Assembly: GCA_964483115.1 (NCBI GenBank)
Contig: CAYZZF010000001.1
Coordinates: forward strand, 19,907 to 83,906
Length of the DNA stretch: 64,000 bases
Reading direction: 5' to 3'
Source of the DNA: an uncultured Gammaproteobacteria bacterium
Lineage (GTDB): Bacteria > Patescibacteriota > Microgenomatia > Levybacterales > UBA12049
Numbering within the stretch: position 1 is the stretch's first letter; each line of letters opens with the position of its first letter. The notes beneath the pieces were generated by a model that ran no database searches, had not been told where the DNA came from, and saw only the letters and a program-made list of their open reading frames with translations. A program made the translations under genes and the position numbers. Positions 1 to 64,000 of this stretch are shown piece by piece.

Positions 1-1389
1 ATTTCCGATTTTGGAATTACGGTATCACAGGCAAGCTGGATTGCTACCGCGTATATCATTGCAAATGCGATTTTTGTCCCAATTTTTGGAAAACTGGGGG
101 ATTTGACAGGAAGGAAACCATTATATCTTTTTGGGATTGTCGGATTTGTTGTTTCATCGATGTTGGCAGGACTCTCTTCAAACCTTCAGATGCTTATAAT
201 CTTTAGGATTTTACAGGCGATTACCGTTTCCATAGACTATCCTTTGGCACTTTCGATTATAGCTTTTACTTTTGAGGATAGAGGAAGAAGAGCACAGGCG
301 ATGGGGCTTTGGTCTGCAGTTTTCGGTGTTGCAGTAGTATTTGGCCCACTTATAGGAGGGCCTCTTATAGATAGTTTTTCTTGGAGGTCAATATTTTATA
401 TCAATGTTCCCTTAGGAGCACTGGCAACTTTTATGGCCTGGAGGTTTATTGAAGAGCCGGTACAAAAGATAAAAGGGATTAAAAATTTTGATGTGTGGGG
501 TTCGATACTTTTGGGATTAGCTCTGGGCGCATTGGTTTTAGTATTGGATCAAGGACAGAGTTGGGGATGGATAAGTTTCAATAGTATAATTTTCTATCTA
601 GTGACTGTCTTATCGTTAGTTCTTTTCGTCTTTATAGAAAAAAGACAGATTGAACCTATTGTAGACCTTAAATTTTTTAGAATCACCGAATTTACAGCGT
701 CTTTGATAGTCTCTTTCATAACTTTTATGGGCTTAATCGGAGGAATATTCCTTCTCCCTCTTTTCGTTCAGACTTATCTTGGGTACGATGTTACCAAATC
801 AGGATATTTATTCATACCGATGGCTATAGGAATGTTGATGTCTGCCCAGGTCGGCGCAAGACTTTCAGTCAGATTTCTACCAAGATACGTTGTAATGGTA
901 GGACTTTTATGGGCATCTTTCATACTTTATCTTTTTTCTAGCATAGACTTAACTTGGTCATTTGTTCATATAGCAATTCTATTATTCTTTTTCGCTGTGG
1001 GTCTTGGTTTTACTTTTGCGCCCTTAACAAATGCGGCCATATCAAGCGTCCCTATGCAAGAGGTAGGAGTAGCTTCTTCTATTCTTGCGTTGGCTCGAAA
1101 CATAGCTGGTGCATTCGGAATTGCTATCTTTGCCACAATTCTTACAAATAGCGCAAGTTCCGCAATAGTTAATGTACAAAAATATACTATTATTAATAAT
1201 TTTGACCCAAATATATTAAGACAAGCCGCATACCTTATGGTGATTAAGGCAAATTTAGTTTCTTTTAGTACAGTATTTTTTTATTCTATGATATTTACCT
1301 TAATAGGTGCTGGTGCTGCGTTTCTTCTTAGAGAACCAAGAAAAGATTACGAAGGCAAAATAGAATTTTCAAGCCAAGGAACAATGTAG
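1..1389 (+). CDS. MFS transporter, DHA2 (EmrB/QacA-like) efflux permease; 5' end lies outside the window
   Basis: The reading frame is open from base 1. It shows the MFS motif GKLGDLTGRKP followed by more than 10 hydrophobic helices. The ORF-track start at 103 is an internal Met. Confidence 0.75.
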   Translation: MSDFGITVSQASWIATAYIIANAIFVPIFGKLGDLTGRKPLYLFGIVGFVVSSMLAGLSSNLQMLIIFRILQAITVSIDYPLALSIIAFTFEDRGRRAQAMGLWSAVFGVAVVFGPLIGGPLIDSFSWRSIFYINVPLGALATFMAWRFIEEPVQKIKGIKNFDVWGSILLGLALGALVLVLDQGQSWGWISFNSIIFYLVTVLSLVLFVFIEKRQIEPIVDLKFFRITEFTASLIVSFITFMGLIGGIFLLPLFVQTYLGYDVTKSGYLFIPMAIGMLMSAQVGARLSVRFLPRYVVMVGLLWASFILYLFSSIDLTWSFVHIAILLFFFAVGLGFTFAPLTNAAISSVPMQEVGVASSILALARNIAGAFGIAIFATILTNSASSAIVNVQKYTIINNFDPNILRQAAYLMVIKANLVSFSTVFFYSMIFTLIGAGAAFLLREPRKDYEGKIEFSSQGTM

Positions 1390-1451
1390 TATAATTAAAG
1401 CCTGCATTTTCCATTATTCCAAGTATTTCGCTGATTATAAAGGTACTTACT

Positions 1452-2411
1452 ATGCATAAGGAACAAGAATCAAAAAAATCTAATAAAATTCTTAAAGTTA
1501 GTTCTTTAGGAGGTATTGTGCTAGCATTTAGCGCAATCATGTTCGGATCTACCGATAGAGAAGACAATAATGTATATCGTCCTTCAATCGTTATTACACC
1601 ATCAATTTCAGACTTAGACAAACCAAATGTAGAAGTTAGAAAGATGCCTACTCTGGATCCCCGTAATCTTTTAGGGCCGGATTCTTTGTTATCTCGTCCT
1701 CCAACTGAGTCTCCAGCCGAGATTCCCGCGGCGACCCCAACCGAAACCACTTCCTTGGAACTTAAATTAGATAGAATATCCAGTTTAATTTCTGATTTAT
1801 CAATAATTTTACCAAGAGCGGTAGAACCTTTAACCCCGGCTGAAGAACAAAATATTACGGATATTTTATCACGTTATTTTAACCTTAAGATTACCGCAGA
1901 ACTTGACGGGAAAAGATTAGACAGAAACTATGGTATTATTGGTAAAGAGCAACATCTTCCTCGTTACCCTGGAGACTCTATTGATACACATTTTGATAAT
2001 GAGGAAGATGTAAGACAATTCATGCAAGTTGATATGTCATCCAATCTGGGTGCATGGGGATATTTTGCTCCGTCCCGCGCACAAATGACCAAGCAGGATA
2101 GCGAGCGCGAAAAGTATTACATTGCAGTACAAACCTTTTTATCTCCCGGTTTTAATGAGCATGTTGCGGAATATTACAATTTTTTCAAATACAGAAAAAT
2201 ACTTGTTGTTAATCCCCAAAACGGGAAAGCTGTGGTTGCAGTAATTGGCGATTCCGGTCCTGCTACTTGGACAGGAAAACAGATTGGCGGTTCGCCGGAA
2301 GTTATGAGCTATTTGGAAAGATTGGATGGAGCGGAGCGCGGACCTGTTCTCTACTTTTTTGTTGATGATCCTCAGGACAAAGTGCCTCTAGGCCCAATTA
2401 CTACACAATAA
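1452..2411 (+). CDS. membrane-anchored/secreted protein with a Pro/Thr-rich linker and a C-terminal RlpA-like double-psi beta-barrel (lytic-transglycosylase/expansin-like) domain
   Basis: Has an N-terminal hydrophobic anchor and a PTESPAEIPAATPTETT linker. The C-terminus KILVVNPQNGKAVVAVIGDSGP...IGGSPEVMSYL matches the RlpA/DPBB core (V-N-x-NG-K-x-V-V-x-I-x-D-x-GP). There is an AAAGG Shine-Dalgarno 8 nt upstream of the ATG. Confidence 0.45.
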   Translation: MHKEQESKKSNKILKVSSLGGIVLAFSAIMFGSTDREDNNVYRPSIVITPSISDLDKPNVEVRKMPTLDPRNLLGPDSLLSRPPTESPAEIPAATPTETTSLELKLDRISSLISDLSIILPRAVEPLTPAEEQNITDILSRYFNLKITAELDGKRLDRNYGIIGKEQHLPRYPGDSIDTHFDNEEDVRQFMQVDMSSNLGAWGYFAPSRAQMTKQDSEREKYYIAVQTFLSPGFNEHVAEYYNFFKYRKILVVNPQNGKAVVAVIGDSGPATWTGKQIGGSPEVMSYLERLDGAERGPVLYFFVDDPQDKVPLGPITTQ

Positions 2412-2425
2412 CTATGAAGTTGTGA

Positions 2426-3370
2426 TTACTGTGCCTTTTGGAAAAAATCCCAGACCAGGTGGGTTAATTTATCCCCCAATTCATATCTGTCCGTATCATA
2501 CATATATATATCTTCTGCTTCATCAGATTGAGCCATAAAGCTAACAGCATATACTCCTTTTTCTGTAACAACTAAACCGGCATCAACTAAAATATTATCA
2601 AGCCAGCCGGGTTTATGGAAAACTTTTGCTTCATCTTCGAAATAAATTATTTTAACCGTGGGGAGTTGAGCATAGGAAAGAGCAAGTTCTGTAAACTCTT
2701 GAGAGAGAATTTCTCCTTGATAAAGTTTAATCCAAAATAAATTTAAGTCATTAGTTGTAGAATAGTTTTCTCCATAGCCCAAATAAGGATAGTCATCACT
2801 TCCGTCACTAAATCCATTATAAAAACCACTGTCCTGCATTCCCAACTGCGAAACAAAATTATGAAGTTTTTCAAGTCCAGTTTTCACGATTAACTCATCT
2901 GTTGCGGAATTGTCAGATTCTTCCATCATTTGTCTAATTAGAAAATCAATATTAGTGTCTAAAGCATAAAGTCCGACTTGCACATCTTTTAAAACTGAAG
3001 CAAGAACCAAGCTCTTAATTGCAGATGCCGGATAAAATTGTAAGTCCCCATTAATAGAAATTGATTCTTGACTATTCAGATCAGTAATAGAAATTGCCGC
3101 TGTTCCAGAAAACTGTTTAATCTCTTTTTGAAGATTATTTTTAAGTTCCTCCCATTCTCCGGTATTAAAGATTTCAAGTGGAGTAGATGAGGAGGACATT
3201 GGGTTTAACTCTGGAATTGACGTTGGAGTAACGATTGTAGGATAAGATACTCGTTTACTTTCTCTATCAGTACATCCAGATAAACCAGCAGTAGTTATCA
3301 GTACCAAGCTTCCTAAAAAAGAAGTAGTTTTAAATACTCTAGATTTTCTTGTTTCTTGCTCTTTAGACAT
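2426..3370 (-). CDS. class A beta-lactamase-fold serine hydrolase lipoprotein
   Basis: Signal peptide plus lipobox (LSGC). Carries the S-x-x-K motif (SAIKS), and the stretch MMEESDNSATDELIVKTGLEKLHNFVSQLGM aligns with the TEM SDN-loop region (MSDNTAANLLL...LTAFLHNMGD). A KPG triad stands in for KTG. Confidence 0.6.
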   Translation of the reverse strand: MSKEQETRKSRVFKTTSFLGSLVLITTAGLSGCTDRESKRVSYPTIVTPTSIPELNPMSSSSTPLEIFNTGEWEELKNNLQKEIKQFSGTAAISITDLNSQESISINGDLQFYPASAIKSLVLASVLKDVQVGLYALDTNIDFLIRQMMEESDNSATDELIVKTGLEKLHNFVSQLGMQDSGFYNGFSDGSDDYPYLGYGENYSTTNDLNLFWIKLYQGEILSQEFTELALSYAQLPTVKIIYFEDEAKVFHKPGWLDNILVDAGLVVTEKGVYAVSFMAQSDEAEDIYMYDTDRYELGDKLTHLVWDFFQKAQ

Positions 3371-3426
3371 ACAGATAATTTTATATGAGCTTTTCGTTAT
3401 CTTCCTTTAAACTTATAACTTTATAT

Positions 3427-4374
3427 TTATTTTATTCCTTCTCTCATTGTAATCATTTGCCAATTATTGGCATTTGCAGCTCCTATAATAGATGGAAGTG
3501 CAATTATATCATCAGGAATAGCATGTTGAAGAATAATGGTTCCTTGAAAAAAATTTTCAAATACGTTTCCAAGAATGTAGTTTATAGCGTCTTGATCAGT
3601 TCTTGGATATACTCGCCATCCGTTTGAATCTGAAGACCACATTGCAACCTTTAAACCTAGTTCCCCGCAAACTTTTAAAAGAAGAGGATTTTGATAGCCA
3701 AATATACCAGCACCGCCGGGTGGCCTTAAAAAGTACTGCCTGTAATCGCCCCCTACAGCTTCTTGTACAGCTTCTTGTTGTTTTAATATCTGATATCTTA
3801 TTTCATCTTCTGAAATATTTTCTAGCCATTCATGACTCCATGTATGATTTTCAATTGCATGCCCTTGCGCAACAGCTCTTTTATAGAGTTCTGGAGCAAA
3901 TCCTATAGTTCTACCGACTGGGTAGAATGTAAGATGTACATTATATTTTTGAGCAACATCAAGAGCTTGTTCTACTTGTGCGGGGTCCCAACCGTCATCA
4001 ATGGTAAGATATATTTGAGGTTTGTCTGCATTCCCTCTCCATACCACCTCTGCCGGTTTTGGTACTTCGATAGAAGCCGTGGGTTCGGGGGTAGGTTCTG
4101 GTATTGGTGTAGATTTAGGAGTAGAAGTTGATTCTGGAGTAGGTGATGGTTCTGGTGTTTTTGGCATAAGTTCCGAAATAGAAGTTGGTGTAGAAGCAAA
4201 AGGAGGTGCTTGATTACGACCTAGAAGTGGGTTAGGTGCATCTGGCTTTTCTGGCATGCCACAAGCGATTGTTATCAATCCTATACTTGTCGAGAGCGCA
4301 CCTTTTAAAATTTGTCGCCTAGAAAACTGCCGATTAAATATAAAGGTTTTTCGAATTTCTTTGTTGTTGCCCAT
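3427..4374 (-). CDS. polysaccharide deacetylase (CE4/NodB domain) lipoprotein with a Tat-type signal and a Pro/Thr linker
   Basis: NodB motifs TIDDG, HTWSH and LRPPGG. Leader contains SRRQILKG (twin-arginine motif) and ITIACG. Linker is TPEPSPTPESTSTPKSTPIPEPTPEPT. I chose the internal ATG at 4372-4374 because the longer ORF starts with TTG at 4416. Confidence 0.75.
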   Translation of the reverse strand: MGNNKEIRKTFIFNRQFSRRQILKGALSTSIGLITIACGMPEKPDAPNPLLGRNQAPPFASTPTSISELMPKTPEPSPTPESTSTPKSTPIPEPTPEPTASIEVPKPAEVVWRGNADKPQIYLTIDDGWDPAQVEQALDVAQKYNVHLTFYPVGRTIGFAPELYKRAVAQGHAIENHTWSHEWLENISEDEIRYQILKQQEAVQEAVGGDYRQYFLRPPGGAGIFGYQNPLLLKVCGELGLKVAMWSSDSNGWRVYPRTDQDAINYILGNVFENFFQGTIILQHAIPDDIIALPSIIGAANANNWQMITMREGIK

Positions 4375-4522
4375 ATTAGGGCAGCGTTTTATAGGATAAT
4401 AGATGGATACTATCAAATTACAGTCAATACGTCAAGGCCACAGCTTGACAAAGGTAATAGATCTATGATATTAAATTATTCAACTGTCTCAAAACTTCTA
4501 CGTTTCTGACTGCCCCAAAAAA

Positions 4523-5755
4523 ATGAAAAAAGAACGTAATTCTTCAGTTAAAAATTCTACTATTCCAGAAAACCTTTACAGGTCTAAGTTTTTAGAAGCT
4601 GTAAAGATTGTTTCCGACTCAAAAAATAAACTAGGTTTTATGCGCAAATTGGCAATTAGAGCCGCTATTTTGGCTCCAGCCTTTCTCTATGCTGCCTGTG
4701 CTGCAAGAGGCAATAACGATGAGGATTCTTTACCAAAATCATTCGCGAGTAATATCCCAAACGCAGCAAGTATTTTTGAGCCATCTCCTAGTCCAACTTT
4801 TGAAATCGTTTCTACACCAACTCCAACACCTGAATTAACTCTTGAGCCGACTCCACAACCAATCCCAAGTCCTACTCCTGAGCCAACGTTAGAGCCAACC
4901 CCAGAACCACCACAGGTTGATCTAAGTATTTGTCAACCCCAAGATACAAAGAAGGAAGGAACGCTCTATGTTACACCCAATATAGGTGTTAAAAAGAGAG
5001 TTTTTCCTTCTTTAGACTCGGTTTTTAATGGAGGAACTGCTTTAAATACAGAGCTTCTAATTGAATGTGAGAGAGATACCGATGGAGGGGTATGGTTTAG
5101 AGTTAATAGTTCTTACGGGGAATTTTGGATATCACAGCTTTATACAAGCAATGAACCGGTTTCAGTTCCGACACAGACGACATACACAGTACCACCAGAT
5201 AATTCCCGGTCGGAAATTAGACCAGGTGACGGCAACAAGATTATTCTGACATTTGATGATTCAGGGATGATGGAACAGATACTTGATATCTTAGACAGTT
5301 ACGGTGCCAAAGCCATTTTCTTCCCTACAGGTGACTATGCGAACAGTGTGCCCGATATTATACAGCGAGCCGAAAAAGAAGGCCATCTTGTCTGTAATCA
5401 CACAAAAGATCACGCAGATTTAACAACGCTTTCAGGTGAAGGAGTAAAGGAGGAAATTTTAGGTGGTGCTGGTGTGGGCGAATGTAATTTTCTTAGGCCT
5501 CCGTACGGGGCACACAATAATTTTGTTGATTCTATTGCAGAGAGTCTTGGTTATACAATTTTTATGTGGGATATAGATACAATGGATTGGGCAAGGCGCT
5601 ATCCCGGTGGTGATCAAGAGATTTTGAATATTGCATTATCCCAAGCTTATCCGGGTGCTGTCATATTGATGCACATGCACGTTCCTAATACAATAATTGC
5701 GCTTCCAGCAATACTTAAGGGATTAAAAGATGCTGGCTACGAATTACATTGGTAA
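4523..5755 (+). CDS. polysaccharide deacetylase (CE4/NodB domain) with a Pro/Thr linker and an SH3b-like middle domain
   Basis: NodB motifs LTFDDSG, HTKDHAD and LRPPYGA. Linker is TPTPTPELTLEPTPQPIPSPTPEPTLEPTPEPP. Hydrophobic leader ends in YAAC. An alternative start at the Met at 4640 (MRKLAIRAAIL) is possible. Confidence 0.75.
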   Translation: MKKERNSSVKNSTIPENLYRSKFLEAVKIVSDSKNKLGFMRKLAIRAAILAPAFLYAACAARGNNDEDSLPKSFASNIPNAASIFEPSPSPTFEIVSTPTPTPELTLEPTPQPIPSPTPEPTLEPTPEPPQVDLSICQPQDTKKEGTLYVTPNIGVKKRVFPSLDSVFNGGTALNTELLIECERDTDGGVWFRVNSSYGEFWISQLYTSNEPVSVPTQTTYTVPPDNSRSEIRPGDGNKIILTFDDSGMMEQILDILDSYGAKAIFFPTGDYANSVPDIIQRAEKEGHLVCNHTKDHADLTTLSGEGVKEEILGGAGVGECNFLRPPYGAHNNFVDSIAESLGYTIFMWDIDTMDWARRYPGGDQEILNIALSQAYPGAVILMHMHVPNTIIALPAILKGLKDAGYELHW

Positions 5756-5799
5756 GGTTGGTCTCCAAATTGTGTTGAGAATTTTTTTCTAGTATAATT

Positions 5800-6561
5800 T
5801 TGAATGTGGATAGAGTTTTTCTTTCTATTGTGGTCCCCTCTTATAATGAAATGGCAAATCTTCAAAAAGGAGTCTTAGATAAGGTTGCACATTTTTTAGA
5901 AAAACAAAAGTATCGGTATGAAGTTATTATTGTTGATGATGGGTCTACGGATGGAAGTGTGGAGTTTGTCGAAAACTTTATAAAAGATAACATAAACTTT
6001 AAAATTATTAAAGATAATCATCTTGGTAAAGCAGGAGCAGTGACTGATGGAGTACTTGAAGCAAGGGGTGAATATATACTTTTTGCCGATATGGATCAGG
6101 CAACCCCAATTGAGGAAATCGATAAACTCCTACCGCCTTTGAGAAACGGTTTTGATATTGCAATTGGTTCAAGACATTCCCAAAGGAAAGGTGCTCCCTG
6201 GACAAGACTTATTATGGCGAAAGGTATGATATTTCTCAGAACTTTGTTAATCGGCATTTCGGGAATTTCTGATACTCAATGTGGGTTTAAAATGTTTAGA
6301 CACGATATTGCAAAAAAACTTTTCGAGAAGATAAAAAATATTCATAAGGGTTTTAAAGAAATATCCGGATCTAATGTATCTGCAGGATTTGACATCGAGC
6401 TTTTGTATTTAGCACAGAAGCTAGGTTATAAGATTAAAGAGGTCTCCGTAAATTGGCTTTATGTTGAAACGCGAAGAGTAAATCCTGTAAGAGATTCGAT
6501 CGATGGTTTACTAGATCTTATTGGAATTAAGATTAATTCTATAAAAGGAATCTACAAATAG
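5800..6561 (+). CDS. GT2 polyprenyl-phosphate sugar synthase (DPM1/GtrB/CsbB-like)
   Basis: LSIVVPSYNE, IVDDGSTDGS, the DxD element ADMDQ and TQCGFKMFR, which are typical of dolichyl-phosphate mannose/glucose synthases. Confidence 0.75.
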   Translation: MNVDRVFLSIVVPSYNEMANLQKGVLDKVAHFLEKQKYRYEVIIVDDGSTDGSVEFVENFIKDNINFKIIKDNHLGKAGAVTDGVLEARGEYILFADMDQATPIEEIDKLLPPLRNGFDIAIGSRHSQRKGAPWTRLIMAKGMIFLRTLLIGISGISDTQCGFKMFRHDIAKKLFEKIKNIHKGFKEISGSNVSAGFDIELLYLAQKLGYKIKEVSVNWLYVETRRVNPVRDSIDGLLDLIGIKINSIKGIYK

Positions 6562-6562
6562 A

Positions 6563-7753
6563 ATGTCAAATCTCAAATCTCAAATCTCAAATCTCAAAAC
6601 TTTGGCATCTTTTTATTTGATAACAATTATTGCTTTATTCTTTTATTCTTTTACCCAAGTTGACTTAAATCTTACCTTGTCCAGGTGGTCTGTTTGGCAG
6701 GTAATTGAGAAATTTTTTCAGCATATAGGTTATTTTAACCGGCCACTCTCAACAAGTTTCTTTATTGCAATTATTGCATCGTTGTTTATCTTTTACATGA
6801 TATTTCTTTTCCTTTCTTACAAAAATAAGATTAGTGAAAAACAGGTATGGTATTTAATTATATTAACAGCTGTAATTTTATTATTTTCCTACAATGCATT
6901 TTCTTACGATTTATTCAACTATATCTTTGATGCAAAAATAATAACTTATTACCGTCAAAATCCGTATTTGCATCGTGCCCTTGATTTTCCTGCTGACCCG
7001 ATGCTTTCTTTTATGCGTTGGACGCATAGGTTTTATCCATACGGTCCGGTTTGGCTTGTCTTAACAGTTCCTCTATCGTTTGTTGGGTTTAATCACTTTC
7101 TTCCTACTTTTTTTCTTTTTAAGTTTCTCGGAGTCTTGAGTTTTCTAGGAACAGCCTTTTTTATAGGAAGGATTCTGCGCAAGATTTCTCCAGAAGATAA
7201 AATTTTTGGACTTATTCTTTTTGCATTTAACCCCCTAGTTATTATAGAAGGATTAGTATCGGCACATAATGATATGCCTATGATGTTTTTTGCCATATTG
7301 TCGCTATATCTCTTTTTAGAGAGGAAACATTTTTATTCATTTGTATCACTTCTTTTATCAATTGGGATTAAGTTTGCTACGGCATTTATAATTCCCGTTT
7401 ATGTTTATTTGCTTTTTAAGAGAAGACAAAAAGAGATCAACTGGAACAAAATCTTTATTTCGATAATTTTGCTTATGATTGTACCTATTATTATTGCAAC
7501 AATTAGGACCAATTTCCAACCATGGTATTTACTATATGTTCTGTCATTTACAGCTTTTATCAAAAAAAGTTTCTATGTGATTATTCCAGTTATCGTTTTA
7601 TCCTTTTTTTCTCTTTTAGAATATGTTCCTTTTCTATATCTTGGGAATTGGAATCCGCCGGTGCCGTTTATATTAAATTTGATTATGGTTATCTCAATTA
7701 TCGTCTCGATAGTTTTAATTATCGGCTGGAGATTTAGGCAAAAATATGCTTAA
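6563..7753 (+). CDS. polytopic membrane protein (about 10 TM), putative GT-C/DUF2029-like glycosyltransferase
   Basis: Hydrophobicity pattern. It is coupled 1 nt after the upstream DPM1-like gene. It begins with an in-frame (TCAAATC)x4 tract. Confidence 0.45.
   Translation: MSNLKSQISNLKTLASFYLITIIALFFYSFTQVDLNLTLSRWSVWQVIEKFFQHIGYFNRPLSTSFFIAIIASLFIFYMIFLFLSYKNKISEKQVWYLIILTAVILLFSYNAFSYDLFNYIFDAKIITYYRQNPYLHRALDFPADPMLSFMRWTHRFYPYGPVWLVLTVPLSFVGFNHFLPTFFLFKFLGVLSFLGTAFFIGRILRKISPEDKIFGLILFAFNPLVIIEGLVSAHNDMPMMFFAILSLYLFLERKHFYSFVSLLLSIGIKFATAFIIPVYVYLLFKRRQKEINWNKIFISIILLMIVPIIIATIRTNFQPWYLLYVLSFTAFIKKSFYVIIPVIVLSFFSLLEYVPFLYLGNWNPPVPFILNLIMVISIIVSIVLIIGWRFRQKYA
6566..6600 (+). repeat. (TCAAATC)x4 perfect plus one variant unit, in-frame immediately after the ATG of the CDS at 6563
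   Basis: Read directly: tcaaatc tcaaatc tcaaatc tcaaatc tcaaaac. Encodes SNLKSQISNLKT. Confidence 0.95.
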
Positions 7754-9278
7754 CTATTGGTATAATCTTTTTATGATAGTCAAAAAATACAGGTTTGAAA
7801 TTATTGCTGGTATCGCAATTTTTGTACTTTACTTTGTAACTCGCCTGTACAATATCATGTCTCTTCCAATTTTCACCGATGAGGCTATTTATACTCGATG
7901 GTCTCAGATTGCAAGATTTGATGCAAGCTGGCGATTTATTTCTTTGACAGACGGCAAACAGCCACTTTTTGTCTGGCTTAATATGACGGTGATGAGAATT
8001 ATTCGTGATCCTTTAATGGCAGGAAGAATAGTCTCGGTTTTTGCAGGATTTTTTACAATGCTCGGGCTTTTCTTTTTGGGCAATGAAATATTTAAAAATC
8101 GCTCCATAGGAATTTTATCTGCCACTGTCTATATTATTTTTCCGTTTGCTCTCGTTTACGACCGGATGGCACTTTATGACACTTTAGTGGGAACTTTTAC
8201 TGTCTGGAGCTTGTATTTTGAAATCCTTTTAATAAGGTATATTCGTCTTGATGTAGCATTAATTCTGGGAATAATACTGGGCGGCGGAGTTCTCACTAAG
8301 ACTTCAGGATTTTTTAATATCTATCTTGCTCCTTTTTTACTTCTTATTTTTGATTGGGGGAGCAAAAATAAATTAAAAAAATTAATAAAGTGGGCAGTAC
8401 TTATGGTCGTTGCTGTTATTCTTGCCTATGGATATTATTCTATTTTAAGACTCTCGCCTTTTTTCTACATCATAAATGAAAAAAATACAATTTTTATTTA
8501 TTCTTTTCGTGATTGGCTTTCTCACCCGTTTAATTTTTTCATAGGTAATATTAGAGGACTTTGGGATTGGTTTATAACATATATCACCTGGCCTTTTTTT
8601 ATTCTTATAATTTTATCTTTTTTCATTTCGCTAAAATTCACAAGAGAAAAAATTATTCTTGTAATTTGGTTTACTGTTCCTTTTGTCGCTCTTGCTCTTT
8701 TTGGAAGAGTCTTGTATCCCAGATTTATTCTTTTTATGACCTTGTCGCTCATTCCTCTTATAGCATTTTCCCTCACTGAAATATTTAAAATTTTGAAAAA
8801 TAAATATATATTGGTTGCACTTCTAATAGTCTTTTCTGTCCTGGCAATTCGGTCTGACTATCTAGTCCTCTCCGATTTTGCAAAAGCCCCGATTCCTCAG
8901 TCAGATCTTGGCCAGTATATAAATGATTGGCCCTCAGGGGGAGGAATAAGAGAGATAATTAATTATCTCTTGGATGAATCAAAAAAGGGTAAAATTTATG
9001 TTGCGTCACTTGGAACTTTTGGGTCTCTTCCCACATATTCCGTTGAAATTTATTTAGGAGATGATAAGAATATCGAAAAACGAGGAATATATCCTATTCC
9101 TGCAGAGATTCCTAAAGATTTAATTGAGAAGTCTAAAATAATGCCTACTTTTGTGCTTTTCTCAAATCAACATGAATTTGAAAAAGCTATTAAAAACTGG
9201 CCAATCTATCCTGTTATTGAGTACAAAAAAGGAATTAAAGATTCCTACTCAAGGCTATACAGGGTCCAATCAATCTAA
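7746..9278 (+). CDS. GT-C membrane glycosyltransferase, PMT/ArnT (GT39/GT83)-like
   Basis: Many TM helices. A TDEAIYTRWS loop-1 DE motif sits near the N-terminus. Confidence 0.55.
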   Translation: MLNYWYNLFMIVKKYRFEIIAGIAIFVLYFVTRLYNIMSLPIFTDEAIYTRWSQIARFDASWRFISLTDGKQPLFVWLNMTVMRIIRDPLMAGRIVSVFAGFFTMLGLFFLGNEIFKNRSIGILSATVYIIFPFALVYDRMALYDTLVGTFTVWSLYFEILLIRYIRLDVALILGIILGGGVLTKTSGFFNIYLAPFLLLIFDWGSKNKLKKLIKWAVLMVVAVILAYGYYSILRLSPFFYIINEKNTIFIYSFRDWLSHPFNFFIGNIRGLWDWFITYITWPFFILIILSFFISLKFTREKIILVIWFTVPFVALALFGRVLYPRFILFMTLSLIPLIAFSLTEIFKILKNKYILVALLIVFSVLAIRSDYLVLSDFAKAPIPQSDLGQYINDWPSGGGIREIINYLLDESKKGKIYVASLGTFGSLPTYSVEIYLGDDKNIEKRGIYPIPAEIPKDLIEKSKIMPTFVLFSNQHEFEKAIKNWPIYPVIEYKKGIKDSYSRLYRVQSI

Positions 9279-9286
9279 AATTTCAT

Positions 9287-11665
9287 ATGTTTTACAAAAA
9301 ACTTAAGGATCTATTCCTTAAGAATAGTTACTGTTTTTTGTTTCTCGTCATTGTCCTTTTTTTCTTCAGACCGGTGTTTATAGGTAAAATTCCTTTTCCA
9401 GGCGATCTTTTGATAAATGAAAACCCATATAAAACATTAGAAAGCTATCCAAATAAAGCCCAAGGAGCGGATGTTATAAAAGAAATATACCCCTGGAGAT
9501 TTTTTTCTATAAATCAAATAAAAAATGGCGATATTCCGTTTTGGAATCCTCATAATTTTTCTGGAAATCCGCAGCTTGCAAATTTTCAAACTGCAATTTT
9601 TTACCCTTTTAATATTTTATATTTCATATTTTCTTTTAATACTGCTTGGACAATTATTATTATGCTTCAGCCATTCTTAGCAGCCATATTTATGTATTTG
9701 TTTTTGTCAAAAGGACTGCTTCTTAAGAAATTCACTTCTTTTATTGGGGGAATTGTTTTTGCTTTTTCATCGTATATGATAGTTTGGCTTGAGTATGGGA
9801 ACATTGGGAGTACTTTATTGTGGCTTCCGCTAGCATTATTATTTACTAAATGGATTTTAGATAAACCATCTATTTTTAATTTTTTGTCATTGACATTTAC
9901 TCTAACTTTCAGCATTCTTGCAGGTTATATACAAGGAGTTTTTTATATTTATGTACTTTGCTTTTTTTACTTTTTATTTTTGTTAGTATTTGAAAGAAAA
10001 AAGAAAATAAAAATACGGAACATATCTATATTTTTAATTAGCATAATATTGCCAATTTTTCTATCGGCGTTCCAGTTTTTACCGACCTACAAATTATTTC
10101 TTAATTCAACAAGAGGAAGTTATTCAATTTCCCAAATATCCAATTTACTTTTACCATCGTTTTATTGGATTACGGCTTTTGCATCTGATTTTTTCGGCAA
10201 CCCAGCAACGCGTAATTATTGGATCAGTGGGACTTATATAGAAAGAGTGATGTATGTTGGTGTACCGATTATTTTTTTTGCTTTCTACGGAGTATCCAAA
10301 TCAAAAATTTTAGAAAAAAGATTTTTTTTAGTCTTGGGCACTTTGTCTTTGATATTAGCAACTAATCTGCCGCTTGTTAAATTTTTCTATCTTATACCTT
10401 TACCTGTAATATCAACCACTGTGCCAACAAGAGAGCTAAGTATTTTTATATTCAGTCTTATCGTCTTATCTTCGATGGGTATAGATTACTGGCTTATTAA
10501 TAAAGAGAATAAGAGCAAAATTTCCATAATTTTTTTGTTAATTTATGTAGCAATTTGGCTTGCAGTAATCATTTTATCCAAGTTAGGACCGGTGAATTAT
10601 CAATATCTGCAAATAACGCGACACAATCTTATTTTACCGAGTTTTTTAGCGATCGCGACGATAATAGTTTTTTACCTTAAAAGAAAAGCAAAAACATTAG
10701 GTTTAATTTTTCTTACTTTAATTGTTATTCTTGATTTGTTATATTTTTTCAATAAAATCACACCATTTTCTCCTACTACTTTTGTTTACCCAAAGACCTC
10801 AGTTGTCTCGTTTTTACAGAAAAATGCTGGGATTAATAGGTTTTGGGGTTATGGATCTGCTTATATTCCCGCTAATTTCCAGACCATTGACGGCACGTAT
10901 TCTCCAGAGGGCAATGATCCATTACATATAGAGTCTTACGGGCAACTTCTTGCTTCATCAGCAAAGGGTACGCTACCAAACGTCTTGCCAAGACCAGATG
11001 CAAATATTGTGCCGGGATTTGGAACTAATGATTTAAAAAATAATTATTACAGACAAAGAATTATTAATCTTTTGGGAGTTAAATATATATTGAATAAAAA
11101 TGATAGTCTTTTGAAAGAATATGTGCCTGACTATGATACCTTTGCGCAAAATTATTATAAGCTAGTTTGGCAGGATTCCCCTTGGCAGATTTATGAAAAT
11201 AAAAATGCTCTTCCAAGGTTTTTTATGACAGGAAGCTATGTTATTATTAAGGATAAAAATTCCGTAATTTCAGCCATTTACAACAAAAATCTTGATTTAC
11301 AAAAAACTTTAATTTTAGAAGAAAAACCATCAATGTCAATAGACGGAGATTCTTTAGGTATCGCAAAACTTTTATCTTATACGCCTAACAAAGTCTCATT
11401 TTCTACAAAAAGTAATGGTAACAGTCTTTTATTTCTATCCGATAATTATTGGGATGAATGGCAGGCACTTATTGACAACAAGCCCGTAAAAACATATATT
11501 GCTGATTATTCTTTTAGAGCAGTTGAGGTGCCTAAAGGCCAGCATACTTTTGTATTTTCTTACAATCCTGCCTCTTTTTTTCTTGGACTTAAAATATCAT
11601 CAATCAGTCTTTTAATTCTAATACTGATACCTTTATGGATAAAAAAATATGGTAAAGAAATATAA
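9287..11665 (+). CDS. yfhO: YfhO-family GT-C membrane glycosyltransferase
   Basis: Signature YPW-x(6-12)-PxWNP-x-xFSG-P-x-AN-x-Q-x-A-x-FYP (IYPWRFFSINQIKNGDIPFWNPHNFSGNPQLANFQTAIFYP). Length 792 aa with a C-terminal extracytoplasmic domain. Confidence 0.75.
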   Translation: MFYKKLKDLFLKNSYCFLFLVIVLFFFRPVFIGKIPFPGDLLINENPYKTLESYPNKAQGADVIKEIYPWRFFSINQIKNGDIPFWNPHNFSGNPQLANFQTAIFYPFNILYFIFSFNTAWTIIIMLQPFLAAIFMYLFLSKGLLLKKFTSFIGGIVFAFSSYMIVWLEYGNIGSTLLWLPLALLFTKWILDKPSIFNFLSLTFTLTFSILAGYIQGVFYIYVLCFFYFLFLLVFERKKKIKIRNISIFLISIILPIFLSAFQFLPTYKLFLNSTRGSYSISQISNLLLPSFYWITAFASDFFGNPATRNYWISGTYIERVMYVGVPIIFFAFYGVSKSKILEKRFFLVLGTLSLILATNLPLVKFFYLIPLPVISTTVPTRELSIFIFSLIVLSSMGIDYWLINKENKSKISIIFLLIYVAIWLAVIILSKLGPVNYQYLQITRHNLILPSFLAIATIIVFYLKRKAKTLGLIFLTLIVILDLLYFFNKITPFSPTTFVYPKTSVVSFLQKNAGINRFWGYGSAYIPANFQTIDGTYSPEGNDPLHIESYGQLLASSAKGTLPNVLPRPDANIVPGFGTNDLKNNYYRQRIINLLGVKYILNKNDSLLKEYVPDYDTFAQNYYKLVWQDSPWQIYENKNALPRFFMTGSYVIIKDKNSVISAIYNKNLDLQKTLILEEKPSMSIDGDSLGIAKLLSYTPNKVSFSTKSNGNSLLFLSDNYWDEWQALIDNKPVKTYIADYSFRAVEVPKGQHTFVFSYNPASFFLGLKISSISLLILILIPLWIKKYGKEI

Positions 11666-13211
11666 TTTGATATTTATATTACTGGTAATTTTGGCTGCAA
11701 TACCGAGCGTTTTAGCTCTTTTTCATCCCGGGTTTTTCCAAACTGCTGATGGGACGTGGATGATTATTAGATTTTCAGCTTTTCATCAAGCGCTTCGTGA
11801 TGGTCAATTTCCTGTAAGGTTTTTAGGGAGGCTAAACTTCGGATATGGTTACCCAGTTGCGGATTTTTTATATCCGGGGTTTATGTATCTTGCGGAAATT
11901 CCAAAAGTTTTGGGTTTTGGGTTTATCAATTCCATAAAAATCATTTTGGGATTATCTATAATTACGTCAGCTATTTTTGTTTACTTTTGGCTGGCAAAGT
12001 TATTCGATCGTTTATCAAGCCTTCTGGGCGCACTTATATATATTTACGTTCCCTACTATTTATATGATCTTTATAACCGTGGATCAGTTGGAGAAGTTCT
12101 TGCCCTTTCGGTGGTCCCATTTATTCTTTGGCAAATAGAAAGAAAGAGTTTTTTTTGGACAACCGTAGGCTTAGGATTTTTAGTACTTTCGCATAATACT
12201 CTTGCAGTTTTATTTTTACCTCTTATAATATTCTACCTTACTCTTGATGTCTTAAACTCCTCAAATAAACGGGTGCTAATATATCGATATGCTAGTATGT
12301 TGGCGCTGGGTTTGGGATTAGCATCTTTTTTTTGGTTGCCTGCTATTTTTGATTTACAATATACAATTTTTCAAAAAACTCCTATTTCTGATTTTAATAT
12401 GTATTTTGTAGGTATAAATTTAATAGGCTTTTCTACATTATTTATTTTTTTGTTGACTTTTGTACTATTTTTAATCGGGAAAATTAAGTTTTCAAAACAT
12501 CGGTTGACAGTGTTACTGTTTATTATCGGAATTATTTCTGTATTTTTCGCAACTTCGTTAAGTGTTCCATTATGGAAAATTCTTCCAGTTTCTTTTATTC
12601 AGTTTCCTTTTCGGTTTTTATCGATCGCTATATTATGTGCGGCTTTTCTCGTAGCCTTCGCAATTTCGGTTTTACCAAATAGGGCAAAAATCATAATGGT
12701 ATTGCTTATCTTTGTTCTTGCATTTTTATCATCAAAATCTTATTTGATTCCATCCCAATTCTTTGAGAGGGATGATCTTTATTATTCAACTAATGAAGGA
12801 ACAACTACAGTGCAAAATGAATATATGCCAAAATGGGTAAAGAATCAGCCCAATCAACATTTTAAAGAGAAAGTAGAACTAATAGAAGGAAAAGCAAATA
12901 TAAATAATTTAGATTATAATTCTAAACAAGTGGTGTTTGATATTAATTCTTCGGGAAACTCAAAAGTCAGGATAAATACAATTTATTTTCCAGGCTGGAA
13001 GTCCACTATCGATGGAAATCCGTCCAATATTGAATACACCAACGACCGGGGGGTCATAGATCTGTCGGTTCCAAAAGGAGAACACAAAATAAAACTCAAG
13101 TTTTCAGAAACCCCTCTTCGCCTTTTAGCAGATCTTATCTCCTTATTTAGTCTAATAATCTTAATTGGTATTACATTAAAAGCAGTTTATATCCATAGGG
13201 TGTCAAGCTAA
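11649..13211 (+). CDS. polytopic membrane protein, GT-C-like family A (possibly PTPS-related membrane protein family), paralog 1
   Basis: N-terminus LFHPGFF..DG...R..EF..ALRDGQFPVR....NFGYGYP is conserved with the CDSs at 13332 and 39704. The C-terminal beta-sandwich-like tail (YFPGWK...VPKGEHKIKL) matches the others. I cannot confirm the family assignment without a search. Confidence 0.5.
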   Translation: MVKKYNLIFILLVILAAIPSVLALFHPGFFQTADGTWMIIRFSAFHQALRDGQFPVRFLGRLNFGYGYPVADFLYPGFMYLAEIPKVLGFGFINSIKIILGLSIITSAIFVYFWLAKLFDRLSSLLGALIYIYVPYYLYDLYNRGSVGEVLALSVVPFILWQIERKSFFWTTVGLGFLVLSHNTLAVLFLPLIIFYLTLDVLNSSNKRVLIYRYASMLALGLGLASFFWLPAIFDLQYTIFQKTPISDFNMYFVGINLIGFSTLFIFLLTFVLFLIGKIKFSKHRLTVLLFIIGIISVFFATSLSVPLWKILPVSFIQFPFRFLSIAILCAAFLVAFAISVLPNRAKIIMVLLIFVLAFLSSKSYLIPSQFFERDDLYYSTNEGTTTVQNEYMPKWVKNQPNQHFKEKVELIEGKANINNLDYNSKQVVFDINSSGNSKVRINTIYFPGWKSTIDGNPSNIEYTNDRGVIDLSVPKGEHKIKLKFSETPLRLLADLISLFSLIILIGITLKAVYIHRVSS

Positions 13212-13226
13212 TCCACCCTTAGGGTG
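13205..13226 (+). promoter_or_regulatory. conserved post-stop motif AAGCTAATCCACCCTTAGGGTG (copy 1), a small hairpin CACCC-tta-GGGTG
   Basis: 15 of 15 nt identical to the copy at 24210-24232. Both copies overlap or follow a stop codon and precede a GT-C gene. Confidence 0.4.
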
Positions 13227-13315
13227 TCTTGGGGTGCCTTGCGATTACACTTAGCACTTTACAGCTAAACGTTGAGTTAGCTAAAATTCTATTTTATAAC
13301 TAGTTGAATTGTCTA

Positions 13316-13321
13316 TATAAT
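13316..13321 (+). promoter_or_regulatory. TATAAT -10-like hexamer 10 nt upstream of the ATG at 13332
   Basis: gtctatataatacgagttagtATG. There is no clear -35 or Shine-Dalgarno, so this may be a short-leader transcript. Confidence 0.25.
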
Positions 13322-13331
13322 ACGAGTTAGT

Positions 13332-15077
13332 ATGAATTTTTTGAAAAAGTATCTAGGACTTCTAGTGGTTATTTTTCTTTCGATACCCTCTATTCTTTCT
13401 CTTTTTCACCCTGGGTTTTTCCCAATGCATGATGATACGCAAGTGGCGAGAGTTTTTGAGATAGGGAAGGCACTAAGAGATGGAATGTTTCCCGTGCGCT
13501 GGGTTGCAGATCTTGGATATGGATATGGTTACCCAATTTTTAATTTTTATGCACCGCTTGCTTATTATTTTGGAGGACTTCTAAGTATTTTAGGGTTTAA
13601 CGCACTTACCTCAACGAAAATTATGATGGGAACAGGAATTCTACTTTCAGGTATTTTTATGTATTTTTTTGCTCAGGAATTGTTTGGGAAGCTTGGAGGA
13701 GTAGTTTCAGGGTTATTTTATGTTTATGCGCCATATCATGCTGTTGATGTTTATGTTAGGGGCGATGTTGCGGAATTCTGGGCATACGCATTTATACCTT
13801 TAATGTTTCTTGGATTCTACAAATTAATCTCAAATCTTCCGCCTCGCAGCCAGACGAGTAAATCTAAAAACTTGAGATGGGTAATTGTTGGAGCGATTGG
13901 ATTTGCGGGAATTGTTCTATCTCATAATTTAACAGCTATGATGATAATACCATTTTTAATAATTATTCTATTATTCTATTGCTTCGTCGCTTTTAGAAAC
14001 AAGAACCTATTTACTATTTACTATTTACTATTTACTATTTTTTTGGGTTTACTTTTGTCTGCCTTTTATTGGTTACCTGCTCTTTTTGAAATGAAATCTA
14101 CAAATGTACTATCTCAAATTGGAGGAGGGGCAAATTTTCGAGATCACTTTGTTTGTTGGCAGCAGCTTTGGAGCTCTCCTTGGGGTTTTGGAGGTTCAAC
14201 CTCAGGGTGTATTGATGGAATATCTTTTATGGTTGGTAAATTATATATACTTATGTCTACAGCCGCAATTGTCTTAGCAACTTCTTTAATAAATAAAAAT
14301 TTAATCAGAAAAAAAGATAATAGCAAGATATTTTTTATTTTATTTTCAATTTTTGGACTGCTCGTTTCAGTATTCTTGACACTTGAAATATCTAAACCTG
14401 TTTGGGAGTTAATTTTCCCTATGGCATTTTTGCAATACCCATGGAGATTTCTTCTATTTACTTCGTTTTTTACTTCAGTTCTTGCCGGAGCGCTTTTCTG
14501 GTTTTTACGAATTTTATTTTATAAGTTTAGGCACTTTAATACTATATATTATTTAAGCGCAGTAATTGTGATCTTAGCTCTTATTTACCTTAACGCAAAA
14601 CTTTTTATACCACAAATAATTATTAACAAAAATAACAATGATTACACAAATAATGTTGCTCTCAAGTGGATCGCCTCAAAAATATCCGATGAGTATATGC
14701 CAAAAAACTTTAATAAACCTAAATCAGAAAACCAGATTGTAAATAACAAAATATTACCCGCAGAATCTAGTGTAAAAATTTTATACGGCGTTCAAGATAC
14801 TAAAAGTTTACAAGCTTTTATCGATGTTCCTAAAGATACAAAAGTTAAGATAAACACCGCCTTTTTTCCCGCATGGACTGCTTTTGTAGATGGTAAAAAA
14901 GCTGAGCTGTATGCAACAAATCAAGGAGTGAACATTTTTATGTCTTCGGGAAAACATACATTTAATATGGAGTTTATAGAAACGCCGATAGAAAAATTGG
15001 CTAATTTTATCTCTCTTACTGGCTTATTTATACTTATTATTGGTATAATTCCTCTAAAGAGAAGCCTATATAAATGA
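13332..15077 (+). CDS. polytopic membrane protein, GT-C-like family A, paralog 2
   Basis: Same N-terminal signature (LFHPGFFPMHDDT...GMFPVRWVADLGYGYGYP). Contains an in-frame (CTATTTA)x4 tract. Confidence 0.5.
   Translation: MNFLKKYLGLLVVIFLSIPSILSLFHPGFFPMHDDTQVARVFEIGKALRDGMFPVRWVADLGYGYGYPIFNFYAPLAYYFGGLLSILGFNALTSTKIMMGTGILLSGIFMYFFAQELFGKLGGVVSGLFYVYAPYHAVDVYVRGDVAEFWAYAFIPLMFLGFYKLISNLPPRSQTSKSKNLRWVIVGAIGFAGIVLSHNLTAMMIIPFLIIILLFYCFVAFRNKNLFTIYYLLFTIFLGLLLSAFYWLPALFEMKSTNVLSQIGGGANFRDHFVCWQQLWSSPWGFGGSTSGCIDGISFMVGKLYILMSTAAIVLATSLINKNLIRKKDNSKIFFILFSIFGLLVSVFLTLEISKPVWELIFPMAFLQYPWRFLLFTSFFTSVLAGALFWFLRILFYKFRHFNTIYYLSAVIVILALIYLNAKLFIPQIIINKNNNDYTNNVALKWIASKISDEYMPKNFNKPKSENQIVNNKILPAESSVKILYGVQDTKSLQAFIDVPKDTKVKINTAFFPAWTAFVDGKKAELYATNQGVNIFMSSGKHTFNMEFIETPIEKLANFISLTGLFILIIGIIPLKRSLYK
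14007..14041 (+). repeat. (CTATTTA)x4 perfect plus one variant unit, in-frame in the family-A gene at 13332
   Basis: Read directly: ctattta x4 then ctatttt. Encodes LFTIYYLLFTIF. Confidence 0.95.
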
Positions 15078-15811
15078 AAGATAAGACTTTAGAAATAACA
15101 CTCCCTGTTTACAACGAAGAAAAAGAATTAGAAAAAAATATTTTAATTCTTTATAAATTTTGTACCGATTCGCTAAAAAGTTATGACTGGAATATAACCG
15201 TAGTGGACAATGCCTCAAATGATAAAACTTCTGTTGTTGGCGCTAAGCTAGCAAAAGAAAAAGAAAGGATTGAATATTTAAGACTTGATCATAAAGGAAG
15301 AGGTAGAGCTGTTAAAAGGGCATGGAGCCAGTCAGGTAAAGACTTCTGTTTTTATATGGATTTGGATCTTTCAACAAATCTTGTCCACCTGCCTAGAATT
15401 CTGAAAGCCTTAGAAAACGGTTTTGATATCGGAGTAGGTTCAAGACTTGCAAAGGGCGCAAAAGTTGAAGGAAGAACAATAGTTCGTGAGTTTATCTCAA
15501 GAGTTTTAAACTTCTTTTTTATTCGTTTTCTCTTCGGGACCCATTTTACCGATGCTCAATGCGGTTTTAAAGGAGTAACAAGAAAAGTTGTGGTTGAGCT
15601 AATTCCAAAAATTCAGGACAGTGGCTGGTTTTTTGATGGAGAGCTTCTAATTGTTGCCGAAAAAAGTGGTTATAAGATTTATGAAGAGCCTATTCATTGG
15701 ATTGATAATCCTGGTTCCACAGTCAGGCTTTATTCTACAATATTTGGAGACATCAAGGCTATTTTAAGACTGCTTTTGACAAAACCTTGGGTGCAAAAGC
15801 ACAAAATCTAA
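15074..15811 (+). CDS. GT2 polyprenyl-phosphate sugar synthase (DPM1/GtrB-like)
   Basis: LEITLPVYNEE, VVDNASNDKT, a DxD element and AQCGFKGV. Overlaps the upstream GT-C gene by 4 nt. Confidence 0.7.
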   Translation: MKDKTLEITLPVYNEEKELEKNILILYKFCTDSLKSYDWNITVVDNASNDKTSVVGAKLAKEKERIEYLRLDHKGRGRAVKRAWSQSGKDFCFYMDLDLSTNLVHLPRILKALENGFDIGVGSRLAKGAKVEGRTIVREFISRVLNFFFIRFLFGTHFTDAQCGFKGVTRKVVVELIPKIQDSGWFFDGELLIVAEKSGYKIYEEPIHWIDNPGSTVRLYSTIFGDIKAILRLLLTKPWVQKHKI

Positions 15812-15822
15812 GCCCTTTATTT

Positions 15823-17277
15823 ATGGAAGAAATTGATGTCTCACTTATTACAAAAAGATCTATCCGTGGAGTTTTTGCTTTAGTTTATCGTACTTTTACA
15901 ATACAGTTGATAGGGTTTGTTGCAAATTTTTTATTAACTATCTTTTTGTCCCCGTCTATTTTTGGAGTTTTTTTTGTGGTGTCGGCGGCAATCGCTTTTT
16001 TGTCATATTTTTCAGACATCGGACTTGCTGCAGCACTTATTCAGAAAAAAGAGACAATTACACAGGAAGAGCTTCGTACTACATTTACGATTCAGCAGAT
16101 TCTTGTAATAGGAGTTGTTCTGGTTGCACTAGGTCTATCAAAATTTGTAGGTTCTTTTTACCAATTGCACAGTGATGGAGTTTTGCTTTTTCAGGCTCTA
16201 GTTTTTGCTTTTTTCCTTTCGTCTCTTAAAACAATTCCATCAATTATTTTAGAGCGGAATCTTGATTTTCAAAGACTGGTTATCCCACAAGTCGTTGAAA
16301 ATCTTTTTTTTAATGTTGTAGCTGTGGCTCTAGCCATCAAAGGTTTCGGAGTTACAAGTTTTACTTTTGCAGTATTAGCACGAGGGATTTCTGGAGTTAT
16401 TGCAATTTATTTGATAAGTCCATGGAAAATTAGACTTGGCTTCTCCAAAAAATCAGCCTCAAGACTTCTGTCTTTTGGTATTCCTTTTCAAGCGAATAGT
16501 TTTTTGGCTCTTATTAAAGACGACCTTCTTATTGTTTATCTTGGTAAGATTTTGCCGATTGCTCAAGTTGGTTATATAGGCTTTGCTCAGAAATGGGCTT
16601 TTACGCCTCTTAGACTTATAATGGATAATGTTATACGTATCACTTTTCCTTCTTTTTCAAGACTGCAGCAAAATAAAGAGGTTCTTGGTAAAGCTTTGGA
16701 AAAGTCAATATTTGCAGTATGTTTTTTTATTTTTCCTTCTCTTACAGGGCTTGTAATTCTTGCGCCTTATTTTGTAAACCTTATACCAAAATATACTAAA
16801 TGGGAGCCTGCGCTTTTTTCTCTTGCATTTTTTGCTCTCAATGCAGGATTATCTTCTATATCAACTCCACTGACCAATGTCCTTTCAGCAATTGGTAAGA
16901 TTAAGACAACTTTATATCTTATGGTTTTTTGGACAATTCTAACATGGGTATTAACGCCTATTTCCATATTTACATTAGGATTTAACGGCGTTTCTATAGC
17001 ATCTTTTGTTATTGCAACTTCGGTAGTTATTGTAGTTTACTTAGTAAGAAGACATATAGATTTTAATGTCTTAAGTACTGTAAGATATCCACTTTTTTCC
17101 TCAGTTATTATGGGAACCATGCTATATTTTGTAAGCCCATTGGTAATCAAAAATTTACTTACATTAATAGTTATAATTATCTTGGGTGCTATACTATATT
17201 TTGCAGCAGTCTTTATTTTTGCAAGAAAACAAATATTGTCTGATATACGGTTTGTTCGAAAAAATTTAACAGAATAA
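15823..17277 (+). CDS. polysaccharide/oligosaccharide flippase, Wzx/MOP superfamily
   Basis: About 14 TM. The N-terminal region is typical of polysaccharide biosynthesis (Wzx) proteins. The ORF-track start 15787 overlaps the upstream gene by 25 nt, so I prefer the ATG at 15823 (MEEIDV). Confidence 0.6.
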   Translation: MEEIDVSLITKRSIRGVFALVYRTFTIQLIGFVANFLLTIFLSPSIFGVFFVVSAAIAFLSYFSDIGLAAALIQKKETITQEELRTTFTIQQILVIGVVLVALGLSKFVGSFYQLHSDGVLLFQALVFAFFLSSLKTIPSIILERNLDFQRLVIPQVVENLFFNVVAVALAIKGFGVTSFTFAVLARGISGVIAIYLISPWKIRLGFSKKSASRLLSFGIPFQANSFLALIKDDLLIVYLGKILPIAQVGYIGFAQKWAFTPLRLIMDNVIRITFPSFSRLQQNKEVLGKALEKSIFAVCFFIFPSLTGLVILAPYFVNLIPKYTKWEPALFSLAFFALNAGLSSISTPLTNVLSAIGKIKTTLYLMVFWTILTWVLTPISIFTLGFNGVSIASFVIATSVVIVVYLVRRHIDFNVLSTVRYPLFSSVIMGTMLYFVSPLVIKNLLTLIVIIILGAILYFAAVFIFARKQILSDIRFVRKNLTE

Positions 17278-17280
17278 TTT

Positions 17281-18192
17281 ATGATCAGATTTTCTGTTGT
17301 TATAACTGCATATAATGAGGAAAATAAGATTGAAGAATGTCTTAAATCTGTCGGGTTTGCTGATGAGATAATTTTGATTAACAATTCCTCAACCGATAAA
17401 ACAATTGAAATTGCCAAAAGATACACATCAAATATCTTTACAAAACCAAATTATCCAATGCTAAACATTAACAAGAATTTTGGTTTTTCAAAGGCAAATG
17501 GAGAATGGATTTTAAACTTAGACGCTGATGAGAGAGTCACTCCGGAATTGGAAAAAGAAATTAAATCTGAAATCCAACAGCCAAAGTCCGAAATAAATGG
17601 ATATTGGATTCCAAGAAAAAATATTATTTTTGGCAAGTGGATCAAACATACGGGTTGGTATCCGGACCATCAGCTGAGGCTTTTTAAGAAAGGAAAAGGG
17701 CAGTTCCCCGAGAAGCATATTCATGAAATGATTAAACTTACCGGAAAAACAAACTATCTAAAAAATCCAATACTTCATTATAATTATGAAACTATCGAGC
17801 AGTTTTTAAATAAACTGATTAATATTTATACCCCGAATGAAGCAGAGCAACTGCTTGCGAATGGGTATATTCTTGATCTAAGAGATGCAATAAGATTCCC
17901 GGCACGTGAGTTCGTAAGCCGTTTTTTCGCAAGAGAAGGCTATAAAGATGGGTTTCATGGTTTAATACTATCTCTTCTTATGGCCTTTTATCATTTTGTA
18001 GTCTTTGTCAATATTTGGCAAAAAGAGGGTTTTAAGAGTATTGAGGATAAAGACTTACTGAAAGATATAGAAGATGAATTTAGGAAGACAAATAAAGAAT
18101 TGTTTTTTTGGTTTTCTAAAGAGAAGATGAAGACAGTTAAGAGCCCTTTTAGGAGATTAATTTACCGTGCTATCCAGAAACTTACTTTATGA
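17281..18192 (+). CDS. GT2 glycosyltransferase (WaaE/KdtX-like subgroup)
   Basis: FSVVITAYNEE...ADEIILINNSSTDKT. Paralogous to the CDSs at 19100 and 41352. Confidence 0.65.
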   Translation: MIRFSVVITAYNEENKIEECLKSVGFADEIILINNSSTDKTIEIAKRYTSNIFTKPNYPMLNINKNFGFSKANGEWILNLDADERVTPELEKEIKSEIQQPKSEINGYWIPRKNIIFGKWIKHTGWYPDHQLRLFKKGKGQFPEKHIHEMIKLTGKTNYLKNPILHYNYETIEQFLNKLINIYTPNEAEQLLANGYILDLRDAIRFPAREFVSRFFAREGYKDGFHGLILSLLMAFYHFVVFVNIWQKEGFKSIEDKDLLKDIEDEFRKTNKELFFWFSKEKMKTVKSPFRRLIYRAIQKLTL

Positions 18193-19103
18193 GAAATATT
18201 TTTATTTCTATCGTAAATTTTAATGGTAGAAAAAATACTCTTGAGTGCCTGAATTCTATCAAAAAACTTGCACAAACAAACTTCAAATTGCAGGTTGTCT
18301 TAGTCGATAATGGATCAAGGGAAGCTCTTAAAATCGATGAGACTTATCTAGAAGCTATCCCTTTAAAAATTATTAAAAATAAAGATAACTTAGGTTTTTC
18401 AGGCGGACATAATACAGGAATTAAATACGCCATTTCTCGCAATGCAGATTATATCTTGATTTTAAACAATGATACTGTTGTTGATAAAAATTTAATTTTG
18501 GAGCTTACTAAAACTTTTAATAATAATGACGTTGGAATTGCTGCGCCAAAAATCTATTTTGCCCCTGGATTTGAATTCCATAAGAAAAGATACAAGAAAG
18601 AAGATTTAGGCAAGGTAATTTGGTATGCAGGAGGAGATATGGATTGGAAAAACGTTATTGGCAGACATCGAGGGGTTGACGAGGTGGACTACGGTCAGTA
18701 TGATAAGGCTTTGGAAATAGATTATGCAAGCGGCGCATGCTTTCTTATCAAAAAAAATGTAATAGAGCAGGTTGGTATGCTTGATGAAAAATATTTTCTC
18801 TACTACGAAGATAGCGATCTATCCTGGAGGGTCAAAAAGGCAGGATGTAAAGTTGCCTACGTCCCAACTGCTTTTCTTTGGCACAAAAATGCAGCATCAG
18901 TAGGCGGTTCAGGATCGAGTCTTCAGGATTATTACATAACTCGAAATCGTCTTTTATTTGGTATTAGGTATGCTCCTTTCAAATCAAAACTTGCACTTTT
19001 ACAGGAGAGCTTAAATTTATCAATCAAAGGACGACGGTGGCAAAAAAGAGGAGTTTTGGATTTCTATTTAGGGAAATTTGGGAAAGGGAGTTATTCAATA
19101 TGA
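18189..19103 (+). CDS. GT2 glycosyltransferase (rhamnosyltransferase-like)
   Basis: ISIVNFNG, VDNGS, LNNDTVV and DYASGACFLIKK. Overlaps the upstream gene as ATGA. Confidence 0.65.
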   Translation: MRNIFISIVNFNGRKNTLECLNSIKKLAQTNFKLQVVLVDNGSREALKIDETYLEAIPLKIIKNKDNLGFSGGHNTGIKYAISRNADYILILNNDTVVDKNLILELTKTFNNNDVGIAAPKIYFAPGFEFHKKRYKKEDLGKVIWYAGGDMDWKNVIGRHRGVDEVDYGQYDKALEIDYASGACFLIKKNVIEQVGMLDEKYFLYYEDSDLSWRVKKAGCKVAYVPTAFLWHKNAASVGGSGSSLQDYYITRNRLLFGIRYAPFKSKLALLQESLNLSIKGRRWQKRGVLDFYLGKFGKGSYSI

Positions 19104-19873
19104 ATAAAATATCAGCTATAGTTATTGCAAAGAATGAAGAGGATATGATTGTAGATTGCCTTGAGTCTCTTACTTTTTGCGATGAAATTATTGTTATCGA
19201 TAACGGTTCAATCGATAGAACAAGAGATATCGCAAAGAAGATTGGTGCGAAAGTTTTTGAATACAAATCAAACGATTTTTCGCAGTTAAGGAATTTTGGA
19301 CTAAGCAAAACAACAGGCAATTGGATTTTATATGTTGATGCAGATGAAAGAATCTCGTCTCCTCTGGCAGACGAGATTCAATTCAAAATTCAAAATTCCC
19401 CCGCCTCTCCAAGCGAAGTGGAGCAGGTAAAATTCAAAATTTATAGATTGAAGAGAAAAAATTTTTACCTTGGGAATAATGAATGGCCTTATATTGAGAG
19501 ACTGGAAAGATTATTCAAAAAGGAAAGTCTTAAAGGCTGGAAAGGAAAATTACATGAAAGTCCTATTGTGGAGGGCAAAATAGGTGAGCTCGACGGATTT
19601 TTACTTCACTATACGCATATGAACCTTGCATCAATAGTAAATAAAACAATCGAATGGTCGAAGATTGAAGCAGAATTAAGGCTTAAAGCAGGGCATCCCA
19701 AAATGACATGGTGGCGTTTTCCGCGTGTTATGCTTTCTGCTTTTTTGGATTCTTATATTAAACAGGGAGGGTGGAGAGTGGGAACAGCAGGACTTATCGA
19801 AAGTATTTACCAGTCATTTAGCATATTTATAACCTACGCAAGACTTTGGGAAATGCAGAATAAGAAAAAGTAG
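19100..19873 (+). CDS. GT2 glycosyltransferase (WaaE/KdtX-like subgroup)
   Basis: ISAIVIAKNEEDMIVDCLESLTFCDEIIVIDNGSIDRT. I chose the ATG at 19100 (ATGA overlap with the upstream stop) rather than the ORF-track start 19037. Confidence 0.65.
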   Translation: MNKISAIVIAKNEEDMIVDCLESLTFCDEIIVIDNGSIDRTRDIAKKIGAKVFEYKSNDFSQLRNFGLSKTTGNWILYVDADERISSPLADEIQFKIQNSPASPSEVEQVKFKIYRLKRKNFYLGNNEWPYIERLERLFKKESLKGWKGKLHESPIVEGKIGELDGFLLHYTHMNLASIVNKTIEWSKIEAELRLKAGHPKMTWWRFPRVMLSAFLDSYIKQGGWRVGTAGLIESIYQSFSIFITYARLWEMQNKKK

Positions 19874-19946
19874 ACTAAATCACTAGAAGATAATAAAAAT
19901 AAAAATATTTGTAAGCCCATTAATTCCGCAGTATAATTCAAAATAA

Positions 19947-20513
19947 ATGAATCAGAATCAGCCGAAAGAAGAAATAGAAAAACTTATTGCTAGGTACAAA
20001 CAACTAAAGTCTTCTGGGAAAGCCAAAAGCTACACAGAGGAAGCCACAAAAAAAGATTTCGTCCTTCCCTTATTTAAGCTTTTAGATTGGAAGGTGGAGG
20101 AAGATGAAGTATCCGCAGAAGAATATATTAAGTCGTCAGGAAAGGCAGATTGCGGTTTTTATCTGACTGATAGAATCCAGTTCTATTTAGAGACAAAACA
20201 GTTAAAAGCTGATTTAGATAAGGAAGAATATGCTAATCAAACAATTAGGTATTCCTTCAATAAGGGCGCTACTTGGGCAGTTCTAGCTAATTTTGAAAGC
20301 ATTAAAGTTTTTAATGCGCAAGGTCTTTTTAAATATTTAGGCGATAAATTATATTTTGAAATAAAGTATTATTCAGAGTATTAAGATCGTTTTGATCAGT
20401 TGTGGTTATTATCAAGGGAGTCATTCAGCAACGATATAATTGATAAAGAAGGTAAAAAAATAGGTAAAAAGATACAAAAAGTCCCAATAACAGAGCAGCT
20501 TTATATCAAGTAG
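19947..20513 (+). pseudogene. remnant of a restriction-enzyme gene (HsdR N-terminal-like domain) with an in-frame TAA, truncated after about 190 codons
   Basis: TEEATKKDFVLPLFKLLDW resembles the HSDR_N domain. The frame continues in phase through a TAA at 20382-20384 (...DRFDQLWLLSRESF...) to a TAG at 20511. Confidence 0.4.
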
Positions 20514-20514
20514 T

Positions 20515-22854
20515 ATGTTTAAAAATTTTATTTTGAGGTTTTGGCCGGTTATTTTTATTTTTTTAATCTGGTTTATTTTTTCAAGTCCTTATTTTCTTAA
20601 AAATAGAGTCCCGTTCGCTTCGACTTATCAAGTTAATTTTTTTCCTCCTTGGAGCGCTTACCCCCAGTTTGCGGGTCCGGTTAAAAATAATGCAATGCCT
20701 GATGTTATTACTCAAATTTACCCATGGAAGCATTTTACAATAGAAACTTATAAACAAGGCCATATCCCTCTTTGGAATCCCTATAGTTTTTCAGGAACCC
20801 CACATCTTGCAAATTATCAGTCAGCAGTACTTTCCTCATTTAATTTATTGTTTTTTATAATGCCTTTTGTTGATGCATGGAGCATTCTTGTCCTTCTTCA
20901 ACCTCTTTTAGCTGGTATTTTTATGTATTTATTTACCAGAAGTCTTGAGAGGAGTAAATTTGCAAGCCTTATCGCATCTATCTCGTTTATGTTTTCTGGA
21001 TTTATTACTGTTTGGATGGGTTATGCGACTTTAGGATACGCCATTTTATTTTTACCTCTTTGCCTTTTTGCAATAGAAAAATATTATAAGACAGCCAAGT
21101 TCAAGTTCTTAATTCTACTTTCTATAACTATTCCCCTATCTTTCTTCAGCGGTCATTTCCAAATTAGCTTATATTTTTTAGCGACAATCTTTATTTACGT
21201 TATTTATAAATTTATCACTACTAAAAATATACATAATACTTTATATGTAATACTTTATACTTTTTTTGGTCTGCTTTTGGCAATGCCGCAGCTACTCCCA
21301 TCAATAGAGTTCTATTCTCAATCATTCAGAAGTAAATTATTCCAGATACAAGAAGCAATTCCTTGGCAATATATCCCAACATTTTTAGCTCCTGATTTTT
21401 TCGGCAACCCTGTTACTAGAAATGATTGGTTCGGACATTATGCCGAATGGAATGGTTATATAGGAGTTTTACCTATAATGCTTGCTTTTTATAGTATTTT
21501 AGGTAAAAAAAAAGTTCAAACACTTTTTTTATTCATTTTTGGCATTATCACCATTTTTTTGGCGTTTAATACACCCTTATTAAATCTTATCATAAATCTT
21601 CATATACCTGTTTTATCTACCAGTGCCGCAAGCAGAATTATAGTTATCTATAGTTTTCTTTTTACTACCTTGTCAGCTTTTGGGTTTGATCAACTTATTA
21701 AAGATATAAAATATGGAAATTTGAAGAAAATCATTATTTGGTTTGTTGCATTTTTATTAGTTTTTATAGTTTTATGGGCGATAGTTATTTTAAAATTATT
21801 TATACCGGCCGAACGAATTATCGTTGCTAGACAAAATCTTATTCTACCAACACTTATTTTTCTTGTTTCTTATTTCTTAATTTTTATCGGAGTTGTTTTT
21901 AGAAGATACAGTAAAAACTCCCTTTTTATATTGTCACTTTCTATAATTTTAATTTTTGTCGTTTCTTTTGATATGCTCAGATTTACGTTAAAATGGCAAG
22001 CTTTCGACCCTAAAAATTTAGTTTTTCCTGATGTTAAAACTACTAGGGAATTCTCTAAAATTTTAGGATACGAACGAGTGTTAGGCAATCTTGAAGGAGA
22101 AGATACTGTTTATTATAGCATTCCCTCTGTTGATGGATACGATGCTTTGTACATTAAAAGATATGGTGAATTTATAGCTTCGCTTGACAATGGAAAAATT
22201 AAAGAATCTTACCGTTCTGTAGTCGCTTTTCCAAAAAATGGTATATATACCCCAAAAGCAATTAACCTTTTAGGAATTAAATATATTATCCATAAGGTAG
22301 CCGATAATAATAAAGCTTGGGCTTTCCCGTTTGGGTCTTATCCAAAGGGAAACTTTAATCTTATTTATGATGACGGCAGGTATCAAATTTTTGAAAACAA
22401 AACTGTTTTTCCCCGCGTGTTTTTAGTAGGCGAGTATAAAGTTATTACAGACCCTCAAAAGATTATTGATACAATGTTTAGTGATAATTTTAATTTAAAG
22501 AAAGAAATTGTCTTAGAAAAAGACCCGGGTATTAAGAAAACAAAACAAGATATAGGCAGTGCAAATATTACCAATTACAGTCCAGATCAAATAGATATTG
22601 ATGTTGCCGTAAATAATCAAGGGCTGCTTTTTTTGTCTGATAGCTATTACAGAGACTGGAAAGCCGAGATTGATGGGGTAGATACACCGATTTATAGAGC
22701 TGATTATACTTTTAGAGCAATTAAGGTTCCTTCAGGAAAGCACATAATTAGATTTATTTATGACCCAAAGAGTTTTAGATTAGGAATCTATCTAGCAGTT
22801 TTGGGGATAATTCTTATTTTAGTACTAGTACCTAGGCATGATCCCAAAATTTAA
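20515..22854 (+). CDS. yfhO: YfhO-family GT-C membrane glycosyltransferase (paralog)
   Basis: QIYPWKHFTIETYKQGHIPLWNPYSFSGTPHLANYQSAVLS. Confidence 0.75.
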   Translation: MFKNFILRFWPVIFIFLIWFIFSSPYFLKNRVPFASTYQVNFFPPWSAYPQFAGPVKNNAMPDVITQIYPWKHFTIETYKQGHIPLWNPYSFSGTPHLANYQSAVLSSFNLLFFIMPFVDAWSILVLLQPLLAGIFMYLFTRSLERSKFASLIASISFMFSGFITVWMGYATLGYAILFLPLCLFAIEKYYKTAKFKFLILLSITIPLSFFSGHFQISLYFLATIFIYVIYKFITTKNIHNTLYVILYTFFGLLLAMPQLLPSIEFYSQSFRSKLFQIQEAIPWQYIPTFLAPDFFGNPVTRNDWFGHYAEWNGYIGVLPIMLAFYSILGKKKVQTLFLFIFGIITIFLAFNTPLLNLIINLHIPVLSTSAASRIIVIYSFLFTTLSAFGFDQLIKDIKYGNLKKIIIWFVAFLLVFIVLWAIVILKLFIPAERIIVARQNLILPTLIFLVSYFLIFIGVVFRRYSKNSLFILSLSIILIFVVSFDMLRFTLKWQAFDPKNLVFPDVKTTREFSKILGYERVLGNLEGEDTVYYSIPSVDGYDALYIKRYGEFIASLDNGKIKESYRSVVAFPKNGIYTPKAINLLGIKYIIHKVADNNKAWAFPFGSYPKGNFNLIYDDGRYQIFENKTVFPRVFLVGEYKVITDPQKIIDTMFSDNFNLKKEIVLEKDPGIKKTKQDIGSANITNYSPDQIDIDVAVNNQGLLFLSDSYYRDWKAEIDGVDTPIYRADYTFRAIKVPSGKHIIRFIYDPKSFRLGIYLAVLGIILILVLVPRHDPKI

Positions 22855-23068
22855 GTTCTTCTAGTTTCATTTTCTTTTTTGCAAAAGCAAAAAGATAGAC
22901 AATTTCAAGCACCCCAATAGAATTAACAATTAAAAGTACAATAAACCAATTTCTTTGGTCTTGTTTTGATGACTTCCATAAAGCAAGACCTTTCCACAAA
23001 AGAGACCAGAGAAAAACAATAAAAATGGCCACTGGGGGAACTTGATTGAACTGACCAAAATAGTTCAT
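22832..23068 (-). CDS. small 2-TM membrane protein (78 aa)
   Basis: MNYFGQFNQVPPVAIFIVFLW...; the Met at 23068 was chosen because the longer ORF (to 23413) would overlap the downstream GT4 gene by 280 nt. Confidence 0.35.
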   Translation of the reverse strand: MNYFGQFNQVPPVAIFIVFLWSLLWKGLALWKSSKQDQRNWFIVLLIVNSIGVLEIVYLFAFAKKKMKLEELKFWDHA

Positions 23069-23132
23069 GTTTAGAGAATAACATAGAGTAAAGAGCTTTG
23101 CAAGAGGTAGAAAAGTTGATAGAATTAAGACT

Positions 23133-24203
23133 ATGAAGATCGGGATTTTCGATCCATATCTTGATACATTAGGAGGCGGAGAAAAATATATATTTTCAAT
23201 TGTAAAATGCTTAGCAGAAAATAATGATGTTTTTATATTTTGGAAGGTAGATGATGAGCGTAAGATAAAAAGTAGAGCAGAAGAGCGTTTTGGTGTTGAC
23301 CTTTCCGGAATAAGATTTACAGATAATATCTTTGATAAAAATACTTCATTTATTAAGCGAATGTTAAGGACTAGAAATTTCGATGTCATTATATTTTTAA
23401 GCAATGGCAGCATTCCACTTCTACTGGCGAAGAAAAATATTTTGCTTTTTCAGTTTCCTGTGAATTGGGTAGATGGAAAAAAATTTCTAACCAGACTAAA
23501 GTTAAGAAAAATCAATAAAGTAATTTGTTATTCTAATTTTGTTAAAAATTATCTTGATAAGACTTTCTTAATTAATAGCTTGGTTTTGTCTCCTTATGTT
23601 GAAGAAATAGGTTTTAAATATTCAAAAAAAGAAAATATTATTTTGACAGTAGGACGTTTTACAAAATCTATAAATACAAAAAAACAAGAAGTTTTAATTG
23701 ATGCCTTTAAAAAAGTTTATAAAAAAGAATTTATCGGATGGAAGCTCTTTGTTATTGGTTCTGTTCTACCTGGTGATATTTCTTATGTGAAAGATTTAAA
23801 AAATAGAACAAGAGATTTTCCAATTGAGGTATTGGAAAATGTTTCAATATCAGAGATAAATAATTATTATAAAAGAGCCAAAATTTATTGGCATGCTTCA
23901 GGATTTGGCGAAAATTTGGAAAAGCATCCGGAGCGTGCTGAACATTTTGGAATATCAACCGTTGAGGCAATGATGGCAGGTTCTGTTCCTGTTGTGATAA
24001 AGGAAGGAGGACAGAAGGAAATTATTGATGATGGGGAAAATGGATTTTTGTGGAGTAGTTTGGACGAATTAATAAAAAAAACAAAATCATTAATGGAAGA
24101 TAGAAAGTTATGGATGAAGATGTCTGAGGAAGCAGTTAAAAAAGCAAAGACATTTAGTGAGGATAGATTTTGTAAAGAGCTCTCAAAACTTATCAATACT
24201 TGA
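23133..24203 (+). CDS. GT4 (GT-B fold) glycosyltransferase
   Basis: C-terminal HFGISTVEAMMAGSVPVV...EGG (E-x7-E-like region). Confidence 0.7.
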   Translation: MKIGIFDPYLDTLGGGEKYIFSIVKCLAENNDVFIFWKVDDERKIKSRAEERFGVDLSGIRFTDNIFDKNTSFIKRMLRTRNFDVIIFLSNGSIPLLLAKKNILLFQFPVNWVDGKKFLTRLKLRKINKVICYSNFVKNYLDKTFLINSLVLSPYVEEIGFKYSKKENIILTVGRFTKSINTKKQEVLIDAFKKVYKKEFIGWKLFVIGSVLPGDISYVKDLKNRTRDFPIEVLENVSISEINNYYKRAKIYWHASGFGENLEKHPERAEHFGISTVEAMMAGSVPVVIKEGGQKEIIDDGENGFLWSSLDELIKKTKSLMEDRKLWMKMSEEAVKKAKTFSEDRFCKELSKLINT

Positions 24204-24209
24204 TGTGTT

Positions 24210-24232
24210 AAGCTAATCCACCCTAAAGGTGG
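24210..24232 (+). promoter_or_regulatory. conserved post-stop motif AAGCTAATCCACCCTAAAGGTGG (copy 2), a hairpin CCACC-ctaaa-GGTGG
   Basis: Second copy of the same motif. Runs into the TTG start of the YfhO gene at 24234. Confidence 0.4.
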
Positions 24233-24233
24233 T

Positions 24234-26558
24234 TTGGTAGTTATGAAGAAAAAATTACCGTATTTTTTAATTATAACAATTTCTATTTTATTTTTCTGGC
24301 AATTTATCTTTAAGGAGTTCTTACCTATTCCTTCGGACACCATTGTTGGACTTTATCATCCTTTTCGTGACTTTTACGCAAAAGATTATCCAAGAGGCAT
24401 TCCGTTTAAGAATTATTTAATTACAGATCCCGTAAGAGAACAGTATCCGTGGAGATATTTAACCATTAATATTGAAAAAAAAATTAATTTGCCGTTATGG
24501 AATCCATATAATTTTGCAGGAACACCGCTTCTTGCCAATTATCAATCTGGCGCATTTTATCCCTTAAATATACTGTTCTTCTTTATGTCATTTTATAAAG
24601 CATGGAGTATTCTTATATTTTTTGAGCCTCTTTTGGCAGGATTTTTTTTGTATCTCTATCTTGATAATTTAAGATTAAATAAATGGGCAAGCTTTTTTGG
24701 ATCGTTATCCTTGATGTTTTCTGGTTTTTTTGTTGCCTGGATGGAATGGGGAACTGTAATTAATACCGTACTGTGGTTGCCACTTATATTGCTATCGATA
24801 GATAAAATATTTAAAAATCAACAGATCTTAAATTTAAAATCTCAGATCTCAAAACTACAACTTAAATCTCAAAATCTAATAACTTGGAGTTTAATTTTCA
24901 TTTTTTCAATTAGTTCTTCTTTTTTGGCTGGGCATCTTCAAATTTTCTTTTACCTTTTTATTGTCACAACGCTATATATTCTTGCTCGGTGGTTGCAGCT
25001 ACAACAAAGAAATTCAAAATTTTTACTTATATTCTTAGTTTCTTATATTTTATTTTTTATATTGACTTCAATTCAATGGATTCCAACTTTTCAATTTATC
25101 CTTCGTTCAGCGCGAAATGTTGATCAGCTACCTTTCCAGAATTCTGGATGGTTTATTCCTTGGCAAAACCTTATTCAGTTTATTGCCCCTGATTTTTTTG
25201 GAAACCCTACGACTCTTAATTATTGGGGAATTTGGAACTATGGGGAATTCGTTGGCTATATAGGTATCTTACCTATTATTATGGCTCTATTTTCTTTATT
25301 TTTTCGTCATGATAGAAAAACTTTGTTTTTTGGAAGTATATTTTTTCTGTCTCTTATCTTTTCTCTTCCGACGATCTTTGCGAATCTTCCATTTTTACTT
25401 CAAATCCCCTTTATTGATACTGCACAGCCGACCAGACTCTTATTTATAACAGATTTTTCTCTTGCCGTTCTTGCGGCTTTTGGTTTTGATTATTTTCTAA
25501 GGACAAAAAGCAAAAAAGAGATCTTATATCCTTTAGGTTTTATAGCAATCTTTTTTTCACTTTTATGGGTCTTTGTTCTATTTGGAGTTTATATAACAAG
25601 GCTGGTTTCGCAAGAGAATTTATTTGTTGCAAAACACAATCTCATTTTACCTACAAGTATATTTTTGATGCTAAGCCTATTTATTTTCATATTGTCGTTT
25701 CTTAAAAAGCTCAGTAAAAATGTCATTCTAATAGTGTATATTATCATAGTGGGCTTGACTGTTTTCGATTTATTGAGATTTAGTTTTAAGTTTACCCCAT
25801 TTATAAAAAGACAATATCTTTTTCCAACTACAAAGACGCTTTCTTTTCTTGAAAAACAAAAAGGGAATTTTAGGATTATGACAACAGACTCAAAAATCCT
25901 GCCGCCCAATTTTTCTATTATGTACAATTTACAAAGTATTGATGGTTACGATCCTTTATATCTTAAAAGATATGCAGAACTTATTGCCGCATTAGAGAGA
26001 GGACGGCCCGATATAGCTCCACCTTTTGGATTTAACAGAATTATTACGCCGCATAATTATTCATCAAAAATTATAGATCTTTTAGGAGTGAAATATATAT
26101 TAAGTCTTTCTGATATTTCCTCAAGTAGCCTTGTTAAAATTTTTCAAGAAGGTCAGACAAAAGTCTATAAAAATTTAAACGCTTTACCCCGGTCATTCTT
26201 CGTTAATCAAGTTAGGTTAACAAAGAATAAGAATGAAACAATAGAAGAAATGTTTAGAAAAGATTTTGATCCGTTAGAAACAGCAATAGTCGAAAATTTC
26301 CAAAGTGTCCTATCTATTCCATTTCTAGGGTGGAATAGGGGGAAGGCAGAAATTACTAATTATTCTGAAAATGAAATTATAATTAGAACAGAAAATAAAG
26401 GTGAAGGGTTCTTGGTTTTAGTTGATAGTTATTATCCTACATGGCATGCATTTATCGATGGAAAAGAGACAAAAATTTTTTTAACTGACTATAATTTTAG
26501 AGGCATAATTGTTCCAGAAGGGAAACATCAGGTTGTTTTTTATAATTCATTATTATGA
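24234..26558 (+). CDS. yfhO: YfhO-family GT-C membrane glycosyltransferase (paralog)
   Basis: EQYPWRYLT...LPLWNPYNFAGTPLLANYQSGAFYP. TTG start at 24234, or ATG at 24243. Contains a degenerate heptamer tract. Confidence 0.7.
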   Translation: MVVMKKKLPYFLIITISILFFWQFIFKEFLPIPSDTIVGLYHPFRDFYAKDYPRGIPFKNYLITDPVREQYPWRYLTINIEKKINLPLWNPYNFAGTPLLANYQSGAFYPLNILFFFMSFYKAWSILIFFEPLLAGFFLYLYLDNLRLNKWASFFGSLSLMFSGFFVAWMEWGTVINTVLWLPLILLSIDKIFKNQQILNLKSQISKLQLKSQNLITWSLIFIFSISSSFLAGHLQIFFYLFIVTTLYILARWLQLQQRNSKFLLIFLVSYILFFILTSIQWIPTFQFILRSARNVDQLPFQNSGWFIPWQNLIQFIAPDFFGNPTTLNYWGIWNYGEFVGYIGILPIIMALFSLFFRHDRKTLFFGSIFFLSLIFSLPTIFANLPFLLQIPFIDTAQPTRLLFITDFSLAVLAAFGFDYFLRTKSKKEILYPLGFIAIFFSLLWVFVLFGVYITRLVSQENLFVAKHNLILPTSIFLMLSLFIFILSFLKKLSKNVILIVYIIIVGLTVFDLLRFSFKFTPFIKRQYLFPTTKTLSFLEKQKGNFRIMTTDSKILPPNFSIMYNLQSIDGYDPLYLKRYAELIAALERGRPDIAPPFGFNRIITPHNYSSKIIDLLGVKYILSLSDISSSSLVKIFQEGQTKVYKNLNALPRSFFVNQVRLTKNKNETIEEMFRKDFDPLETAIVENFQSVLSIPFLGWNRGKAEITNYSENEIIIRTENKGEGFLVLVDSYYPTWHAFIDGKETKIFLTDYNFRGIIVPEGKHQVVFYNSLL
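24827..24878 (+). repeat. degenerate 7-nt periodic tract (cttaaat ttaaaat ctcagat ctcaaaa ctacaac ttaaatc tcaaaat) in the YfhO gene at 24234
   Basis: Read directly: 7-nt periodicity of [ct]t[ca]aaat-like units. Encodes LNLKSQISKLQLKSQN. Confidence 0.7.
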
Positions 26559-27502
26559 ACGTAAGCATTATTATTCCAAATTATAATGGAGAAAAGCTTT
26601 TAAAGAAAAATTTGCCGGAGGTTTTTAAAGCAGCAGTTAATTATAAAAATGGGGAAGTAGAAATTATTTTTGTTGACGATGGCTCCATTGATAAAAGTAC
26701 AACTTTTATCAAATCTCAAATCTCAAAACTCAAGACTCAAAACTTCGAATTGAAACTTCTTAAAAACCAGAAAAATCTTGGGTTTTCATCGACGGTAAAT
26801 CATGGGGCAAGAGAAGCAAAAGGAGATATTTTGGTTTTGCTGAATACAGATGTTATTCCGGAGAAAAATTTCCTGGAGCCATTGATAGAGCATTTTAAAG
26901 ATAATGATGTATTTGCGGTTGGGTGCATGGATAAAAGTGTTGAGGACAATCAAGTCATTTTAAGAGGTAGAGGTATTGGAAAATGGCAAAGAGGATTTTT
27001 GGTTCATGAAAGGGGGGAGGTTAATAAAAACAATACTCTTTGGGTAAGTGGCGGGAGCGGAGCTTTTAGAAAATCAATTTGGGATAAGCTTTCTGGGCTT
27101 AATGAGCTTTATAATCCATTTTACTACGAAGATATTGATTTATCCTACAGGGCTCTTAAGTCAGGATATAAATTATTGTTTGAACCCGACAGCGTAGCTT
27201 TGCACGAACATCAAAAAGGTATAATAAGAAGAAAATATTCAAACTTTAAAGTAAAGACAATTGCATATAAAAATCAATTTATTTTTGTTTGGGAGAATGC
27301 TACAGATATTGATATTCAATTTTTACATTTTTTATGGTTACCATACCATTTTATTAAGGCTGTTATAAGATTAGATTGGGCCTTTTTTCTTGGTTTTTTT
27401 GAAGCTTTTATTTTACTGCCGAAGGTTATAAAATTTAGTTTTAAGGCGCAAAAATTATTTATTAAATCAGATAAGGAAGTGGTGAAAGAATTTGAAAAAT
27501 GA
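26555..27502 (+). CDS. GT2 glycosyltransferase
   Basis: VSIIIPNYNGEKLL, FVDDGSIDKS and LLNTDVIPE. Has a heptamer tract inserted between DDGS and the NLGFS motif. Confidence 0.7.
   Translation: MNVSIIIPNYNGEKLLKKNLPEVFKAAVNYKNGEVEIIFVDDGSIDKSTTFIKSQISKLKTQNFELKLLKNQKNLGFSSTVNHGAREAKGDILVLLNTDVIPEKNFLEPLIEHFKDNDVFAVGCMDKSVEDNQVILRGRGIGKWQRGFLVHERGEVNKNNTLWVSGGSGAFRKSIWDKLSGLNELYNPFYYEDIDLSYRALKSGYKLLFEPDSVALHEHQKGIIRRKYSNFKVKTIAYKNQFIFVWENATDIDIQFLHFLWLPYHFIKAVIRLDWAFFLGFFEAFILLPKVIKFSFKAQKLFIKSDKEVVKEFEK
26709..26743 (+). repeat. (TCAAATC)x2 plus three variant units, in-frame in the GT2 gene at 26555
   Basis: tcaaatc tcaaatc tcaaaac tcaagac tcaaaac. Confidence 0.85.
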
Positions 27503-28215
27503 AATTATCAATTATAATGCCTGTTTTTAATGAGGAGAAAACAATACGAGATATTCTTGGAAAAGTGGTTGCTGTAGATATCCAAGGTGTTAGCAAAGAA
27601 ATTATTGTTGTTGATGACGGATCGACTGATGCTAGCGCATCTCAAATCTCAAATCTCAAATCTCAAAACTTAAATTTTAAATTTATACAACATAAAAAAA
27701 ATATGGGGAAAGGAGCAGCTGTTAGGGCAGGAATTGAAAATTCGACAGGGGATTATATCATAATTCAAGATGCGGATTTGGAATATGAGCCAAATGATAT
27801 AAAAAAACTTATTGCGCCAGTTCAAAAGGGCCAAGCACAGGTTGTATATGGGACAAGACTTAATCGCCTGCCGAATTTTACAAGAGATGAGAGAACCTTT
27901 CTTTTTCTGCTGCACTATCTTGGTAACAGATTCTTAAGTCTTGTAACAAGCATTTTATACAGACAGTGGATTACCGATATGGAAACCTGCTATAAACTTT
28001 TTCCCAAAAAAGCTTTAGAGAAAGTAAAACTTAATTCTAGAAGATTTGATTTTGAACCGGAAATCACTTCTAAGTTACTTAAGAAAGAGTATAAAATTTT
28101 AGAAGTACCAATCGTAACTAAACCTAGGGGATACGATGAAGGGAAAAAACTTCACACAATAAGGGATGGATCTATAGCTTTATGGACATTAATAAAATAC
28201 AGATTTATCGATTAA
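27499..28215 (+). CDS. GT2 polyprenyl-phosphate sugar synthase (DPM1/GtrB-like)
   Basis: LSIIMPVFNEE, VVDDGSTDAS and IQDADLEYEP. Has an (ATCTCAA)x4 tract after DDGSTDAS. Confidence 0.7.
   Translation: MKLSIIMPVFNEEKTIRDILGKVVAVDIQGVSKEIIVVDDGSTDASASQISNLKSQNLNFKFIQHKKNMGKGAAVRAGIENSTGDYIIIQDADLEYEPNDIKKLIAPVQKGQAQVVYGTRLNRLPNFTRDERTFLFLLHYLGNRFLSLVTSILYRQWITDMETCYKLFPKKALEKVKLNSRRFDFEPEITSKLLKKEYKILEVPIVTKPRGYDEGKKLHTIRDGSIALWTLIKYRFID
27639..27685 (+). repeat. (ATCTCAA)x4 perfect plus degenerate units, in-frame in the GT2 gene at 27499
   Basis: atctcaa x4 then aacttaa attttaa. Encodes SQISNLKSQNLNFK. Confidence 0.95.
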
Positions 28216-28218
28216 TTT

Positions 28219-29706
28219 ATGGAAAAGATTAGATCATTTATTAAGGAACATTGGTTTGGAATCTGCATTTTTTTAATTATCATTTTGGCTTCATTCCTTG
28301 ACTTTTATAATTATGACAGTCGCTGGGCATTGGCCCATGATCAGGCAAGGGATGCTATAGTTGCAAGGGAGGCTTTAAGGCAGCATAGAGTTCCAACACT
28401 TGGACCATTTTCACAAGCAGGTTCTTTTGTGATGGGTCCTTTATGGTATTGGGAAATAGGAGTGGCGACAGCTATTTATCCAAATGCCGTATTAACTCCA
28501 TGGATTATCCTAACTTTATCTTATATTGTATCTGTCTATTTGATGATTTTAATTGGGAAAGATTTAGGTGGAAAATGGCTGGGTTTGATTATTGGATTTT
28601 TTACTGCAATTTCCCCATCCCTAATTGCACAAAGCGGGAATTTAACAAATCCTTCGGGCGTTGCGATCTTTTCAGTGCTTTCTGTCTTGTTTGCTATTAA
28701 ATACATAAAAACTAAAAGAAATATTTATTTATTTTTAATTCCTTTTTTTGTATCCCTTGCTATAAATATTCATTTACAAGCAATAGGTTTGATAACGCTT
28801 ATACCAGTTGTTTTGATTGTTCAAAGACCCAATCTTAAAAGCATACCATTATTGCTTGCTGGATTTATTCTGCCCTTTGTACCTTTAATCATTTTTGACT
28901 TAAATCATAATTTTTATGACACAAGAGCTTTACTCGATTATTATTTTTTCGGTCAATATAAAATATATAATCCAAATAGATGGTTAACTTATGTTGGGCT
29001 ATATTGGCCTTCAGCCTGGGCATATGTTATTGGGGGGCAAAAGATACTGGGTTATTTTTCAATTGTACTTGTATCAGTAGTTACAGTCTATCTATTTTTA
29101 AAAAGAAAAATAGAGAAACCTTTGCTTTTTGTCATCCTAACTTTCCTTTTAATTTTTGTTATTTTACGGTACTATCGTGGGGTAAGGTTTGATAGTTATC
29201 TAATTTTTGCTCATCCCTTTGTGCTAATTTTGACAGGTTGGGCAACTTATAACTTAATTAAATTTAATAAAATATTAGGCCTTTTATTAGTTATACTATT
29301 AATAATAGGAAGCATGAAGATAAATTTATTAAATATTTTTAATAGTACTAATTATGCTTTAATCCAAGCAAAAGATTGGGAGAGAGTTTTGGCAAAAACT
29401 TATCCTGGTAAGAAATTCAAAATTTATGACTATAGACAAAAATATGGAAGTAATACACTGCCTTTAAGTCTTTATATGAGTTCAAAAAATAAAATAAGTG
29501 ACAATGGAATTAAAATAGGATTGGCAGTTGCAACATCAAGTTCTGACTTTGTCCATCCAGTTGTTTTTGGAGAGATAGGGCGATATCAATTATTTAATTT
29601 AGATAGTTCAACCAGCGGTGAGTTATCCAAAGAAGGATGGTTTCTCGTTAATCCAAGTACTGTCTATCAGGCAACCGAAGAGTGGTATTATGGTAAAAAA
29701 TTATGA
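28219..29706 (+). CDS. GT-C membrane glycosyltransferase (PMT_2-like)
   Basis: Polytopic. N-terminal loop DQARDAIVAREAL...PTLGPF. Confidence 0.45.
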   Translation: MEKIRSFIKEHWFGICIFLIIILASFLDFYNYDSRWALAHDQARDAIVAREALRQHRVPTLGPFSQAGSFVMGPLWYWEIGVATAIYPNAVLTPWIILTLSYIVSVYLMILIGKDLGGKWLGLIIGFFTAISPSLIAQSGNLTNPSGVAIFSVLSVLFAIKYIKTKRNIYLFLIPFFVSLAINIHLQAIGLITLIPVVLIVQRPNLKSIPLLLAGFILPFVPLIIFDLNHNFYDTRALLDYYFFGQYKIYNPNRWLTYVGLYWPSAWAYVIGGQKILGYFSIVLVSVVTVYLFLKRKIEKPLLFVILTFLLIFVILRYYRGVRFDSYLIFAHPFVLILTGWATYNLIKFNKILGLLLVILLIIGSMKINLLNIFNSTNYALIQAKDWERVLAKTYPGKKFKIYDYRQKYGSNTLPLSLYMSSKNKISDNGIKIGLAVATSSSDFVHPVVFGEIGRYQLFNLDSSTSGELSKEGWFLVNPSTVYQATEEWYYGKKL

Positions 29707-30929
29707 GAAAAATTTCACTTGATTCAATTTTGCTTTTTGCACTTGTTGTTCCTTTTATCATGACTTATAGAATAAGTCCTAAAGAAACTCCTTATTGGCT
29801 TTTTGGGTTTATTTTTTTAGGGCTTCTTATTTATATAATTTTAGATTTCATAAAACTAAAAGAAAAATTATATTTCTTACTAAAACACAGCTTACTTTGG
29901 GTGCTCATAGTAGTGGTTATAGGAAGTGCATATATTTCCGCTATTATTGTGCGACATCAAACCTCTCCTATCTATAATATTAACGATATAATAATTCAGC
30001 AAGAATCCGCAATACGATTTTTACTTCATGGTAAAAATCCCTACGCTATTACATATTTTGGAACTCCGCTTGAAAAATGGAATTATTCAGATACAGAACT
30101 TAATCCGGCTCTTTATCATTTTGTTATGCAACCTTTTTATTTACTTTTTGCAACTCCTTTTTATCTTTTTTTCGGTCATATTGTTGGATTTTTTGATGGG
30201 CGCATACCTTTGTTATTCTTATTTTTCGTGCTATTGGTAATGGCAGATAAGCTTGTAAAGGAACGATCTAAAAAACTTGAATTTTTAATATTGCTGGCCT
30301 TTAATCCGGCTACCCTTGGTTATTTTCTTGAAGGAAGAGATGATATTTTTATGTTTACTTTTTTATTTACTGCCCTCTTTTTGCTTCATAAGAAGAAAGA
30401 TTTATTAGCTGGAATTTTTATGGCGCTTGCTTTTTCCATAAAACAATCAGCTTGGCCACTTTTTCCGTTTTATTTTGTCTATCTTTATTTTAAAAACAAA
30501 AATCTCAAAAAAACTATTATATCTCTAATTCCGTTTGCTGCAACTTTTTCTGTAATCGTTCTACCATTTTTTTTCTGGAATCCAAATGCATATCTTTCAA
30601 GCACCATATTTTATCTTTCTGGAAATACGGCGCACAGTTATCCGATTTCAGGATATGGATTAGGAGCGCTCCTTAATCAGCTAGGTTTTATAAAAGATGT
30701 GCATTCCTATTATCCTTTTTGGCTCTGGCAGCTTTTGATAGGATTGCCATTTTTAATTTGGTTAGTCAATTGGCAAAAAAAAGAAAATAGCATTTCAAGA
30801 CTTATAATAGTCTATGGACTCTTTCTTTTTGTATTTTGGTATTTGTCTCGCTATTTTAACAACAGCCACCTTGGTTATCTATCAATGATTTTTATAACTG
30901 CCTATTTCTGGCCAGAAAGTAATAAATAG
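29703..30929 (+). CDS. polytopic membrane protein, putative GT-C (DUF2029/GT87-like)
   Basis: Hydrophobicity. Overlaps the upstream gene by 4 nt. Confidence 0.35.
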   Translation: MRKISLDSILLFALVVPFIMTYRISPKETPYWLFGFIFLGLLIYIILDFIKLKEKLYFLLKHSLLWVLIVVVIGSAYISAIIVRHQTSPIYNINDIIIQQESAIRFLLHGKNPYAITYFGTPLEKWNYSDTELNPALYHFVMQPFYLLFATPFYLFFGHIVGFFDGRIPLLFLFFVLLVMADKLVKERSKKLEFLILLAFNPATLGYFLEGRDDIFMFTFLFTALFLLHKKKDLLAGIFMALAFSIKQSAWPLFPFYFVYLYFKNKNLKKTIISLIPFAATFSVIVLPFFFWNPNAYLSSTIFYLSGNTAHSYPISGYGLGALLNQLGFIKDVHSYYPFWLWQLLIGLPFLIWLVNWQKKENSISRLIIVYGLFLFVFWYLSRYFNNSHLGYLSMIFITAYFWPESNK

Positions 30930-32713
30930 GAAGATAAAGGTCTGATAGATTTTATTATATCATCAATTACTTTTTTATCGCATTTGTTTTTAACTACGAT
31001 ACAACTTACTTTTATTTTTCCATTGGTAAGTTTTTTAACAGAGACTTTATAGCCATCTCCATTTAATAAAATTTCACCATCGACTTGTTTAGCACTCCAA
31101 TGCTCTGGATAAAAAAATCTTATTTTAGCTTGTCCATAAACATATTCTTTCTTAAAATTCTTCGAAAGATAATCTTGGTAAATTAATTTATATATTCGTT
31201 CAAATTGTGGATTGGCTTTGTTTTTTTTGGCAAGCTTATCCAAACTTTCAAGAGTTGGTAGATTCCTAGAATAATAAGAGAGGAGTTCTTGTTCTACTCT
31301 GGGATCACGGGTTCCTTCTTGTAGTTTTTGTTCTAATTCTTCTGCTCTTTTTTCATTTTCATTGCCGTAAAGTATGCGGCCAAGTGGTAAGTAACCATAT
31401 AAATAATTTAGAGGAATATAACTTGAAAGAAACATCTGGTTATAATCTGGATAGCTTTGTAAGCCCTTCAATCTATTTTTTACAATCCTTTCTGATGAAA
31501 GAAAAGTGGCACCATAATCTCCTTTTAACCCTCCCAAACTATTTATTAAGCTAAAAAAAGCACCATTGAATAAAATAGAAGTTAAGACTAATGTAAGAAA
31601 CAAGAGTATTGCCAGCGATTTAACAATTAAATTTTTCTTTTCAATAAAAAAAATAAAAGAAGTTGCTAGAAAAATAAACAAAAGTGGTAGAAGAATTATA
31701 AAATAATGCATAAGAGGGTCAATTTTTAAAAGAAAATATATTATCGGTAAGGTTATGCTTGCATAGGCCAAGAAAGAAACTTTTTTAAATTTTTTAATAA
31801 AGACTAAAAGACCGAAAGGCAAAAGTAGATATTCAAGATAAAACACTTTCCTTAATTGAAAAATAATGGGAAATTTTTCTGAAAAAGTTAATAAATCATT
31901 TCCCATTACAAAATTGAAATTTCCTTGACTAGTAATTTGGAGAGGTCTTAAAAATATAGAAAAATTGTAAAAAGCACTTAATCTATTATTTGCTAAGACA
32001 ATGGTCTTAAAATCAGGGAAACTACTTGAGATTTCATAAACAAAATAAGGGATTAAAGGAGACAACCCTATCAATAAGCCCAAAAAGGTATATTTTAAAT
32101 TTAATTTGACCTTTTGAAACAGAAGAAAGATTGTAATAATACTAATAAAGATAATACTTGTTTGATGGAGCTCTATAAGAAATAGAGCAACTGCTGTATA
32201 TATCAGCCAATAGAACGTTTTTCTTTCCAGAACTAGTTTATGCAGGCTATAAAATAAAGGAACAAAAAATGGTGCTAATAAATCTTGGGTCCAAATTTTT
32301 CTTGAGTAAAGGATTGCCCATGGGGAAAAAGCAAAAAGAATAGTTGAAATTAAGGCTATCCTTATTCCGTAATAACGTTTTATTATTAAAAACAAAAATC
32401 CAATACTTAGCGAATTTATAAGTCCTATAAAAAAAGAAATTCCTCTTGGATCAAGGGTTATAAGAGTAAAGGGAAAAAGAAGATAATTAAAAAAAGGGGG
32501 GTTTAAGATTCCAACGCTTGAAACTGTTCCTCCTGGGGTAAATGGATGACCAAATAAAGGTCTTGAGGAAAGAAGCAAATTTACTGCTTCATCAGTTTTG
32601 AACTCAATAAGATTAAGGTTGGTTAAACGGAAAACCAAAGATGCAAGAAAAATAATTGCAAATAATAAAAAAGTTTGAGAAAAAAATAGCTTGTTAACTT
32701 TTTTTATTAGCAC
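30902..32713 (-). CDS. GT-C membrane glycosyltransferase (ArnT/PMT-like) with a C-terminal soluble domain
   Basis: EFKTDEAVN DE-motif loop and more than 12 TM. One of only two long minus-strand genes in the cluster. Confidence 0.5.
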   Translation of the reverse strand: MLIKKVNKLFFSQTFLLFAIIFLASLVFRLTNLNLIEFKTDEAVNLLLSSRPLFGHPFTPGGTVSSVGILNPPFFNYLLFPFTLITLDPRGISFFIGLINSLSIGFLFLIIKRYYGIRIALISTILFAFSPWAILYSRKIWTQDLLAPFFVPLFYSLHKLVLERKTFYWLIYTAVALFLIELHQTSIIFISIITIFLLFQKVKLNLKYTFLGLLIGLSPLIPYFVYEISSSFPDFKTIVLANNRLSAFYNFSIFLRPLQITSQGNFNFVMGNDLLTFSEKFPIIFQLRKVFYLEYLLLPFGLLVFIKKFKKVSFLAYASITLPIIYFLLKIDPLMHYFIILLPLLFIFLATSFIFFIEKKNLIVKSLAILLFLTLVLTSILFNGAFFSLINSLGGLKGDYGATFLSSERIVKNRLKGLQSYPDYNQMFLSSYIPLNYLYGYLPLGRILYGNENEKRAEELEQKLQEGTRDPRVEQELLSYYSRNLPTLESLDKLAKKNKANPQFERIYKLIYQDYLSKNFKKEYVYGQAKIRFFYPEHWSAKQVDGEILLNGDGYKVSVKKLTNGKIKVSCIVVKNKCDKKVIDDIIKSIRPLSSYLLLSGQK

Positions 32714-32834
32714 ATCGTATAAGATTTAGTTAGTACAATAAACCTATTGTAGAGACTTTAGTAATCATTATCAATGAAGAAATCGTTCAATTTTGTTGCC
32801 GGTTATGATAAATAAAAATTGAGATTAAGTAATT

Positions 32835-34568
32835 TTACTCAAGTTTAGTAATAAATGTAACACAAAACTTCTTTTCAGGTAGATCTTCTACATTAAAATC
32901 ACTAAGAGATAAATTTTCAGGGTATCTTCTAAAATTATATTTACTACATATTTTATCGTTAAATATTTTATAAATCTCTCCTCCATCTGAAAGTCTTGCA
33001 ATAGTTAAATTTTTTGCCGTTTTATCTACTGTCTTACAATTAAAGTCACGCTCGGCAATTAGGACAGTATTTTTTTCTAATTTTTTTGGGCATGAACCAA
33101 AGACAACGTTATCATATCTGAATTGGTAGTTATTTATATTTTGTGCTATTAAATTTGCACTTTTTGAATTGTAGTTATTGGTATAGAATAAATACTGTCT
33201 AAAAAGAGAAGGAATTATTTTGCTGTTTTTGTTTGTTAAAACGAATACTTTTTGTCCATTATTTTCTGCAGACTTAATGTATTTTGAAACTACTCTGTTT
33301 GAAAAACCAAAGCCTTCAGAATTGTAGACTGGATTTCTAAATAAATATATATACATAAAATTGGCAACAGACAGAGAATAAAAAATGATCAATAACAGAG
33401 TTATTGTCCTTTTATATTTAGCAATAGTTTGGGAGTCTAAAAAATACCATATTCCAAAACCTGTAATAATTATTAAAAAAGGAAACGCAAGAGATGACCT
33501 TATTGGGTAGGATGTTCCAACATTGCTTAAAACAGACGGTAAAGGTGTGATTAGGAGCATACTAAGGAAAAGAAAAAAAACTTCTTTATATTTTCTGTAA
33601 AGCCCATAGAATCCTATAATCAAGAAAATTATATCAAGGTAATAAAACATTCCATGATTCCAGATAGAGAAAGTAGATCTTGAATCACCATATGAAAACA
33701 AAAATTGACTAGAATAAAAGCCTAAGAATTTATTTATGGAATCCTGACTAATCAATGTTAATTTATTTGAAAATAAATTGCTTAGCGGATTTTCTATTGT
33801 GTTTTTTCTTGCTTCATTCACAGCTTGTGCTGTCTTGCCGAGATTTAAAATGCTTATCTCAGACAGTCTTGCAGATGTAGCCGTGCGCATAGAAACAAAG
33901 AAATAAAAAATAGTAGCTAAAGACAAGAGGAGTACAATGACATATTGGAAAGTATACTTCTTTTTATAAATATATTTCCAGACAAACAGTATTGCAATGA
34001 TGACAAATGGTATAAATATAATTTTTGTACCGATATAAGTATAAAATCCCAAGAATAGAAAAGGGAAGGAAAAAATAATTTTCCAGCCTTTTTTTATCAA
34101 TAAGATATAAAAACTTAATAAGAAAAAGAATACAGCCAGAGGTGCATCAAAAGAGGTTCTACCAAAGTATATAGACCAAGGATTAATTGCTGCAACAAGA
34201 CCAATTATAAATGCCTGTTTTTCTCCAAACAGTCTTTTTCCTACTAAATATAAAACAATTATCAGTAAAACACTAGATAATGCATAAGGAAAACGCGCGG
34301 CTAAAAGAGAAAAATTTAAAGCCCCTATAAAAGGAGCAATTAAGATATAAGGTAATTCGGCTTTTGGGTTTTCATAGGGAGGAATAGTAAGCGAAAAAGG
34401 AGACCATGTTTGACTGATGTCTTTTCCTGTTAAGAATATTGATTTGGCATTCAATATATAATCTAGTTCATCGTCACTTATTCCAATTGGAATTCTGTCT
34501 AGTAAAGATAGGCGAAGAACTAAAGAAAGGGAAATTATTGCAAAAAGAGGGAGAAATTTAATTTTCAT
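32835..34568 (-). CDS. GT-C membrane glycosyltransferase (ArnT/PMT-like)
   Basis: GISDDELDY DE-motif. Polytopic. Confidence 0.5.
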   Translation of the reverse strand: MKIKFLPLFAIISLSLVLRLSLLDRIPIGISDDELDYILNAKSIFLTGKDISQTWSPFSLTIPPYENPKAELPYILIAPFIGALNFSLLAARFPYALSSVLLIIVLYLVGKRLFGEKQAFIIGLVAAINPWSIYFGRTSFDAPLAVFFFLLSFYILLIKKGWKIIFSFPFLFLGFYTYIGTKIIFIPFVIIAILFVWKYIYKKKYTFQYVIVLLLSLATIFYFFVSMRTATSARLSEISILNLGKTAQAVNEARKNTIENPLSNLFSNKLTLISQDSINKFLGFYSSQFLFSYGDSRSTFSIWNHGMFYYLDIIFLIIGFYGLYRKYKEVFFLFLSMLLITPLPSVLSNVGTSYPIRSSLAFPFLIIITGFGIWYFLDSQTIAKYKRTITLLLIIFYSLSVANFMYIYLFRNPVYNSEGFGFSNRVVSKYIKSAENNGQKVFVLTNKNSKIIPSLFRQYLFYTNNYNSKSANLIAQNINNYQFRYDNVVFGSCPKKLEKNTVLIAERDFNCKTVDKTAKNLTIARLSDGGEIYKIFNDKICSKYNFRRYPENLSLSDFNVEDLPEKKFCVTFITKLE

Positions 34569-34616
34569 TCGTTTTTAATTATGATATCATACTAATGTTG
34601 TTTATTTCCAAACTTT

Positions 34617-36302
34617 GTGAAGAGAACTAATTTTATCTTAATTTTTATTATTATAGTAGCCGCTTTTTTACGCTTTTATCAACTTGGGACAAATCCTCCT
34701 TCATTGACCTGGGATGAAGTGGCCTGGGGATATAATGCTTACTCTTTGGGACTTGATGGGAAAGATGAATTTGACAGATTTTTACCCGTTGATTATTTAG
34801 AGTCATTTGGGGATTTTAAGCCTCCTGTTTATGCATATCTAGATGTCATTCCGATAAAATTATTTGGACTCACCACCTTTGCGGTGAGATTCCCCTCTGC
34901 TTTTTTTGGCGTTCTTACGGTTTTACTAACTTATTTTTTGGTAAAAAGAATATTCTATAATTCAAAAAATAAAGAACTTTATGCTTTATTCTCCACTTTT
35001 ATTCTTGCAATATCTCCTTGGCATATTTTGCTCTCTCGTGCGGCATTTGAGGCAAACGTTGCATCATTTTTCATCGTAATGGGCATGTTTCTTTTTTTCA
35101 AGGCAATATCTCAAGGTGTAGCCTCTATATCACCTCGGAGGTGGGGTTATATTTACACCTTAGGATTTTTTCTTATCTTGTCTGTTATCTCTTTTATTCT
35201 TTCTATGTATACTTTTAGCACCGCAAGAATTATTGCTCCTCTTTTAATTATAATTTTAGCAGTAGGTTTTAGAAAAGAGCTTCTTTCGCGAAAAAAAGAA
35301 ATAGCTCTTGCAATTATTCTCGGATTTTTTTTGCTATTGCCACTTATAAATTTTTTATTTACACCAGCTGCAAGTCTTAGGTTTAGAGAGGTAAATATTT
35401 TTTCCGATATAGCTGTTATTGAGAATACAAATCAGGAAATTACCAATGATAATGATGCTATTTGGTCAAAAGTAATTCACAATAGACGCTTTGCTTATGC
35501 TGTATCTTATTTCAGACATTATTTTGATAATTTAAGTCCAAGCTTTCTTTTTATAAAAGGAGATGGAAATCCTAAGTTTTCAACTCAAACAGTTGGAGAA
35601 ATGTACTTATGGGATTTGCCATTTTTCATTGTTGGTGTTTTTCTGCTTATTAAAAGAAAAGAAGGCAATTGGTGGATTATTCCCGCTTGGCTTATCTTAG
35701 GAATAATTCCTGCCGCGACTGCTCGTGAAACCCCCCATGCTTTAAGAATCGAAGCAACACTTCCGACTTTCCAAACCATAACCGCAATTGGAGTAAGTTC
35801 GTTTATAATCTGGATAAAGAATCTAAGACTAAAAAAATATTTTAAATCTTTAATTGTCATTTTTATATTTTCATTTTTAATTTTTAATTTTGTATATTTT
35901 TATCATGATTATTTTGCGCATTATTCAAGAATTTATTCGGGAGAATGGCAGTATGGATACAGAGATTCAATTGAGTATGTAAAAAGCGTTCAAAATCAAT
36001 ATGACGAAATCCGCATTACAAATAAATTGGGAAGACCATATATATATTATCTATTTTATACAAATACAAACCCTAAGATATTTAGAAAAACTGCACAAAT
36101 TAAAAGAGATTCTTTTGGATTTGTGACCATCCGCGGATTTTCTAAATATCGTTTTTCGGACAGTCTTTTGTCAATAAAAGATAAAGCAAGGAGAGTCCTT
36201 TATATCGATATTCCAGCAAGAGTTCCAAAAAAAGTAGAGATTTTGAAATCGTTTTACTTACTTAACGGAGAGAAAATGCTGGTTGCCTATAGAGAAAATT
36301 GA
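34617..36302 (+). CDS. GT-C membrane glycosyltransferase (ArnT/PMT_2-like), first of three tandem paralogs
   Basis: GTNPPSLTWDEVAWGYNAYSL...DEFDRFLPV...FKPPVYAYL. GTG start. Confidence 0.6.
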   Translation: MKRTNFILIFIIIVAAFLRFYQLGTNPPSLTWDEVAWGYNAYSLGLDGKDEFDRFLPVDYLESFGDFKPPVYAYLDVIPIKLFGLTTFAVRFPSAFFGVLTVLLTYFLVKRIFYNSKNKELYALFSTFILAISPWHILLSRAAFEANVASFFIVMGMFLFFKAISQGVASISPRRWGYIYTLGFFLILSVISFILSMYTFSTARIIAPLLIIILAVGFRKELLSRKKEIALAIILGFFLLLPLINFLFTPAASLRFREVNIFSDIAVIENTNQEITNDNDAIWSKVIHNRRFAYAVSYFRHYFDNLSPSFLFIKGDGNPKFSTQTVGEMYLWDLPFFIVGVFLLIKRKEGNWWIIPAWLILGIIPAATARETPHALRIEATLPTFQTITAIGVSSFIIWIKNLRLKKYFKSLIVIFIFSFLIFNFVYFYHDYFAHYSRIYSGEWQYGYRDSIEYVKSVQNQYDEIRITNKLGRPYIYYLFYTNTNPKIFRKTAQIKRDSFGFVTIRGFSKYRFSDSLLSIKDKARRVLYIDIPARVPKKVEILKSFYLLNGEKMLVAYREN

Positions 36303-38026
36303 TGTTTGGGTTGAAAATGAATAAAAAAATTGTTTATCTTTGTCTTTTTTTGATTATTATTACTGCCTCAATATTAAGATTATGGCAGTTAGGAAATGTT
36401 CCGCCTTCTCCAGATTGGGATGAGGCTGCTCTTGGGTATAATGCATATTCGATTTTACATACAGGCCGCGACGAGTATGGAAAGTTATTGCCGATTGTAC
36501 TTAGGTCATTTGATGATTATAAGCCTGCTTTATATGCATATTTAGTCATTCCATTTATCAAAATAATTGGTCTAAATGTAGTCGCGGTAAGATTACCTTC
36601 AGTAATCTTTGGCATACTGACTGTTATTGCAACATATTTCTTGGTTAAAGAATTACTCGGCGAAAAACTCAAAGCTCAAAATGCAAATCTCAAAATTGTA
36701 ACTCAAAACTCAAAAGTTGAACCACTTGCTCTTTTAACAGCGTTTTTACTTGCAATTTCTCCCTGGCACATCCAATTTTCAAGAATTGCGTTCGAATCAA
36801 ATGTTGGTCTTGCATTTAATGTTTTCTTTGTATTTTTCTTTCTCAAAGGTCTTAAAAAACCATGGTTGCTTATTTTATCTGCTTTCTTTATGGGAATAAA
36901 TATATATGTCTATCAGAGTGAAAAAGTTTTTACCCCGCTTTTACTTTTAGCGCTTGTCGTGATATTTAGAAAAGAGCTTTTTTCTATTCCTAAAAAATAT
37001 ATTATTTATGCAGTAGTTATTGGTATTTTGGTGTTTTTACCAATGGCAGGATATATCATTAGCAACAAAAACGTTTTTGAAAGAGCGCAAGGAGTCAGTA
37101 TCTTTGCAGAGTCCTCACAGCTTTTGGAAGAAAATTCTAAAAAACTTCTTGTTGATAGGCAAAACAATGATTTCTTAGGTCTCATACTAGATAACCGCCG
37201 TATCGTTTTTGCCAAAGAGATTATATCAGGATATGTTTCGCACTTTAATCTTAATTGGCTTTTTATAACTGGTGATATTGCAAGGCATCATGCTCCTAAT
37301 ATGGGACTTTTGTATCTTTTCGAATTACCATTCTTGTTTGTTGGTATCTATGAGTTGATTTTTGGTAAGTTTGATAAAAAAATAAAGTTTTTAATATTTT
37401 CGTGGTTTCTTATTGCACCTATACCAGCGTCAATTACAAGTGGAGTGCCTCATGCGGTTAGGTCCCTCAATTTTCTTCCCATGTTCCAAATATTTATAGC
37501 ATTAGGAATAGTTAGCAGTATTGCTTTAATTTCAAATTTTAAATTTAAAATTTTAAATTTTAAAATATGGAAACTATTTGCTATTTGCTATTTGCTATTT
37601 GCTATTTTTAATTTTTTATATTATTTAGACCAATATTTTGTTCAGCTTAATTATTTTAACTCAAAAGATTGGCAGTATGGCTATAAACAAACAATAGATA
37701 CCGTTAAGCAGATAGAAGTAAAATATAAAAAAATTATTGTATCTAACCAGCCATATTTAGATCAGTCTTATATGTTTTTTCTCTTTTACTTAAAATACCC
37801 ACCCGAATTGTATCAGAAAGAATCAAAATTTGCTTCTGGGGGTTTTAGAGAAAATCATAAATTTGGAAAATTTGAATTTAGGCCATTTAATTTTGAAAAT
37901 GAAAAAGAAACAGAAGTTTTGTATATAGGAAGACCGCTTGATTTTCCGCAAAATGACTTAGGACAAGTAAAAACCATAAATTTTTTAGATGGAACTCCGG
38001 CAATAAAAATGGTTGAAAGATTATGA
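36299..38026 (+). CDS. GT-C membrane glycosyltransferase (ArnT/PMT_2-like), second tandem paralog
   Basis: GNVPPSPDWDEAALGYNAYSIL...DEYGKLLPI...YKPALYAYL. Carries a degenerate heptamer tract plus (AAATTTT)x4 and (CTATTTG)x4 tracts. Confidence 0.6.
   Translation: MMFGLKMNKKIVYLCLFLIIITASILRLWQLGNVPPSPDWDEAALGYNAYSILHTGRDEYGKLLPIVLRSFDDYKPALYAYLVIPFIKIIGLNVVAVRLPSVIFGILTVIATYFLVKELLGEKLKAQNANLKIVTQNSKVEPLALLTAFLLAISPWHIQFSRIAFESNVGLAFNVFFVFFFLKGLKKPWLLILSAFFMGINIYVYQSEKVFTPLLLLALVVIFRKELFSIPKKYIIYAVVIGILVFLPMAGYIISNKNVFERAQGVSIFAESSQLLEENSKKLLVDRQNNDFLGLILDNRRIVFAKEIISGYVSHFNLNWLFITGDIARHHAPNMGLLYLFELPFLFVGIYELIFGKFDKKIKFLIFSWFLIAPIPASITSGVPHAVRSLNFLPMFQIFIALGIVSSIALISNFKFKILNFKIWKLFAICYLLFAIFNFLYYLDQYFVQLNYFNSKDWQYGYKQTIDTVKQIEVKYKKIIVSNQPYLDQSYMFFLFYLKYPPELYQKESKFASGGFRENHKFGKFEFRPFNFENEKETEVLYIGRPLDFPQNDLGQVKTINFLDGTPAIKMVERL
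36665..36714 (+). repeat. degenerate 7-nt periodic tract (aaactca aagctca aaatgca aatctca aaattgt aactcaa aactcaa) in the GT-C gene at 36299
   Basis: Read directly. Confidence 0.75.
37534..37608 (+). repeat. two adjacent heptamer tracts, (AAATTT[T/A])x4 then (CTATTTG)x4 plus one variant unit, in-frame in the GT-C gene at 36299
   Basis: aaatttt aaattta aaatttt aaatttt ... ctatttg x4 ctatttt. Encodes FKILNFKIWKLFAICYLLFAIF. Confidence 0.9.
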
Positions 38027-39714
38027 GAAATCTTAAGATTCTTTTTCTTTTAAGTATTATTCTTTTGGCCGTATTCTTACGTTTTTATAAATTAAATACC
38101 GTTCCACCGAGTGCCTCTTTAGACGAGGCAAGCATTGGTTTTAATGCTTACTCAATTCTTCAAACAGGAGAGGATGAGTACGGATATAAATTTCCCATTC
38201 TTCTCAGAGCTTACGATGATTGGCGCCCTGCGCTTTACGTTTATCTTGTCATTCCATTTGTAAAAATTTTTGGTCTTGATGCTATATCGGTGCGCTTACC
38301 TTCGGTGATTCTTTCAGTTCTAACTATTTTAGCAACTTATTTTTTGGTAAAAAAACTTTTTAAACTCAAAACTCAAAACTCAAAACTCAAAAATACAATT
38401 CAAAATTCAAAAGAATCAGAAATTAGTAGTTTGAGATTAGAAATTTTAGCTTTGCTTTCAATAGGATTGTTCGCGATATCCCCATTGAGTGTATATATTT
38501 CAAGACTTGGCCACGAAGCAAATCTAGGACTATTTTTTGTTGTTTTTGGAATTTTATTTTTTCTGCTTTCGCAAAGAAAAAAAACGTTTCTTATTCTTTC
38601 TGCAATTTTTTTTGCTCTATCTTTATATTCATATCAGAGTGAAAAAATATTTGCCCCGCTTATAGTTATTGCTCTGGGTATTATATACAGAAAAGAGCTT
38701 TATAAGATAAAAAAAACTCTTTTACTATCTATTGTTATAGGATTATTAATTTCGATTCCAATTTTAGCTGCTTCTTTTTCTCCGCAAGCGCTTATTAGAT
38801 TTAAAGGAACCAGCGCATTTGATGCTTCTAATCCTTTATATAGTCAAAGCGCAAAACGTCTTCTTATAAGTCGGCAGAAGAGCGATATTATTGGTGAGGT
38901 TCTAAACAATAGACGAATAACAAGCGTATATATTTTTATTTCCCAATATTTTTCAAATTTTAATCCGCAATGGATTTTTGAGAATCGTGGAAACGAATCA
39001 TTTAAAGCGCCAGGAGTTGGACTTTTATATTTTTGGGAGGCTCCGTTTCTTTTGGTTGGGATATTTTCCCTTTTCAAAAATAAATATTCATCAAAGACAA
39101 AAGCTGTTGTCGCTTCTTGGGCTCTAATAGCTTTTGTTGCTCCTTCTATAACAACTCAAGCCCCTCATGCTATGAGATCTTACAATGTATTGCCAATACC
39201 TCAGATTTTGATTGGCCTTGGGATCCTTGAAATGGGTAAATTCTTCCCTAAAAAGCTTGGAATTATTTTGCTTGCCATTTTAGTGGTTTCTCAACTTTAC
39301 TACTTCTTTAATCAATATTTTTTTGTTTTTCCAAGAACGGAATCATCTTCATTTCAATATGCTTTATCAAATGTAATGCCTTATGTTTCTAGAGTCAAAA
39401 ATAAATATAAAACTGTTGTAATTTCAAATAGGGATAACTTATACCAATCTTATATGTTTTATCTTTTTTATACTAGATATAAGCCAACATTGTATTTAGG
39501 AAACGGAGGTACTGTATCTGGCGGATTTGCTCAAACGCATAAAATTGACAATCTTTTGTTTAAGCCCATTTCTTTTAAAGATAATGCAATAGAAGGGAAA
39601 ACCCTTTATGTAGGTAATCCTTCGGATTTTCCAAAATCCGAAGCTAGTCTTCTTATGTTTGAAAACCTTGATGGAAAACCTGCCGTAGAAGTGGTATCAA
39701 AAAATGAAAATTAA
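38023..39714 (+). CDS. GT-C membrane glycosyltransferase (ArnT/PMT_2-like), third tandem paralog
   Basis: NTVPPSASLDEASIGFNAYSIL...DEYGYKFPI...WRPALYVYL. Carries an (AAACTCA)x4 tract. Confidence 0.6.
   Translation: MRNLKILFLLSIILLAVFLRFYKLNTVPPSASLDEASIGFNAYSILQTGEDEYGYKFPILLRAYDDWRPALYVYLVIPFVKIFGLDAISVRLPSVILSVLTILATYFLVKKLFKLKTQNSKLKNTIQNSKESEISSLRLEILALLSIGLFAISPLSVYISRLGHEANLGLFFVVFGILFFLLSQRKKTFLILSAIFFALSLYSYQSEKIFAPLIVIALGIIYRKELYKIKKTLLLSIVIGLLISIPILAASFSPQALIRFKGTSAFDASNPLYSQSAKRLLISRQKSDIIGEVLNNRRITSVYIFISQYFSNFNPQWIFENRGNESFKAPGVGLLYFWEAPFLLVGIFSLFKNKYSSKTKAVVASWALIAFVAPSITTQAPHAMRSYNVLPIPQILIGLGILEMGKFFPKKLGIILLAILVVSQLYYFFNQYFFVFPRTESSSFQYALSNVMPYVSRVKNKYKTVVISNRDNLYQSYMFYLFYTRYKPTLYLGNGGTVSGGFAQTHKIDNLLFKPISFKDNAIEGKTLYVGNPSDFPKSEASLLMFENLDGKPAVEVVSKNEN
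38362..38410 (+). repeat. (AAACTCA)x4 perfect plus three degenerate units, in-frame in the GT-C gene at 38023
   Basis: aaactca x4 then aaaatac aattcaa aattcaa. Encodes KLKTQNSKLKNTIQNSK. Confidence 0.95.
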
Positions 39715-41335
39715 GTATTTAATTTTTCTTATATTGCTTTGTGTTATCCCTATAATCTCGTTATTCCACAGCGGATTGCCAATTACTCATGATGGACAGG
39801 ATCATGTGGCAAGAATTGCCAATTTTTATCAAAATTTAAAAGAAGGTGTAATTATTCCTCGCTGGGCGGGAAATCTAAATTGGGGATATGGCCATCCTAT
39901 TTTGGAGTTTTTGTATCCGCTCCCATCATATATCGCATCCCTGTTCCATTTTATAGGATTTTCTTTGGTTGATTCTACAAAGATAGTTTTTGGCCTTTCT
40001 ATGGTTTCGTCTTTGATATTTATGTACTTGTGGTTATCCTCTTTTCTTTCAAGGAATTCTGCTATTTTAGGCGCAGTTTTATATGCTTATGCACCTTATA
40101 GATTTGTCGACCTTTATGTAAGAGGAGACATAGGTGAGAATTTAGCTTTTGCATTTATTCCATTAGTTCTCCTTTTTATTTATAGAATTTCTAAAGAAAA
40201 AAATTTCAATAATGTTCTTTTTGGAGGGATATCTCTTGCCTTTCTAATTCTTTCCCACAACGCAGTAAGCCTTATATTTATACCGTTTATCCTTTTTTAT
40301 ACACTTTTTTTAATCGCAAAAGATAAAAACAGAAAAAGAAAACTTATTTACTATTATACTATTATATTAGTATTAGGTTTTGCTTTATCTGCCTTTTTTT
40401 GGATTCCAGGTCTTTTTGAAGCAAAATACACACTTAGAAATATTGTAACAAAAGGCGCGTATTTAGAAAGATTTGTAAATTTAAAAGATTTAATTTACGG
40501 TTCATGGAAATACGACATCACAGGTCAATTTACCGTTCAAGTTGGAATCATCAATTGGTTATCATTAATAGTTTCTCCAATTGTTGGATTTTATCTTTAC
40601 AAAAAAACCAATAAGGATTATATATTAATCTTGGGTCTTATTATTTATACTCTTATTGCTATATTTTTGATGCTTCCTGTCTCTAACTTTATTTGGTCAA
40701 GAATTATGCTTTTGCAAAACTTTCAATTTCCCTGGCGATTTTTGGCAATAACTATTTTTACAACTGCTGTTCTAGGAGCTTTTTTTGTTTCACTTATTCC
40801 TCAAAAATTTCAGATTTGGTTTTCGCTAGTTCTTATAGCTTTGATTTTGATTCTTAGTAAAGATTACATAAAGCCTAAAGGATATCTTTATAAACCAGAA
40901 AGTTTTTACACAGGAATTTATAAGGGAACTACAGATACAGGTGAGAGTGCACCAATTTGGTCTGTGAGATTTATGGAAAAAGAGCCAAAAGCGCATCTGG
41001 AAGTAGTGGATGGCGAGGCTAAAATAACAGAGATAAAAAGAACCTCAATTTATCACGAGTATAAGATAGCGGCAAGAAAGAAAACGATGTTTTTGGAGAA
41101 TACTTTATATTTTCCGGGTTGGCAAATAATTGCCAACAACAATCCTGTACAAATCGAATTTCAAAATCCACAATATAGAGGGCTTATGACTTTTGTTCTT
41201 GGAAAAGGCAATTATAAATTAGCGGTTCTTTATAAAGAAACAAAAGTAAGAGCTTTTGCAGATGCTATTTCTATAGTGGTATTTTTAAATATTTTGGGAC
41301 TCTTTACTTTTAAGTTTGTAAAAGTTAAATTTTAA
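39704..41335 (+). CDS. polytopic membrane protein, GT-C-like family A, paralog 3
   Basis: LFHSGLPITHDGQDHVARIANF...GVIIPRWAGNLNWGYGHP plus the C-terminal tail motif. Confidence 0.5.
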   Translation: MKIKYLIFLILLCVIPIISLFHSGLPITHDGQDHVARIANFYQNLKEGVIIPRWAGNLNWGYGHPILEFLYPLPSYIASLFHFIGFSLVDSTKIVFGLSMVSSLIFMYLWLSSFLSRNSAILGAVLYAYAPYRFVDLYVRGDIGENLAFAFIPLVLLFIYRISKEKNFNNVLFGGISLAFLILSHNAVSLIFIPFILFYTLFLIAKDKNRKRKLIYYYTIILVLGFALSAFFWIPGLFEAKYTLRNIVTKGAYLERFVNLKDLIYGSWKYDITGQFTVQVGIINWLSLIVSPIVGFYLYKKTNKDYILILGLIIYTLIAIFLMLPVSNFIWSRIMLLQNFQFPWRFLAITIFTTAVLGAFFVSLIPQKFQIWFSLVLIALILILSKDYIKPKGYLYKPESFYTGIYKGTTDTGESAPIWSVRFMEKEPKAHLEVVDGEAKITEIKRTSIYHEYKIAARKKTMFLENTLYFPGWQIIANNNPVQIEFQNPQYRGLMTFVLGKGNYKLAVLYKETKVRAFADAISIVVFLNILGLFTFKFVKVKF

Positions 41336-41351
41336 AGGTATTATACGAATT

Positions 41352-42179
41352 ATGAGAGAAACTCTGTCTGTTGTCTTGGCAACATACAACGAGGAAGGAA
41401 ATCTGAAAAAATGCCTTGATTCTGCCAAAGATTTAGCCGATGAAATTATTGTAGTTGATGGATTTTCAACTGATAGGACGGTTGAGATAGCAAAAAATTA
41501 TGGTGCTAGGATAAAGGTAACAACAAATAAGCCTAACTTTCATATCAATAAACAAATGGCAATTGATATGGCAATTTGCGATTGGATTCTTCAGCTTGAC
41601 GCGGACGAACGAGTTACACCGGAACTTAAAGAGGAAATACTAAAAATATTGACTTATGACTTAGGACCTAAGACTGAAGACCTAAGCCATAAATCAGAAG
41701 TCGTAAGCCCGAATGGTTATTGGATGCCAAGAAAAAATTGGTTCTTAGGAAGATTTCTTATGAAAGGCGGGCAATATCCGGATTACACCTTAAGACTTTA
41801 TAGAAGAGGTAAAGGAAGACTCCCGCAAAAAGATGTTCACGAGCAAGCAGAGGTTGAAGGAAAAGTTGGTTATCTTAAAAATGCTCTCTTGCATTACCCA
41901 TATAAAAATTTTTCGCACTACCTTTCTAAATGGGGTAATTATAATGATTTTTTCGCTCCGCAGATAAGGGAAGAGCAGAAAAACAAAAATATTATTCAAA
42001 AAATTTTTTATGGGTTAGGGTATATTTTTGTAAAACCGATTTATTGGTTCTTGATTACATATGTAAGACATAAAGGTTTTATAGATAGCTGGCAGGGTTT
42101 TGTTTTTTCTCTTTTCTCTTCCCTCAGATTTCCTGTATCATATATTAAGTATTTAGGACTGAGGACGATAAGACAATGA
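41352..42179 (+). CDS. GT2 glycosyltransferase (WaaE/KdtX-like subgroup)
   Basis: LSVVLATYNEEGNLKKCLDSAKDLADEIIVVDGFSTDRT. Confidence 0.65.
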   Translation: MRETLSVVLATYNEEGNLKKCLDSAKDLADEIIVVDGFSTDRTVEIAKNYGARIKVTTNKPNFHINKQMAIDMAICDWILQLDADERVTPELKEEILKILTYDLGPKTEDLSHKSEVVSPNGYWMPRKNWFLGRFLMKGGQYPDYTLRLYRRGKGRLPQKDVHEQAEVEGKVGYLKNALLHYPYKNFSHYLSKWGNYNDFFAPQIREEQKNKNIIQKIFYGLGYIFVKPIYWFLITYVRHKGFIDSWQGFVFSLFSSLRFPVSYIKYLGLRTIRQ

Positions 42180-42523
42180 GAAACAGATTTGAGGAACTTG
42201 ACGTTTATAAAAAGGCGCATCTTTTAGTTCTTAAAATTTACAAAATAACTGAAAAATTTCCTAAGTCAGAAATATTGGGTTTAATAAGTCAAATAAGAAG
42301 AGCATCTATATCTGTAGTCGCGAATATAATGAAAGGAAACACAAGAAGCTATAAAAAAGAATTTATTAAGTTTTTATATCTTTCTAGGGGTTTGTTATAA
42401 GAAGTTAAATATTACTTTATTCTTGGATTAAATTTAAAGTATATTAGCAAAAATGATTGCGATAAGCTTTAAGAAAAATCAGAAAAAGTTGGTAAAATGT
42501 TATCAGGTTTAATAAAATATTGA
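42176..42523 (+). pseudogene. four-helix-bundle protein (23S rRNA intervening-sequence protein family) with two in-frame TAA nonsense codons
   Basis: FPKSEILGLISQIRRASISVVANI...FLYLSRG matches the family core. The frame continues in phase through TAA (42398-42400) and TAA (42470-42472) to a TGA at 42521, restoring the expected length of about 115 aa (…EVKYYFILGLNLKYI…KMLSGLIKY). Confidence 0.5.
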
Positions 42524-42562
42524 AAAATAATTCTTAGGTCATAAGTCCTAAGCCATAGATTT

Positions 42563-43552
42563 ATGAGAATTTTACTTACCGGCGGCGCAGGATATATTGG
42601 TAGTTTTGTGGTAAAAAGACTTCTTGAAAAAGGAGACGAGGTTATAGTTTTGGATAGTCTTGAGAGAGGAGAGGAAAGAAATATAGACAAAAGGGCAATT
42701 TTTATAAAGGCAAATCTGTGGGATCGAGACAAGTTGGAGGACGCGTTTAGAAAATACAATTTCGAAGCAGTAATGCATTTTGCAGGCTTAATTTCTATGG
42801 AAGAGTCTATGGAAAATCCTGGAATCTATTTCTATAACAATACAGGAGGGTCACTAGAATTAATTGAACATGCAACTAAAAATAATGTAAAATATTTTAT
42901 TTTCTCTTCAACTGCTGGTGTTTACGGAAATCCAATAAAAACCCCAATCCCAGAAGATCATCCTACAAACCCCACAAATCCCTATGGAGAAAGCAAGCTT
43001 ATGGTTGAAAAAATCCTTCCCTGGTATAACAGAATTTATGGATTAAATTTTATAAGCCTTCGATATTTTAATGCTGCAGGAGCATCTTTAGATGGTTCAA
43101 TGGGGGAAGGTCATGATCCTGAAACACATATAATTCCTTTGGCAATAAAAGCAGCTTTAGAAAATAAAGAATTTACACTTTATGGCGATAACTATAATAC
43201 AAAAGATGGGACATGCATTAGAGATTATATACATGTAATAGACCTTGTAGAATTTCATATATTAGCTCTTGAAAAATTAAAGAAAGAGCAAGGAGGTTTC
43301 TTTTATAATGTCGGAACAGGACAAGGTTATTCTAATAGAGAAGTTATTGAAATGATAAAAAAAGTTTCAGGTATTGGGTTAAAAGTTAAAATTGCCGCAA
43401 GAAGACCTGGGGATGCAGAAGTATTAATTGCTGATCCAACAAAGATTAAAAATGAACTTGGCTTTAACCCCAGATATTCAGATTTAGAAACGATAATTAA
43501 AACTGCATGGAAATGGTACAAAAATAGTTCAAACCTCAAAATTGAAAATTAA
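42563..43552 (+). CDS. galE: UDP-glucose 4-epimerase
   Basis: MRILLTGGAGYIGS Rossmann N-terminus, a YxxxK element (YGESK) and an extended-SDR fold throughout. Confidence 0.85.
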   Translation: MRILLTGGAGYIGSFVVKRLLEKGDEVIVLDSLERGEERNIDKRAIFIKANLWDRDKLEDAFRKYNFEAVMHFAGLISMEESMENPGIYFYNNTGGSLELIEHATKNNVKYFIFSSTAGVYGNPIKTPIPEDHPTNPTNPYGESKLMVEKILPWYNRIYGLNFISLRYFNAAGASLDGSMGEGHDPETHIIPLAIKAALENKEFTLYGDNYNTKDGTCIRDYIHVIDLVEFHILALEKLKKEQGGFFYNVGTGQGYSNREVIEMIKKVSGIGLKVKIAARRPGDAEVLIADPTKIKNELGFNPRYSDLETIIKTAWKWYKNSSNLKIEN

Positions 43553-43862
43553 AAATGAGACATTATTATTAAACAAGCTAATTCTACGAGATATGTTTTT
43601 CAAACATATCTTAAGAGTATATGGTTATATTATTAACATAGTATATTTTTTTGGTTGGTATGCTATTGTAGATAATAGGCCCTCATTGTTAGAGCCTACA
43701 AAAAATGGGTTAATTAAACTGACTGTTTTAAGAGGGAAATATAATATCGAAGTTAAATTTGTAAAAACTCCTGTCAGAAAATTTTCAGATACGGTTTCTT
43801 TATTATCATTCTTAATACTTTTAATAATTCTTGTAAAAGCTGTATATTTAAAACAGGTATGA
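43542..43862 (+). pseudogene. orphan C-terminal fragment of a family-A GT-C membrane protein
   Basis: YFFGWYAIVDNRPSLLEPTKNGLIKLTVLRGKYNIEVKFVKTPVRKF...LLIILVKAVYLKQV aligns with the last 90 aa of the CDS at 11649 (YFPGWKSTIDGNPSNIEYTNDRGVIDLSVPKGEHKIKLKFSETPLRLL...ITLKAVYIHRV). The upstream 450 aa are absent. Confidence 0.45.
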
Positions 43863-44917
43863 ATATAGCAATAGATATCTCGCCCCTTAAGAGCGGACAT
43901 TTTTTACAACACAGAGTTAGAGGAACAGGTTTTTATATAGATAATTTAAAAAGATCATTAATGAAATATTTTCCAGACAATAAATACACTTTTTTTACTC
44001 GAGGAGAAAAACTGTCCAAAGATATAGACTTAGTTCACTATCCTTATTTTGAGCCATTTTTTTTGACACTTCCTCTAGTTAAAAATCGCAAATCAGCTAT
44101 TACAATTCATGATTTGACTCCTCTTGTTTTTTCAAATGCTTTTCCAAGAGGAATAAGAGGAGAAATTAAATGGCAAATTCAAAAAAAACTTTTGGAAAGA
44201 GCAGATGTAATTATTACAGATTCAGAATGTTCAAAAAAAGACATTACTAGGTATACTGGTATACCTGACAAAAAAATTAATGTCGTTTATCTTGCAGCAG
44301 GAGAACAGTTTAAAAGAATCAAGAATCAAGAATCAAGAATCAGGGATCTGAAAACAAAATATGGATTGCCTGAAAGGTTCGTACTCTATGTAGGCGATGT
44401 TACCTGGAATAAAAATCTGCCAAGGCTGATCGAAGCGATAAAAAAGATTAATGCTACTTTGGTTATGACTGGCAGGACTTTAGCAAGTAAAGATTTTGAC
44501 CGCAATAATCCTTGGAACCAAGATCTAGTTCGGGTTCAAGAATTGGCAAAAGACGATAAAAGAATTATCCGCTTGGATTTTGTTCCGACAGGAGATTTAG
44601 TCTTTCTCTACAATATGGCCACTGTCTTTGCAATGCCCAGCTTATATGAGGGGTTTGGCTTGCCGATTCTCGAGGCTATGAGCTGCGGTTGCCCTGTTGT
44701 AACATCAAAAGAGGGTTCTTTGGAAGAAATTGCAAAAGATGCAGCTTTTTATGTAGATGCATATAATGTCGAAAGCATTGCAAAAGGGATTAAACAATTA
44801 TTTGCAAGCGACAGCCTGAGAAGAGAATTTTCAAAAAAAGGACTGGAACAGGCGAAAAAATTTTCATGGAAAAAAACAGCAGAAGATACTTTAAAAGTAT
44901 ATAAGAAAGTATTGTAA
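43859..44917 (+). CDS. GT4 (GT-B fold) glycosyltransferase
   Basis: EGFGLPILEAMSCGCPVVTSKEGSLEEI. Carries an (AAGAATC)x4 tract. Confidence 0.7.
   Translation: MNIAIDISPLKSGHFLQHRVRGTGFYIDNLKRSLMKYFPDNKYTFFTRGEKLSKDIDLVHYPYFEPFFLTLPLVKNRKSAITIHDLTPLVFSNAFPRGIRGEIKWQIQKKLLERADVIITDSECSKKDITRYTGIPDKKINVVYLAAGEQFKRIKNQESRIRDLKTKYGLPERFVLYVGDVTWNKNLPRLIEAIKKINATLVMTGRTLASKDFDRNNPWNQDLVRVQELAKDDKRIIRLDFVPTGDLVFLYNMATVFAMPSLYEGFGLPILEAMSCGCPVVTSKEGSLEEIAKDAAFYVDAYNVESIAKGIKQLFASDSLRREFSKKGLEQAKKFSWKKTAEDTLKVYKKVL
44314..44341 (+). repeat. (AAGAATC)x4 perfect, in-frame in the GT4 gene at 43859
   Basis: aagaatc x4. Encodes KNQESRIRD. Confidence 0.95.
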
Positions 44918-46224
44918 TGAATTTAATAAAAAGTCTTATTAACCATGAGTTGATAAGCGGAAGTTCTTACATATTTATTGGTTCAATGGTAGCCAATGTT
45001 TTGGCATTTCTTCTTAATCTTTTTTTGGCAAGAAACCTTTCGTATGCAGATTACTCCATATTTGCGTCCCTTTTGTCTGTAATCACATTAGCATCCATAC
45101 CGGCGGGGTCGATTAGCACTATTATTGTAAAATTTGCCACGCATTATTTTGTAAAGGAGGAAAACGAAAAACTTAAACAGCTTTATTTGACATTTTTCAA
45201 AATGATTTTGGGGATTTCAATTCTTATTATTGTTTTGTTTCTTGCCCTGTCGGTTCCAATTTTAAATTATTTGAATTTGGATAATGTCTGGTACGTTATT
45301 ATAACAGGATTTGCCATATCTTCATTTTATTTAAATGCGTTAAATACGGCATTTCTTCAAAGCCTTCTTAAATTTGGTTTTATTTCTTTTTTGAACGCAT
45401 TTGGAGGAGTAGTAAAACTTGCCTTTGGTATTTTGTTGGCTATTTTGGGTTATCGGGCTTTTAGCGGTTTATGGTCTGTTTTTTTTATGACTCTTGGGAT
45501 GTTTTTTCTTGCATTTATCCCACTTTCAAAGATTTTGAGTGCTAAATCAACAGTTAAAAAGGTGAGTTTAAACACAAGAGAGATTTTTTTATACGCTGTT
45601 CCAACTTTCACAACCGTGCTTTTTCTAACGTCGTTTACATCAACAGACGTAATTTTGGTAAAGCATTTTTTTGAGCCACGGCTCGCGGGTTTTTATGCAG
45701 GGCTTTCATTAATAGGCAAGGTAATTTTTTATTTTACATTTCCAATCCCAGTGGTGATGTTTCCACTCCTTGTTAAAAGACATTCAACAGGCAGAGAATT
45801 TGTGAACCTTTTTTATCTTGCTCTTTTTTTGGTAATGTTTCCATCGATTGCAATCACTGCATTTTATTTTATAAGACCCGAGTTTGTCATTAATTTTTTC
45901 CTAGGCGGAAGGGAATATTTGTATGTTGCAAAATACCTTGGAGTCTTTGGTTTATACCTTACCGTTTTTAGTATGGTAAACGTATGCGTCAATTTCTTTC
46001 TTTCTTTAAATAAAACAAAAATAGCCTTTTTTGTTATCCCGGCTGCAATTCTACAAATTATTTTAATATATTTTTATCACTCAAATTTTTACCAGGTTAT
46101 AGGAGTATCCCTTTTTGTTTCAAGCGTGCTTTTGGTTTTGCTTTTGATCGCCTTTTTTAGAAATTACTGGAGTTTTGGAGAAATAAAGGAAAGGATAGCA
46201 TTTTTAACGAACCCTTCAGTTTAG
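44917..46224 (+). CDS. oligosaccharide flippase (Wzx-like, MOP superfamily)
   Basis: 12-14 TM. The N-terminal region is typical of O-unit flippases. Confidence 0.55.
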   Translation: MNLIKSLINHELISGSSYIFIGSMVANVLAFLLNLFLARNLSYADYSIFASLLSVITLASIPAGSISTIIVKFATHYFVKEENEKLKQLYLTFFKMILGISILIIVLFLALSVPILNYLNLDNVWYVIITGFAISSFYLNALNTAFLQSLLKFGFISFLNAFGGVVKLAFGILLAILGYRAFSGLWSVFFMTLGMFFLAFIPLSKILSAKSTVKKVSLNTREIFLYAVPTFTTVLFLTSFTSTDVILVKHFFEPRLAGFYAGLSLIGKVIFYFTFPIPVVMFPLLVKRHSTGREFVNLFYLALFLVMFPSIAITAFYFIRPEFVINFFLGGREYLYVAKYLGVFGLYLTVFSMVNVCVNFFLSLNKTKIAFFVIPAAILQIILIYFYHSNFYQVIGVSLFVSSVLLVLLLIAFFRNYWSFGEIKERIAFLTNPSV

Positions 46225-46235
46225 TTCATGAAATA

Positions 46236-46802
46236 TTGTATAATCGATTTATGGAATTTGTCACCCTTAAAAATAAAGACAAAATAAGGCTTATCGAAAA
46301 TGTTTTAATCTATCCTCTAAAAATAAATCAAGATGAATCTGGTGGTATTTTGGTAGAAACACTTAGAACTGATTGGCCACAAATCTATGGTCCTAAGCGA
46401 GAGTTTTTTATGCAATATTACTCAATTACTCCAAGTGGCAAGGCCCGAGATGAAAATGTCTGGCATTATCACCCAAACTATCAAGAAGACAGATTTGTAG
46501 TTGCTCAAGGCGAAATTATTGTTGCAGTCGCAGACCAAAGAGAAAATTCTTTCACCAACGGATTTTTAAATCTTTTTTATATGCAGGGAAATAAAGATCC
46601 CTACATTTTGCTAGTTCCCAAAAGAACCCTTCATGGATTTATGGTTGTCTCAAAAGAGCCAGTCATCTTATTAAATTACCCAACAGGTCTTTATAATCCG
46701 AAAGAGGAAGGAAGAGTCCCTTATGAGAAGGCGAATGTAAAATTTGAAGATGGCTCGGAATTTTCATGGAACAAAGTTAGAGAGTTCTTCCTTCAAAAAT
46801 AA
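46236..46802 (+). CDS. cupin-fold NDP-sugar epimerase/isomerase (dTDP-4-dehydrorhamnose 3,5-epimerase RmlC-like)
   Basis: 188 aa. Cupin core VWHYHPNYQEDRFVVAQGEIIVAVAD. Sits immediately upstream of rmlD. Confidence 0.45.
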   Translation: MYNRFMEFVTLKNKDKIRLIENVLIYPLKINQDESGGILVETLRTDWPQIYGPKREFFMQYYSITPSGKARDENVWHYHPNYQEDRFVVAQGEIIVAVADQRENSFTNGFLNLFYMQGNKDPYILLVPKRTLHGFMVVSKEPVILLNYPTGLYNPKEEGRVPYEKANVKFEDGSEFSWNKVREFFLQK

Positions 46803-47659
46803 TGAAAATACTTTTAATTGGAAAGAATGGACAGTTGGGCAGCGAAATTGATAAGCAATCACATGAAAGAGCATATAAGACTTATGCATTTGGACATGAG
46901 GAGCTCGATATTACTGATTTTGAAAAAGTTAGATCTAAAATTGAATTATTAAAGCCGAATATAGTGATAAATGCCTCTGCTCTTAACAATGTTTCTTTAT
47001 GCGAAGAACAACTGGGAGACGCATTTCTAATAAATGCCAGTTCATTAAAGCCGATCGTACAATTCTGTTTTGAGAAGAATATAAAATTTGTGCACTATTC
47101 AACGGATTATGTTTTTGACGGACTTAAAGGTTCACCTTATAAAGAAGATGATAAGCCTAATCCTTTACAAATTTACGGTCTATCAAAACTTGTAGGAGAA
47201 TACGTTGTCTTAAATTACTCAAATACGGGAGTTATAATTAGAACTTGCGGAGTTTATGGAAAAAAAGAAGGAAGTATGTCTAAGAAAGGTAATTTTGCTT
47301 TAAAAATTTTAGAACAAGCAAAAGATAAAGATTCAATTGAAGTAGCTAGTGAGCAGATCGTTAATCCGACTTATGCAGTCGATTTGGCAAAAGCCACATT
47401 TGAGCTTTTAGTCCACAAAGATGTCAGTGGTATCTATCATTTAGCAAGTCAGGGATATTGTTCATGGGCACGGTTCGCAAGCGAAATTATAAAAATAAGA
47501 AAGCTTCGGACTAAAATAATTCCGGTTAACAGAAAAGGAATTTTAGGTTCATTAAGAAGACCATTTTTTTCCGCACTTGACAATACGAGAGCAGCAAGAT
47601 TTGGAATAAAACTTCCCCCATGGCAAGACGCAATAAAAAGATATATAGTCAGTCTTTGA
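46802..47659 (+). CDS. rmlD: dTDP-4-dehydrorhamnose reductase
   Basis: MKILLIGKNGQLG...HYSTDYVFDG.KGSPYKEDD.PNPLQIYGLSK is the RmlD substrate-binding signature. Confidence 0.8.
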   Translation: MKILLIGKNGQLGSEIDKQSHERAYKTYAFGHEELDITDFEKVRSKIELLKPNIVINASALNNVSLCEEQLGDAFLINASSLKPIVQFCFEKNIKFVHYSTDYVFDGLKGSPYKEDDKPNPLQIYGLSKLVGEYVVLNYSNTGVIIRTCGVYGKKEGSMSKKGNFALKILEQAKDKDSIEVASEQIVNPTYAVDLAKATFELLVHKDVSGIYHLASQGYCSWARFASEIIKIRKLRTKIIPVNRKGILGSLRRPFFSALDNTRAARFGIKLPPWQDAIKRYIVSL

Positions 47660-47670
47660 AAATAAAATAA

Positions 47671-48426
47671 ATGAGAAGAAAAAGACTTCTGTCTATTGTT
47701 ATCCCTGTCGGAAGACAAGAAAGAACTATTGTAAAAGACATTAAGAGTATAGATGAAACTCTTTCTCAACTTAACTGTCGCCATGAAATCATCGTAGTTG
47801 CGGATGGGTTTTTGGATAGGATATATGAGATTCTTAACAAACAGAAAAGAACAAACAAAAATCTTAAAGTACTAGGTTATGAAGAAAATCATGGTAAAGG
47901 ATATGCGGTTAAATATGGAATGCTTAAGGCAAAAGGAGATATCGTGGGTTTTATTGATGCAGGGATGGATATTGATCCTTCGGAAATATCCATCGCCTTG
48001 GATCTGATGGACTGGAATAATGCGGATATTGTCATCGGCAGCAAACTTCATCCTGAATCAAAAGTGAACTATCCATTAGTTAGGAAGGTTCTTTCCTGGG
48101 GTTACCGGACTCTAGCTCATACTTTGTTTGGATTTAAGGTTCGTGATACTCAGGTTGGGCTTAAGCTTTTTAAAAGACAAGTTGCTTACGATATTTTCTC
48201 CAGAATTCTGGTTAAGAGTTTTGCTTTTGATGTTGAAGTTTTGGCAGTTGCATATGCATTTGGATATCATAGAATTTACGAGTCGCCTATTAAATTAAAT
48301 TTTAAAAACGCCAGCACAATTACATCCTTAAATTTTTGGAGGATAATCTTTTGGATGCTTTGGGATACAGCCGCAGTTTTCTACAGATTAAAAATACTTC
48401 ATTATTATGATAGAATTGAAAAATAA
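47671..48426 (+). CDS. GT2 glycosyltransferase (DPM1-like)
   Basis: LSIVIPV, IIVVADG, a DAGMD DxD element and the NHGKGYA motif. Confidence 0.6.
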   Translation: MRRKRLLSIVIPVGRQERTIVKDIKSIDETLSQLNCRHEIIVVADGFLDRIYEILNKQKRTNKNLKVLGYEENHGKGYAVKYGMLKAKGDIVGFIDAGMDIDPSEISIALDLMDWNNADIVIGSKLHPESKVNYPLVRKVLSWGYRTLAHTLFGFKVRDTQVGLKLFKRQVAYDIFSRILVKSFAFDVEVLAVAYAFGYHRIYESPIKLNFKNASTITSLNFWRIIFWMLWDTAAVFYRLKILHYYDRIEK

Positions 48427-48429
48427 ATT

Positions 48430-49464
48430 ATGACTAAAAATGTTCTTATTATTGGAGGGGCAGGTTTTATCGGTATAAACTGCGCATCTTATTATTTATT
48501 AAAGGGTGACAAAGTTACAATTTTTGACAACTTTTCAAGAGAAGGAAGTAGGAAAAATATAGAATGGTTGAAAGGTGAATTTACAGATAAGAAAGTTAAT
48601 ATAATAATAGGAGATATAAGACATGATTTACATAAACTTGAAAAATTAATAAAATCTGCGGATTTGATTTTTCATTTGGCAGCGCAGGTTGCCGTAACCA
48701 GTTCAGTTGAAAATCCCCGGGAGGATTTTGAAATAAACGCCTTGGGTACTTTTAATGTGTTGGAAGCTGTAAGAAAATCTGCAAGCAAAGCCGTTTTAAT
48801 TTACAGTTCCACAAACAAGGTATATGGAGGATTAGAGGACCTAAAAATTGCAGAAGGGAAAACAAGGTATAAATTTAAAAATTTGCCAAATGGAGTTTCA
48901 GAGGAAAGGAGTTTGGATTTTCATTCGCCGTATGGTTGCAGCAAGGGTACGGCAGACCAGTATGTAAGAGATTACGCAAGGATTTACGGCCTTAATACAA
49001 TAGTTTTCAGACAGTCTTGCATTTACGGTCCGCATCAATTTGGCATAGAGGATCAGGGGTGGGTTGCCTGGTTTATTATTGCTCTAACATTAGGGAAAAA
49101 AATAACAATTTACGGAAACGGAAAACAAGTAAGGGATTTATTGTACGTTGATGATTTGATTAGTGCCTACGACATAGCTGCAAAAAATATTAAAAAAACA
49201 AAAGGACAGATTTATAACATAGGCGGAGGGATAAAAAACACTATTTCTATATGGTACGACTTTAAGCCTATTTTAGAGAAATTGTTTAACAGAAAGTTAT
49301 CTCCCAATTTTTCTAAGTGGAGGCCGGGCGACCAGCCGATTTATGTCTCAGATATCAGAAAAGCCAAGAAAGATTTCGGATGGGAGCCAAAAGTGGAAGT
49401 AAAGGAAGGAATAAAAAAACTCTATGATTGGGTTTTGTCAAACAGGAATTTGTTTAATGCTTAA
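48430..49464 (+). CDS. NDP-sugar epimerase of the CDP-paratose 2-epimerase (RfbE/Tyv) family
   Basis: VTIFDNFSREGSRKNIEWL, IYSSTNKVYGG and LDFHSPYGCSKGTADQYVRDYARIYGLNTIVFRQS...DQGWVAWF closely parallel Salmonella RfbE. Confidence 0.65.
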   Translation: MTKNVLIIGGAGFIGINCASYYLLKGDKVTIFDNFSREGSRKNIEWLKGEFTDKKVNIIIGDIRHDLHKLEKLIKSADLIFHLAAQVAVTSSVENPREDFEINALGTFNVLEAVRKSASKAVLIYSSTNKVYGGLEDLKIAEGKTRYKFKNLPNGVSEERSLDFHSPYGCSKGTADQYVRDYARIYGLNTIVFRQSCIYGPHQFGIEDQGWVAWFIIALTLGKKITIYGNGKQVRDLLYVDDLISAYDIAAKNIKKTKGQIYNIGGGIKNTISIWYDFKPILEKLFNRKLSPNFSKWRPGDQPIYVSDIRKAKKDFGWEPKVEVKEGIKKLYDWVLSNRNLFNA

Positions 49465-50570
49465 TGGAAATTCTTATCTTAAACTGGAAAGATGTTAAAA
49501 ATCCCCATGCCGGCGGAGCGGAAATAATTGCCTTTGAATTTGCCAAACGTTTGGTAGAAGACGGACATAAGGTGACATTTTTTTCAAGAGCTTTTCCTAA
49601 CTGTCTAAAAGAAGAAAGGTTGGATGGCGTAAAGATAATAAGAAAAGGTAACAGATTCAGCGTTTATTTTGAAGTTTTTCTATACTACAAAAATCTTAAA
49701 AATAAACCAGATAGGGTAATAGACATGATAAATACACTTTGCTGGCAAACCCCTCTGTATGTACCTAAAAAAAATCGGATAGCTTACGTAAATCAGTTGG
49801 CAAAGGAAGTTTTTTTCTTTGAATTGTCAAGGCCTTTATCATACATAGCATATTTTTTAGAGGAATTACAGTATTTAACCTACAGGAATACAAGGTTTTT
49901 ATGCTATTCGGAAAGCACAAAAAAAGATTTGCAGGAATTTGGGATTAAAGGAAAAAATATAAGCATATTTTCTATGGGTTTGGATCATCAAAGGTATAAA
50001 AAAAACGGCAAGAAAACAAAGTACCCATTATTTATATATGTGGGAAGATTAGTAAGAATGAAGCGGGTGGATTTTTGCATAAGGGCTTTTTACGATGTTA
50101 TTAAAAAACATAAAAACGCAAAACTGGTAATTGTGGGGAACGGGCCTGACGAGAATAGGCTTTTTGACTTGACTAAAAAACTCAAACTTTCGAAAAATAT
50201 AGTTTTTGTAAATAAAAATAATTTTTTTCTCAAAAAACATAAAAATGACGTAAAAGTAAAACTTATGCAAGAAGCCTGGTGTTTACTTCTCCCCTCCGTT
50301 AAAGAAGGGTGGGGAATGGTGGTAACCGAAGCAGCAGCCTGCGGAACGCCGTCAATAGTTACTAACGTAACAGGGCTTAGGGATTCGGTTATAAAAGATA
50401 AGACAGGCCTGGTTTTATCGGAAAAACCGCCAATAAAAGAATTTTCAGATGCAATAATCAGAGTCATTGAGGATAATGGCTTAAGAGAAAGATTATCAAA
50501 AGAAGCCGTTTTATGGGCCGAAAATTTTAACTGGGACAAAAGTTACAAAGAATTTAAAAAATTAATATGA
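49464..50570 (+). CDS. GT4 (GT-B fold) glycosyltransferase
   Basis: EGWGMVVTEAAACGTPSIVTNVTGLRD. Confidence 0.7.
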   Translation: MEILILNWKDVKNPHAGGAEIIAFEFAKRLVEDGHKVTFFSRAFPNCLKEERLDGVKIIRKGNRFSVYFEVFLYYKNLKNKPDRVIDMINTLCWQTPLYVPKKNRIAYVNQLAKEVFFFELSRPLSYIAYFLEELQYLTYRNTRFLCYSESTKKDLQEFGIKGKNISIFSMGLDHQRYKKNGKKTKYPLFIYVGRLVRMKRVDFCIRAFYDVIKKHKNAKLVIVGNGPDENRLFDLTKKLKLSKNIVFVNKNNFFLKKHKNDVKVKLMQEAWCLLLPSVKEGWGMVVTEAAACGTPSIVTNVTGLRDSVIKDKTGLVLSEKPPIKEFSDAIIRVIEDNGLRERLSKEAVLWAENFNWDKSYKEFKKLI

Positions 50571-51397
50571 AGACTAATCCTTTAATATCGGTTATTGTTA
50601 GTACAAAAAACGAAGAAAAAAATATAAATAGTTGTTTAAAAAGCATAAAAAACCAAACATATAAAAACTTAGAAATAATTGTTGTTGATAATAACTCGCA
50701 GGATAAAACAGTTAAAATTGCTAAAAAATACACAAAATTGGTTTTTAATAAAGGCCCGGAAAGAAGCGCGCAGAGAAACTTCGGGGTATTAAAAGCAAAA
50801 GGGAAATATTTCTTATTTATTGACAGCGATATGGAACTATCAAAAGAAGTTGTAGAGGACTGTATTCAACTAGTTGAAAATTATAAAACAGTAGGAGGAG
50901 TGATTATTCCGGAAGAGTCAGTCGGCGAAGGATTTTGGACAAAATGTAAAGCCTTAGAAAGGAGTTTTTATATTGGAATTGACTGGATAGAGGCTCCCAG
51001 ATTTTTTTCTAAAAAGATATTTAATGAATTTAAAGGATACGACGAAAAGCAGACCGGGACTGAAGATTATGACTTGCCGCAGAGGATAAAACAAAGAATG
51101 GGAGAGAAATCAATTTCAAGAGTAAATAGTTTTATATATCACCATGAAGGGAGATTAAAACTTTGGTATACGCTGAAAAAAAAATATTACTACGCAAAAA
51201 CCGCTAATGTATACGCAAAAAAGAAATCAAATAAGGCATATTTTAATAAACAGGCAAATATCTTAGAAAGATACAAATTATTTTTTTCAAGACCTAAAAA
51301 ATTATTTAAAAATCCATTAGTTGGATTGGGTATGCTTTTTATGAAAACCACAGAGTTTGCCGCGGGAGGGTTAGGTTATTTTCTTTCGACTTTTTAA
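50567..51397 (+). CDS. GT2 glycosyltransferase
   Basis: ISVIVSTKNEE...IIVVDNNSQDKT and a DSD element. Confidence 0.65.
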   Translation: MKTNPLISVIVSTKNEEKNINSCLKSIKNQTYKNLEIIVVDNNSQDKTVKIAKKYTKLVFNKGPERSAQRNFGVLKAKGKYFLFIDSDMELSKEVVEDCIQLVENYKTVGGVIIPEESVGEGFWTKCKALERSFYIGIDWIEAPRFFSKKIFNEFKGYDEKQTGTEDYDLPQRIKQRMGEKSISRVNSFIYHHEGRLKLWYTLKKKYYYAKTANVYAKKKSNKAYFNKQANILERYKLFFSRPKKLFKNPLVGLGMLFMKTTEFAAGGLGYFLSTF

Positions 51398-51436
51398 AAT
51401 ATTGTATTTTAAAATGGTTTATATATAATTGAGTTT

Positions 51437-52618
51437 ATGATTAAGCTTATCAAATCAACATTTTATAAAGAAAAAGAAACAAAGAAAAAGCTTGTTGAAT
51501 TTATAAACAGTGCCAGCCAGCTAAGTATTGGCAAGGAGTGCAAAAAATTTGAAGAAAATTTCGCCAAATGGCAGAAAAGAAAATATTGCGTTTTTGTAAA
51601 CAGCGGAAGTTCCGCAAATCTTGCTGTAGTTCAATCTCTTTTAAACCTTGGGAAAATTAAAAAGGGTGATTATGTAGGTTTTTCTGCGGTTACATGGTCA
51701 ACAAACGTTATGCCTCTTATTCAGCTTGGGCTCAATCCTGTCCCGATAGATGTAGAACTTGATACTCTAAACGTATCAAGCAAAAAGCTTCTTGAAACAC
51801 TTAAAAAATATCCGATAAAAATGCTGTTTCTCACAAATTTATTAGGGTTTTGCGATGACATCGATAAAATTGTTAAGGTTTGTAAAAAGAACAAAATTAT
51901 TTTAGTAGAAGACAATTGTGAAGCATTAGGAACAGTTTATAAAGGTAAAAAACTTGGAAATTTCGGACTGGCTTCCACTTTTTCGTTTTATGTCGGTCAC
52001 CATCTGTCAACTGTCGAAGGAGGGGCGGTATGTACGGACAGCTCCGAGTTTGAAACCATGCTTCAGATGGTAAGAGCTCATGGTTGGGATAGAAACCTAA
52101 CAAAGCAAAAACAACTTAAAATAAGAATAAAACATAATGTCAATTCAACTTTTTACTCAAGGTACACCTTTTACGATTTGGGTTACAACTTAAGGACAAC
52201 GGAGATAAACGGTTTTATTGGCAATATTCAGCTTAAATACACAGATGAAATTATTGAAAAAAGACGGGATAATTTTTTAAGATTAGCGTCCCCAATTTAT
52301 AAAATAAAAGATAAGTATTATCCTCTTAAATACGATCATATCGAGCTTCTTTCTAATTTTGCAGTGCCAGTTATCTGTAAGTCAAAAAAAATAAGGGATA
52401 AGTTGGTTGAGAAATGCAAAGACAAAGTAGAGATCAGGCCGATTGTCGGGGGAGATATGGTTGTCCAGCCGTTTTTTAAAAAATACATGCCCGATGTTGT
52501 AAAAAATTTCAACAATTCAAATGCCAGACTTGTTCACGAGCAGGGACTTTACTTTGGAAACAATCCAGAATTGACAAAAAAAGAAATTGACGAAATTGTA
52601 GAAATATTTACAAAGTAA
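51437..52618 (+). CDS. PLP-dependent NDP-4-keto-6-deoxyhexose 3-dehydratase of the DegT family (ColD/E1-like, His in place of the Schiff-base Lys)
   Basis: SGSSANL and LVEDNCEALGT are DegT-family elements. FSFYVGHHLSTVEGGAV has His where aminotransferases carry Lys, as in RfbH/ColD. The CxC...C Fe-S motif of E1 is absent, and 393 aa fits ColD. Confidence 0.55.
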   Translation: MIKLIKSTFYKEKETKKKLVEFINSASQLSIGKECKKFEENFAKWQKRKYCVFVNSGSSANLAVVQSLLNLGKIKKGDYVGFSAVTWSTNVMPLIQLGLNPVPIDVELDTLNVSSKKLLETLKKYPIKMLFLTNLLGFCDDIDKIVKVCKKNKIILVEDNCEALGTVYKGKKLGNFGLASTFSFYVGHHLSTVEGGAVCTDSSEFETMLQMVRAHGWDRNLTKQKQLKIRIKHNVNSTFYSRYTFYDLGYNLRTTEINGFIGNIQLKYTDEIIEKRRDNFLRLASPIYKIKDKYYPLKYDHIELLSNFAVPVICKSKKIRDKLVEKCKDKVEIRPIVGGDMVVQPFFKKYMPDVVKNFNNSNARLVHEQGLYFGNNPELTKKEIDEIVEIFTK

Positions 52619-52619
52619 T

Positions 52620-53597
52620 ATGAATAATTTTTGGAAAGATAAAAAAGTTTTGATAACAGGCGGAGCAGGTTTTATAGGAAGCCATTTAGTTGAAAAATTA
52701 GTTAAAAGAAAAGCCAAAGTTTCGGTTTTGGATAACCTTGTAAGTGGTTCATTGGATAATCTTAAAAGTGTTGAAAAACAGATTAAATTTATTAAGGGCG
52801 ACTGCGCAAATTTAGAAGTTGCGCAGAAAACCTGCAGAAGGCAGGATGTGGTAATGAATTTGGCTGCCAGAGTAGGAGGAATTGAGTATAACAGAACGCA
52901 TCATGCAACTATGTTTAAGGACAATCTTCCGATAGAAGCTACAATGATAGAAGCAGCAAGGCTTGAGAGGGTGGAGAGGTTTTTGGTGGTTTCTTCGGCG
53001 TGCGTTTATCCGCATGATTGCTCAATACCAACTCCTGAATCGGAAGGATTTTTAGACGAACCCGAGCCGACAAACGGAGGCTACGGCTGGGCAAAAAGAA
53101 TGGGAGAAAAATTAGGAGAATACTATGCGAAGGAGTTTGGAATGAAGGTTGGGATAGTCAGGCCTTATAATTGCTACGGGCCCCGAGATCATTTTGAACC
53201 TGATAAGTCGCACGTAATTCCTGCTCTTATCAAAAGAGTTTTTGACGGGGAAAATCCGGTTAAAGTTTGGGGAAGCGGTAGTCAGACAAGAGCCTTTTTA
53301 TATGTAGAAGATTTGGCAGAAGGTATGATACTGGCAATAGAAAAGTATACAAAACCAGACCCGATTAATTTAGGAACAGACGAGGAAATTTCCATAAAAG
53401 ATTTAATAAAAAAAATAATTGAAATAAGCAAGAAAAGTGTAAAGGTTGAGTTTGATACAACAAAACCGGACGGGAGCCCAAGGAGAAACAGTAACAATAA
53501 AAAGGCAGTGGAAAAAATCGGTTTTAAGCCGACCATAAAACTTAATGAAGGTCTTAGAAAAACAATAAATTGGTATAAAGAATACGCCAACTTATGA
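52620..53597 (+). CDS. GDP-4-keto-6-deoxyhexose 3,5-epimerase/4-reductase (GDP-L-fucose synthase Fcl / GDP-L-colitose synthase ColC-like)
   Basis: LAARVGGI, VSSACVYP, EPTNGGYGWAKRMGE (YxxxK), VRPYNCYGPRDHFEPDKSHVIPALI, VWGSGSQTRAFLYVEDLA and TKPDGSPRR all parallel E. coli Fcl. Confidence 0.65.
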   Translation: MNNFWKDKKVLITGGAGFIGSHLVEKLVKRKAKVSVLDNLVSGSLDNLKSVEKQIKFIKGDCANLEVAQKTCRRQDVVMNLAARVGGIEYNRTHHATMFKDNLPIEATMIEAARLERVERFLVVSSACVYPHDCSIPTPESEGFLDEPEPTNGGYGWAKRMGEKLGEYYAKEFGMKVGIVRPYNCYGPRDHFEPDKSHVIPALIKRVFDGENPVKVWGSGSQTRAFLYVEDLAEGMILAIEKYTKPDPINLGTDEEISIKDLIKKIIEISKKSVKVEFDTTKPDGSPRRNSNNKKAVEKIGFKPTIKLNEGLRKTINWYKEYANL

Positions 53598-54739
53598 GCC
53601 TCAAAAATTCCACCTTTGTTATTGTAACGCACGTTTACGCAACTGGACCGGCCTTCCGGCTTGAGGAATATCTTCAAAAAAAAATAAAAAATCTGATATT
53701 CATCGGACATGCTTTTTCTTACACAAAAGACACGCGTTCTTTTTTAAAAATTTATAAAAACGGAAAACTTATCAAGGAAACTAAATTTAGAAAGTGGAAA
53801 GGTCCGGAATTATCTTTTTATTTTAAAGATATTTTTTTGACAATTTGGTGGGTATTAAAATTTGCTCCAAAAGTCGATTACTTTGTAGGGGTGGACAACC
53901 TGAATGCTTTTAGCGGACATACTTTAAAATTGATAGGTAAAGTAAGGCACATAATTTTTTATACTATAGATTATATACCCAACCGTTTTGAAAATAAAAC
54001 GTTAAACTATATTTATCATTTTCTTGACAGACTAGCGGTAAGAAAAAGCGATAAAGTCTGGAACCTTTCTGCGATAATGGTAAAAGAAAGGGAAAAAAGA
54101 GGCGTTGAAGTTAATTGTCGGGATAAACAAATAGTTGTCCCCATTGGTACGGATATTCCAAGCAAAATATTAAATTTCAAGAATATAGACAGATACAAAA
54201 TAGTTTTTATGGGACATCTTAGAGAGGGACAGGGAGTTGAGCTTTTGCTGGAGGCGATGCCTGATGTTATAAAAAAAATTCCAAAGGCTCATTTTTTTAT
54301 CATTGGCGGTGGACCATTAGGGGATAAGTACAAAAAAATTGCGGATAGGAAAAGACTTACAAGGCATGTCAAGTTTTCAGGTTTTGTTAAGGAGTATTCA
54401 GACGTAGAGAAACTTTTAAAAGATTCTGCAGTTGCTGTTGCACCGTATGTTGACGATGATAGAACTTATACTAGATACACAGACCCTGGAAAGCCTAAAG
54501 ATTATTTGGCAAGTGGTTTACCCGTTGTTATAACAAAAGTTCCCCAGGTTGCATACGAGATAGAAAAAAATAAATGCGGAATTGCAATAAGCGATAATAA
54601 AAAAGAGCTAACGGAAGCGCTTGTAAAACTATTAACGGATGATAAAATGCTTTCCGAGTTTAGAAAGAACGCCTTAAAAATGGCCAAAAAATATACTTGG
54701 GACAAAATTTTTGCTAAAGCATTAAAAGAAACACTGTGA
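53594..54739 (+). CDS. GT4 (GT-B fold) glycosyltransferase
   Basis: GHLREGQGVELLLEAM...DYLASGLPVVIT. Confidence 0.6.
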   Translation: MSLKNSTFVIVTHVYATGPAFRLEEYLQKKIKNLIFIGHAFSYTKDTRSFLKIYKNGKLIKETKFRKWKGPELSFYFKDIFLTIWWVLKFAPKVDYFVGVDNLNAFSGHTLKLIGKVRHIIFYTIDYIPNRFENKTLNYIYHFLDRLAVRKSDKVWNLSAIMVKEREKRGVEVNCRDKQIVVPIGTDIPSKILNFKNIDRYKIVFMGHLREGQGVELLLEAMPDVIKKIPKAHFFIIGGGPLGDKYKKIADRKRLTRHVKFSGFVKEYSDVEKLLKDSAVAVAPYVDDDRTYTRYTDPGKPKDYLASGLPVVITKVPQVAYEIEKNKCGIAISDNKKELTEALVKLLTDDKMLSEFRKNALKMAKKYTWDKIFAKALKETL

Positions 54740-55761
54740 AAAAATTAGTTTCCGTAATTATTGTTAATTGGAATGGGAAGAGGTTCTTAAAGGAATGTTT
54801 ATCATCCTTATTTGCACAAGACTACAAAAATATTGAAGTTATTTTTGTAGATAATGCGTCTACGGATGATTCTGTTGACTATGTTAAGAAAAATTTTCCA
54901 AAAACAAAGATAGTTTCAAACAAGAAAAATCTAGGTTTTGCAGAAGGTAATAATATCGGGTATAAAAATGCAACAGGCGATTATATTTTATTTTTAAATA
55001 ACGATACCAAGGTTACAAAAAGTTTTTTAACGGAATTGGTAAAAGTTTTGGAAAGTGATAAAAAAATAGGAGGAGTGCAAAGTAAAATTTTGTTAATGGA
55101 CGACCCGACCCGGCTTGATTCAGTAGGTGCATTTTTAACAAACACCGGCTTTTTGTACCACTACGGTATAGCAAAAAAAGATTCTCCGAAATACAATAAA
55201 CAGATTGACATATATTCCGCAAAAGGGGCTTGCATGATTTTTAAAAGAGAAGTGTTGGAAAAAATAAAAGTAGACGGGGAAATTTTTGACAGCCGATATT
55301 TTGTATATTTTGAAGAAACAGATATGTGTCACCGAATTTGGCTAGCGGGATACAAAATTGTTTTTGTCCCTAAATCAGTTGTTTATCATAAAATGGGCGG
55401 CACAAGCGCAAAACTTGATAATGCGTTTGTTCAATATCACTCATTTAAAAACAGAATAAATTCTTATATCAAGAATTTAGGAACATTGGAACTATTAAAA
55501 ATTCTACCGCTTCATATTTTAATGTGCGAAGCGTTTGCGCTAATACTTCTTATAAAATTAAAATTTTCTTTATTTCTCTCAATCCAGAAAGCAATAGTCT
55601 GGAATCTAGCAGTTCTAAATGCAACCTTAATTAAAAGAAAGCAAATACAAAAATATATAAGAGAGGTAAACGACATGCGTTTGCTACATAAAGTTTTAAG
55701 AAACGTTAGGTTTACTTATTACTACCATTTATTCGGCGGGCTTAAGAATTACAATGAATAG
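54736..55761 (+). CDS. GT2 glycosyltransferase
   Basis: VSVIIVNWNGKRFLKECLSSL...FVDNASTDDS...LNNDT. Confidence 0.7.
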   Translation: MKKLVSVIIVNWNGKRFLKECLSSLFAQDYKNIEVIFVDNASTDDSVDYVKKNFPKTKIVSNKKNLGFAEGNNIGYKNATGDYILFLNNDTKVTKSFLTELVKVLESDKKIGGVQSKILLMDDPTRLDSVGAFLTNTGFLYHYGIAKKDSPKYNKQIDIYSAKGACMIFKREVLEKIKVDGEIFDSRYFVYFEETDMCHRIWLAGYKIVFVPKSVVYHKMGGTSAKLDNAFVQYHSFKNRINSYIKNLGTLELLKILPLHILMCEAFALILLIKLKFSLFLSIQKAIVWNLAVLNATLIKRKQIQKYIREVNDMRLLHKVLRNVRFTYYYHLFGGLKNYNE

Positions 55762-56998
55762 AAAAAATAAAATTGCCTTTATTACACCAATTTATCTGCC
55801 TGCAAATTTAACGGGCTCTTCAGGAATAATTAGGGAAATTTCGGAATATCTAGCAAAAATAGGTTTTGATGTTTCTATTATTACCTCTAATGCTTTAACT
55901 GGTAGATATTGGTATGATCCAATCTTTGGTAAAAAAATTGATAAAAAATTTGAGAAGATCAATGGTGTAAAAGTGTTTCGACTTTCCTGCAATCAATTTA
56001 TTTCCAGTTCTTGTTTTATTCTGGTTAGGTATCTGAATTTTTTATTGTCTCAAAAGCTTTTAGATAAACTAGAAATTATATCAAATGGCCCATTTCTAAA
56101 TGGGTTAGGAAGCATCTTAGCAAAAGAGAAATTTGATATTATCCACTCTTCACCATTTCCTTTGAATATTAACAGGCAAGTAGTTAGCGAAATAAAAAAA
56201 CTTGATAATAAACCAAAACTAATTTTTACCCCCTTTTTGCATACGGAATTGAAAGAATTTAAAAATCCAGAACTTGCTAAGATTATTTCTAATGCGGATA
56301 TAGTACATGTAGTTACTAATGCAGAAAAGTTGTATGTAGAAAAAAAATTAAATCTGAAAAATAAAAAAATTGTGGTAATAGCATTATTTATTAATTTCAA
56401 AAAGCTTAGTCCTATTGAAAAATTGAACGAAGATATTAAAAGATTCAAAGATAAATATAAACTCAACGGTAAGAAAATAGTTCTATTTGCAGGCATTAAG
56501 GGATACATGAAGGGCGCAATTACTCTTCTTAATGTAATAAATGAGATATATAGAAAAAATTCCTCTTACGTCTTAATAACTATTGGTAATGATACTCCTG
56601 AGTGGGTGAAAGAAAAAAAGAAGATTAATCCTAAATTTCTTTTGGACTTTGGATATGTTGATGATAAAACTAAAGAAATCATTTTTTCAGCCTGCGATGT
56701 ATTTTGTATGCCCTCGATTAGTGAATCCTTTGGGTTAACCTATCTTGAAGCGTGGCATAAGAAAAAAATGGTTATTGGAGCTTATGTGCCTGCTGTTAGA
56801 GAAATTATAACCAAAGCAAAAGGTGGTTTGCTTGTAAAATTTAATGACTCTAAAGATCTCCAGCTAAAAATTTATGAATCCTTTAAGAAAAATAACAATT
56901 CTTCAAGAATGGGCATGAATGGCTATAAATATTTGCTTAAAAACTACGAAAACTTAAAAATCTTTGATAAATATAGTAAGTTATTTTCTATAAGCTAA
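55754..56998 (+). CDS. GT4 (GT-B fold) glycosyltransferase
   Basis: SESFGLTYLEAWHKKKMVIGAYVPAVREII. Confidence 0.6.
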   Translation: MNRKNKIAFITPIYLPANLTGSSGIIREISEYLAKIGFDVSIITSNALTGRYWYDPIFGKKIDKKFEKINGVKVFRLSCNQFISSSCFILVRYLNFLLSQKLLDKLEIISNGPFLNGLGSILAKEKFDIIHSSPFPLNINRQVVSEIKKLDNKPKLIFTPFLHTELKEFKNPELAKIISNADIVHVVTNAEKLYVEKKLNLKNKKIVVIALFINFKKLSPIEKLNEDIKRFKDKYKLNGKKIVLFAGIKGYMKGAITLLNVINEIYRKNSSYVLITIGNDTPEWVKEKKKINPKFLLDFGYVDDKTKEIIFSACDVFCMPSISESFGLTYLEAWHKKKMVIGAYVPAVREIITKAKGGLLVKFNDSKDLQLKIYESFKKNNNSSRMGMNGYKYLLKNYENLKIFDKYSKLFSIS

Positions 56999-57002
56999 TA
57001 TC

Positions 57003-58214
57003 ATGAAAGTTGCTTTGTTATTTTATTCATTAACAATAAAAGGGGGGGGTTCAAGGCAGTTTTTACAATTAGCCAACTACCTACAAGATAAAGGCAACGA
57101 AGTAACTGTTTTTGCAATAGAATACAATTCCAGAGAATGTTTTCCGGAGCTTTGTAAAAAATTAAATATAATATCTCTTAATAAGGATAAGGAATTTTTT
57201 AACCACTCACAAGATTTTTCCATAAAGGAACAAATAAGAAATTTCTTTCTCGTATTTAAACTGGGATATTTAGTTTCCAAATATGATTTTCGTCTTTTAA
57301 ATCCTCATGAGTGGCCGGCTAGTTGGGCAGCGGTGGTAGCGAAGTTATTAAAATTAGGTAAACCTAAAATAATTTGGATGTGTAATGATTTATGGCATGT
57401 ATATAATCCCTACATAAAAAATTATAGCCTTAACTTCAAACTTAGAAGGATGCTTGATGTTTTTGTTACTAAGTATTTTGTTAATGACATAGTGGTTCTA
57501 GACAACAGAATTAAAAAATTGGTAAAGATTTTTTATAAAAAAAACGCAAAAGTGGTAAGAAGTGGAATTGATATCAAAAATTTTTTGTCTTTTAAGCATT
57601 CTGACTATAAAAACAAAACGATTAGAAAAAAATTAGGCATAGGAAGTCACGAATGTTTACTTATGTCTTTTGGTATTTTTTATCCTCAGAGAAGGTTTGA
57701 GGATGCAATTTTATCGGTCAAAAGTGTTAAAGATGACTTAAAAGTAAAAAAAGATTTTAAATATGCGATAATAGGGTCCAACAAGAGAGATCCTGATTAT
57801 TTTAATAAGATTAAATTAATGACTAATGAATATAAACTTGATAATTCTGTAAAATTTATTACAAGTTCGGTTAGTGATAAAGAATTGTTGTATTTTTACG
57901 ATTCATGTGACGTATTTATTTTTCCTAATGATAAGCAAACTTGGGGGTTGGCTGTAATAGAGGCAATGGCATTGGGAAAACCCTGTGTGGTATCTACAGG
58001 GTCGGGTGTTTCAGAGGTGCTTACCAATGAAGAAAATGCTCTTCTTGTGAAACCTAGAAACCCATCTCAACTGGCTTTAGCTTTAAAAAAACTCATCGAA
58101 AATACTGAAGATAGAAAAAAAATTGGAATTAACGGTAAAAAGCTTGTTTTATCCAATTTCTCTTGGGAAAAATATTCTTCAGGCATGTTAAATATCATGA
58201 GTAAATATGTCTAA
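57003..58214 (+). CDS. GT4 (GT-B fold) glycosyltransferase
   Basis: QTWGLAVIEAMALGKPCVVSTGSGVSEVL. Carries a G8 homopolymer at codons 13-15. Confidence 0.65.
   Translation: MKVALLFYSLTIKGGGSRQFLQLANYLQDKGNEVTVFAIEYNSRECFPELCKKLNIISLNKDKEFFNHSQDFSIKEQIRNFFLVFKLGYLVSKYDFRLLNPHEWPASWAAVVAKLLKLGKPKIIWMCNDLWHVYNPYIKNYSLNFKLRRMLDVFVTKYFVNDIVVLDNRIKKLVKIFYKKNAKVVRSGIDIKNFLSFKHSDYKNKTIRKKLGIGSHECLLMSFGIFYPQRRFEDAILSVKSVKDDLKVKKDFKYAIIGSNKRDPDYFNKIKLMTNEYKLDNSVKFITSSVSDKELLYFYDSCDVFIFPNDKQTWGLAVIEAMALGKPCVVSTGSGVSEVLTNEENALLVKPRNPSQLALALKKLIENTEDRKKIGINGKKLVLSNFSWEKYSSGMLNIMSKYV
57042..57049 (+). repeat. G8 homopolymer in the first 15 codons of the GT4 gene at 57003
   Basis: aaa ggg ggg ggt encodes KGGG. 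It is the only long G/C homopolymer I saw in this AT-rich window. Confidence 0.9.
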
Positions 58215-61200
58215 TAAGATAAAAAGCGCAATAAATTTGTTAATATTGTTTGCAATTTCAATACCATTTTTATGGTTTAAGAACGGTTATTTTATAGCTT
58301 GGGCCGATGGAACTTTACCACTTAGGCCCCTTAAGTATCTGGAAACACTAATATATATGTGGTCTGGTATTCCAAATAGTGGCAACCCGAATGTTGTTTC
58401 TCCTACCGCATTTATTTTATTTGGACCACTTTACTTGGTAAACTTTGTCGTTTTTCACTTTAACGTGGTTTCTTTACAAAAGATTTTCTTCTCTTTATGG
58501 TTATTTTTACCAATTCTAGCAACTCTTCTTTTGTATAACTATTTGTTTAAAGCAGATACAAAAAAATATCTATACATTTTTTTTGCAATTTTATTCTACT
58601 CATTCAACCTGTATCGCGCGGGAATGTTTGGCGATGTTGCTAATATGTCAATTTATGCGGCAGAGCCATTAGTCCTCCTTTTAGTAATTAAAGCAGTAAA
58701 TGAAAACAAAAACTTTTTAAAATATTCGATACTGATTGCCTTATCTTCTCTTATTGCCTCCGGAGCAGGCGCTAATCCGCCTATGTACGCAGTGTTTTTA
58801 CTACCGCCCCTTTTATATATTTTTCTAATATTAATTGAAAGTTTTATTAAAAAAAATTTCTTATCTAAATTTTACTCAATAGCAAAATTTATTGTTCTTT
58901 CCACTTTTATGTTTTTACTTGTAAATGCTTATTGGATTTTGCCATTTCTCTATCAATATCTGGGAGTCGCCGCGTCAAGCGGTTTAAAAGGAGCTAATCT
59001 TCTAGATTGGAGTTTAGGGACAAGTTCTGTAACAAGCCTTGCCAATATCATAAGAATGCAGGGGGCGTGGGATTGGTATTCGGGTGTCGGAAGCGATCCG
59101 TATGTCCCGTATGCAGCAAATTACCAGAATAACCCCGTTTTATTGTTTTTAGGTTTTTTGCTTCCTATTCTCGCCTTTGTGGCTGTTTATTTTGTCCGAA
59201 ACAGATATACAATATTTTTTACGCTTATTACTCTAATTGGAATTATTTTTAGCCAAGGATCGCATTCTCCTTTTGGGCCAATTTACAATTTTTTAACGGC
59301 TCGCCTTCCACTTTTTTGGATGTTTAGAAGCAGCTGGTATAAATTTAGTTTTTTGGTTGCGCTTGGCTATAGTTTTCTTGGAGCAGTGTCGGTTGCATAT
59401 ATTTTTGACATTTTGATTAAGCAAAAAAGAAAATTTCTAAATTTAAAATTAGCATACGCATTTCTTGTTTTTGTTATTGCGGGAACCCTAATTTATGCAT
59501 ATCCGTTTATAGACGGAGAAAAATTTCCAAAACCCGGCGTCCATAAAATTTTACCGGCAAGTCACATAAAAGTCCCGGATTATGTTTATAAATCTGCAGA
59601 TTGGATAAACAATCAAAAGGAAACTTTTAGAACTTTTGTATTTCCTAATATGCCTTCCTTTATCTATACTTGGGATTTTAACGGCCTGACCGATGTTTCT
59701 TTTTATCTTTATGATAAAGGAGAATTATTTACGTCAAATCAGGTGGGGACAACCGGATTGGGGAATTCTGTCGGCGATATTAATTCTCAAATATATAATG
59801 GAATTTATTTTAATGACTATGCTAATGCGCTAAGACTGGCAGGAATTTTGGGCGCAAAGTATTTGGTCGAGCGAAAAGACATAAGATATAATTTTTATGG
59901 AGGATACGATTCTCCCGCATTTGTTAACAAACAATTGCAAAATGCGCAAGGTTTAAAGCAGACAAATACCTTTGGAGAATGGAATTTCTACAAACTTTCG
60001 AATAATTACTTTTTACCCCTCTTTTATGTGCCAGAAAATTTAACTTATTCGGAATCTAGTGTATCTTCGATCGGAGATATATTAACTTTAAGTGATTCTC
60101 TAAAACAGCAAATTCTATTCTCCGATTTTAAAAATAACAGAGAAAATGTCGAAATTAGACCGTTAATAAATAATTATGTGCTAAAAGCAAATTGCATATT
60201 GTGTAAAAGCAATGGCCTAAAAGAAATAGAAGACAAAATTCAAATGCCTTTTGTGCAACTTTTGCCCGATTCTCCGTTTTACTTCTTGGTAAAAAACAAA
60301 GAGCAGAAACAACTCGCTACCTATAAGGGATTGCCTGATAAGGAGATTAGTCTTAATTTAGATTTATCTAATAGAAGGCTGGTAGAATTATCAAAAGTTT
60401 TGACAAGAGAGCAAAAAGATAATTCTGATACATTAATTAAAAATTTAATACAAAAATATAAAAATCATATTCAAGAAGCATTAGGTAAAATAAATAATCT
60501 TTCCGGAATTGAAAAAAATGAGAAACTAATAGAAATACTTGCCTATCTGAAAGTCCAAGACAAATTTTTAGAATTGTTGCCGGACACAGATAAAATTCCG
60601 CAATCTTTACTGCAGGACTTGTCTGTTTTTATTAGCGACACATTGAATAACTTAAGGTCTGAGATTTGGATGACGACAGAGAATACGGATGAAAAATTAT
60701 TTTTCAATATTAATGAAGACGGGAATTATTCTTTTAATATAAAAAATTCTCCGACCCCACCCTCAAAAATATTAATAGATGGAACAGAATACATAAAGGT
60801 AAAAGACATTCAGCTTACAAAAGGAACGCATAAGCTGGAATTAATCTATCCGCAGCCAGATAATCTTCTTGTCGCAGATAACGCTTCATCAAGCGGAGAG
60901 TTTGTTTTAAACTATGGAGAAAAGAAAACATTCGCAGTTAAGAGTTTCGACTATAAAAATACTTACTTAATAAAATTTGAATATAAAGTTTCAGAAGGAA
61001 AGGCGCCTAATATTATACTAGCTCAAGATAACGATCAAAAAGACTGGGACGGAAATTACAGCAGAACTTTGAATTCGGTTCTAAACGGTGACGGAAAATG
61101 GCATACATTTGAGTATGCTTTTACGCCAAACTTGGGAGCAAAAAACGCTTTTTTGCAATTTTATTCGTCCGGTTTTGATTATTCGCAAAGTAAATTTTCA

Positions 61201-61764
61201 ATAGAAAATTTTAATATTATCAACACTTTTGTCCCAGATGTATATTTAATAAAGAACATAAACCCCGTGCAGAATCTTATTCCTGGTATAACTTTTACAA
61301 AAATTAATCCTACGGAGTATATACTTAATATAAGTGATGCACAAAAACCGTTTATTCTAAATTTCGGAGAAAATTACGACAACGGTTGGAAAGCATACAT
61401 TGTTCAAAGTCGAAATTTCCGCCAAGAGCGAAGCTCGCCAGATGCGGCAAAATTAAAAAGTAAAAATAAAAACATTGTTGCAAGTTATTTTAATGGCAAA
61501 ATTAAGGAGTTGGGACCAGAAAATAATTTTATCGATAACAATTTTATCTCAACGCTTTTTTCAAAATCTGTATCCGAAGAAAATCATTTGAAAACAAACG
61601 GTTATGCAAACGGTTGGATAATAGACAAAAAAGGAGACTACGATATAATAATTCAGTATTGGCCGCAGAGACTATTTTATTTAGGCAGTACAATTTCATT
61701 TTTTAGCGTGGTCAGTTTATTAATTATTTTAGTTTTTAAAGCTATTAGTCATGAAAAAAATTAA
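58207..61764 (+). CDS. large (1185 aa) membrane protein: N-terminal polytopic GT-C-like domain, a roughly 700-aa extracytoplasmic beta-rich/carbohydrate-binding-like region and a C-terminal TM anchor
   Basis: About 12 N-terminal TM helices, then a long hydrophilic region, then a final TM (LFYLGSTISFFSVVSLLIILVF). The layout recalls AftD-type arabinofuranosyltransferases, but I cannot confirm that. Confidence 0.4.
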   Translation: MSNKIKSAINLLILFAISIPFLWFKNGYFIAWADGTLPLRPLKYLETLIYMWSGIPNSGNPNVVSPTAFILFGPLYLVNFVVFHFNVVSLQKIFFSLWLFLPILATLLLYNYLFKADTKKYLYIFFAILFYSFNLYRAGMFGDVANMSIYAAEPLVLLLVIKAVNENKNFLKYSILIALSSLIASGAGANPPMYAVFLLPPLLYIFLILIESFIKKNFLSKFYSIAKFIVLSTFMFLLVNAYWILPFLYQYLGVAASSGLKGANLLDWSLGTSSVTSLANIIRMQGAWDWYSGVGSDPYVPYAANYQNNPVLLFLGFLLPILAFVAVYFVRNRYTIFFTLITLIGIIFSQGSHSPFGPIYNFLTARLPLFWMFRSSWYKFSFLVALGYSFLGAVSVAYIFDILIKQKRKFLNLKLAYAFLVFVIAGTLIYAYPFIDGEKFPKPGVHKILPASHIKVPDYVYKSADWINNQKETFRTFVFPNMPSFIYTWDFNGLTDVSFYLYDKGELFTSNQVGTTGLGNSVGDINSQIYNGIYFNDYANALRLAGILGAKYLVERKDIRYNFYGGYDSPAFVNKQLQNAQGLKQTNTFGEWNFYKLSNNYFLPLFYVPENLTYSESSVSSIGDILTLSDSLKQQILFSDFKNNRENVEIRPLINNYVLKANCILCKSNGLKEIEDKIQMPFVQLLPDSPFYFLVKNKEQKQLATYKGLPDKEISLNLDLSNRRLVELSKVLTREQKDNSDTLIKNLIQKYKNHIQEALGKINNLSGIEKNEKLIEILAYLKVQDKFLELLPDTDKIPQSLLQDLSVFISDTLNNLRSEIWMTTENTDEKLFFNINEDGNYSFNIKNSPTPPSKILIDGTEYIKVKDIQLTKGTHKLELIYPQPDNLLVADNASSSGEFVLNYGEKKTFAVKSFDYKNTYLIKFEYKVSEGKAPNIILAQDNDQKDWDGNYSRTLNSVLNGDGKWHTFEYAFTPNLGAKNAFLQFYSSGFDYSQSKFSIENFNIINTFVPDVYLIKNINPVQNLIPGITFTKINPTEYILNISDAQKPFILNFGENYDNGWKAYIVQSRNFRQERSSPDAAKLKSKNKNIVASYFNGKIKELGPENNFIDNNFISTLFSKSVSEENHLKTNGYANGWIIDKKGDYDIIIQYWPQRLFYLGSTISFFSVVSLLIILVFKAISHEKN

Positions 61765-62131
61765 TATTTCTTTTACAGAAGCTAAAAATTACTTTATTTT
61801 TCACCAGCCGCATTTTTTATTCTTATTAATATTTGGATTAACATTATTGCTTTTTTCGACTCTGCCGTATTTCAATATAATACTCGTGCCGGAATTAATA
61901 ATAACATTTTTCTTTTTAATGTCTGTAATTGTTTTTAAGTTTAATGAGACTAAAATTTTTTATTCCGCCTTAGGATTATTAATATTAATTCCATTCTTCT
62001 TCAGTATCAAAAATAATTTTCTTGCTGAAAAAACAGGAGACATCGCATTTTTTATATTGATTATCGGATTTTTAAAGAGTTTTTGGAGATACTTAAAAGA
62101 GATAAAAACAAGAAGTGAAAAACTATTTTAA
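61751..62131 (+). CDS. small 4-TM membrane protein (GtrA-like size class)
   Basis: 126 aa with four hydrophobic helices, embedded between GT-C genes. Confidence 0.3.
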   Translation: MKKINISFTEAKNYFIFHQPHFLFLLIFGLTLLLFSTLPYFNIILVPELIITFFFLMSVIVFKFNETKIFYSALGLLILIPFFFSIKNNFLAEKTGDIAFFILIIGFLKSFWRYLKEIKTRSEKLF

Positions 62132-64000
62132 ATTATTTCTATTTGTATTTATTTTATTAACGCTAACAGTTTTTAAAAATTGGTTTTTTTTAAATCCCCT
62201 TTCTTCGGGTGACTGGAGTTATAACTTCAGCGAGTCTATAAAAACTTTTACAATTTTTCCTTACTCTTGGTTTTTTAACTTAAATGCAGGACTTGGGGGC
62301 ACAAGCCTTTTTATTTTGTCTTTGAGTTCTTATTTTTTATTTACAACATCTTTTTTGTTTAATTTTTTCAAAATTCCCTGGGTTTTAATAGAAAGATTGG
62401 TCTGGTTTTGGCCGTTTTTATTAATTTCTGCTTTCTCCTCTTATTTTTTGTTTAAAAAATTATTTTCTGAAAAGTTCGCATTACTCTCATCTTTTATTTT
62501 TCTTTTTAACTCCTACATCTTAATGATCGTCGGAGGCGGGCAAATGGGTGTAGCATTTGCTTATGCCATGGCTCCGCTAGTTTTATATGTTTTTATTAAA
62601 ACCATTGATTTTTTTAATTTTTCAAAAAATAATATTCAATTTTCAATTTTCAATTTTCAATTACCTTTACTTTCAGGGTTATTATTTTCAATTCTGGTTT
62701 TGTTTGATTTAAGGATTGCGTATATATGCATAACTTCCGTAATGCTGTATTTGGTATTAAATATAAAGTATAAAGTATCAAAAAATAACTTTTTGCGTAT
62801 CTTAAATTTAATTTCTTATTCTTTGATAATTCCGGCGGTAATTACATTTCTTTTGAATTCTTTTTGGATAATTCCGTTGATAGCAGGCGGGAAAAATCCA
62901 CTTGTAGAACTAGGCAGTGTTTACAGCTCTTTAGAGTCGGTTAAATTTTTCAGTTTTGCTAAATTTGAGAATTCTATCGGACTTCTGCATCCAAATTGGC
63001 CGGAGAATATTTTCGGAAAAGTCGGTTTTATGAGACCTGAGTTTCTATTTCTACCAGTACTTGCTTATGCAAGTCTGTTTTTTGCAGCAAAGATTAAAGA
63101 TTCAAGATTAAAGACTTATGTTATTTATTTTGCGTTATTAGGGTTAATCGGAGCTTTTTTGGCAAAAGGGGTAAACGAACCTTTTGGCAGAATATACCTT
63201 TGGCTTTTTAATCATTTCACGGGATTTGTGATGTTTAGGGACCCGACTAAGTGGTACACGCTAGTTGCAGTTTCATATTCAGTTTTAATTCCATTCACTG
63301 TATGGAAGTCTTATGAGTGGTTGAAGTCGCAATCAAAATTTCAAATCTCAAATTTCAAATTTCAAATAAGGTCCAAATCTCAAATTCTCAATTTTCAAAA
63401 CTTATTTTTTTTGCTTGTTACCGGTTACTTGTTGTTCTTAATTAGACCGGCATTTTTTGGTCAATTAACAGGCACATTTAAGCCCCATGAAATTCCAAAG
63501 GATTATATAAGGCTTGAAGAATTTTTAAGCAGTAAAAAAGACTTCTTCAGAATCCTTTGGGTTCCAGAGTGGCAGCGGTTCGGTTTTTTTTCCAATAACC
63601 ACCCGGCAATAGGAGGAGGGGAGATTTTTAAGAAAGATGCAGAAAATCAGATAAAACAGCTTAAACAAAAAGGTACAGAAGGCTTGCTTGAAGATCTGTC
63701 AGTCAAGTATATTATTATTCCTTATGATTCGGAGAAAGAGATATTTCTAAGAGACAGAAAGTATGATGATAAATTGTATGAGAAGAGCATAACTGAAACT
63801 AGGAAAATTAAATGGCTCAGGGAGATTGACGGCTTTGGAAAAATCAAAGTTTTTGAAGTCCCAAATCCCAAAGATCATTTTTGGAGCCCCTCGACTAACC
63901 TTCAAGTTAAATACAGGTATGTTAATCCGACGAAATATGAAGTTTATGTAAAAAATGCAAAAAAGGGAGACTTATTAGTATTCTCGGAGGGTTTTGATAA
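62115..64000 (+). CDS. polytopic GT-C-like membrane protein, 3' end outside the window
   Basis: The frame is open from a GTG at 62115 (VKNYFKLFLFVFILL...) to the window edge (more than 628 codons, no stop) and is not in the ORF track. It has multiple TM helices followed by a hydrophilic C-terminal region, and carries two degenerate heptamer tracts. Confidence 0.5.
   Translation, partial: MKNYFKLFLFVFILLTLTVFKNWFFLNPLSSGDWSYNFSESIKTFTIFPYSWFFNLNAGLGGTSLFILSLSSYFLFTTSFLFNFFKIPWVLIERLVWFWPFLLISAFSSYFLFKKLFSEKFALLSSFIFLFNSYILMIVGGGQMGVAFAYAMAPLVLYVFIKTIDFFNFSKNNIQFSIFNFQLPLLSGLLFSILVLFDLRIAYICITSVMLYLVLNIKYKVSKNNFLRILNLISYSLIIPAVITFLLNSFWIIPLIAGGKNPLVELGSVYSSLESVKFFSFAKFENSIGLLHPNWPENIFGKVGFMRPEFLFLPVLAYASLFFAAKIKDSRLKTYVIYFALLGLIGAFLAKGVNEPFGRIYLWLFNHFTGFVMFRDPTKWYTLVAVSYSVLIPFTVWKSYEWLKSQSKFQISNFKFQIRSKSQILNFQNLFFLLVTGYLLFLIRPAFFGQLTGTFKPHEIPKDYIRLEEFLSSKKDFFRILWVPEWQRFGFFSNNHPAIGGGEIFKKDAENQIKQLKQKGTEGLLEDLSVKYIIIPYDSEKEIFLRDRKYDDKLYEKSITETRKIKWLREIDGFGKIKVFEVPNPKDHFWSPSTNLQVKYRYVNPTKYEVYVKNAKKGDLLVFSEGFD
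62636..62663 (+). repeat. (TCAATTT)x3 plus one variant unit, in-frame in the terminal GT-C-like gene
   Basis: tcaattt tcaattt tcaattt tcaatta. Confidence 0.9.
63341..63400 (+). repeat. degenerate (TCAAAT[C/T])n tract (tcaaatc tcaaatt tcaaatt tcaaata ... aaatctc aaattct caatttt) in the terminal GT-C-like gene
   Basis: Read directly. Encodes KFQISNFKFQIRSKSQILNFQN. Confidence 0.8.

Follow-up and report, generated by a model that had tools for sequence, protein, structure and literature searches.

Heptanucleotide repeat arrays held in frame in two adjacent glycosyltransferase genes and in related envelope-glycosylation genes of Patescibacteria

Why do two adjacent glycosyltransferase genes of a Patescibacteria genome carry the same seven-nucleotide repeat at an equivalent place, perfect in one gene and decayed in the other? 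The pair lies in a surface-glycan island that fills the whole stretch of DNA analysed here (64 kb; hereafter the window). A sequence-only reading of this window had located one repeat family in both genes, each tract between the DDGSxD motif and an N-x-G motif, and had described the tract at 27639 as a perfect fourfold repeat and the one at 26709 as two perfect units accompanied by point-mutated ones. This anatomy was confirmed, and the peptides given for the two tracts, DDGSIDKSTTFIKSQISKLKTQNFELK and DDGSTDASASQISNLKSQNLNFKF, proved exact. The same reading took the pair for an active switch standing beside a mutationally locked one, and it is with this interpretation that the present analysis is concerned. 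The features of the two genes are collected in Table 1, together with the other arrays of the window.

Table 1. Genes, repeat arrays and inverted repeats located in the window
Feature	Position	Strand	Basis
Array of AATCTCA, 5.3 copies; the mutated first unit AATGTCA gives the ATG of a GT87-like gene (6563-7753)	6562-6598	+	
Perfect T-rich array of CTATTTA, 4.9 copies, within a hydrophobic stretch of ORF 13332-15077; different unit class	14007-14040	+	
Array of the GT2-tract unit family in the upstream YfhO-like membrane gene (24234-26558), aa 192-207	24809-24853	+	
GT2 glycosyltransferase gene bearing the decayed tract	26555-27502	+	ORF, 315 aa; PF00535, E = 3e-27
Perfect 11-bp inverted repeat TTGATAAAAGT-ACA-ACTTTTATCAA; 3' arm extends into the first repeat unit	26688-26712	+	
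Decayed heptanucleotide array encoding IKSQISKLKTQN	26709-26744	+	TRF, period 7, 5.1 copies, 89% matches
GT2 gene, polyprenyl-phosphate glycosyltransferase-like (DPMS/ArnC/GtrB), bearing the perfect tract	27499-28215	+	ORF, 238 aa; PF00535, E = 1e-35
Short GC-rich hairpin GATGC-TAGC-GCATC spanning the D-A-S-A-S codons; 3' arm shares bases with the first repeat unit	27628-27641	+	Minimum-free-energy structure
Heptanucleotide array, four perfect ATCTCAA units (27639-27666) plus a degenerate unit	27639-27675	+	TRF, period 7, 5.3 copies
Decayed AAAACTC array in a PMT_2 gene (36299-38026), aa 122-139	36664-36715	+	
Perfect array of CTATTTG, 4.9 copies, in the C-terminal membrane part of the PMT_2 gene 36299-38026	37574-37607	+	
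AAACTCA array of four perfect and further decayed units, equivalently placed in a paralogous PMT_2 gene (38023-39714), aa 114-130	38362-38412	+	
In-frame array of AAATTTC/AATCTCA; its membrane-protein ORF runs from ~62116 past the window end	63336-63367	+	

Both proteins are GT2 glycosyltransferases: PF00535 was matched at 96 and 123 bits (cut-off 23.3), and the assignment is supported by the DDxSxD and DxD motifs, by the alignments to PDB entries and by the alternating strand-helix core of the AlphaFold2 model. The 238-aa protein aligns with ArnC (9hwj; E = 4e-17), PfDPMS (5mlz; E = 6e-17) and GtrB (5ekp; E = 4e-14), and the closest solved homolog of the 315-aa protein is PfDPMS (5mlz; E = 3e-10). 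Patescibacteria hold thousands of homologs of the 238-aa enzyme, the commonest length being exactly 238 aa (67/148 homologs). Its perfect tract encodes SQISNLKSQNL, which in the AlphaFold2 model makes up helix alpha-2 (H46-55) and the loop after it, with a mean pLDDT of 86. The same region aligns almost gap-free to 9hwj and 5mlz, and homologs belonging to some 15 further phyla (Chloroflexota, Acidobacteriota, Actinomycetota, Melainabacteria, archaea and others, mostly distant phyla that served as outgroup) have, among the matches listed, a non-repetitive segment of equal length at this position; the matching span is 41-48 aa in all but one of the listed outside homologs and 46 aa in the 238-aa protein. 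The perfect tract occupies the place of an ordinary segment, helix alpha-2 of the GT-A fold. That it is an insertion into a surface loop, as had been proposed, is ruled out by the alignments with other phyla and with PDB entries and by the AlphaFold2 model. An equivalent loop in homologs of unrelated phyla had been named in advance as evidence against the proposal, and for this tract the equivalence holds for length but not for sequence.

For the decayed tract, the proposed insertion survives in the form of a longer segment. The array reads as two perfect TCAAATC units followed by TCAAAAC, TCAAGAC and TCAAAAC, and its position is orthologous to that of perfect arrays in four related loci (L091, L093, L114 and L119). 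The span from DDxSxD through NLGFS, motifs counted, measures 31-33 aa in orthologs devoid of an array and 40-42 aa in those that have one, the gene of the window having 40 aa. The segment exceeds that of the array-less orthologs by 7 aa (three units) and that of the solved homologs by ~5 aa. Neither perfection nor decay is a fixed state of either gene, since the array of the 315-aa gene is perfect in L091, L119 and L114, and that of the 238-aa gene is decayed in L081.

Repeats of this kind are not confined to the pair. The 14-mer AATCTCAAATCTCA occurs 22 times in the window with at most two mismatches (1.67 expected; 0/100 shuffles reach 22), all matches but one lying on the + strand. Self-matching at lag 7 is seen in 128 windows of 14 nt (expectation, 0.1); at the remaining lags between 2 and 24, the multiples 14 and 21 apart, the counts are 0-2. 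The shuffles and the lag-7 count exclude a chance origin. The unit family of the two GT2 tracts recurs in four further genes of the window and in the ORF at its end (Table 1). The arrays at 62.6-63.4 kb, seemingly without an ORF, actually lie in one long frame that continues beyond the window end. Within the PMT_2 gene 36299-38026, the Pfam match is interrupted at residue 123. The CTATTTG unit class found in that gene is also present in L091, at 7450 and 19202.

Across 871 kb of loci from related Patescibacteria, the count was 897 at lag 7 and at most 14 at lags that are not its multiples, whereas loci from other phyla showed mainly codon-multiple lags. The arrays catalogued (n = 99) are short (21-41 nt); 96 of them are in frame within long open frames, and the remaining three sit at a start codon or outside any gene. 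Arrays occupy orthologous positions in the 315-aa GT2 gene, in YfhO (~aa 195 and ~aa 255) and in PMT_2 (~aa 115 and ~aa 395-425). At the first of the YfhO positions (~aa 194-200), they were found in L094, L110, L119, L134, L149, L164 and L170, with L102 having its array at aa 218. In the 238-aa gene, the slot holds, depending on the genome, about four copies of AATCTCA, AATTTCC, AATATCA, AATTCAA, AATTCGA, AATTCAG or AAACTCG, and the spacer remains constant at 45 nt despite the change of unit. The units change in concert, one-base differences being present in all copies (AATTCAA in L118 versus AATTCAG in L136). Ile, Asn and Lys keep fixed heptad positions, and the arrays are always in the same phase with respect to the reading frame. 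Units are no more alike within than between genomes (permutation test, p = 0.14), which argues against a trans-acting factor reading one particular unit; such a factor, or inter-locus gene conversion, giving each genome a unit of its own was excluded on this basis.

Inverted repeats frequently abut the arrays on their 5' side. A stem of at least 5 bp ends at the 5' boundary of 33/93 arrays, as compared with 9.7% of random positions, and a stem of at least 7 bp does so in 13/93 (1.1% of random positions); the enrichment spans several gene families, and both GT2 tracts have such a hairpin. For the decayed tract, the RNA of 26680-26760 folds with a predicted energy of -10.7 kcal/mol (z = -2.65). 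As a separate observation, related loci carry GC-rich palindromic elements of 15-30 nt, in frame within arrays, in both orientations and in at least four gene families, as well as between genes. To judge from this distribution they may be mobile. These elements are absent from the window and form no part of either GT2 tract.

On balance, we regard the arrays as probably being slippage-driven coding heptanucleotide microsatellites that are held in frame by selection, and as latent frameshift hot spots, not demonstrated switches. It appears likewise rather probable that both tracts belong to a lineage-wide set of arrays at fixed, structurally tolerant sites in the envelope-glycosylation genes of Levybacteria-like Patescibacteria. 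Three units amount to seven codons, so that any stop-free unit gives the same cyclic heptapeptide in every frame, and it is because the DNA units are read as cyclic heptapeptides that SQISNLK-like peptides are common to different genes. When one or two units were added or removed in silico, a stop codon was encountered 1-5 codons past the tract in either protein (products of 55-71 aa), while a change of three units kept the frame; in-frame length variants do exist, namely homologs of 231 aa and, in L158, a version with a single unit. The tracts are latent hot spots because a null allele follows from such a change of one or two units.

As to mechanism, we infer that misaligned templated DNA synthesis in a 7-nt register, through replication slippage or transient dislocation, would make all copies of an array change together, and that polymerase stalling at the inverted repeat abutting the 5' side of many arrays probably helps. 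Selection at the protein level would set the phase (Ile codon first), the total length (that of the alpha-2 helix in the 238-aa enzyme) and the reading frame. The array at 27639, now homogenised, and the one at 26709, now decaying, would represent stages of turnover rather than a designed pair of active and locked loci. The exclusive use of the 7-nt register is left unaccounted for by the measurements behind this explanation. According to PMC4692102 and PMC4679880, which summarise their work, Mrazek et al. 2007 proposed that slippage would be favoured by the fit between 7 nt and the stretch of DNA that the polymerase holds.

A further reading, possible but unlikely when its two versions are taken jointly, is that the hairpin-abutted in-frame arrays are a conserved system of Microgenomates-type candidate phyla radiation bacteria. 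They would be either a hypermutation module, by which envelope-glycan enzymes would be switched or resized, or the footprint of an unusual mode of replication and repair, in which templated misalignment in a strict 7-nt register would homogenise direct repeats and template switching would perfect inverted repeats close by. Under both versions, the arrays would act as landing pads for the 15-30 nt GC-rich palindromic mini-elements, inserted in frame and in either orientation into genes that are otherwise AT-rich.

We consider it rather unlikely that the arrays are genuine contingency loci, that is slippage-prone switches of envelope glycosyltransferases, thrown at low frequency (e.g., under phage or host-attachment pressure) and ON in every consensus. 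Equally doubtful is the corollary that mutability differs within the pair, the switch at the perfect 27639 tract being more mutable than that at the decayed 26709 tract. The tracts are, as such loci should be, tandem simple sequence repeats inside ORFs, with a unit length that is not a multiple of three and units that are all stop-free in every frame, and the early stops met in silico predict that gain or loss of a single unit abolishes the product. The arrays are also concentrated in GT2 and GT-C surface-glycan genes: their density is ~8-fold higher in GT-C genes (35/380 kb) than in neighbour genes without a homolog in the window (1/95 kb; binomial estimate, p ~0.003). Relaxed constraint in membrane loops offers an alternative account of this bias; its resemblance to the surface-structure gene bias of contingency loci runs counter to the microsatellite explanation that we prefer. 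Perfection maintained over long divergence would fit ON-OFF-ON cycling, each cycle duplicating one unit and deleting another, and the neighbouring hairpin could increase the slippage rate.

However, no OFF allele was encountered among the 96 in-gene arrays, ~65 of which reside in genes not used for locus selection, and none of the 120 best database homologs, retrieved with the catalytic C-terminal part only, was truncated (231-252 aa, no fragments). Tract length was invariant in ten consensus assemblies from each of three species, representing natural populations whose minority length variants are invisible at consensus level, and in near-identical locus pairs. The populations sampled are of species other than that of the window, which has one entry in the protein database. 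Contingency tracts known elsewhere are long and differ in length from strain to strain, whereas copy number here does not exceed ~5.9 units and the array of the 238-aa gene stays within its fixed slot. With arrays in frame, homologs untruncated and lengths unchanged in the populations, the notion of an active switch next to a locked one is thus unsupported. The one split YfhO gene in a population sample (L090) is due to a point nonsense mutation, not to a repeat. Programmed -1 frameshifting was set aside, its X XXY YYZ pattern being matched by AAATTTC and not by most units, including AATCTCA.

That hairpin and array together constitute a cis-acting nucleic-acid element seems improbable. In such an element, the hairpin and the G-poor single-stranded array would form an RNA or ssDNA module lodged in tolerant coding sequence. 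Also improbable is its elaboration, that selection keeps the repeats perfect for a protein binding with ~7 nt per subunit (a cold-shock-type OB-fold) or for a processing, pausing or priming signal. A precedent is provided by CspB, reported to bind heptamer direct repeats with one protein per heptamer (as cited in a passage of PMC4679880). The arrays are strongly G-depleted (5% G versus 18% in the background) and predicted to be unstructured, and the 5'-boundary hairpins recur, as described above, in several gene families. In relatives, the homologous hairpins preceding the array of the 238-aa gene have 5-9 bp, with changes on both sides of pairs that would maintain the stem: such changes occupy 44 cells versus 25 in shuffles, with 0/500 shuffles that high, in a test inflated by the relatedness of the sequences. 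Cells of this hairpin are paired in 60.3% of cases versus 21-36% when the partner is slid, and some of the pair changes are non-synonymous (e.g., D-A-T-A-S to D-S-T-E-S). Nonetheless, templated quasi-palindrome mutation could generate this covariation, and the hairpin is formed around two conserved codons, GAT (Asp) and ATC (Ile), that are reverse complements of each other by happenstance. Selection on nucleic-acid structure rather than mutation bias could also lie behind the both-side changes, an observation that counts against our preferred explanation.

AATCTCA is kept exactly at the same position in genes whose proteins are just 69-78% identical, as would be expected of a cis element; this persistence also exceeds what simple neutral unit drift predicts and is a further point counter to the microsatellite explanation. 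Units nevertheless vary freely between genomes and among the genes of one genome, so that no single sequence is being read. The T-rich arrays of membrane segments behave alike, and a search of Rfam gave zero matches in the window, which rejects a known RNA family.

Very improbable is a protein-level origin, in which an amphipathic heptad helix or linker (I-x-N-x-K-x-x) would be the target of selection and the repeat its product, DNA periodicity being secondary: the tract is a confident surface helix in AlphaFold2, with recurrent heptad residues and a constant phase, but nothing in protein selection can demand that a 21-nt codon block repeat every 7 nt, which largely refutes this origin; in homologs of other phyla the helix is equally long but unrelated and non-repetitive; the DNA units also appear where the structural context is unrelated, as in membrane segments and in an N-terminal tail; and the repeat spans fewer than two heptads, in one 10-residue helix, as against the minimum of 3-4 heptads, hydrophobic at a and d, of a coiled-coil or heptad-repeat segment.

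Candidate phyla radiation bacteria are thought to be cell-attached, and surface-glycan machinery takes up a large share of their small genomes. If the in-frame microsatellites are mutational hot spots, they would be a source of heritable surface variation in this group, for which we found no published report of phase variation; our literature searches on heptanucleotide repeats likewise returned no paper for Patescibacteria or the candidate phyla radiation. If the arrays record misalignment in a 7-nt register, they would offer a clean natural test of polymerase geometry as the cause of the bacterial heptanucleotide excess, a long-standing idea that is, to our knowledge, untested. For annotation, the recurrent SQISNLK-like peptide is to be taken as a by-product of the DNA repeat, not as a protein motif, and a gene is not shown to be phase-variable by an intragenic non-triplet repeat alone.

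Compared with solved enzymes, the 238-aa protein aligns with PfDPMS over residues 1-216 and has the DDGSxD and DAD motifs in common with it. Unlike PfDPMS (5mlz), ArnC (9hwj) and GtrB (5ekp), it has its post-DDGSxD helix encoded by a DNA repeat and, in the AlphaFold2 model, is devoid of a long C-terminal transmembrane domain. With the repeat-based contingency loci exemplified by the tetranucleotides of Haemophilus influenzae LOS glycosyltransferase genes, the polyG tracts of Campylobacter capsule and LOS genes and the 7-bp repeats of H. influenzae hmw promoters, the arrays share non-triplet units in surface-glycan genes, predicted loss of product and enrichment in envelope genes. They differ from those of host-adapted bacteria in that no OFF alleles or length polymorphism were found, in their low copy number and fixed-length slot, and in their host, an environmental, groundwater-type candidate phyla radiation bacterium. 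Selfish palindromic DNA inserted in frame is known from the Rickettsia palindromic elements and from the mobile GC clusters of yeast mitochondria. The GC-rich palindromes of the related loci may be comparable, lying in frame, in several gene families, in both orientations and also between genes; they are much shorter than the Rickettsia elements, and the window has none.

A close known class is that of the 5-11 nt simple sequence repeats of Mrazek, Guo and Shah 2007, with heptanucleotide examples in the cyanobacterial STRR, GGGAATC of Xanthomonas and Nostoc, and TAACTGA of Beggiatoaceae. As in that class, for which slippage of a polymerase with a footprint of roughly 7 nt is the cause put forward (PMC4692102 and PMC4679880), units of 5-11 nt are present in few to several copies and period 7 dominates the tandem periods, as the lag-7 excess and the 99 arrays attest. 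In contrast to those cases, described as mainly intergenic, with coding units expected to be multiples of three, nearly all arrays of the present collection (96/99) lie inside ORFs, and they stand at orthologous positions with turnover of the unit, are A/T-rich and G-poor, and are often abutted by a hairpin.

The two adjacent GT2 glycosyltransferase genes (termed, with their orthologs elsewhere, GT2-315 and GT2-238) carry the same heptanucleotide repeat family, in each case preceded by a DDGSxD motif. The description of one tract as perfect and the other as decayed, made in the sequence-only reading, was borne out by the sequence and by Tandem Repeats Finder (TRF), and the peptides quoted there for both tracts are exact. 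The repeat family stands far above chance level in the window, where the double unit has 22 matches with at most 2 mismatches (1.67 expected); it is also found in four more genes (at 6562, 24809, 36664 and 38362) and again at 63336, within an ORF extending past the window end that holds four separate heptamer arrays (62631, 62754, 63089 and 63336), all in frame. The GT87-like gene 6563-7753 takes its ATG from AATGTCA, the mutated first unit of the array at 6562, and its protein starts MSNLKSQISNLK. From end to end the window is a single island of cell-envelope glycan genes, nearly all of them on the + strand. Membrane glycosyltransferases of GT-C type (PMT_2, YfhO, GT87, PTPS_related) account for more than a dozen paralogs; alongside them are about ten genes of the GT2 and three of the GT4 family, two flippases, and nucleotide-sugar enzymes including a dTDP-sugar pathway. 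In the nucleotide-sugar/GT4 part of the island (42.5-58 kb), the array at 44314 is the only one. Relatives also have the CTATTTA/CTATTTG unit class in their YfhO and PMT_2 genes (e.g. L091 at 7450 and 19202), and ATTTGTT x5 occupies YfhO residues 252-280 in L097, L100, L102 and L134.

Arrays, genes and palindromic features in the window and in related loci (L numbers)
Feature	Position	Strand	Remarks
GT2 gene	26555-27502	+	ORF 315 aa; PF00535, E 3e-27
Decayed array TCAAATC x2, then TCAAAAC, TCAAGAC, TCAAAAC	26709-26744	+	in GT2-315
Inverted repeat TTGATAAAAGT-ACA-ACTTTTATCAA, 11 bp	26688-26712		5' of 26709 tract
GT2 gene	27499-28215	+	ORF 238 aa; PF00535, E 1e-35
Perfect array ATCTCAA x4	27639-27666 (to 27675 per TRF)	+	in GT2-238
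Hairpin GATGC-TAGC-GCATC	27628-27641		5' of 27639 tract
AATCTCA array, 5.3 copies	6562-6598	+	one base past stop of GT2 gene 5800-6561
Perfect T-rich array CTATTTA x4.9	14007-14040	+	hydrophobic segment, membrane protein
Perfect T-rich array CTATTTG x4.9	37574-37607	+	hydrophobic segment, membrane protein
Perfect array AAGAATC x4.1	44314-44342		in GT4 gene 43859-44917
Membrane-protein ORF	about 62116-64000	+	runs off window end, so missing from ORF list
TCCACCC-NNN-GGGTGGA-type hairpin, window	13214-13226; 35131-35143		
TCCACCC-NNN-GGGTGGA-type hairpin, relatives	L093:730-746; L099:8808-8824; L108:8808-8824 and 18942-18964		
GC-rich palindromic elements (examples)	L097:10162-10177; L106:10153-10169; L111:1969-1987; L108:10172-10201; L110:15631-15645; L099:10160-10183; L115:16736-16770; L129:10162-10177		

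Tandem repetition in the window and in related loci is essentially confined to period 7 and its multiples. Counting 14-nt windows identical at 13 or more of 14 positions to themselves at a given shift, we obtained 128 self-matches at lag 7 (0.1 expected), 70 at lag 14 and 12 at lag 21, with 0-2 at each of the remaining lags between 2 and 24. The same count over 871 kb of related Patescibacteria loci yielded 897 at lag 7 and at most 14 at non-multiples of 7, while in 1.34 Mb around homologs of other phyla the codon-multiple lags (6, 9, 12, 15, 18) were prominent instead. Since three heptamers make 21 nt, or seven codons, a stop-free unit gives the same cyclic heptapeptide in any frame; the recurring SQISNLK-like peptide follows from this arithmetic and needs no homology at the protein level. 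As summarised in PMC4692102 and PMC4679880, Mrazek et al. 2007 suggested that the polymerase holds a segment of about 7 nt, and units in multiples of three are the expectation for coding regions. A literature search on heptanucleotide repeats in Patescibacteria found no paper, and an Rfam search of the window returned no family.

The tracts had also been taken for insertions into a surface loop, which holds roughly for the 26709 tract and fails for the 27639 tract. The best 120 database relatives of the 238-aa protein are, where named, Levybacteria, Roizmanbacteria or Patescibacteria, and mostly 238 aa long. In homologs from about 15 other phyla the span measures 41-48 residues (one outlier of 56), against 46 in the query, and is ordinary, non-repetitive sequence (e.g. 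DDGSTDGTREILKKLEKENP); alignment with ArnC (9hwj) and PfDPMS (5mlz) leaves a gap of at most 1 residue. An AlphaFold2 model (mean pLDDT 86) predicts that residues 46-55 (ASASQISNLK) form helix alpha-2, which would be followed by a short loop and a strand at 61-64. In GT2-315 the segment exceeds that of PfDPMS or chondroitin synthase by about 5 aa. Over the DDxSxD and NLGFS motifs and everything between them, array-less Patescibacteria orthologs measure 31-33 aa and array-bearing ones 40-42 (40 in the window); the excess over the array-less orthologs is seven residues, that is, three units.

The comparison was extended to 80 metagenome loci and to loci fetched by exact protein. GT2-238 orthologs carry about four copies at one position, with a unit that differs by genome: AATCTCA (window, L091, L093, L131), AATTTCC (L107, L110, L119), AATATCA (L114), AATTCAA (L118, L132), AATTCGA (L125, L126), AATTCAG (L136, L166) or AAACTCG (L101). 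One-base unit differences between genomes are present in all copies of the array, and the spacer is constant at 45 nt, a pattern of concerted DNA-level evolution in which length and frame are constrained. Our catalogue of arrays (n = 99) includes other families with arrays at orthologous positions and like behaviour, namely GT2-315 (near residue 50), YfhO (A-rich units near residue 195, T-rich ones in a membrane segment near residue 255) and PMT_2 (near residues 115 and 395-425). Catalogued arrays span 21-41 nt, never 7-8 copies, and are G-poor (5% G versus 18% background); unit similarity was not higher within than between genomes (p = 0.14). Perfect arrays occur in GT2-315 of L091, L114 and L119 and a decayed one in GT2-238 of L081, so that neither state is tied to either gene. 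Array density per 10 kb of related loci was 2.3 in GT2, 0.9 in GT-C and 0.1 in genes without a window homolog, a bias which may reflect enrichment either in surface-glycan genes or in loosely constrained membrane loops. Between two 91% identical loci (L130:4109-4151 and L145:7418-7431), a 30-nt in-frame difference lies at the YfhO aa ~195 position, where L130 has an AAGTATT-type array and L145 has none; gain or loss of an array is thus possible in multiples of three bases.

Both inverted repeats beside the GT2 tracts extend their 3' arm into the first repeat unit. Stems of at least 5 bp end at the 5' boundary of 33 of the 93 non-redundant arrays (9.7% at random positions) and stems of at least 7 bp at 13 of 93 (1.1%), the enrichment at the 3' boundary being weak; 19 of these 33 arrays, as counted from their list, belong to genes other than GT2-238. 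The GT2-238 hairpin covers codons T-D-A-T-A-S and is retained via paired changes (GAT...GCA to GAC...GCG; D-A-T-A-S to D-S-T-E-S), also in a shifted version, GCGACC...GGTCGC. Its paired cells amount to 60.3%, a level that none of 500 shuffles reached (55.0% in these), and with a slid partner the figure is 21-36%. The stems are seeded by GAT (Asp) and ATC (Ile), two conserved codons that are each other's reverse complement. As + strand GC skew is positive throughout, replication probably uses the coding strand as lagging-strand template; a polymerase on this template would copy the array first and then reach the hairpin, an order that should promote stalling and misalignment.

GC-rich palindromic elements of 15-30 nt, ending in TCC...GGA or TGACCC...GGGTCA, lie in frame mid-array in related loci and are lacking in the window. 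Their types are shared among GT2-238, GT2-315 and PMT_2 in differing reading frames and both orientations, and also occur intergenically, directly after stop codons; one such element explains a 24-nt difference between 90% identical loci. A TCCACCC-NNN-GGGTGGA-type hairpin recurs in the C-terminal part of relatives' YfhO-type genes, and a shorter window copy, CACCCTTAGGGTG, lies three bases past the stop of ORF 11649-13211.

The proposal of an active switch beside a mutationally locked one may still hold but found no support in the consensus sequences. In silico, a change of 1 or 2 units in either direction brings stops 1-5 codons past either tract, with predicted products of 55-62 aa for GT2-238 and 63-71 aa for GT2-315, while a change of 3 units is predicted to give 231/245 and 308/322 aa, respectively. 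Natural variants one in-frame step shorter do exist (231-aa homologs, and a one-unit version in L158). Among the 99 catalogued arrays, 96 are in frame within long open frames, the other three lying at a start codon or outside genes. No out-of-frame allele was found among these arrays or the best 120 homologs, which were retrieved with the catalytic C-terminal 171 aa only, independently of an intact N-terminus, and are all 231-252 aa long. In assemblies, which are consensus sequences where rare length variants are not visible, ten of species P0025 (decayed array) showed 18 SNPs in 15 kb and no indels, ten of P0009 (perfect AATCTCA x5 and AAATTTC arrays; at least 99.7% identical) showed no indels, and array length was unchanged between those of P0031. 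One natural null without repeat involvement was seen in a single sample of a near-clonal Levybacteria population, where a C-to-A change (TCG to TAG; L090:8156) cuts the YfhO gene into two ORFs, compared with L081-L089.

Overall, the best-supported reading is that the arrays are coding heptanucleotide microsatellites which occur as a set throughout the lineage and which selection holds in frame; they stay at the same positions from genome to genome, their units change together, and they are often hairpin-primed. In classical contingency loci, OFF (frameshifted) alleles and length differences are common; the pattern in the consensus sequences described here is unlike that.

What the first reader, a model, noticed from the sequence alone, without database searches (positions are those of the whole stretch)
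36665..38410. Tandem ArnT/PMT-like paralogs each carry heptamer tracts, and the middle paralog carries three
The CDS at 38023 has a perfect (AAACTCA)x4 at 38362. The CDS at 36299 has a degenerate version at the equivalent position (36665) plus two further adjacent tracts, (AAATTTT)x4 and (CTATTTG)x4, at 37534-37608 in a different loop. The first paralog at 34617 has none. So the paralog set is graded from 0 to 3 tracts, consistent with ongoing tract birth and decay.
Basis: seen in the sequence. Interest (0 to 1): 0.7.

Follow-up and report, generated by a model that had tools for sequence, protein, structure and literature searches.

The report
In-frame 7-base repeats in glycosyltransferase genes
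Short runs of a repeated 7-base unit sit in frame inside many sugar-transferase genes of this Levybacteria (CPR) genome and its relatives, encoding floppy loops and even a membrane helix; they look like products of DNA copying slippage that selection tolerates, and nothing here shows they act as on/off switches.

Summary
The tracts are real and far beyond chance: 7 perfect period-7 tracts of at least 4 copies in 64 kb, against none in simulations and none for periods 5, 6 or 8-15. They are not special to these three genes. They occur across the window and across 80 related Microgenomates loci (TRF arrays: period 7 = 104, period 6 = 1).

The three "paralogs" are ancient orthogroups; the par1-par2 tandem is conserved in about 56 genomes. 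In 113 orthologs strong tracts occur only at the N-terminus, a loop after an early membrane helix (site 1), and a loop plus the last membrane helix (site 2). The CTATTTG tract encodes part of a confidently predicted helix, not a loop. Paralog 1 has a decayed tract at site 2.

Near-perfect coding tracts hold 3.7-5.3 copies, consistent with one original unit plus three added (21 nt, 7 aa). At site 2 the unit is identical in species whose flanking DNA is 63% identical, which implies ongoing homogenisation.

Birth and decay is supported. The switch idea is not: no tract interrupts a reading frame, no copy-number differences appear between close relatives or among 12 contigs of one species, and copy numbers lie below those of known phase-variable heptanucleotide tracts. 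Read-level data could still overturn this.

The parts
34617..36302 (+). Paralog 1: GT39/PMT_2-type GT-C glycosyltransferase (561 aa), member of an orthogroup found in 57 related loci
   Evidence: ORF. Pfam PMT 2e-12 and PMT_2 4e-7. Orthologs at 52-65% identity in the related loci.
35837..35902 (+). Decayed period-7 array (ATTTTTA-like, 9 copies, 69% matches) in paralog 1 at the site-2 equivalent; encodes KYFKSLIVIFIFSFLIFNFVYFY
   Evidence: TRF. Aligned with the paralog 2 tracts.
36299..38026 (+). Paralog 2: GT39/PMT_2-type GT-C glycosyltransferase (575 aa from the TTG; an ATG at 36317 is an alternative start), member of an orthogroup found in 56 related loci
   Evidence: ORF. Pfam PMT_2, split into two stretches at the tract. 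AF2 model pLDDT 88, with GT-C fold matches to STT3, ArnT and PglB.
36664..36715 (+). Site-1 tract of paralog 2: degenerate (AAAACTC)x7.6 at 65%, encoding EKLKAQNANLKIVTQNSK. It is a disordered loop between two membrane helices. The loop is 14 aa (2 x 7) longer than in paralog 1.
   Evidence: Model residues 116-133 are coil, with pLDDT below 50 at 124-131. Segment length 35 against 21 residues, counted from the translations.
37528..37564 (+). Site-2a tract of paralog 2: (AATTTTA)x5.3 at 90%, encoding LISNFKFKILNFK. It forms a short, Lys-rich loop before the last membrane helix. One T-to-A change removes an in-frame TAA.
   Evidence: Heptamer-type peptides occur at the same place in many orthologs.
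37574..37607 (+). Site-2b tract of paralog 2: perfect (CTATTTG)x4.9 encoding LFAICYLLFAIF, part of the last membrane helix
   Evidence: Helix at model residues 413-447, pLDDT 93-94. Identical unit in L001 and a one-base variant in L003, although flanks are 63% identical.
38023..39714 (+). Paralog 3: GT39/PMT_2-type GT-C glycosyltransferase (563 aa); identical to database protein P0001; closest other relative is 70% identical, 542 aa, and lacks the tract peptide in the alignment
38362..38412 (+). Site-1 tract of paralog 3: perfect (AAACTCA)x4.4 at 38362-38392, followed by an older (AATTCAA)-like part. It encodes KLKTQNSKLKNTIQNSK.
   Evidence: It is an insertion relative to 120 homologs.
6562..6598 (+). 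(AATCTCA)x5.3 starting at the start codon of a GT87-like membrane protein (MSNLKSQISNLK)
   Evidence: Other tracts directly after a start codon occur in L058 and L023.
14007..14040 (+). Perfect (CTATTTA)x4.9 encoding LFTIYYLLFTIF in a 581-aa membrane protein. The same position carries period-7 arrays with other units in about 10 related loci.
21228..21263 (+). Decayed (TATACTT)x5.1 at 68% in a YfhO-family membrane protein. It lies at a similar distance into the protein as the ATTCTTA-type arrays in L009, L014, L015 and L027.
26709..26744 (+). (TCAAAAC)x5.1 at 89% in a GT2 glycosyltransferase, just after the DDGS.D motif (IKSQISKLKTQNF)
27639..27684 (+). (ATCTCAA)x5.3 at 90% (perfect for 4.1 copies) in the neighbouring GT2 paralog at the same position (ASQISNLKSQNLNFKF)
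44314..44342 (+). Perfect (AAGAATC)x4.1 in the linker between the two Rossmann domains of a GT4 glycosyltransferase (KRIKNQESRIR)
62631..63367 (+). Three period-7 arrays (62631-62662 AATTTTC x4.6; 63089-63114 AAAGATT x3.7; 63336-63367 AAATTTC x4.6) in one open frame that starts about 62106 and runs off the window; no Pfam match

Best explanation
The tracts are coding-region heptanucleotide microsatellites. They are made by a 7-nt-specific replication-slippage process that operates across the genomes of Levybacteria and other Microgenomates.

**Which tracts survive (inferred from the pattern)**
- A 7-nt unit is read in all three frames, so a tract survives in a gene only if the unit has no stop codon in any frame of the coding strand.
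- The net length change must also be a multiple of 21 nt (three units, seven residues).
- That would explain why near-perfect coding tracts hold about 4-5 copies: one original unit, three added, and a partial unit.

**What the surviving tracts encode**
- A-rich units give Lys/Asn/Gln/Ser-rich peptides. These are tolerated only in loops that I infer to be cytoplasmic, at protein termini, and in domain linkers.
- T-rich units give hydrophobic peptides that can stand in for a membrane helix whose exact sequence matters little.

**How the sites evolve**
- The same permissive sites are used again and again in orthologs and paralogs.
- Tracts are re-homogenised by further slippage (concerted evolution) and otherwise decay by point mutation. 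Loops grow in steps of about 7 residues.

**Shown versus inferred**
- Shown: the period-7 excess, the site restriction, the intact frames, the loop and helix placement, and unit identity across diverged species.
- Inferred: slippage as the mechanism, the 1+3 birth step, the cytoplasmic location of the loops, and that the tracts are tolerated by-products rather than regulated switches.
- Inferred: birth and homogenisation must pass through frameshifted intermediates or multi-unit stutter events. This suggests that single members of this large paralog family are transiently dispensable.
For: - **Period-7 specificity.** The window has 7 perfect tracts against 0 for periods 5, 6 and 8-15, and 0.0 expected. 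The 80 related loci (1.42 Mb) have 27 perfect period-7 tracts against 0-3 for any other period from 5 to 12. TRF arrays: period 7 = 104, period 6 = 1, period 8 = 8, period 9 = 15.
- **Diverse units.** Units include AAACTCA, CTATTTG, AAGAATC, ATTGGGA, AGCCATC and AAATCCG, so periodicity is shared rather than sequence.
- **Frames intact.** 88 of 94 arrays lie in one uninterrupted frame. The other 6 are intergenic or at gene ends, where copy numbers such as 8.9 and 5.7 occur.
- **Copy number.** Perfect coding tracts of at least 4 copies are all 28-34 nt.
- **Site restriction.** In 113 par1 and par2 orthologs strong tracts occur only at the N-terminus, site 1 and site 2. Lag-7 and lag-14 peaks at site 2 persist over 55 other orthologs, while other membrane helices show only codon periodicity.
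- **Structural placement.** Site 1 is a disordered loop and site 2b is a confident helix. The Pfam PMT_2 match is interrupted at site 1.
- **Concerted evolution.** The window and L001 share (CTATTTG)x4 exactly, and L003 has CTATTTG followed by (TTATTTG)x3. Flanking coding DNA is 63% identical and third codon positions 40%.
- **Decay.** L014 compared with L019.
- **Loop-length steps.** 21, 28, 35, 42 and 49 residues.
- **Not specific to membrane proteins.** Tract density per residue is the same in multi-TM and other ORFs.
- **Prior knowledge.** Heptanucleotide repeats are the most abundant long SSR class in many prokaryotes, and a polymerase-footprint slippage explanation has been proposed (Mrazek 2007, as summarised in PMC4679880 and PMC4692102).
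Against: - Slippage itself was not observed. No length polymorphism was seen in any comparison, so the rate is unknown.
- Pure tolerance does not obviously explain why units are more alike within a genome than between genomes: 18.6% against 6.8% of pairs differ by at most 1 mismatch, permutation p below 0.0005.
- It also does not explain why the unit at site 2b stayed identical in the window and L001.
- At site 2b the tract-bearing and tract-less orthologs have the same helix length. The tract replaced sequence rather than simply adding 21 nt, which needs compensating deletions.
- Every carrier gene identified is glycosylation-related. That is also what a contingency-locus model predicts, although the sampled neighbourhoods are dominated by such genes.
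Confidence: 0.6

Rival explanations
1. The tracts are contingency loci (phase variation). Gain or loss of one 7-nt unit shifts the frame and reversibly switches individual glycosyltransferases off and on. This would diversify the cell-surface glycans of an episymbiotic CPR bacterium. Second-order selection for switchability would keep tracts at the same sites.
For: - The unit length is not a multiple of 3, and the tracts are perfect and sit inside ORFs, some directly after the start codon.
- All carrier genes identified are glycosyltransferases or related envelope proteins, the classic targets of phase variation.
- Tracts persist at orthologous sites and are homogenised. With constant length, that implies lineages passed through +1/-1 (OFF) intermediates or multi-unit events.
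- Many redundant paralogs exist.
- Two assemblies break 10 nt after a tract.
- Heptanucleotide tracts can mediate phase variation in H. influenzae (PMC2651432).
Against: - 0 of 88 coding arrays is out of frame, and no GT39 gene is frame-split at a tract.
- L014 and L019 (86% identical) have the same tract length.
- A protein with 3-4 tracts is identical on 12 contigs from several assemblies, with zero gaps over 5.6-8.3 kb. One further metagenome contig has the same length.
- Decayed tracts are invariant within 90% clusters.
- Copy numbers are 4-5, against 8-38 for the within-ORF and hmw-promoter heptanucleotide tracts described in H. influenzae.
- Many tracts are degraded, and some lie three-quarters of the way into the gene.
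- Tracts also occur at the same density per residue in ORFs without multiple membrane helices.
Confidence: 0.2
2. The tracts are kept for what they encode. Seven-residue (heptad) modules would tune the length or flexibility of cytoplasmic loops and linkers, or the packing face of a membrane helix. Slippage would merely be the source of adaptive length variants.
For: - Loop lengths come in steps of about 7 residues.
- The same sites are used in many orthologs.
- The site-2b unit is identical in diverged species.
- The tract-encoded helix is predicted with high confidence.
Against: - Selection on protein sequence does not preserve a 7-nt DNA period. Synonymous sites elsewhere are saturated (third positions 40% identical), yet the tracts stay perfect at the DNA level.
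- Most orthologs do without the insert.
- The site-1 peptide is modelled as disordered.
- Peptide sequences differ freely between species.
Confidence: 0.1
3. Pre-formed heptamer arrays spread within a genome by templated insertion or ectopic gene conversion between tracts. They would then be a kind of miniature mobile repeat, not the product of independent local slippage.
For: - Units are significantly more alike within a genome than between genomes.
- The same unit occurs at unrelated genes: AAATCTC at 6562 and 27639; CTATTTA and CTATTTG at 14007 and 37574; GACTTAA three times in L026.
- Array sizes are narrow.
Against: - Units are very diverse overall, and no flanking signature or associated enzyme was seen.
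- The 28-34 nt size range is exactly what one unit plus three in-frame copies predicts.
- Tract units resemble the local ancestral sequence: the NSK/AATTCAAAA seed at site 1, and KLxAxxYLxF in the tract-less ortholog L022.
- Part of the within-genome similarity comes from paralogous sites.
Confidence: 0.08
4. The tracts act at the DNA or RNA level as binding sites, structured RNA elements or translational signals, in the way proposed for TAACTGA repeats in Beggiatoaceae or G-rich heptamers in Xanthomonas and Nostoc.
For: - Some tracts lie at gene starts or junctions.
- The region around the 6562 tract folds better than shuffles, z = -2.7.
Against: - There is no shared unit sequence.
- More than 90% of arrays are inside coding sequence.
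- The three tract regions of this finding show no structure: z = -0.3, -0.7 and +1.3.
- A/C-rich units cannot form G-quadruplexes.
Confidence: 0.04

Closest known systems
Over-representation of heptanucleotide simple sequence repeats in prokaryotic genomes (Mrazek, Guo and Shah 2007, as summarised in PMC4679880 and PMC4692102)
   Same: There is a strong excess of period-7 tandem repeats over other periods from 5 to 11 nt, with varied unit sequences. A slippage explanation tied to the polymerase footprint has been proposed.
   Different: Units that are multiples of three were reported as the ones most likely to lie within coding regions, and the heptamer cases followed up (Xanthomonas, Nostoc) are mainly intergenic. 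Here more than 90% of arrays are inside genes, in frame, at conserved positions in glycosyltransferase families. The lineage (Microgenomates/CPR) does not appear with SSRs in the searched literature.
SSR-mediated phase variation (contingency loci), including heptanucleotide tracts in Haemophilus influenzae (hmw1A/hmw2A promoters, HI1369 homologue; PMC2651432, PMC8262952)
   Same: Repeats whose unit length is not a multiple of 3 lie in or next to envelope or glycosylation genes. A one-unit change would shift the frame.
   Different: The H. influenzae within-ORF and hmw-promoter tracts have 8-38 copies, differ between strains, and are found in out-of-frame states. Here there are 4-5 copies, no strain differences and no out-of-frame cases.
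Defined-sequence heptamer repeats: cyanobacterial tandem heptanucleotides (Calothrix), GGGAATC/GGGGAYT in Xanthomonas and Nostoc (PMC4692102), TAACTGA in Beggiatoaceae (PMC4679880)
   Same: 7-nt tandem units occur many times per genome, with some tendency for one genome to favour particular units.
   Different: Those families have one conserved unit, are mainly intergenic, and TAACTGA carries stops in all frames. Here units are diverse, stop-free on the coding strand, and translated.
GT-C fold glycosyltransferases of the GT39/PMT_2 type (ArnT, PMT, and the more distant STT3/PglB)
   Same: The carrier proteins match Pfam PMT_2. They have the N-terminal loop with a conserved Asp-Glu pair and a GT-C fold model that matches ArnT, STT3, PglB and Pmt4.
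   Different: They belong to a very large CPR-specific paralog expansion. Substrate and acceptor are unknown, and they carry the microsatellite-encoded loop and helix segments.

Membership tests
GT39/PMT_2-type GT-C glycosyltransferase | Pfam PMT_2 (PF13231) or PMT (PF02366) match above the curated cut-off | tested here: met
   All three paralogs score 29.7-47.7 bits against cut-offs of 22.7-26.1.
GT39/PMT_2-type GT-C glycosyltransferase | GT-C fold: multi-helix membrane domain plus a C-terminal soluble domain | tested here: met
   AF2 model has pLDDT 88 and pTM 0.90. Foldseek matches STT3 (6s7t, E = 8e-8), ArnT (5f15, E = 9e-6), PglB and Pmt4.
GT39/PMT_2-type GT-C glycosyltransferase | Conserved acidic (Asp-Glu) motif in the first extracytoplasmic loop | tested here: met
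   D35 and E36 are invariant in 62 sequences. The motif reads WDEV/WDEA/LDEA in the three paralogs.
GT39/PMT_2-type GT-C glycosyltransferase | Transfer of sugar from a polyprenyl-phosphate donor | not testable with these tools
   This needs biochemistry.
SSR-mediated phase-variable (contingency) locus | Tandem repeat with a unit not divisible by 3 inside the ORF or promoter | tested here: met
   Period-7 tracts lie inside the ORFs.
SSR-mediated phase-variable (contingency) locus | Tract length in the range known to be hypermutable | tested here: inconclusive
   There are 4-5 copies (28-34 nt) here. Described within-ORF and hmw-promoter heptanucleotide tracts have 8-38 copies. No rate data exist for 4-5 copies in this lineage.
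SSR-mediated phase-variable (contingency) locus | Copy number differs between closely related strains or samples | tested here: not met
   L014 and L019 have the same length. P0161 is identical on 12 contigs, at 99.97-100% nucleotide identity with zero gaps. L081 has the same length. This window's own species has no second sample.
SSR-mediated phase-variable (contingency) locus | Out-of-frame (OFF) alleles found in genomes | tested here: not met
   0 of 88 coding arrays interrupts the frame. The tblastn search found no GT39 gene split at a tract.
SSR-mediated phase-variable (contingency) locus | Within-population length heterogeneity in reads | not testable with these tools
   No read data are available.
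Heptanucleotide long-SSR over-representation (Mrazek 2007 type) | Excess of period-7 repeats over neighbouring periods and over chance | tested here: met
Heptanucleotide long-SSR over-representation (Mrazek 2007 type) | Non-triplet units lie mainly outside coding regions | tested here: not met
   88 of 94 arrays are inside long reading frames.
Defined-sequence heptamer repeat families (cyanobacterial heptanucleotides, GGGAATC, TAACTGA) | One conserved unit sequence throughout the genome | tested here: not met
   There are 13 arrays with at least 9 different units in the window.

The most novel reading that the evidence does not exclude
Microgenomates (CPR) bacteria use short heptanucleotide tracts as slow contingency loci. 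Occasional plus or minus 7-nt slips would silence and revive individual members of their very large GT-C, GT2 and GT4 glycosyltransferase families, re-patterning the cell surface that mediates attachment to hosts. The same process would supply new loop and membrane-helix sequence. The conserved tract sites and the concerted evolution would be the footprint of selection for switchability.
Probability: 0.17. Interest if true: 0.8.

Novelty: new variant of a known kind. Interest (0 to 1): 0.55.

Why it matters
- **An unexpected bias.** It shows a strongly 7-nt-specific repeat-forming process inside genes. In 1.42 Mb of related DNA there are no perfect 6- or 9-nt repeats of 3 or more copies, although those would be harmless to the reading frame.
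- **New protein sequence from microsatellites.** A microsatellite can write usable protein: disordered Lys-rich loops, and a membrane helix that stays a perfect DNA repeat in species whose surrounding codons are saturated with change.
- **A practical marker.** Loop-length variation in CPR glycosyltransferases can be traced to 21-nt steps.
- **A testable hypothesis.** It gives a concrete prediction about surface variation in uncultured episymbionts that existing metagenome reads could settle.
- **If ordinary.** If the tracts are only tolerated by-products, the finding is mainly a caution. In-frame non-triplet repeats in glycosylation genes should not be read as switches without population data.

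Tried and rejected
- **Exact look-up of paralog 3 and P0001.** I tried to find other samples of this species, but nothing is on record. The next relative is only 70% identical, so strain-level variation of these very tracts could not be examined.
- **Metagenome scan with variable-gap flanks.** I used the flanks of a perfect tract from a well-sampled Rifle species. Only one more contig was found, with the same length.
- **90% protein clusters of tract-bearing homologs.** Degenerate tracts are invariant. One cluster has an allele lacking a 12-residue KTQNKTQN loop, but its flanks also differ, so it is not a simple slip.
- **Apparent frameshifts at tracts in L062 and L067.** These are artefacts of N-masked stretches. 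The L004 frameshift at site 1 has no tract.
- **RNA secondary structure at the tracts.** Not significant.
- **Enrichment in membrane proteins.** This disappears when counted per residue.
- **Slippery-site reading of AAATTTT for programmed frameshifting.** Rejected, because the other units are not slippery and the frame is continuous.
- **Literature search.** I looked for heptanucleotide or simple sequence repeats in CPR/Patescibacteria and found nothing relevant in the held library. Mrazek 2007 itself was not held.

Full report
**1. The observation**

The window (32.7% G+C) carries three head-to-tail genes:
- 34617-36302 (561 aa)
- 36299-38026 (575 aa)
- 38023-39714 (563 aa)

All three match Pfam PMT_2 or PMT.
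- A perfect (AAACTCA)x4.4 at 38362-38392, which TRF extends to 38412.
- A degenerate counterpart at 36664-36715.
- (AATTTTA)x5.3 with 90% matches at 37528-37564.
- A perfect (CTATTTG)x4.9 at 37574-37607.

All are in frame and translated. The encoded peptides are KLKTQNSKLKNTIQNSK, EKLKAQNANLKIVTQNSK, LISNFKFKILNFK and LFAICYLLFAIF.

They are far beyond chance. The window has 7 perfect heptamer tracts of at least 4 copies. It has none of period 5, 6 or 8-15, and none appeared in 200 Markov simulations.

Two details of the finding need correcting:
- Paralog 1 has a decayed period-7 array at 35837-35902, at the position equivalent to the paralog 2 tracts.
- The CTATTTG tract is not in a loop (see section 3).

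**2. The tracts are a genome-wide and lineage-wide feature**

TRF finds 13 period-7 arrays in the window. The carriers are:
- a GT87-like protein, with the tract directly after the start codon
- a 581-aa membrane protein
- a YfhO-family protein
- two adjacent GT2 enzymes, just after the DDGS.D motif
- the three GT39 genes
- a GT4 enzyme, in the inter-domain linker
- an unannotated ORF at the window's end

The whole window is a glycosylation island.

Paralog 3 is identical to one NCBI protein. Named relatives are Levybacteria and other Patescibacteria.

I fetched 80 related loci (1.42 Mb) from Levy-, Gottesman-, Curtiss-, Roizman-, Shapiro- and Chisholmbacteria genomes.
- Perfect repeats of at least 3 copies number 27 for period 7, against 3, 0, 1, 0, 0, 1 and 0 for periods 5, 6, 8, 9, 10, 11 and 12.
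- TRF gives 104 period-7 arrays against 1 of period 6.
- The window is about six times richer than its relatives: 109 against 19 perfect tracts per Mb.

**3. Where the tracts sit**

The three genes are not recent duplicates. par1 and par2 each have orthologs at 52-65% identity in 56-57 loci, usually in the same tandem order, while they are about 35% identical to each other.

In 113 orthologs, strong period-7 windows occur at only three places:
- the N-terminus
- site 1 (residues about 114-144)
- site 2 (about 400-441)

*Site 1*
- It is a length-hypervariable loop after the helix that ends in ATYFLVKELF.
- Among 120 homologs many carry heptamer-type peptides there, such as LEIGNWK, KFEIRNS and KTQNKTQN. 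Most have a short loop.
- The Pfam match is interrupted at this point.

*The AlphaFold model*
- An AlphaFold model of paralog 2 (pLDDT 88, pTM 0.90) has a GT-C fold matching STT3, ArnT, PglB and Pmt4.
- It shows site 1 as a low-confidence coil between two long helices.
- The AATTTTA tract spans a short loop and the adjoining helix ends.
- The CTATTTG tract lies inside a confident 35-residue helix, the last before the C-terminal domain.

*Topology (inferred, not shown)*
By analogy with solved GT-C enzymes, the acidic first loop and the C-terminal domain are outside the cell. Both loop sites would then be cytoplasmic, which fits their Lys-rich peptides.

**4. Evolutionary behaviour**

- **Frame.** 88 of 94 non-overlapping arrays lie within one uninterrupted reading frame. 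The other six are intergenic or at gene ends.
- **Copy number.** Every perfect coding tract of at least 4 copies is 28-34 nt long. That is what one original unit, three added units (21 nt, frame-preserving) and a partial unit would give. Outside coding sequence, 8.9 and 5.7 copies occur.
- **Loop length.** Site-1 lengths in the par2 group cluster at 21, 28, 35, 42 and 49 residues. The window's paralog 2 is 14 residues longer than paralog 1 there.
- **Concerted evolution.** At site 2b the window and L001 both have (CTATTTG)x4, and L003 has CTATTTG followed by (TTATTTG)x3. The rest of the gene is 63-64% identical at the DNA level, and third codon positions about 40%. A 32-nt stretch would not stay identical and internally perfect without repeated homogenisation.
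- **Persistence.** Over the 55 other par2 orthologs, site 2 shows lag-7 and lag-14 autocorrelation peaks and lacks codon periodicity. Other membrane helices show only lags 3, 6 and 9.
- **Decay.** L019 has a perfect (TTGGGAA)x4.3. In L014, 86% identical overall, the same-length tract carries four changes.
- **Replacement rather than insertion.** The tract-less ortholog L022 has the same helix length as the tract-bearing ones. At this site the repeat has replaced sequence rather than just adding to it.
- **Unit similarity.** Units are more alike within a genome than between genomes: 18.6% against 6.8% of pairs differ by at most one mismatch, permutation p below 0.0005. This is only partly explained by paralogous sites.

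**5. Test of the switch idea**

A one-unit change would shift the frame, and the carrier genes are the kind that phase variation usually targets. Every available check came out negative.
- No array interrupts a frame.
- A tblastn search for frame-split GT39 genes found none at a tract. The L062 and L067 cases are N-masked, and L004 has a frameshift at site 1 without a tract.
- L014 and L019 have equal tract lengths.
- Degenerate tracts are invariant within 90% clusters. The one exception is an allele that lacks a 12-residue loop and also differs in its flanks.
- A Rifle Levybacteria protein with three to four tracts (P0161) is identical on 12 contigs from several assemblies. The five compared ENA contigs are 99.97-100% identical to the NCBI reference, with no gaps over 5.6-8.3 kb.
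- A metagenome scan allowing a tract of 17-47 nt (31 nt in the reference, so up to two units lost or gained) found one more contig, with the same length.
- The H. influenzae heptanucleotide tracts described inside ORFs and in the hmw promoters have 8-38 copies, differ between strains, and are seen out of frame (PMC2651432).

These are consensus sequences, so rare variants remain possible. No second sample of this window's own species exists in the collections.

**6. Mechanism**

The best reading is a slippage process specific to 7-nt units. This was already noted as a general prokaryotic bias and tentatively linked to the polymerase footprint (Mrazek 2007, via PMC4679880 and PMC4692102). Here it is filtered by three constraints:
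- No stop codon in any frame of the unit.
- Net length change in multiples of 21 nt.
- A protein site that accepts either a Lys/Asn/Gln/Ser-rich peptide (A-rich units) or a generic hydrophobic helix (T-rich units).

Birth from one unit to four, and homogenisation at constant length, must pass through out-of-frame intermediates or multi-unit stutters. That suggests single members of this very large paralog family are dispensable for a time. This is an inference. It is also the bridge to the more novel, unexcluded reading that the tracts work as slow switches.

Other readings fare as follows:
- RNA structure is not supported.
- Binding-site models are not supported, because there is no shared unit.
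- Spread of pre-formed arrays is possible but weak.

**7. Novelty**

Heptanucleotide SSR excess and SSR-mediated phase variation are both known. I did not find the following described in the searchable literature:
- an almost entirely intragenic, in-frame population of heptanucleotide tracts in CPR bacteria
- their position-conserved occurrence across orthologs of GT-C, GT2 and GT4 enzymes
- a tract that encodes a membrane helix and stays a perfect repeat across diverged species

I file it as a new variant of a known kind, of moderate interest. It would rise sharply if read data showed switching.

Noticed in passing
window 5800-64000: Nearly the whole window is one glycosylation island, almost all on the + strand and often with overlapping stop and start codons. 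It holds at least 7 PMT_2/GT39 genes, 3 YfhO-family genes, PTPS_related and AftD-like GT-C proteins, about 9 GT2, about 5 GT4, two flippase-like genes, and dTDP-sugar, epimerase and aminotransferase genes.
   Followed up: partly
window 6550-6620: The RNA around the start codon of the GT87-like gene folds better than shuffles (z = -2.7). A stem pairs the start-codon region with sequence downstream of the (AATCTCA) tract, leaving the tract as an unpaired loop.
   Followed up: no
L086 1-40 and L087 1-40 (equivalent to L082 about 9540): Two independent ENA assemblies of the same Rifle Levybacteria species both begin 10 nt after a site-2 heptamer tract of the par1 ortholog. This could be an assembly break caused by the repeat, or by hidden length heterogeneity.
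   Followed up: no
L004 8540-8600: A more distant GT39 paralog is frameshifted exactly at the site-1 loop, but no heptamer tract is present there. It could be a pseudogene, an assembly error, or the scar of a lost tract.
   Followed up: partly
P0037/P0121 versus P0127 (90% cluster, Rifle Levybacteria): Two alleles of one GT39 protein differ by presence or absence of a 12-residue KTQNKTQN-type loop at site 1, plus several flanking substitutions. The rest of the aligned regions shown is identical.
   Followed up: partly
L026 3020, 4749, 13062; window 6562 and 27639; window 14007 and 37574: The same heptamer unit recurs at unrelated genes within one genome. GACTTAA occurs three times in L026, once reverse-complemented. 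AAATCTC occurs in a GT87-like gene and a GT2 gene of the window. CTATTTA and CTATTTG occur in two different membrane proteins. Within-genome unit similarity is significant by permutation.
   Followed up: partly
L020 17859-17892 and L039 21075-21108: In two species a heptamer tract forms the C-terminal tail and stop region of a protein ending ...SAWKWH. It lies just before or at the start of the next gene, so a length change there could affect both genes.
   Followed up: no
L029 976-1077: The longest perfect tract seen, (AGATTTA)x8.9, followed by (AAAATTT)x3.9, lies in non-coding DNA just upstream of a GT39 gene and next to an N-masked stretch.
   Followed up: no
window 38413-38445: Downstream of the AAACTCA tract, the paralog 3 loop continues with sequence that looks like a still older, decayed heptamer array (AAATTAG/AGATTAG-like, encoding SEISSLRLE). 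This suggests stacked generations of tracts. TRF does not call it.
   Followed up: no

Follow-up and report, generated by a model that had tools for sequence, protein, structure and literature searches.

A heptanucleotide array within a GT4 glycosyltransferase gene of a Levybacterales bacterium: a slippage-active coding microsatellite and potential frameshift switch

We analyzed a tract of AAGAATC units that lies inside a GT4 glycosyltransferase gene, in a 64,000-nucleotide stretch of DNA from an uncultured bacterium of the Levybacterales (hereafter the window). There is good support, from the comparison of orthologs described below, for regarding the tract as a genuine coding microsatellite in which slippage is active. 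The tract makes the GT4 gene frameshift-prone and potentially a low-rate ON/OFF switch of the kind known from NeuO and pglE; an adaptive switch is plausible but unproven. In our judgment the proposition that the tract gives biologically meaningful, low-rate ON/OFF variation of the GT4 enzyme stands evenly balanced.

The tract and its host gene

The tract consists of four exact copies of AAGAATC at 44314-44341, as read directly from the sequence. Tandem Repeats Finder reported it at 44314-44342 (period 7, 4.1 copies, 100% matches), and a separate exact repeat scan agreed. The claim of a sequence-only reading, (AAGAATC)x4 at these positions, was therefore exact. Directly 3' of the perfect units, at 44342-44348, lies a degenerate fifth unit, AGGGATC. 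The peptide encoded by the tract is K-R-I-K-N-Q-E-S-R-I-R (K152-R162), in the context ...KRIKNQESRIR..., and the earlier statement that the unit encodes KNQESRI holds, since codons 152-162 read (K)RIKNQESRI(R). The features of the gene are as follows.

43859-44917, forward strand: GT4 (GT-B fold) glycosyltransferase ORF, 352 aa, in frame (ON)
43985-44290, forward strand: N-terminal Rossmann-like domain, Pfam Glyco_transf_4, aa 43-144
44314-44342, forward strand: perfect tract of the heptanucleotide, (AAGAATC)x4.1, spanning GT4 codons 152-162
44314-44348, forward strand: five-slot heptamer array (four perfect units and AGGGATC); orthologs have heptamer units in the same slots and register
44349-44351, forward strand: TGA stop met after loss of one unit or gain of two; products of 161 or 168 aa
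44369-44842, forward strand: C-terminal Rossmann-like domain, Pfam Glycos_transf_1, aa 171-328
44371-44373, forward strand: TGA stop met after gain of one unit or loss of two; products of 173 or 166 aa

The tract is a true repeat, not a product of chance. At a G+C content of 32.7%, the window holds seven period-7 tracts of at least 4 copies, where 100 dinucleotide-preserving shuffles gave an expectation of 0.0. With the threshold lowered to at least 2.5 copies there were 12 such tracts versus 0.1 expected, and at that threshold periods 4-6 and 8-12 showed no excess over the shuffles. The tract has no intrinsic nucleic-acid structure by comparison of its minimum free energy with 200 shuffles: it folds at -2.2 kcal/mol (z = +1.6), and 193 of the 200 shuffles fold at least equally well. 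The antisense strand of the AAGAATC unit contains a TGA in every frame, so a tract of this kind inside an ORF can persist in the sense orientation only.

The assignment of the ORF at 43859 to the GT4 family of GT-B fold enzymes, also made by the sequence-only reading, was borne out by the two Pfam domains (Glyco_transf_4, E-value 8e-11; Glycos_transf_1, 4e-31), by an EX7E motif in the C-terminal domain (E264-GFGLPIL-E272, invariant among 25 homologs) and by solved relatives. The nearest solved structures are the GT4/GT-B enzymes GlgM (6tvp, 9e-17) and MshA (3c4q, 2e-15), and sucrose-phosphate synthases (2r60) are also among them. NCBIfam equivalog scores were all far under their cut-offs. Homologs carry the names Levybacteria, Microgenomates or Patescibacteria, and the best non-identical match has 69% identity. 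An AlphaFold2 model of the protein (mean pLDDT 87.8, pTM 0.87) shows two halves of alternating beta and alpha elements. In this model the tract lies in a coil (143-157) and the first part of a helix (158-168), with pLDDT of ~89-90, just ahead of the first strand of the C-terminal domain (175-178). The array is thus predicted to code for a loop, and for the beginning of a helix, lying between the two Rossmann domains.

We calculated the outcome of unit slips in silico. Gain or loss of three units keeps the frame and yields a protein of 345 or 359 aa. If one or two units are gained or lost instead, the product measures 161-173 aa and the whole C-terminal domain is lost, so that a frameshifted product would keep the N-terminal Rossmann-like domain alone and lose the domain bearing the EX7E motif.

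Arrays in orthologs and turnover of units

The sequence-only reading had taken the tract for an insert relative to homologs, which we rejected. The linker from YLAA to LYVGD is 26-27 aa long, equal to that of the window GT4, in 91 of 105 homologs; it is exactly 7 aa shorter in four, and no clean +7 aa variant occurs among the 105. When the protein is aligned with 24 homologs, the residues encoded by the tract are matched by a segment of equal length.

We compared the DNA of ~45 orthologs from other species. Heptamer tracts are found at the same codons in orthologs of other Levybacteria and Microgenomates, with units that are specific to the lineage. At the orthologous site they are:

L017: (AAAATGG)x4.4
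L035: (GAAATTG)x5.4
L029: AAGAATT, ~4.5 copies
L015, L008, L036, L010 and L006: degenerate versions of the array
L016, L020, L023, L039 and L042: relics of the array

For 30 of the orthologs the region was cut into five 7-nt slots starting from a single alignment column. Across these 30 the units share the consensus xAxAxTx in register, and self-identity of the array is 0.52 at lag 7 versus 0.27-0.38 at lags 5, 6, 8 and 9. Units within one genome are more alike (identity 0.517) than units of the same slot in different genomes (0.404), which indicates concerted evolution of the units. The arrays of L008 and L010 show a 14-nt super-period, pointing to duplications of two units at a time. From these sequences the AAGAATC tract appears to be the local version of an old five-slot array common to the Levybacteria and Microgenomates orthologs. 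The sequence-only reading had called it a third independent unit type; in terms of evolution that independence does not hold, as the five-slot array is common to the orthologs in register.

More distant GT4 enzymes of CPR bacteria carry tracts at or beside the same linker, namely Roizmanbacteria L073, with (AAACTCA)x4.6, and Patescibacteria L046. Among the unrelated tract-bearing GT4s that we checked these were the only two whose tracts map to the linker; the AAGAATC tracts of the unrelated GT4s L156, L102 and L097 lie at other (surface) sites. Arrays are kept at the same sites in orthologs and paralogs of 41-69% identity and are homogeneous within lineages.

No other part of the protein evolves as fast as the tract zone. 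When 120 homologs were compared in 342 windows of eleven residues each, the five most variable all started at aa 152-156. Identity in these tract-zone windows is 0.37-0.40, versus a protein mean of 0.83, in pairs with 80-97% overall identity, and the zone is also the most variable in pairs of 70-80% and 60-70% overall identity. Different unit families occur in pairs that are 87-92% identical outside the linker (e.g. LKTDDL versus IQNSEL). Two proteins with 87% identity outside the linker, P0005 and P0041, differ in length by 7 aa, and their DNA (L208 and L209) differs by one exact 21-nt (three-unit) deletion inside the array, with almost identical flanks; the array in question reads TAAAAGT TCAAAGT TAAAAGT TAAAAGT. 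The window GT4 and its closest relative, L003, are likewise exactly 7 aa apart, and L003 holds 1.9 AAGAATC units. The fact that exact three-unit indels separate close relatives, together with the concerted units and the position of the array in the fastest-evolving zone, indicates that slippage is active.

Companion tracts, OFF alleles and the question of switching

The GT4 gene is flanked by galE and a Wzx-type flippase, beyond which lie RmlC/RmlD-like genes, a dehydratase, further GT2 and GT4 genes and a DegT aminotransferase. The remainder of the window from ~3.4 kb on also consists of glycosylation genes, many of them for GT-C membrane enzymes. The label 'O-antigen-like' given earlier to the sub-cluster is loose: a cluster for a polysaccharide or glycoconjugate of the Wzx type is what the genes describe, and CPR bacteria are usually described as lacking LPS. 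The earlier view that the tract belongs with other heptamer tracts in glycosylation genes across the window proved right, since the surface-glycan cluster around the GT4 gene contains six more perfect heptamer tracts, making seven, all of them intragenic. Paralogs within the window have tracts at matching positions. The companion tracts and arrays are:

6566-6598, forward strand: (TCAAATC)x4.7, immediately 3' of the ATG that opens the GT87-like ORF 6563-7753
14007-14040, forward strand: (CTATTTA)x4.9, in the membrane-protein ORF 13332-15077
26709-26744: imperfect array in a paralogous GT2 (26555-27502), at a position equivalent to the 27639 tract
27639-27667, forward strand: (ATCTCAA)x4.1, in the GT2 ORF 27499-28215
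36664-36715 and 37528-37564: imperfect arrays in the PMT_2 ORF 36299-38026
37574-37607, forward strand: (CTATTTG)x4.9, in the same PMT_2 ORF 36299-38026
38362-38392, forward strand: (AAACTCA)x4.4, in the PMT_2 ORF 38023-39714, at the site corresponding to the paralog's array at 36664
62631-62662, forward strand: (AATTTTC)x4.6, in a membrane-protein ORF that is open from 62106 through the end of the window
63089-63114 and 63336-63367: further arrays in the same membrane-protein ORF

We searched for OFF alleles and for length polymorphism. Among the ~45 species-level orthologs, none was frameshifted. The source assembly and two independent Logan assemblies (SRR5161805 and SRR5161795) agree base for base and have four copies; the two Logan assemblies encode an identical GT4 protein and have the same copy number at the other tracts that could be read through. 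These three assemblies contain no tract-length polymorphism, a comparison of low power because all are consensus assemblies of one population. Breaks in the Logan contigs at 6573 and 27642 were considered as signs of copy-number heterogeneity and rejected: two TCAAATC tracts share a 30-mer, which equals k-1 for k=31 and accounts for the breaks. Those at 37603, 38363 and 38390 are ambiguous in this respect. When the related CPR loci and the window were taken together, 24 of the 33 perfect tracts lay in intact long ORFs, including all seven of the window, and no OFF allele was found among these intragenic tracts. The nine other tracts include those of L006 and L008 at the 3' end of galE, overlapping the stop codon (checked for L008); no OFF allele was demonstrated among the remaining seven.

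A search with the N-terminal domain only, aimed at truncated OFF alleles, returned mostly fragments at contig ends and two split orthologs. Neither of the latter is explained by slippage in the tract: in P0129/L087 the break is an in-frame TAA on a contig of 2x coverage, and in P0150 it lies upstream of the tract. No near-identical length variants (±7 aa) were present among the 15 billion proteins of a large collection; the 90%-identity clusters of the tract-bearing proteins of the window are all singletons, and ORF 36299-38026 is absent from the collection. Invariant length, with the segment conserved in homologs, had been named by the sequence-only reading as the outcome that would speak against it, and this is largely what was found: the three assemblies have equal copy number and the segment is kept in homologs. 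What stood of the proposal is a slippage-prone tract capable of frameshifting, on the evidence of concerted units, three-unit indels and the most variable zone of the protein; ON/OFF switching, or its selective use, was not borne out.

The mechanism that we propose runs as follows. The tract would be a heptanucleotide microsatellite altered by slipped-strand mispairing, and its five-slot array would have been inherited at the same GT4 codons across Levybacteria and Microgenomates, persisting because the encoded surface loop and helix start may tolerate almost any sequence. Slippage would add or remove whole 7-nt units. Three-unit changes would keep the frame and become fixed, as in the relatives described above, and one- or two-unit changes would shift the frame into the stop at 44349-51 or at 44371-73, leaving a fragment of 161-173 aa that lacks the predicted sugar-nucleotide-binding C-terminal domain. 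In characterized SSRs, one- and two-unit changes are commoner than three-unit changes. The locus would be reversible in principle and is ON here; low-frequency ON/OFF heterogeneity would be expected in one sugar-transfer step of a cell-surface glycan. Our inference is that a run of just four units gives ±1 slips often enough to be useful, that cells in the OFF state remain viable and can switch back, and that the property is kept by selection.

The same array would also be expected as a tolerated by-product with no switching role, if slippage favors 7-nt units, the linker is permissive and frameshifts are purged as loss-of-function mutants. We regard this as a serious contender with somewhat less than an even chance of being right. 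It accords with the finding that all arrays were seen ON with a nearly fixed slot number, and with an account of heptamer excess by polymerase slippage that is already published, according to the passage of PMC4692102 that cites Mrazek 2007. It accords also with an unbiased control sample of public metagenome contigs containing three consecutive AAGAATC units, in which tracts of at least three copies came from >120 contigs of 27-71% G+C. Among the matches listed, the tracts were mostly of 3-5 copies, 56 lay in ORFs of at least 100 aa, and no close GT4 ortholog was present. AAGAATC was found in-frame in DNA polymerase I, aminoacyl-tRNA synthetases, pyruvate kinase and ATP synthase of other bacteria, and also in TsaD, Obg, RsmH, EPSP synthase and three GT4s (among the matches listed). 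Essential genes cannot be on/off switches, yet they carry AAGAATC, so the presence of the tract alone implies no switch. Tracts were moreover depleted in ORF interiors (29% versus 51% of random sites), and candidate OFF alleles, meaning tracts that ±1 or ±2 units would rescue, were not in excess (7/100 versus 22/600 in the control), both among the matches listed. The tract-bearing ORFs of the CPR loci (n=19) included four GT4, four GT2, four PTPS_related (with PMT_2 and YfhO matches too), three epimerases and one thymidylate synthase; they showed no functional enrichment versus 131 random ORFs from the same CPR loci, a test of little power because nearly all genes in the loci sampled are glycan genes. 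Against the by-product reading stands the density of heptamer tracts, 11 per 100 kb in the window, far over the 3 per 100 kb of related CPR loci. All seven perfect tracts of the window are intragenic, in contrast to the depletion of tracts from coding sequence in the general sample. Homogeneous arrays at the same sites require repeated turnover of units, most simply by way of out-of-frame intermediates, and a neutral tract with no turnover should have decayed.

Three further explanations were weighed. By analogy, the linker might act as a length rheostat, with in-frame changes of ±3 units (7 aa) tuning activity or acceptor choice. The in-frame 7-aa differences between close relatives, that between the window GT4 and L003, and the four homologs with shorter linkers fit this idea, as does NeuO, whose activity reportedly rises with repeat length according to the passage of PMC13001214 that cites its reference 36. 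We nevertheless hold it improbable, given the constancy of the linker at 26-27 aa in most homologs, the lack of a clean +7 variant among the 105, and a segment that is modeled as a short loop and helix start packed between domains rather than as a free N-terminal extension like that of NeuO. If the tract instead served as a structural or regulatory element of DNA or RNA (for instance an array bound by a protein, a promoter inside the gene or an RNA fold), then the fourfold occurrence of GAATC, a GANTC-type motif, at 7-nt spacing and the in-register xAxAxTx consensus would be explained. The absence of intrinsic structure in the tract, and the free variation of units between lineages and among the tracts of the window itself, which is not how a shared binding site behaves, make this very improbable. 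An assembly artefact or a chance repeat, weighed in view of the Logan contig breaks at other heptamer tracts, deserves next to no credence: the sequence is the same to the base in three assemblies, the reading frame is unbroken and has homology on either side of the tract, ortholog arrays keep the same register, shuffles yield 0.0 such tracts, and the contig breaks at 6573 and 27642 have their explanation in the shared 30-mer.

Low-rate ON/OFF variation of the GT4 gene, if it occurs, may be one instance of something wider. Levybacteria and Microgenomates might keep heptanucleotide frameshift switches at fixed codons of many glycosylation genes, with selection for mutability over divergence on the scale of a phylum; we consider this possible but unlikely. 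The sites of such a set would be the GT4 linker, GT2 at ~aa 50 and ~aa 100, GT-C membrane enzymes and the GalE tail. CPR/Patescibacteria are generally described as having small genomes and few regulators, and many of them as living attached to other cells. If true, this would be the first contingency-locus system described in CPR, and would offer combinatorial glycan variation against phage or for host attachment; a 64-kb cluster with ~ten such genes could produce hundreds of glycan phasotypes if the arrays switch. Function aside, an array that is in register and homogenized within lineages shows cleanly, in a natural case, how the units of a coding microsatellite evolve in concert across deep divergence, and the housekeeping-gene control is a warning against calling every non-triplet coding repeat a contingency locus.

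Comparison with known systems

The closest precedent is neuO, the polysialic acid O-acetyltransferase gene of phage CUS-3 in E. coli K1, which contains a heptanucleotide VNTR, 5'-AAGACTC-3' (PMC13001214). The gene is ON only if the copy number is divisible by 3, with 3-53 copies observed, and it is OFF in 65.6% of complete genomes (PMC13001214). In both neuO and the GT4 gene a 7-nt unit lies within the coding sequence of an enzyme that modifies a surface glycan, the unit is stop-free and hydrophilic in all three frames, and only one class of copy number modulo 3 gives a full-length protein. The units themselves resemble one another, AAGACTC in neuO versus AAGAATC here and AAGACTT-type units in L006, L016 and L042. 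The two differ in that the neuO repeat is in the 5' region and varies in copy number between strains, whereas the GT4 array has 4-5 slots in a mid-gene linker and a nearly fixed slot number; in that neuO is commonly OFF, whereas no OFF allele was found in ~45 GT4 orthologs; and in that one is an acetyltransferase of an E. coli K1 phage and the other a GT4 glycosyltransferase of an environmental CPR bacterium.

A second precedent is pglE, a galactosyltransferase gene of Neisseria protein glycosylation in which a heptanucleotide repeat governs phase variation (PMC7157529). Like the GT4 gene, it encodes a surface-glycan glycosyltransferase with an intragenic heptanucleotide repeat, and it is one of several phase-variable genes in its pathway (PMC7157529), much as the cluster in the window has several tracts. 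Switching of pglE is documented by experiment and in carriage isolates, and its repeat number is variable, in contrast to the GT4 gene, for which only interspecies three-unit indels were seen.

Heptamer over-representation in bacteria, for which polymerase slippage has been proposed, is described in the passage of PMC4692102 that cites Mrazek 2007. As far as that account extends, the heptamer repeats of cyanobacteria and Xanthomonas and those of the window are alike in having an excess specific to period 7 and in varying in length and sequence between close relatives. The earlier cases, as presented there, are mostly intergenic, whereas those described here are intragenic, in frame and at conserved codon positions. 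Among database matches the chromosomes of the host lineage are ~0.6-0.9 Mb, i.e. small genomes; the over-representation analyzed by Mrazek in 2007 is said to be linked to large ones.

The classical SSR contingency loci are glycosyltransferase genes for LOS or capsule, with tetranucleotides in H. influenzae and poly-G in C. jejuni. They share with the GT4 gene a non-triplet SSR within glycosyltransferase ORFs, several per glycan cluster; unlike it, they have other unit lengths, exceed validated thresholds, usually carry the repeat near the 5' end and are often OFF. The PhasomeIt cut-off for longer repeat units is at least 5 copies (PMC6321876), which four perfect units narrowly miss; the GT4 tract has 4.1 perfect units (5 slots), and the lower end of the range for neuO is 3. 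Our literature searches turned up no account of phase variation by SSRs in CPR bacteria themselves. The GT4 array is set apart from these precedents by OFF alleles that were not found, by its short, nearly fixed slot number, by its position in a mid-gene linker, and by its deep conservation in register.

Period-7 arrays across the glycosylation genes

Besides the AAGAATC tract at 44314, we identified 11 period-7 arrays in the window, every one of which lies in frame within a glycosylation ORF:

6566-6598, with a start codon immediately 5' of the array
14007-14040
26709-26744
27639-27667
36664-36715
37528-37564
37574-37607
38362-38392
62631-62662
63089-63114
63336-63367

The composition of the repeated unit matches the surrounding protein. 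In soluble protein parts the units are hydrophilic (TCAAATC and AAACTCA, for example), and in membrane proteins they are hydrophobic (for example CTATTTG and AATTTTC). Two pairs of adjacent paralogs carry arrays at equivalent protein positions, namely a GT2 pair sharing 41% identity (26555-28215, arrays at ~aa 47-64) and a PMT_2 pair sharing 46% identity (36299-39714, arrays at ~aa 114-139). The arrays at these matching sites are therefore either older than the duplications or have been co-homogenised.

Nearly all of the window (3427-64000) is covered by a single glycosylation super-cluster, which makes up a large share of a CPR genome that is probably small. It contains roughly 25-30 glycosyltransferase ORFs of the GT2, GT4 and GT-C types, the last comprising PMT_2, YfhO, PTPS_related, GT87-like and AftD-like proteins, together with two polysaccharide deacetylases, flippases, GalE, RmlC/RmlD-like proteins, a dehydratase and DegT. 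A small ORF is flanked by a GT2 gene and galE:

42176-42400, 74 aa, 23S_rRNA_IVP family

Assembly breaks at the tracts

Two TCAAATC tracts 21 kb apart have an identical 30-mer in common (6573-6602 and 27642-27671), and both Logan assemblies of the same population (k=31) break exactly there. Logan contig ends also fall within the CTATTTG and AAACTCA tracts:

37603, end of contig L084, exactly 30 nt inside its tract
38363, end of contigs L001 and L002
38390, end of contig L083

The contig ends in these latter two tracts could stem either from reads with a longer allele or from a k-mer that is common to another place in the genome.

Recurrent tract positions and orthologs in other species

Across species, heptamer tracts recur at three sites. 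One lies at ~aa 214-233 in ORFs for membrane proteins about 550 aa long, a second at ~aa 95-107 in ORFs of about 260 aa, and a third at the extreme 3' end of galE. The tracts, by retrieved locus and position, are:

~550-aa membrane-protein ORFs: L004 4993, L005 7864, L007 8908, L035 8993 and window 14007
~260-aa ORFs: L007 621, L014 5138, L015 8439 and L048 3802
3' end of galE: L006 6669, L008 6705 and L014 6666

The tract in L008 overlaps the galE stop codon as well as the beginning of the gene that follows. Pfam counts, which are per family and not per ORF, fit PTPS_related, GT2 and GalE for the three groups in that order.

In the GT4 ortholog of L087, an in-frame stop (GAA to TAA, 2233-2235), located in the linker immediately upstream of a degenerate array, breaks the gene into two ORFs. 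At a contig coverage of 2x, this split may result from a sequencing error or mark a real pseudogene.

Heptamer tracts in other genomes

More than 120 metagenome contigs contain at least three copies of AAGAATC, and their source organisms span 27-71% G+C. Among the matches listed (L088-L207), the motif occurs in G+C-rich genomes within intergenic, back-to-back series of several different heptamer arrays (for example GGCGAGT x3, CAAGAAT x3 and TACGTTT x4 in L107), and seven contigs (L096, L117, L119, L131, L142, L177 and L192) hold arrays of 9-15 copies. Tract clusters are also present in Anaerolineae/Chloroflexi loci that were recovered as distant GT4 relatives:

L052 6522-7521, four heptamer tracts inside 1 kb
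L065 6163-6756
L082 780-911

In L041, four arrays of the units ATACTTC, ATACTTA and CTTCATA adjoin or overlap one another within 120 nt (18900-19017), outside all long ORFs.

One further tract lies in a Patescibacteria locus:

L074 7567-7598, (TTTGATA)x4.6, in ORF 6929-7879, minus strand

Thymidylate synthase gave a single match in the scanned ORF set, and this is the only ORF able to explain it. A housekeeping gene therefore probably carries a heptamer tract in CPR too.
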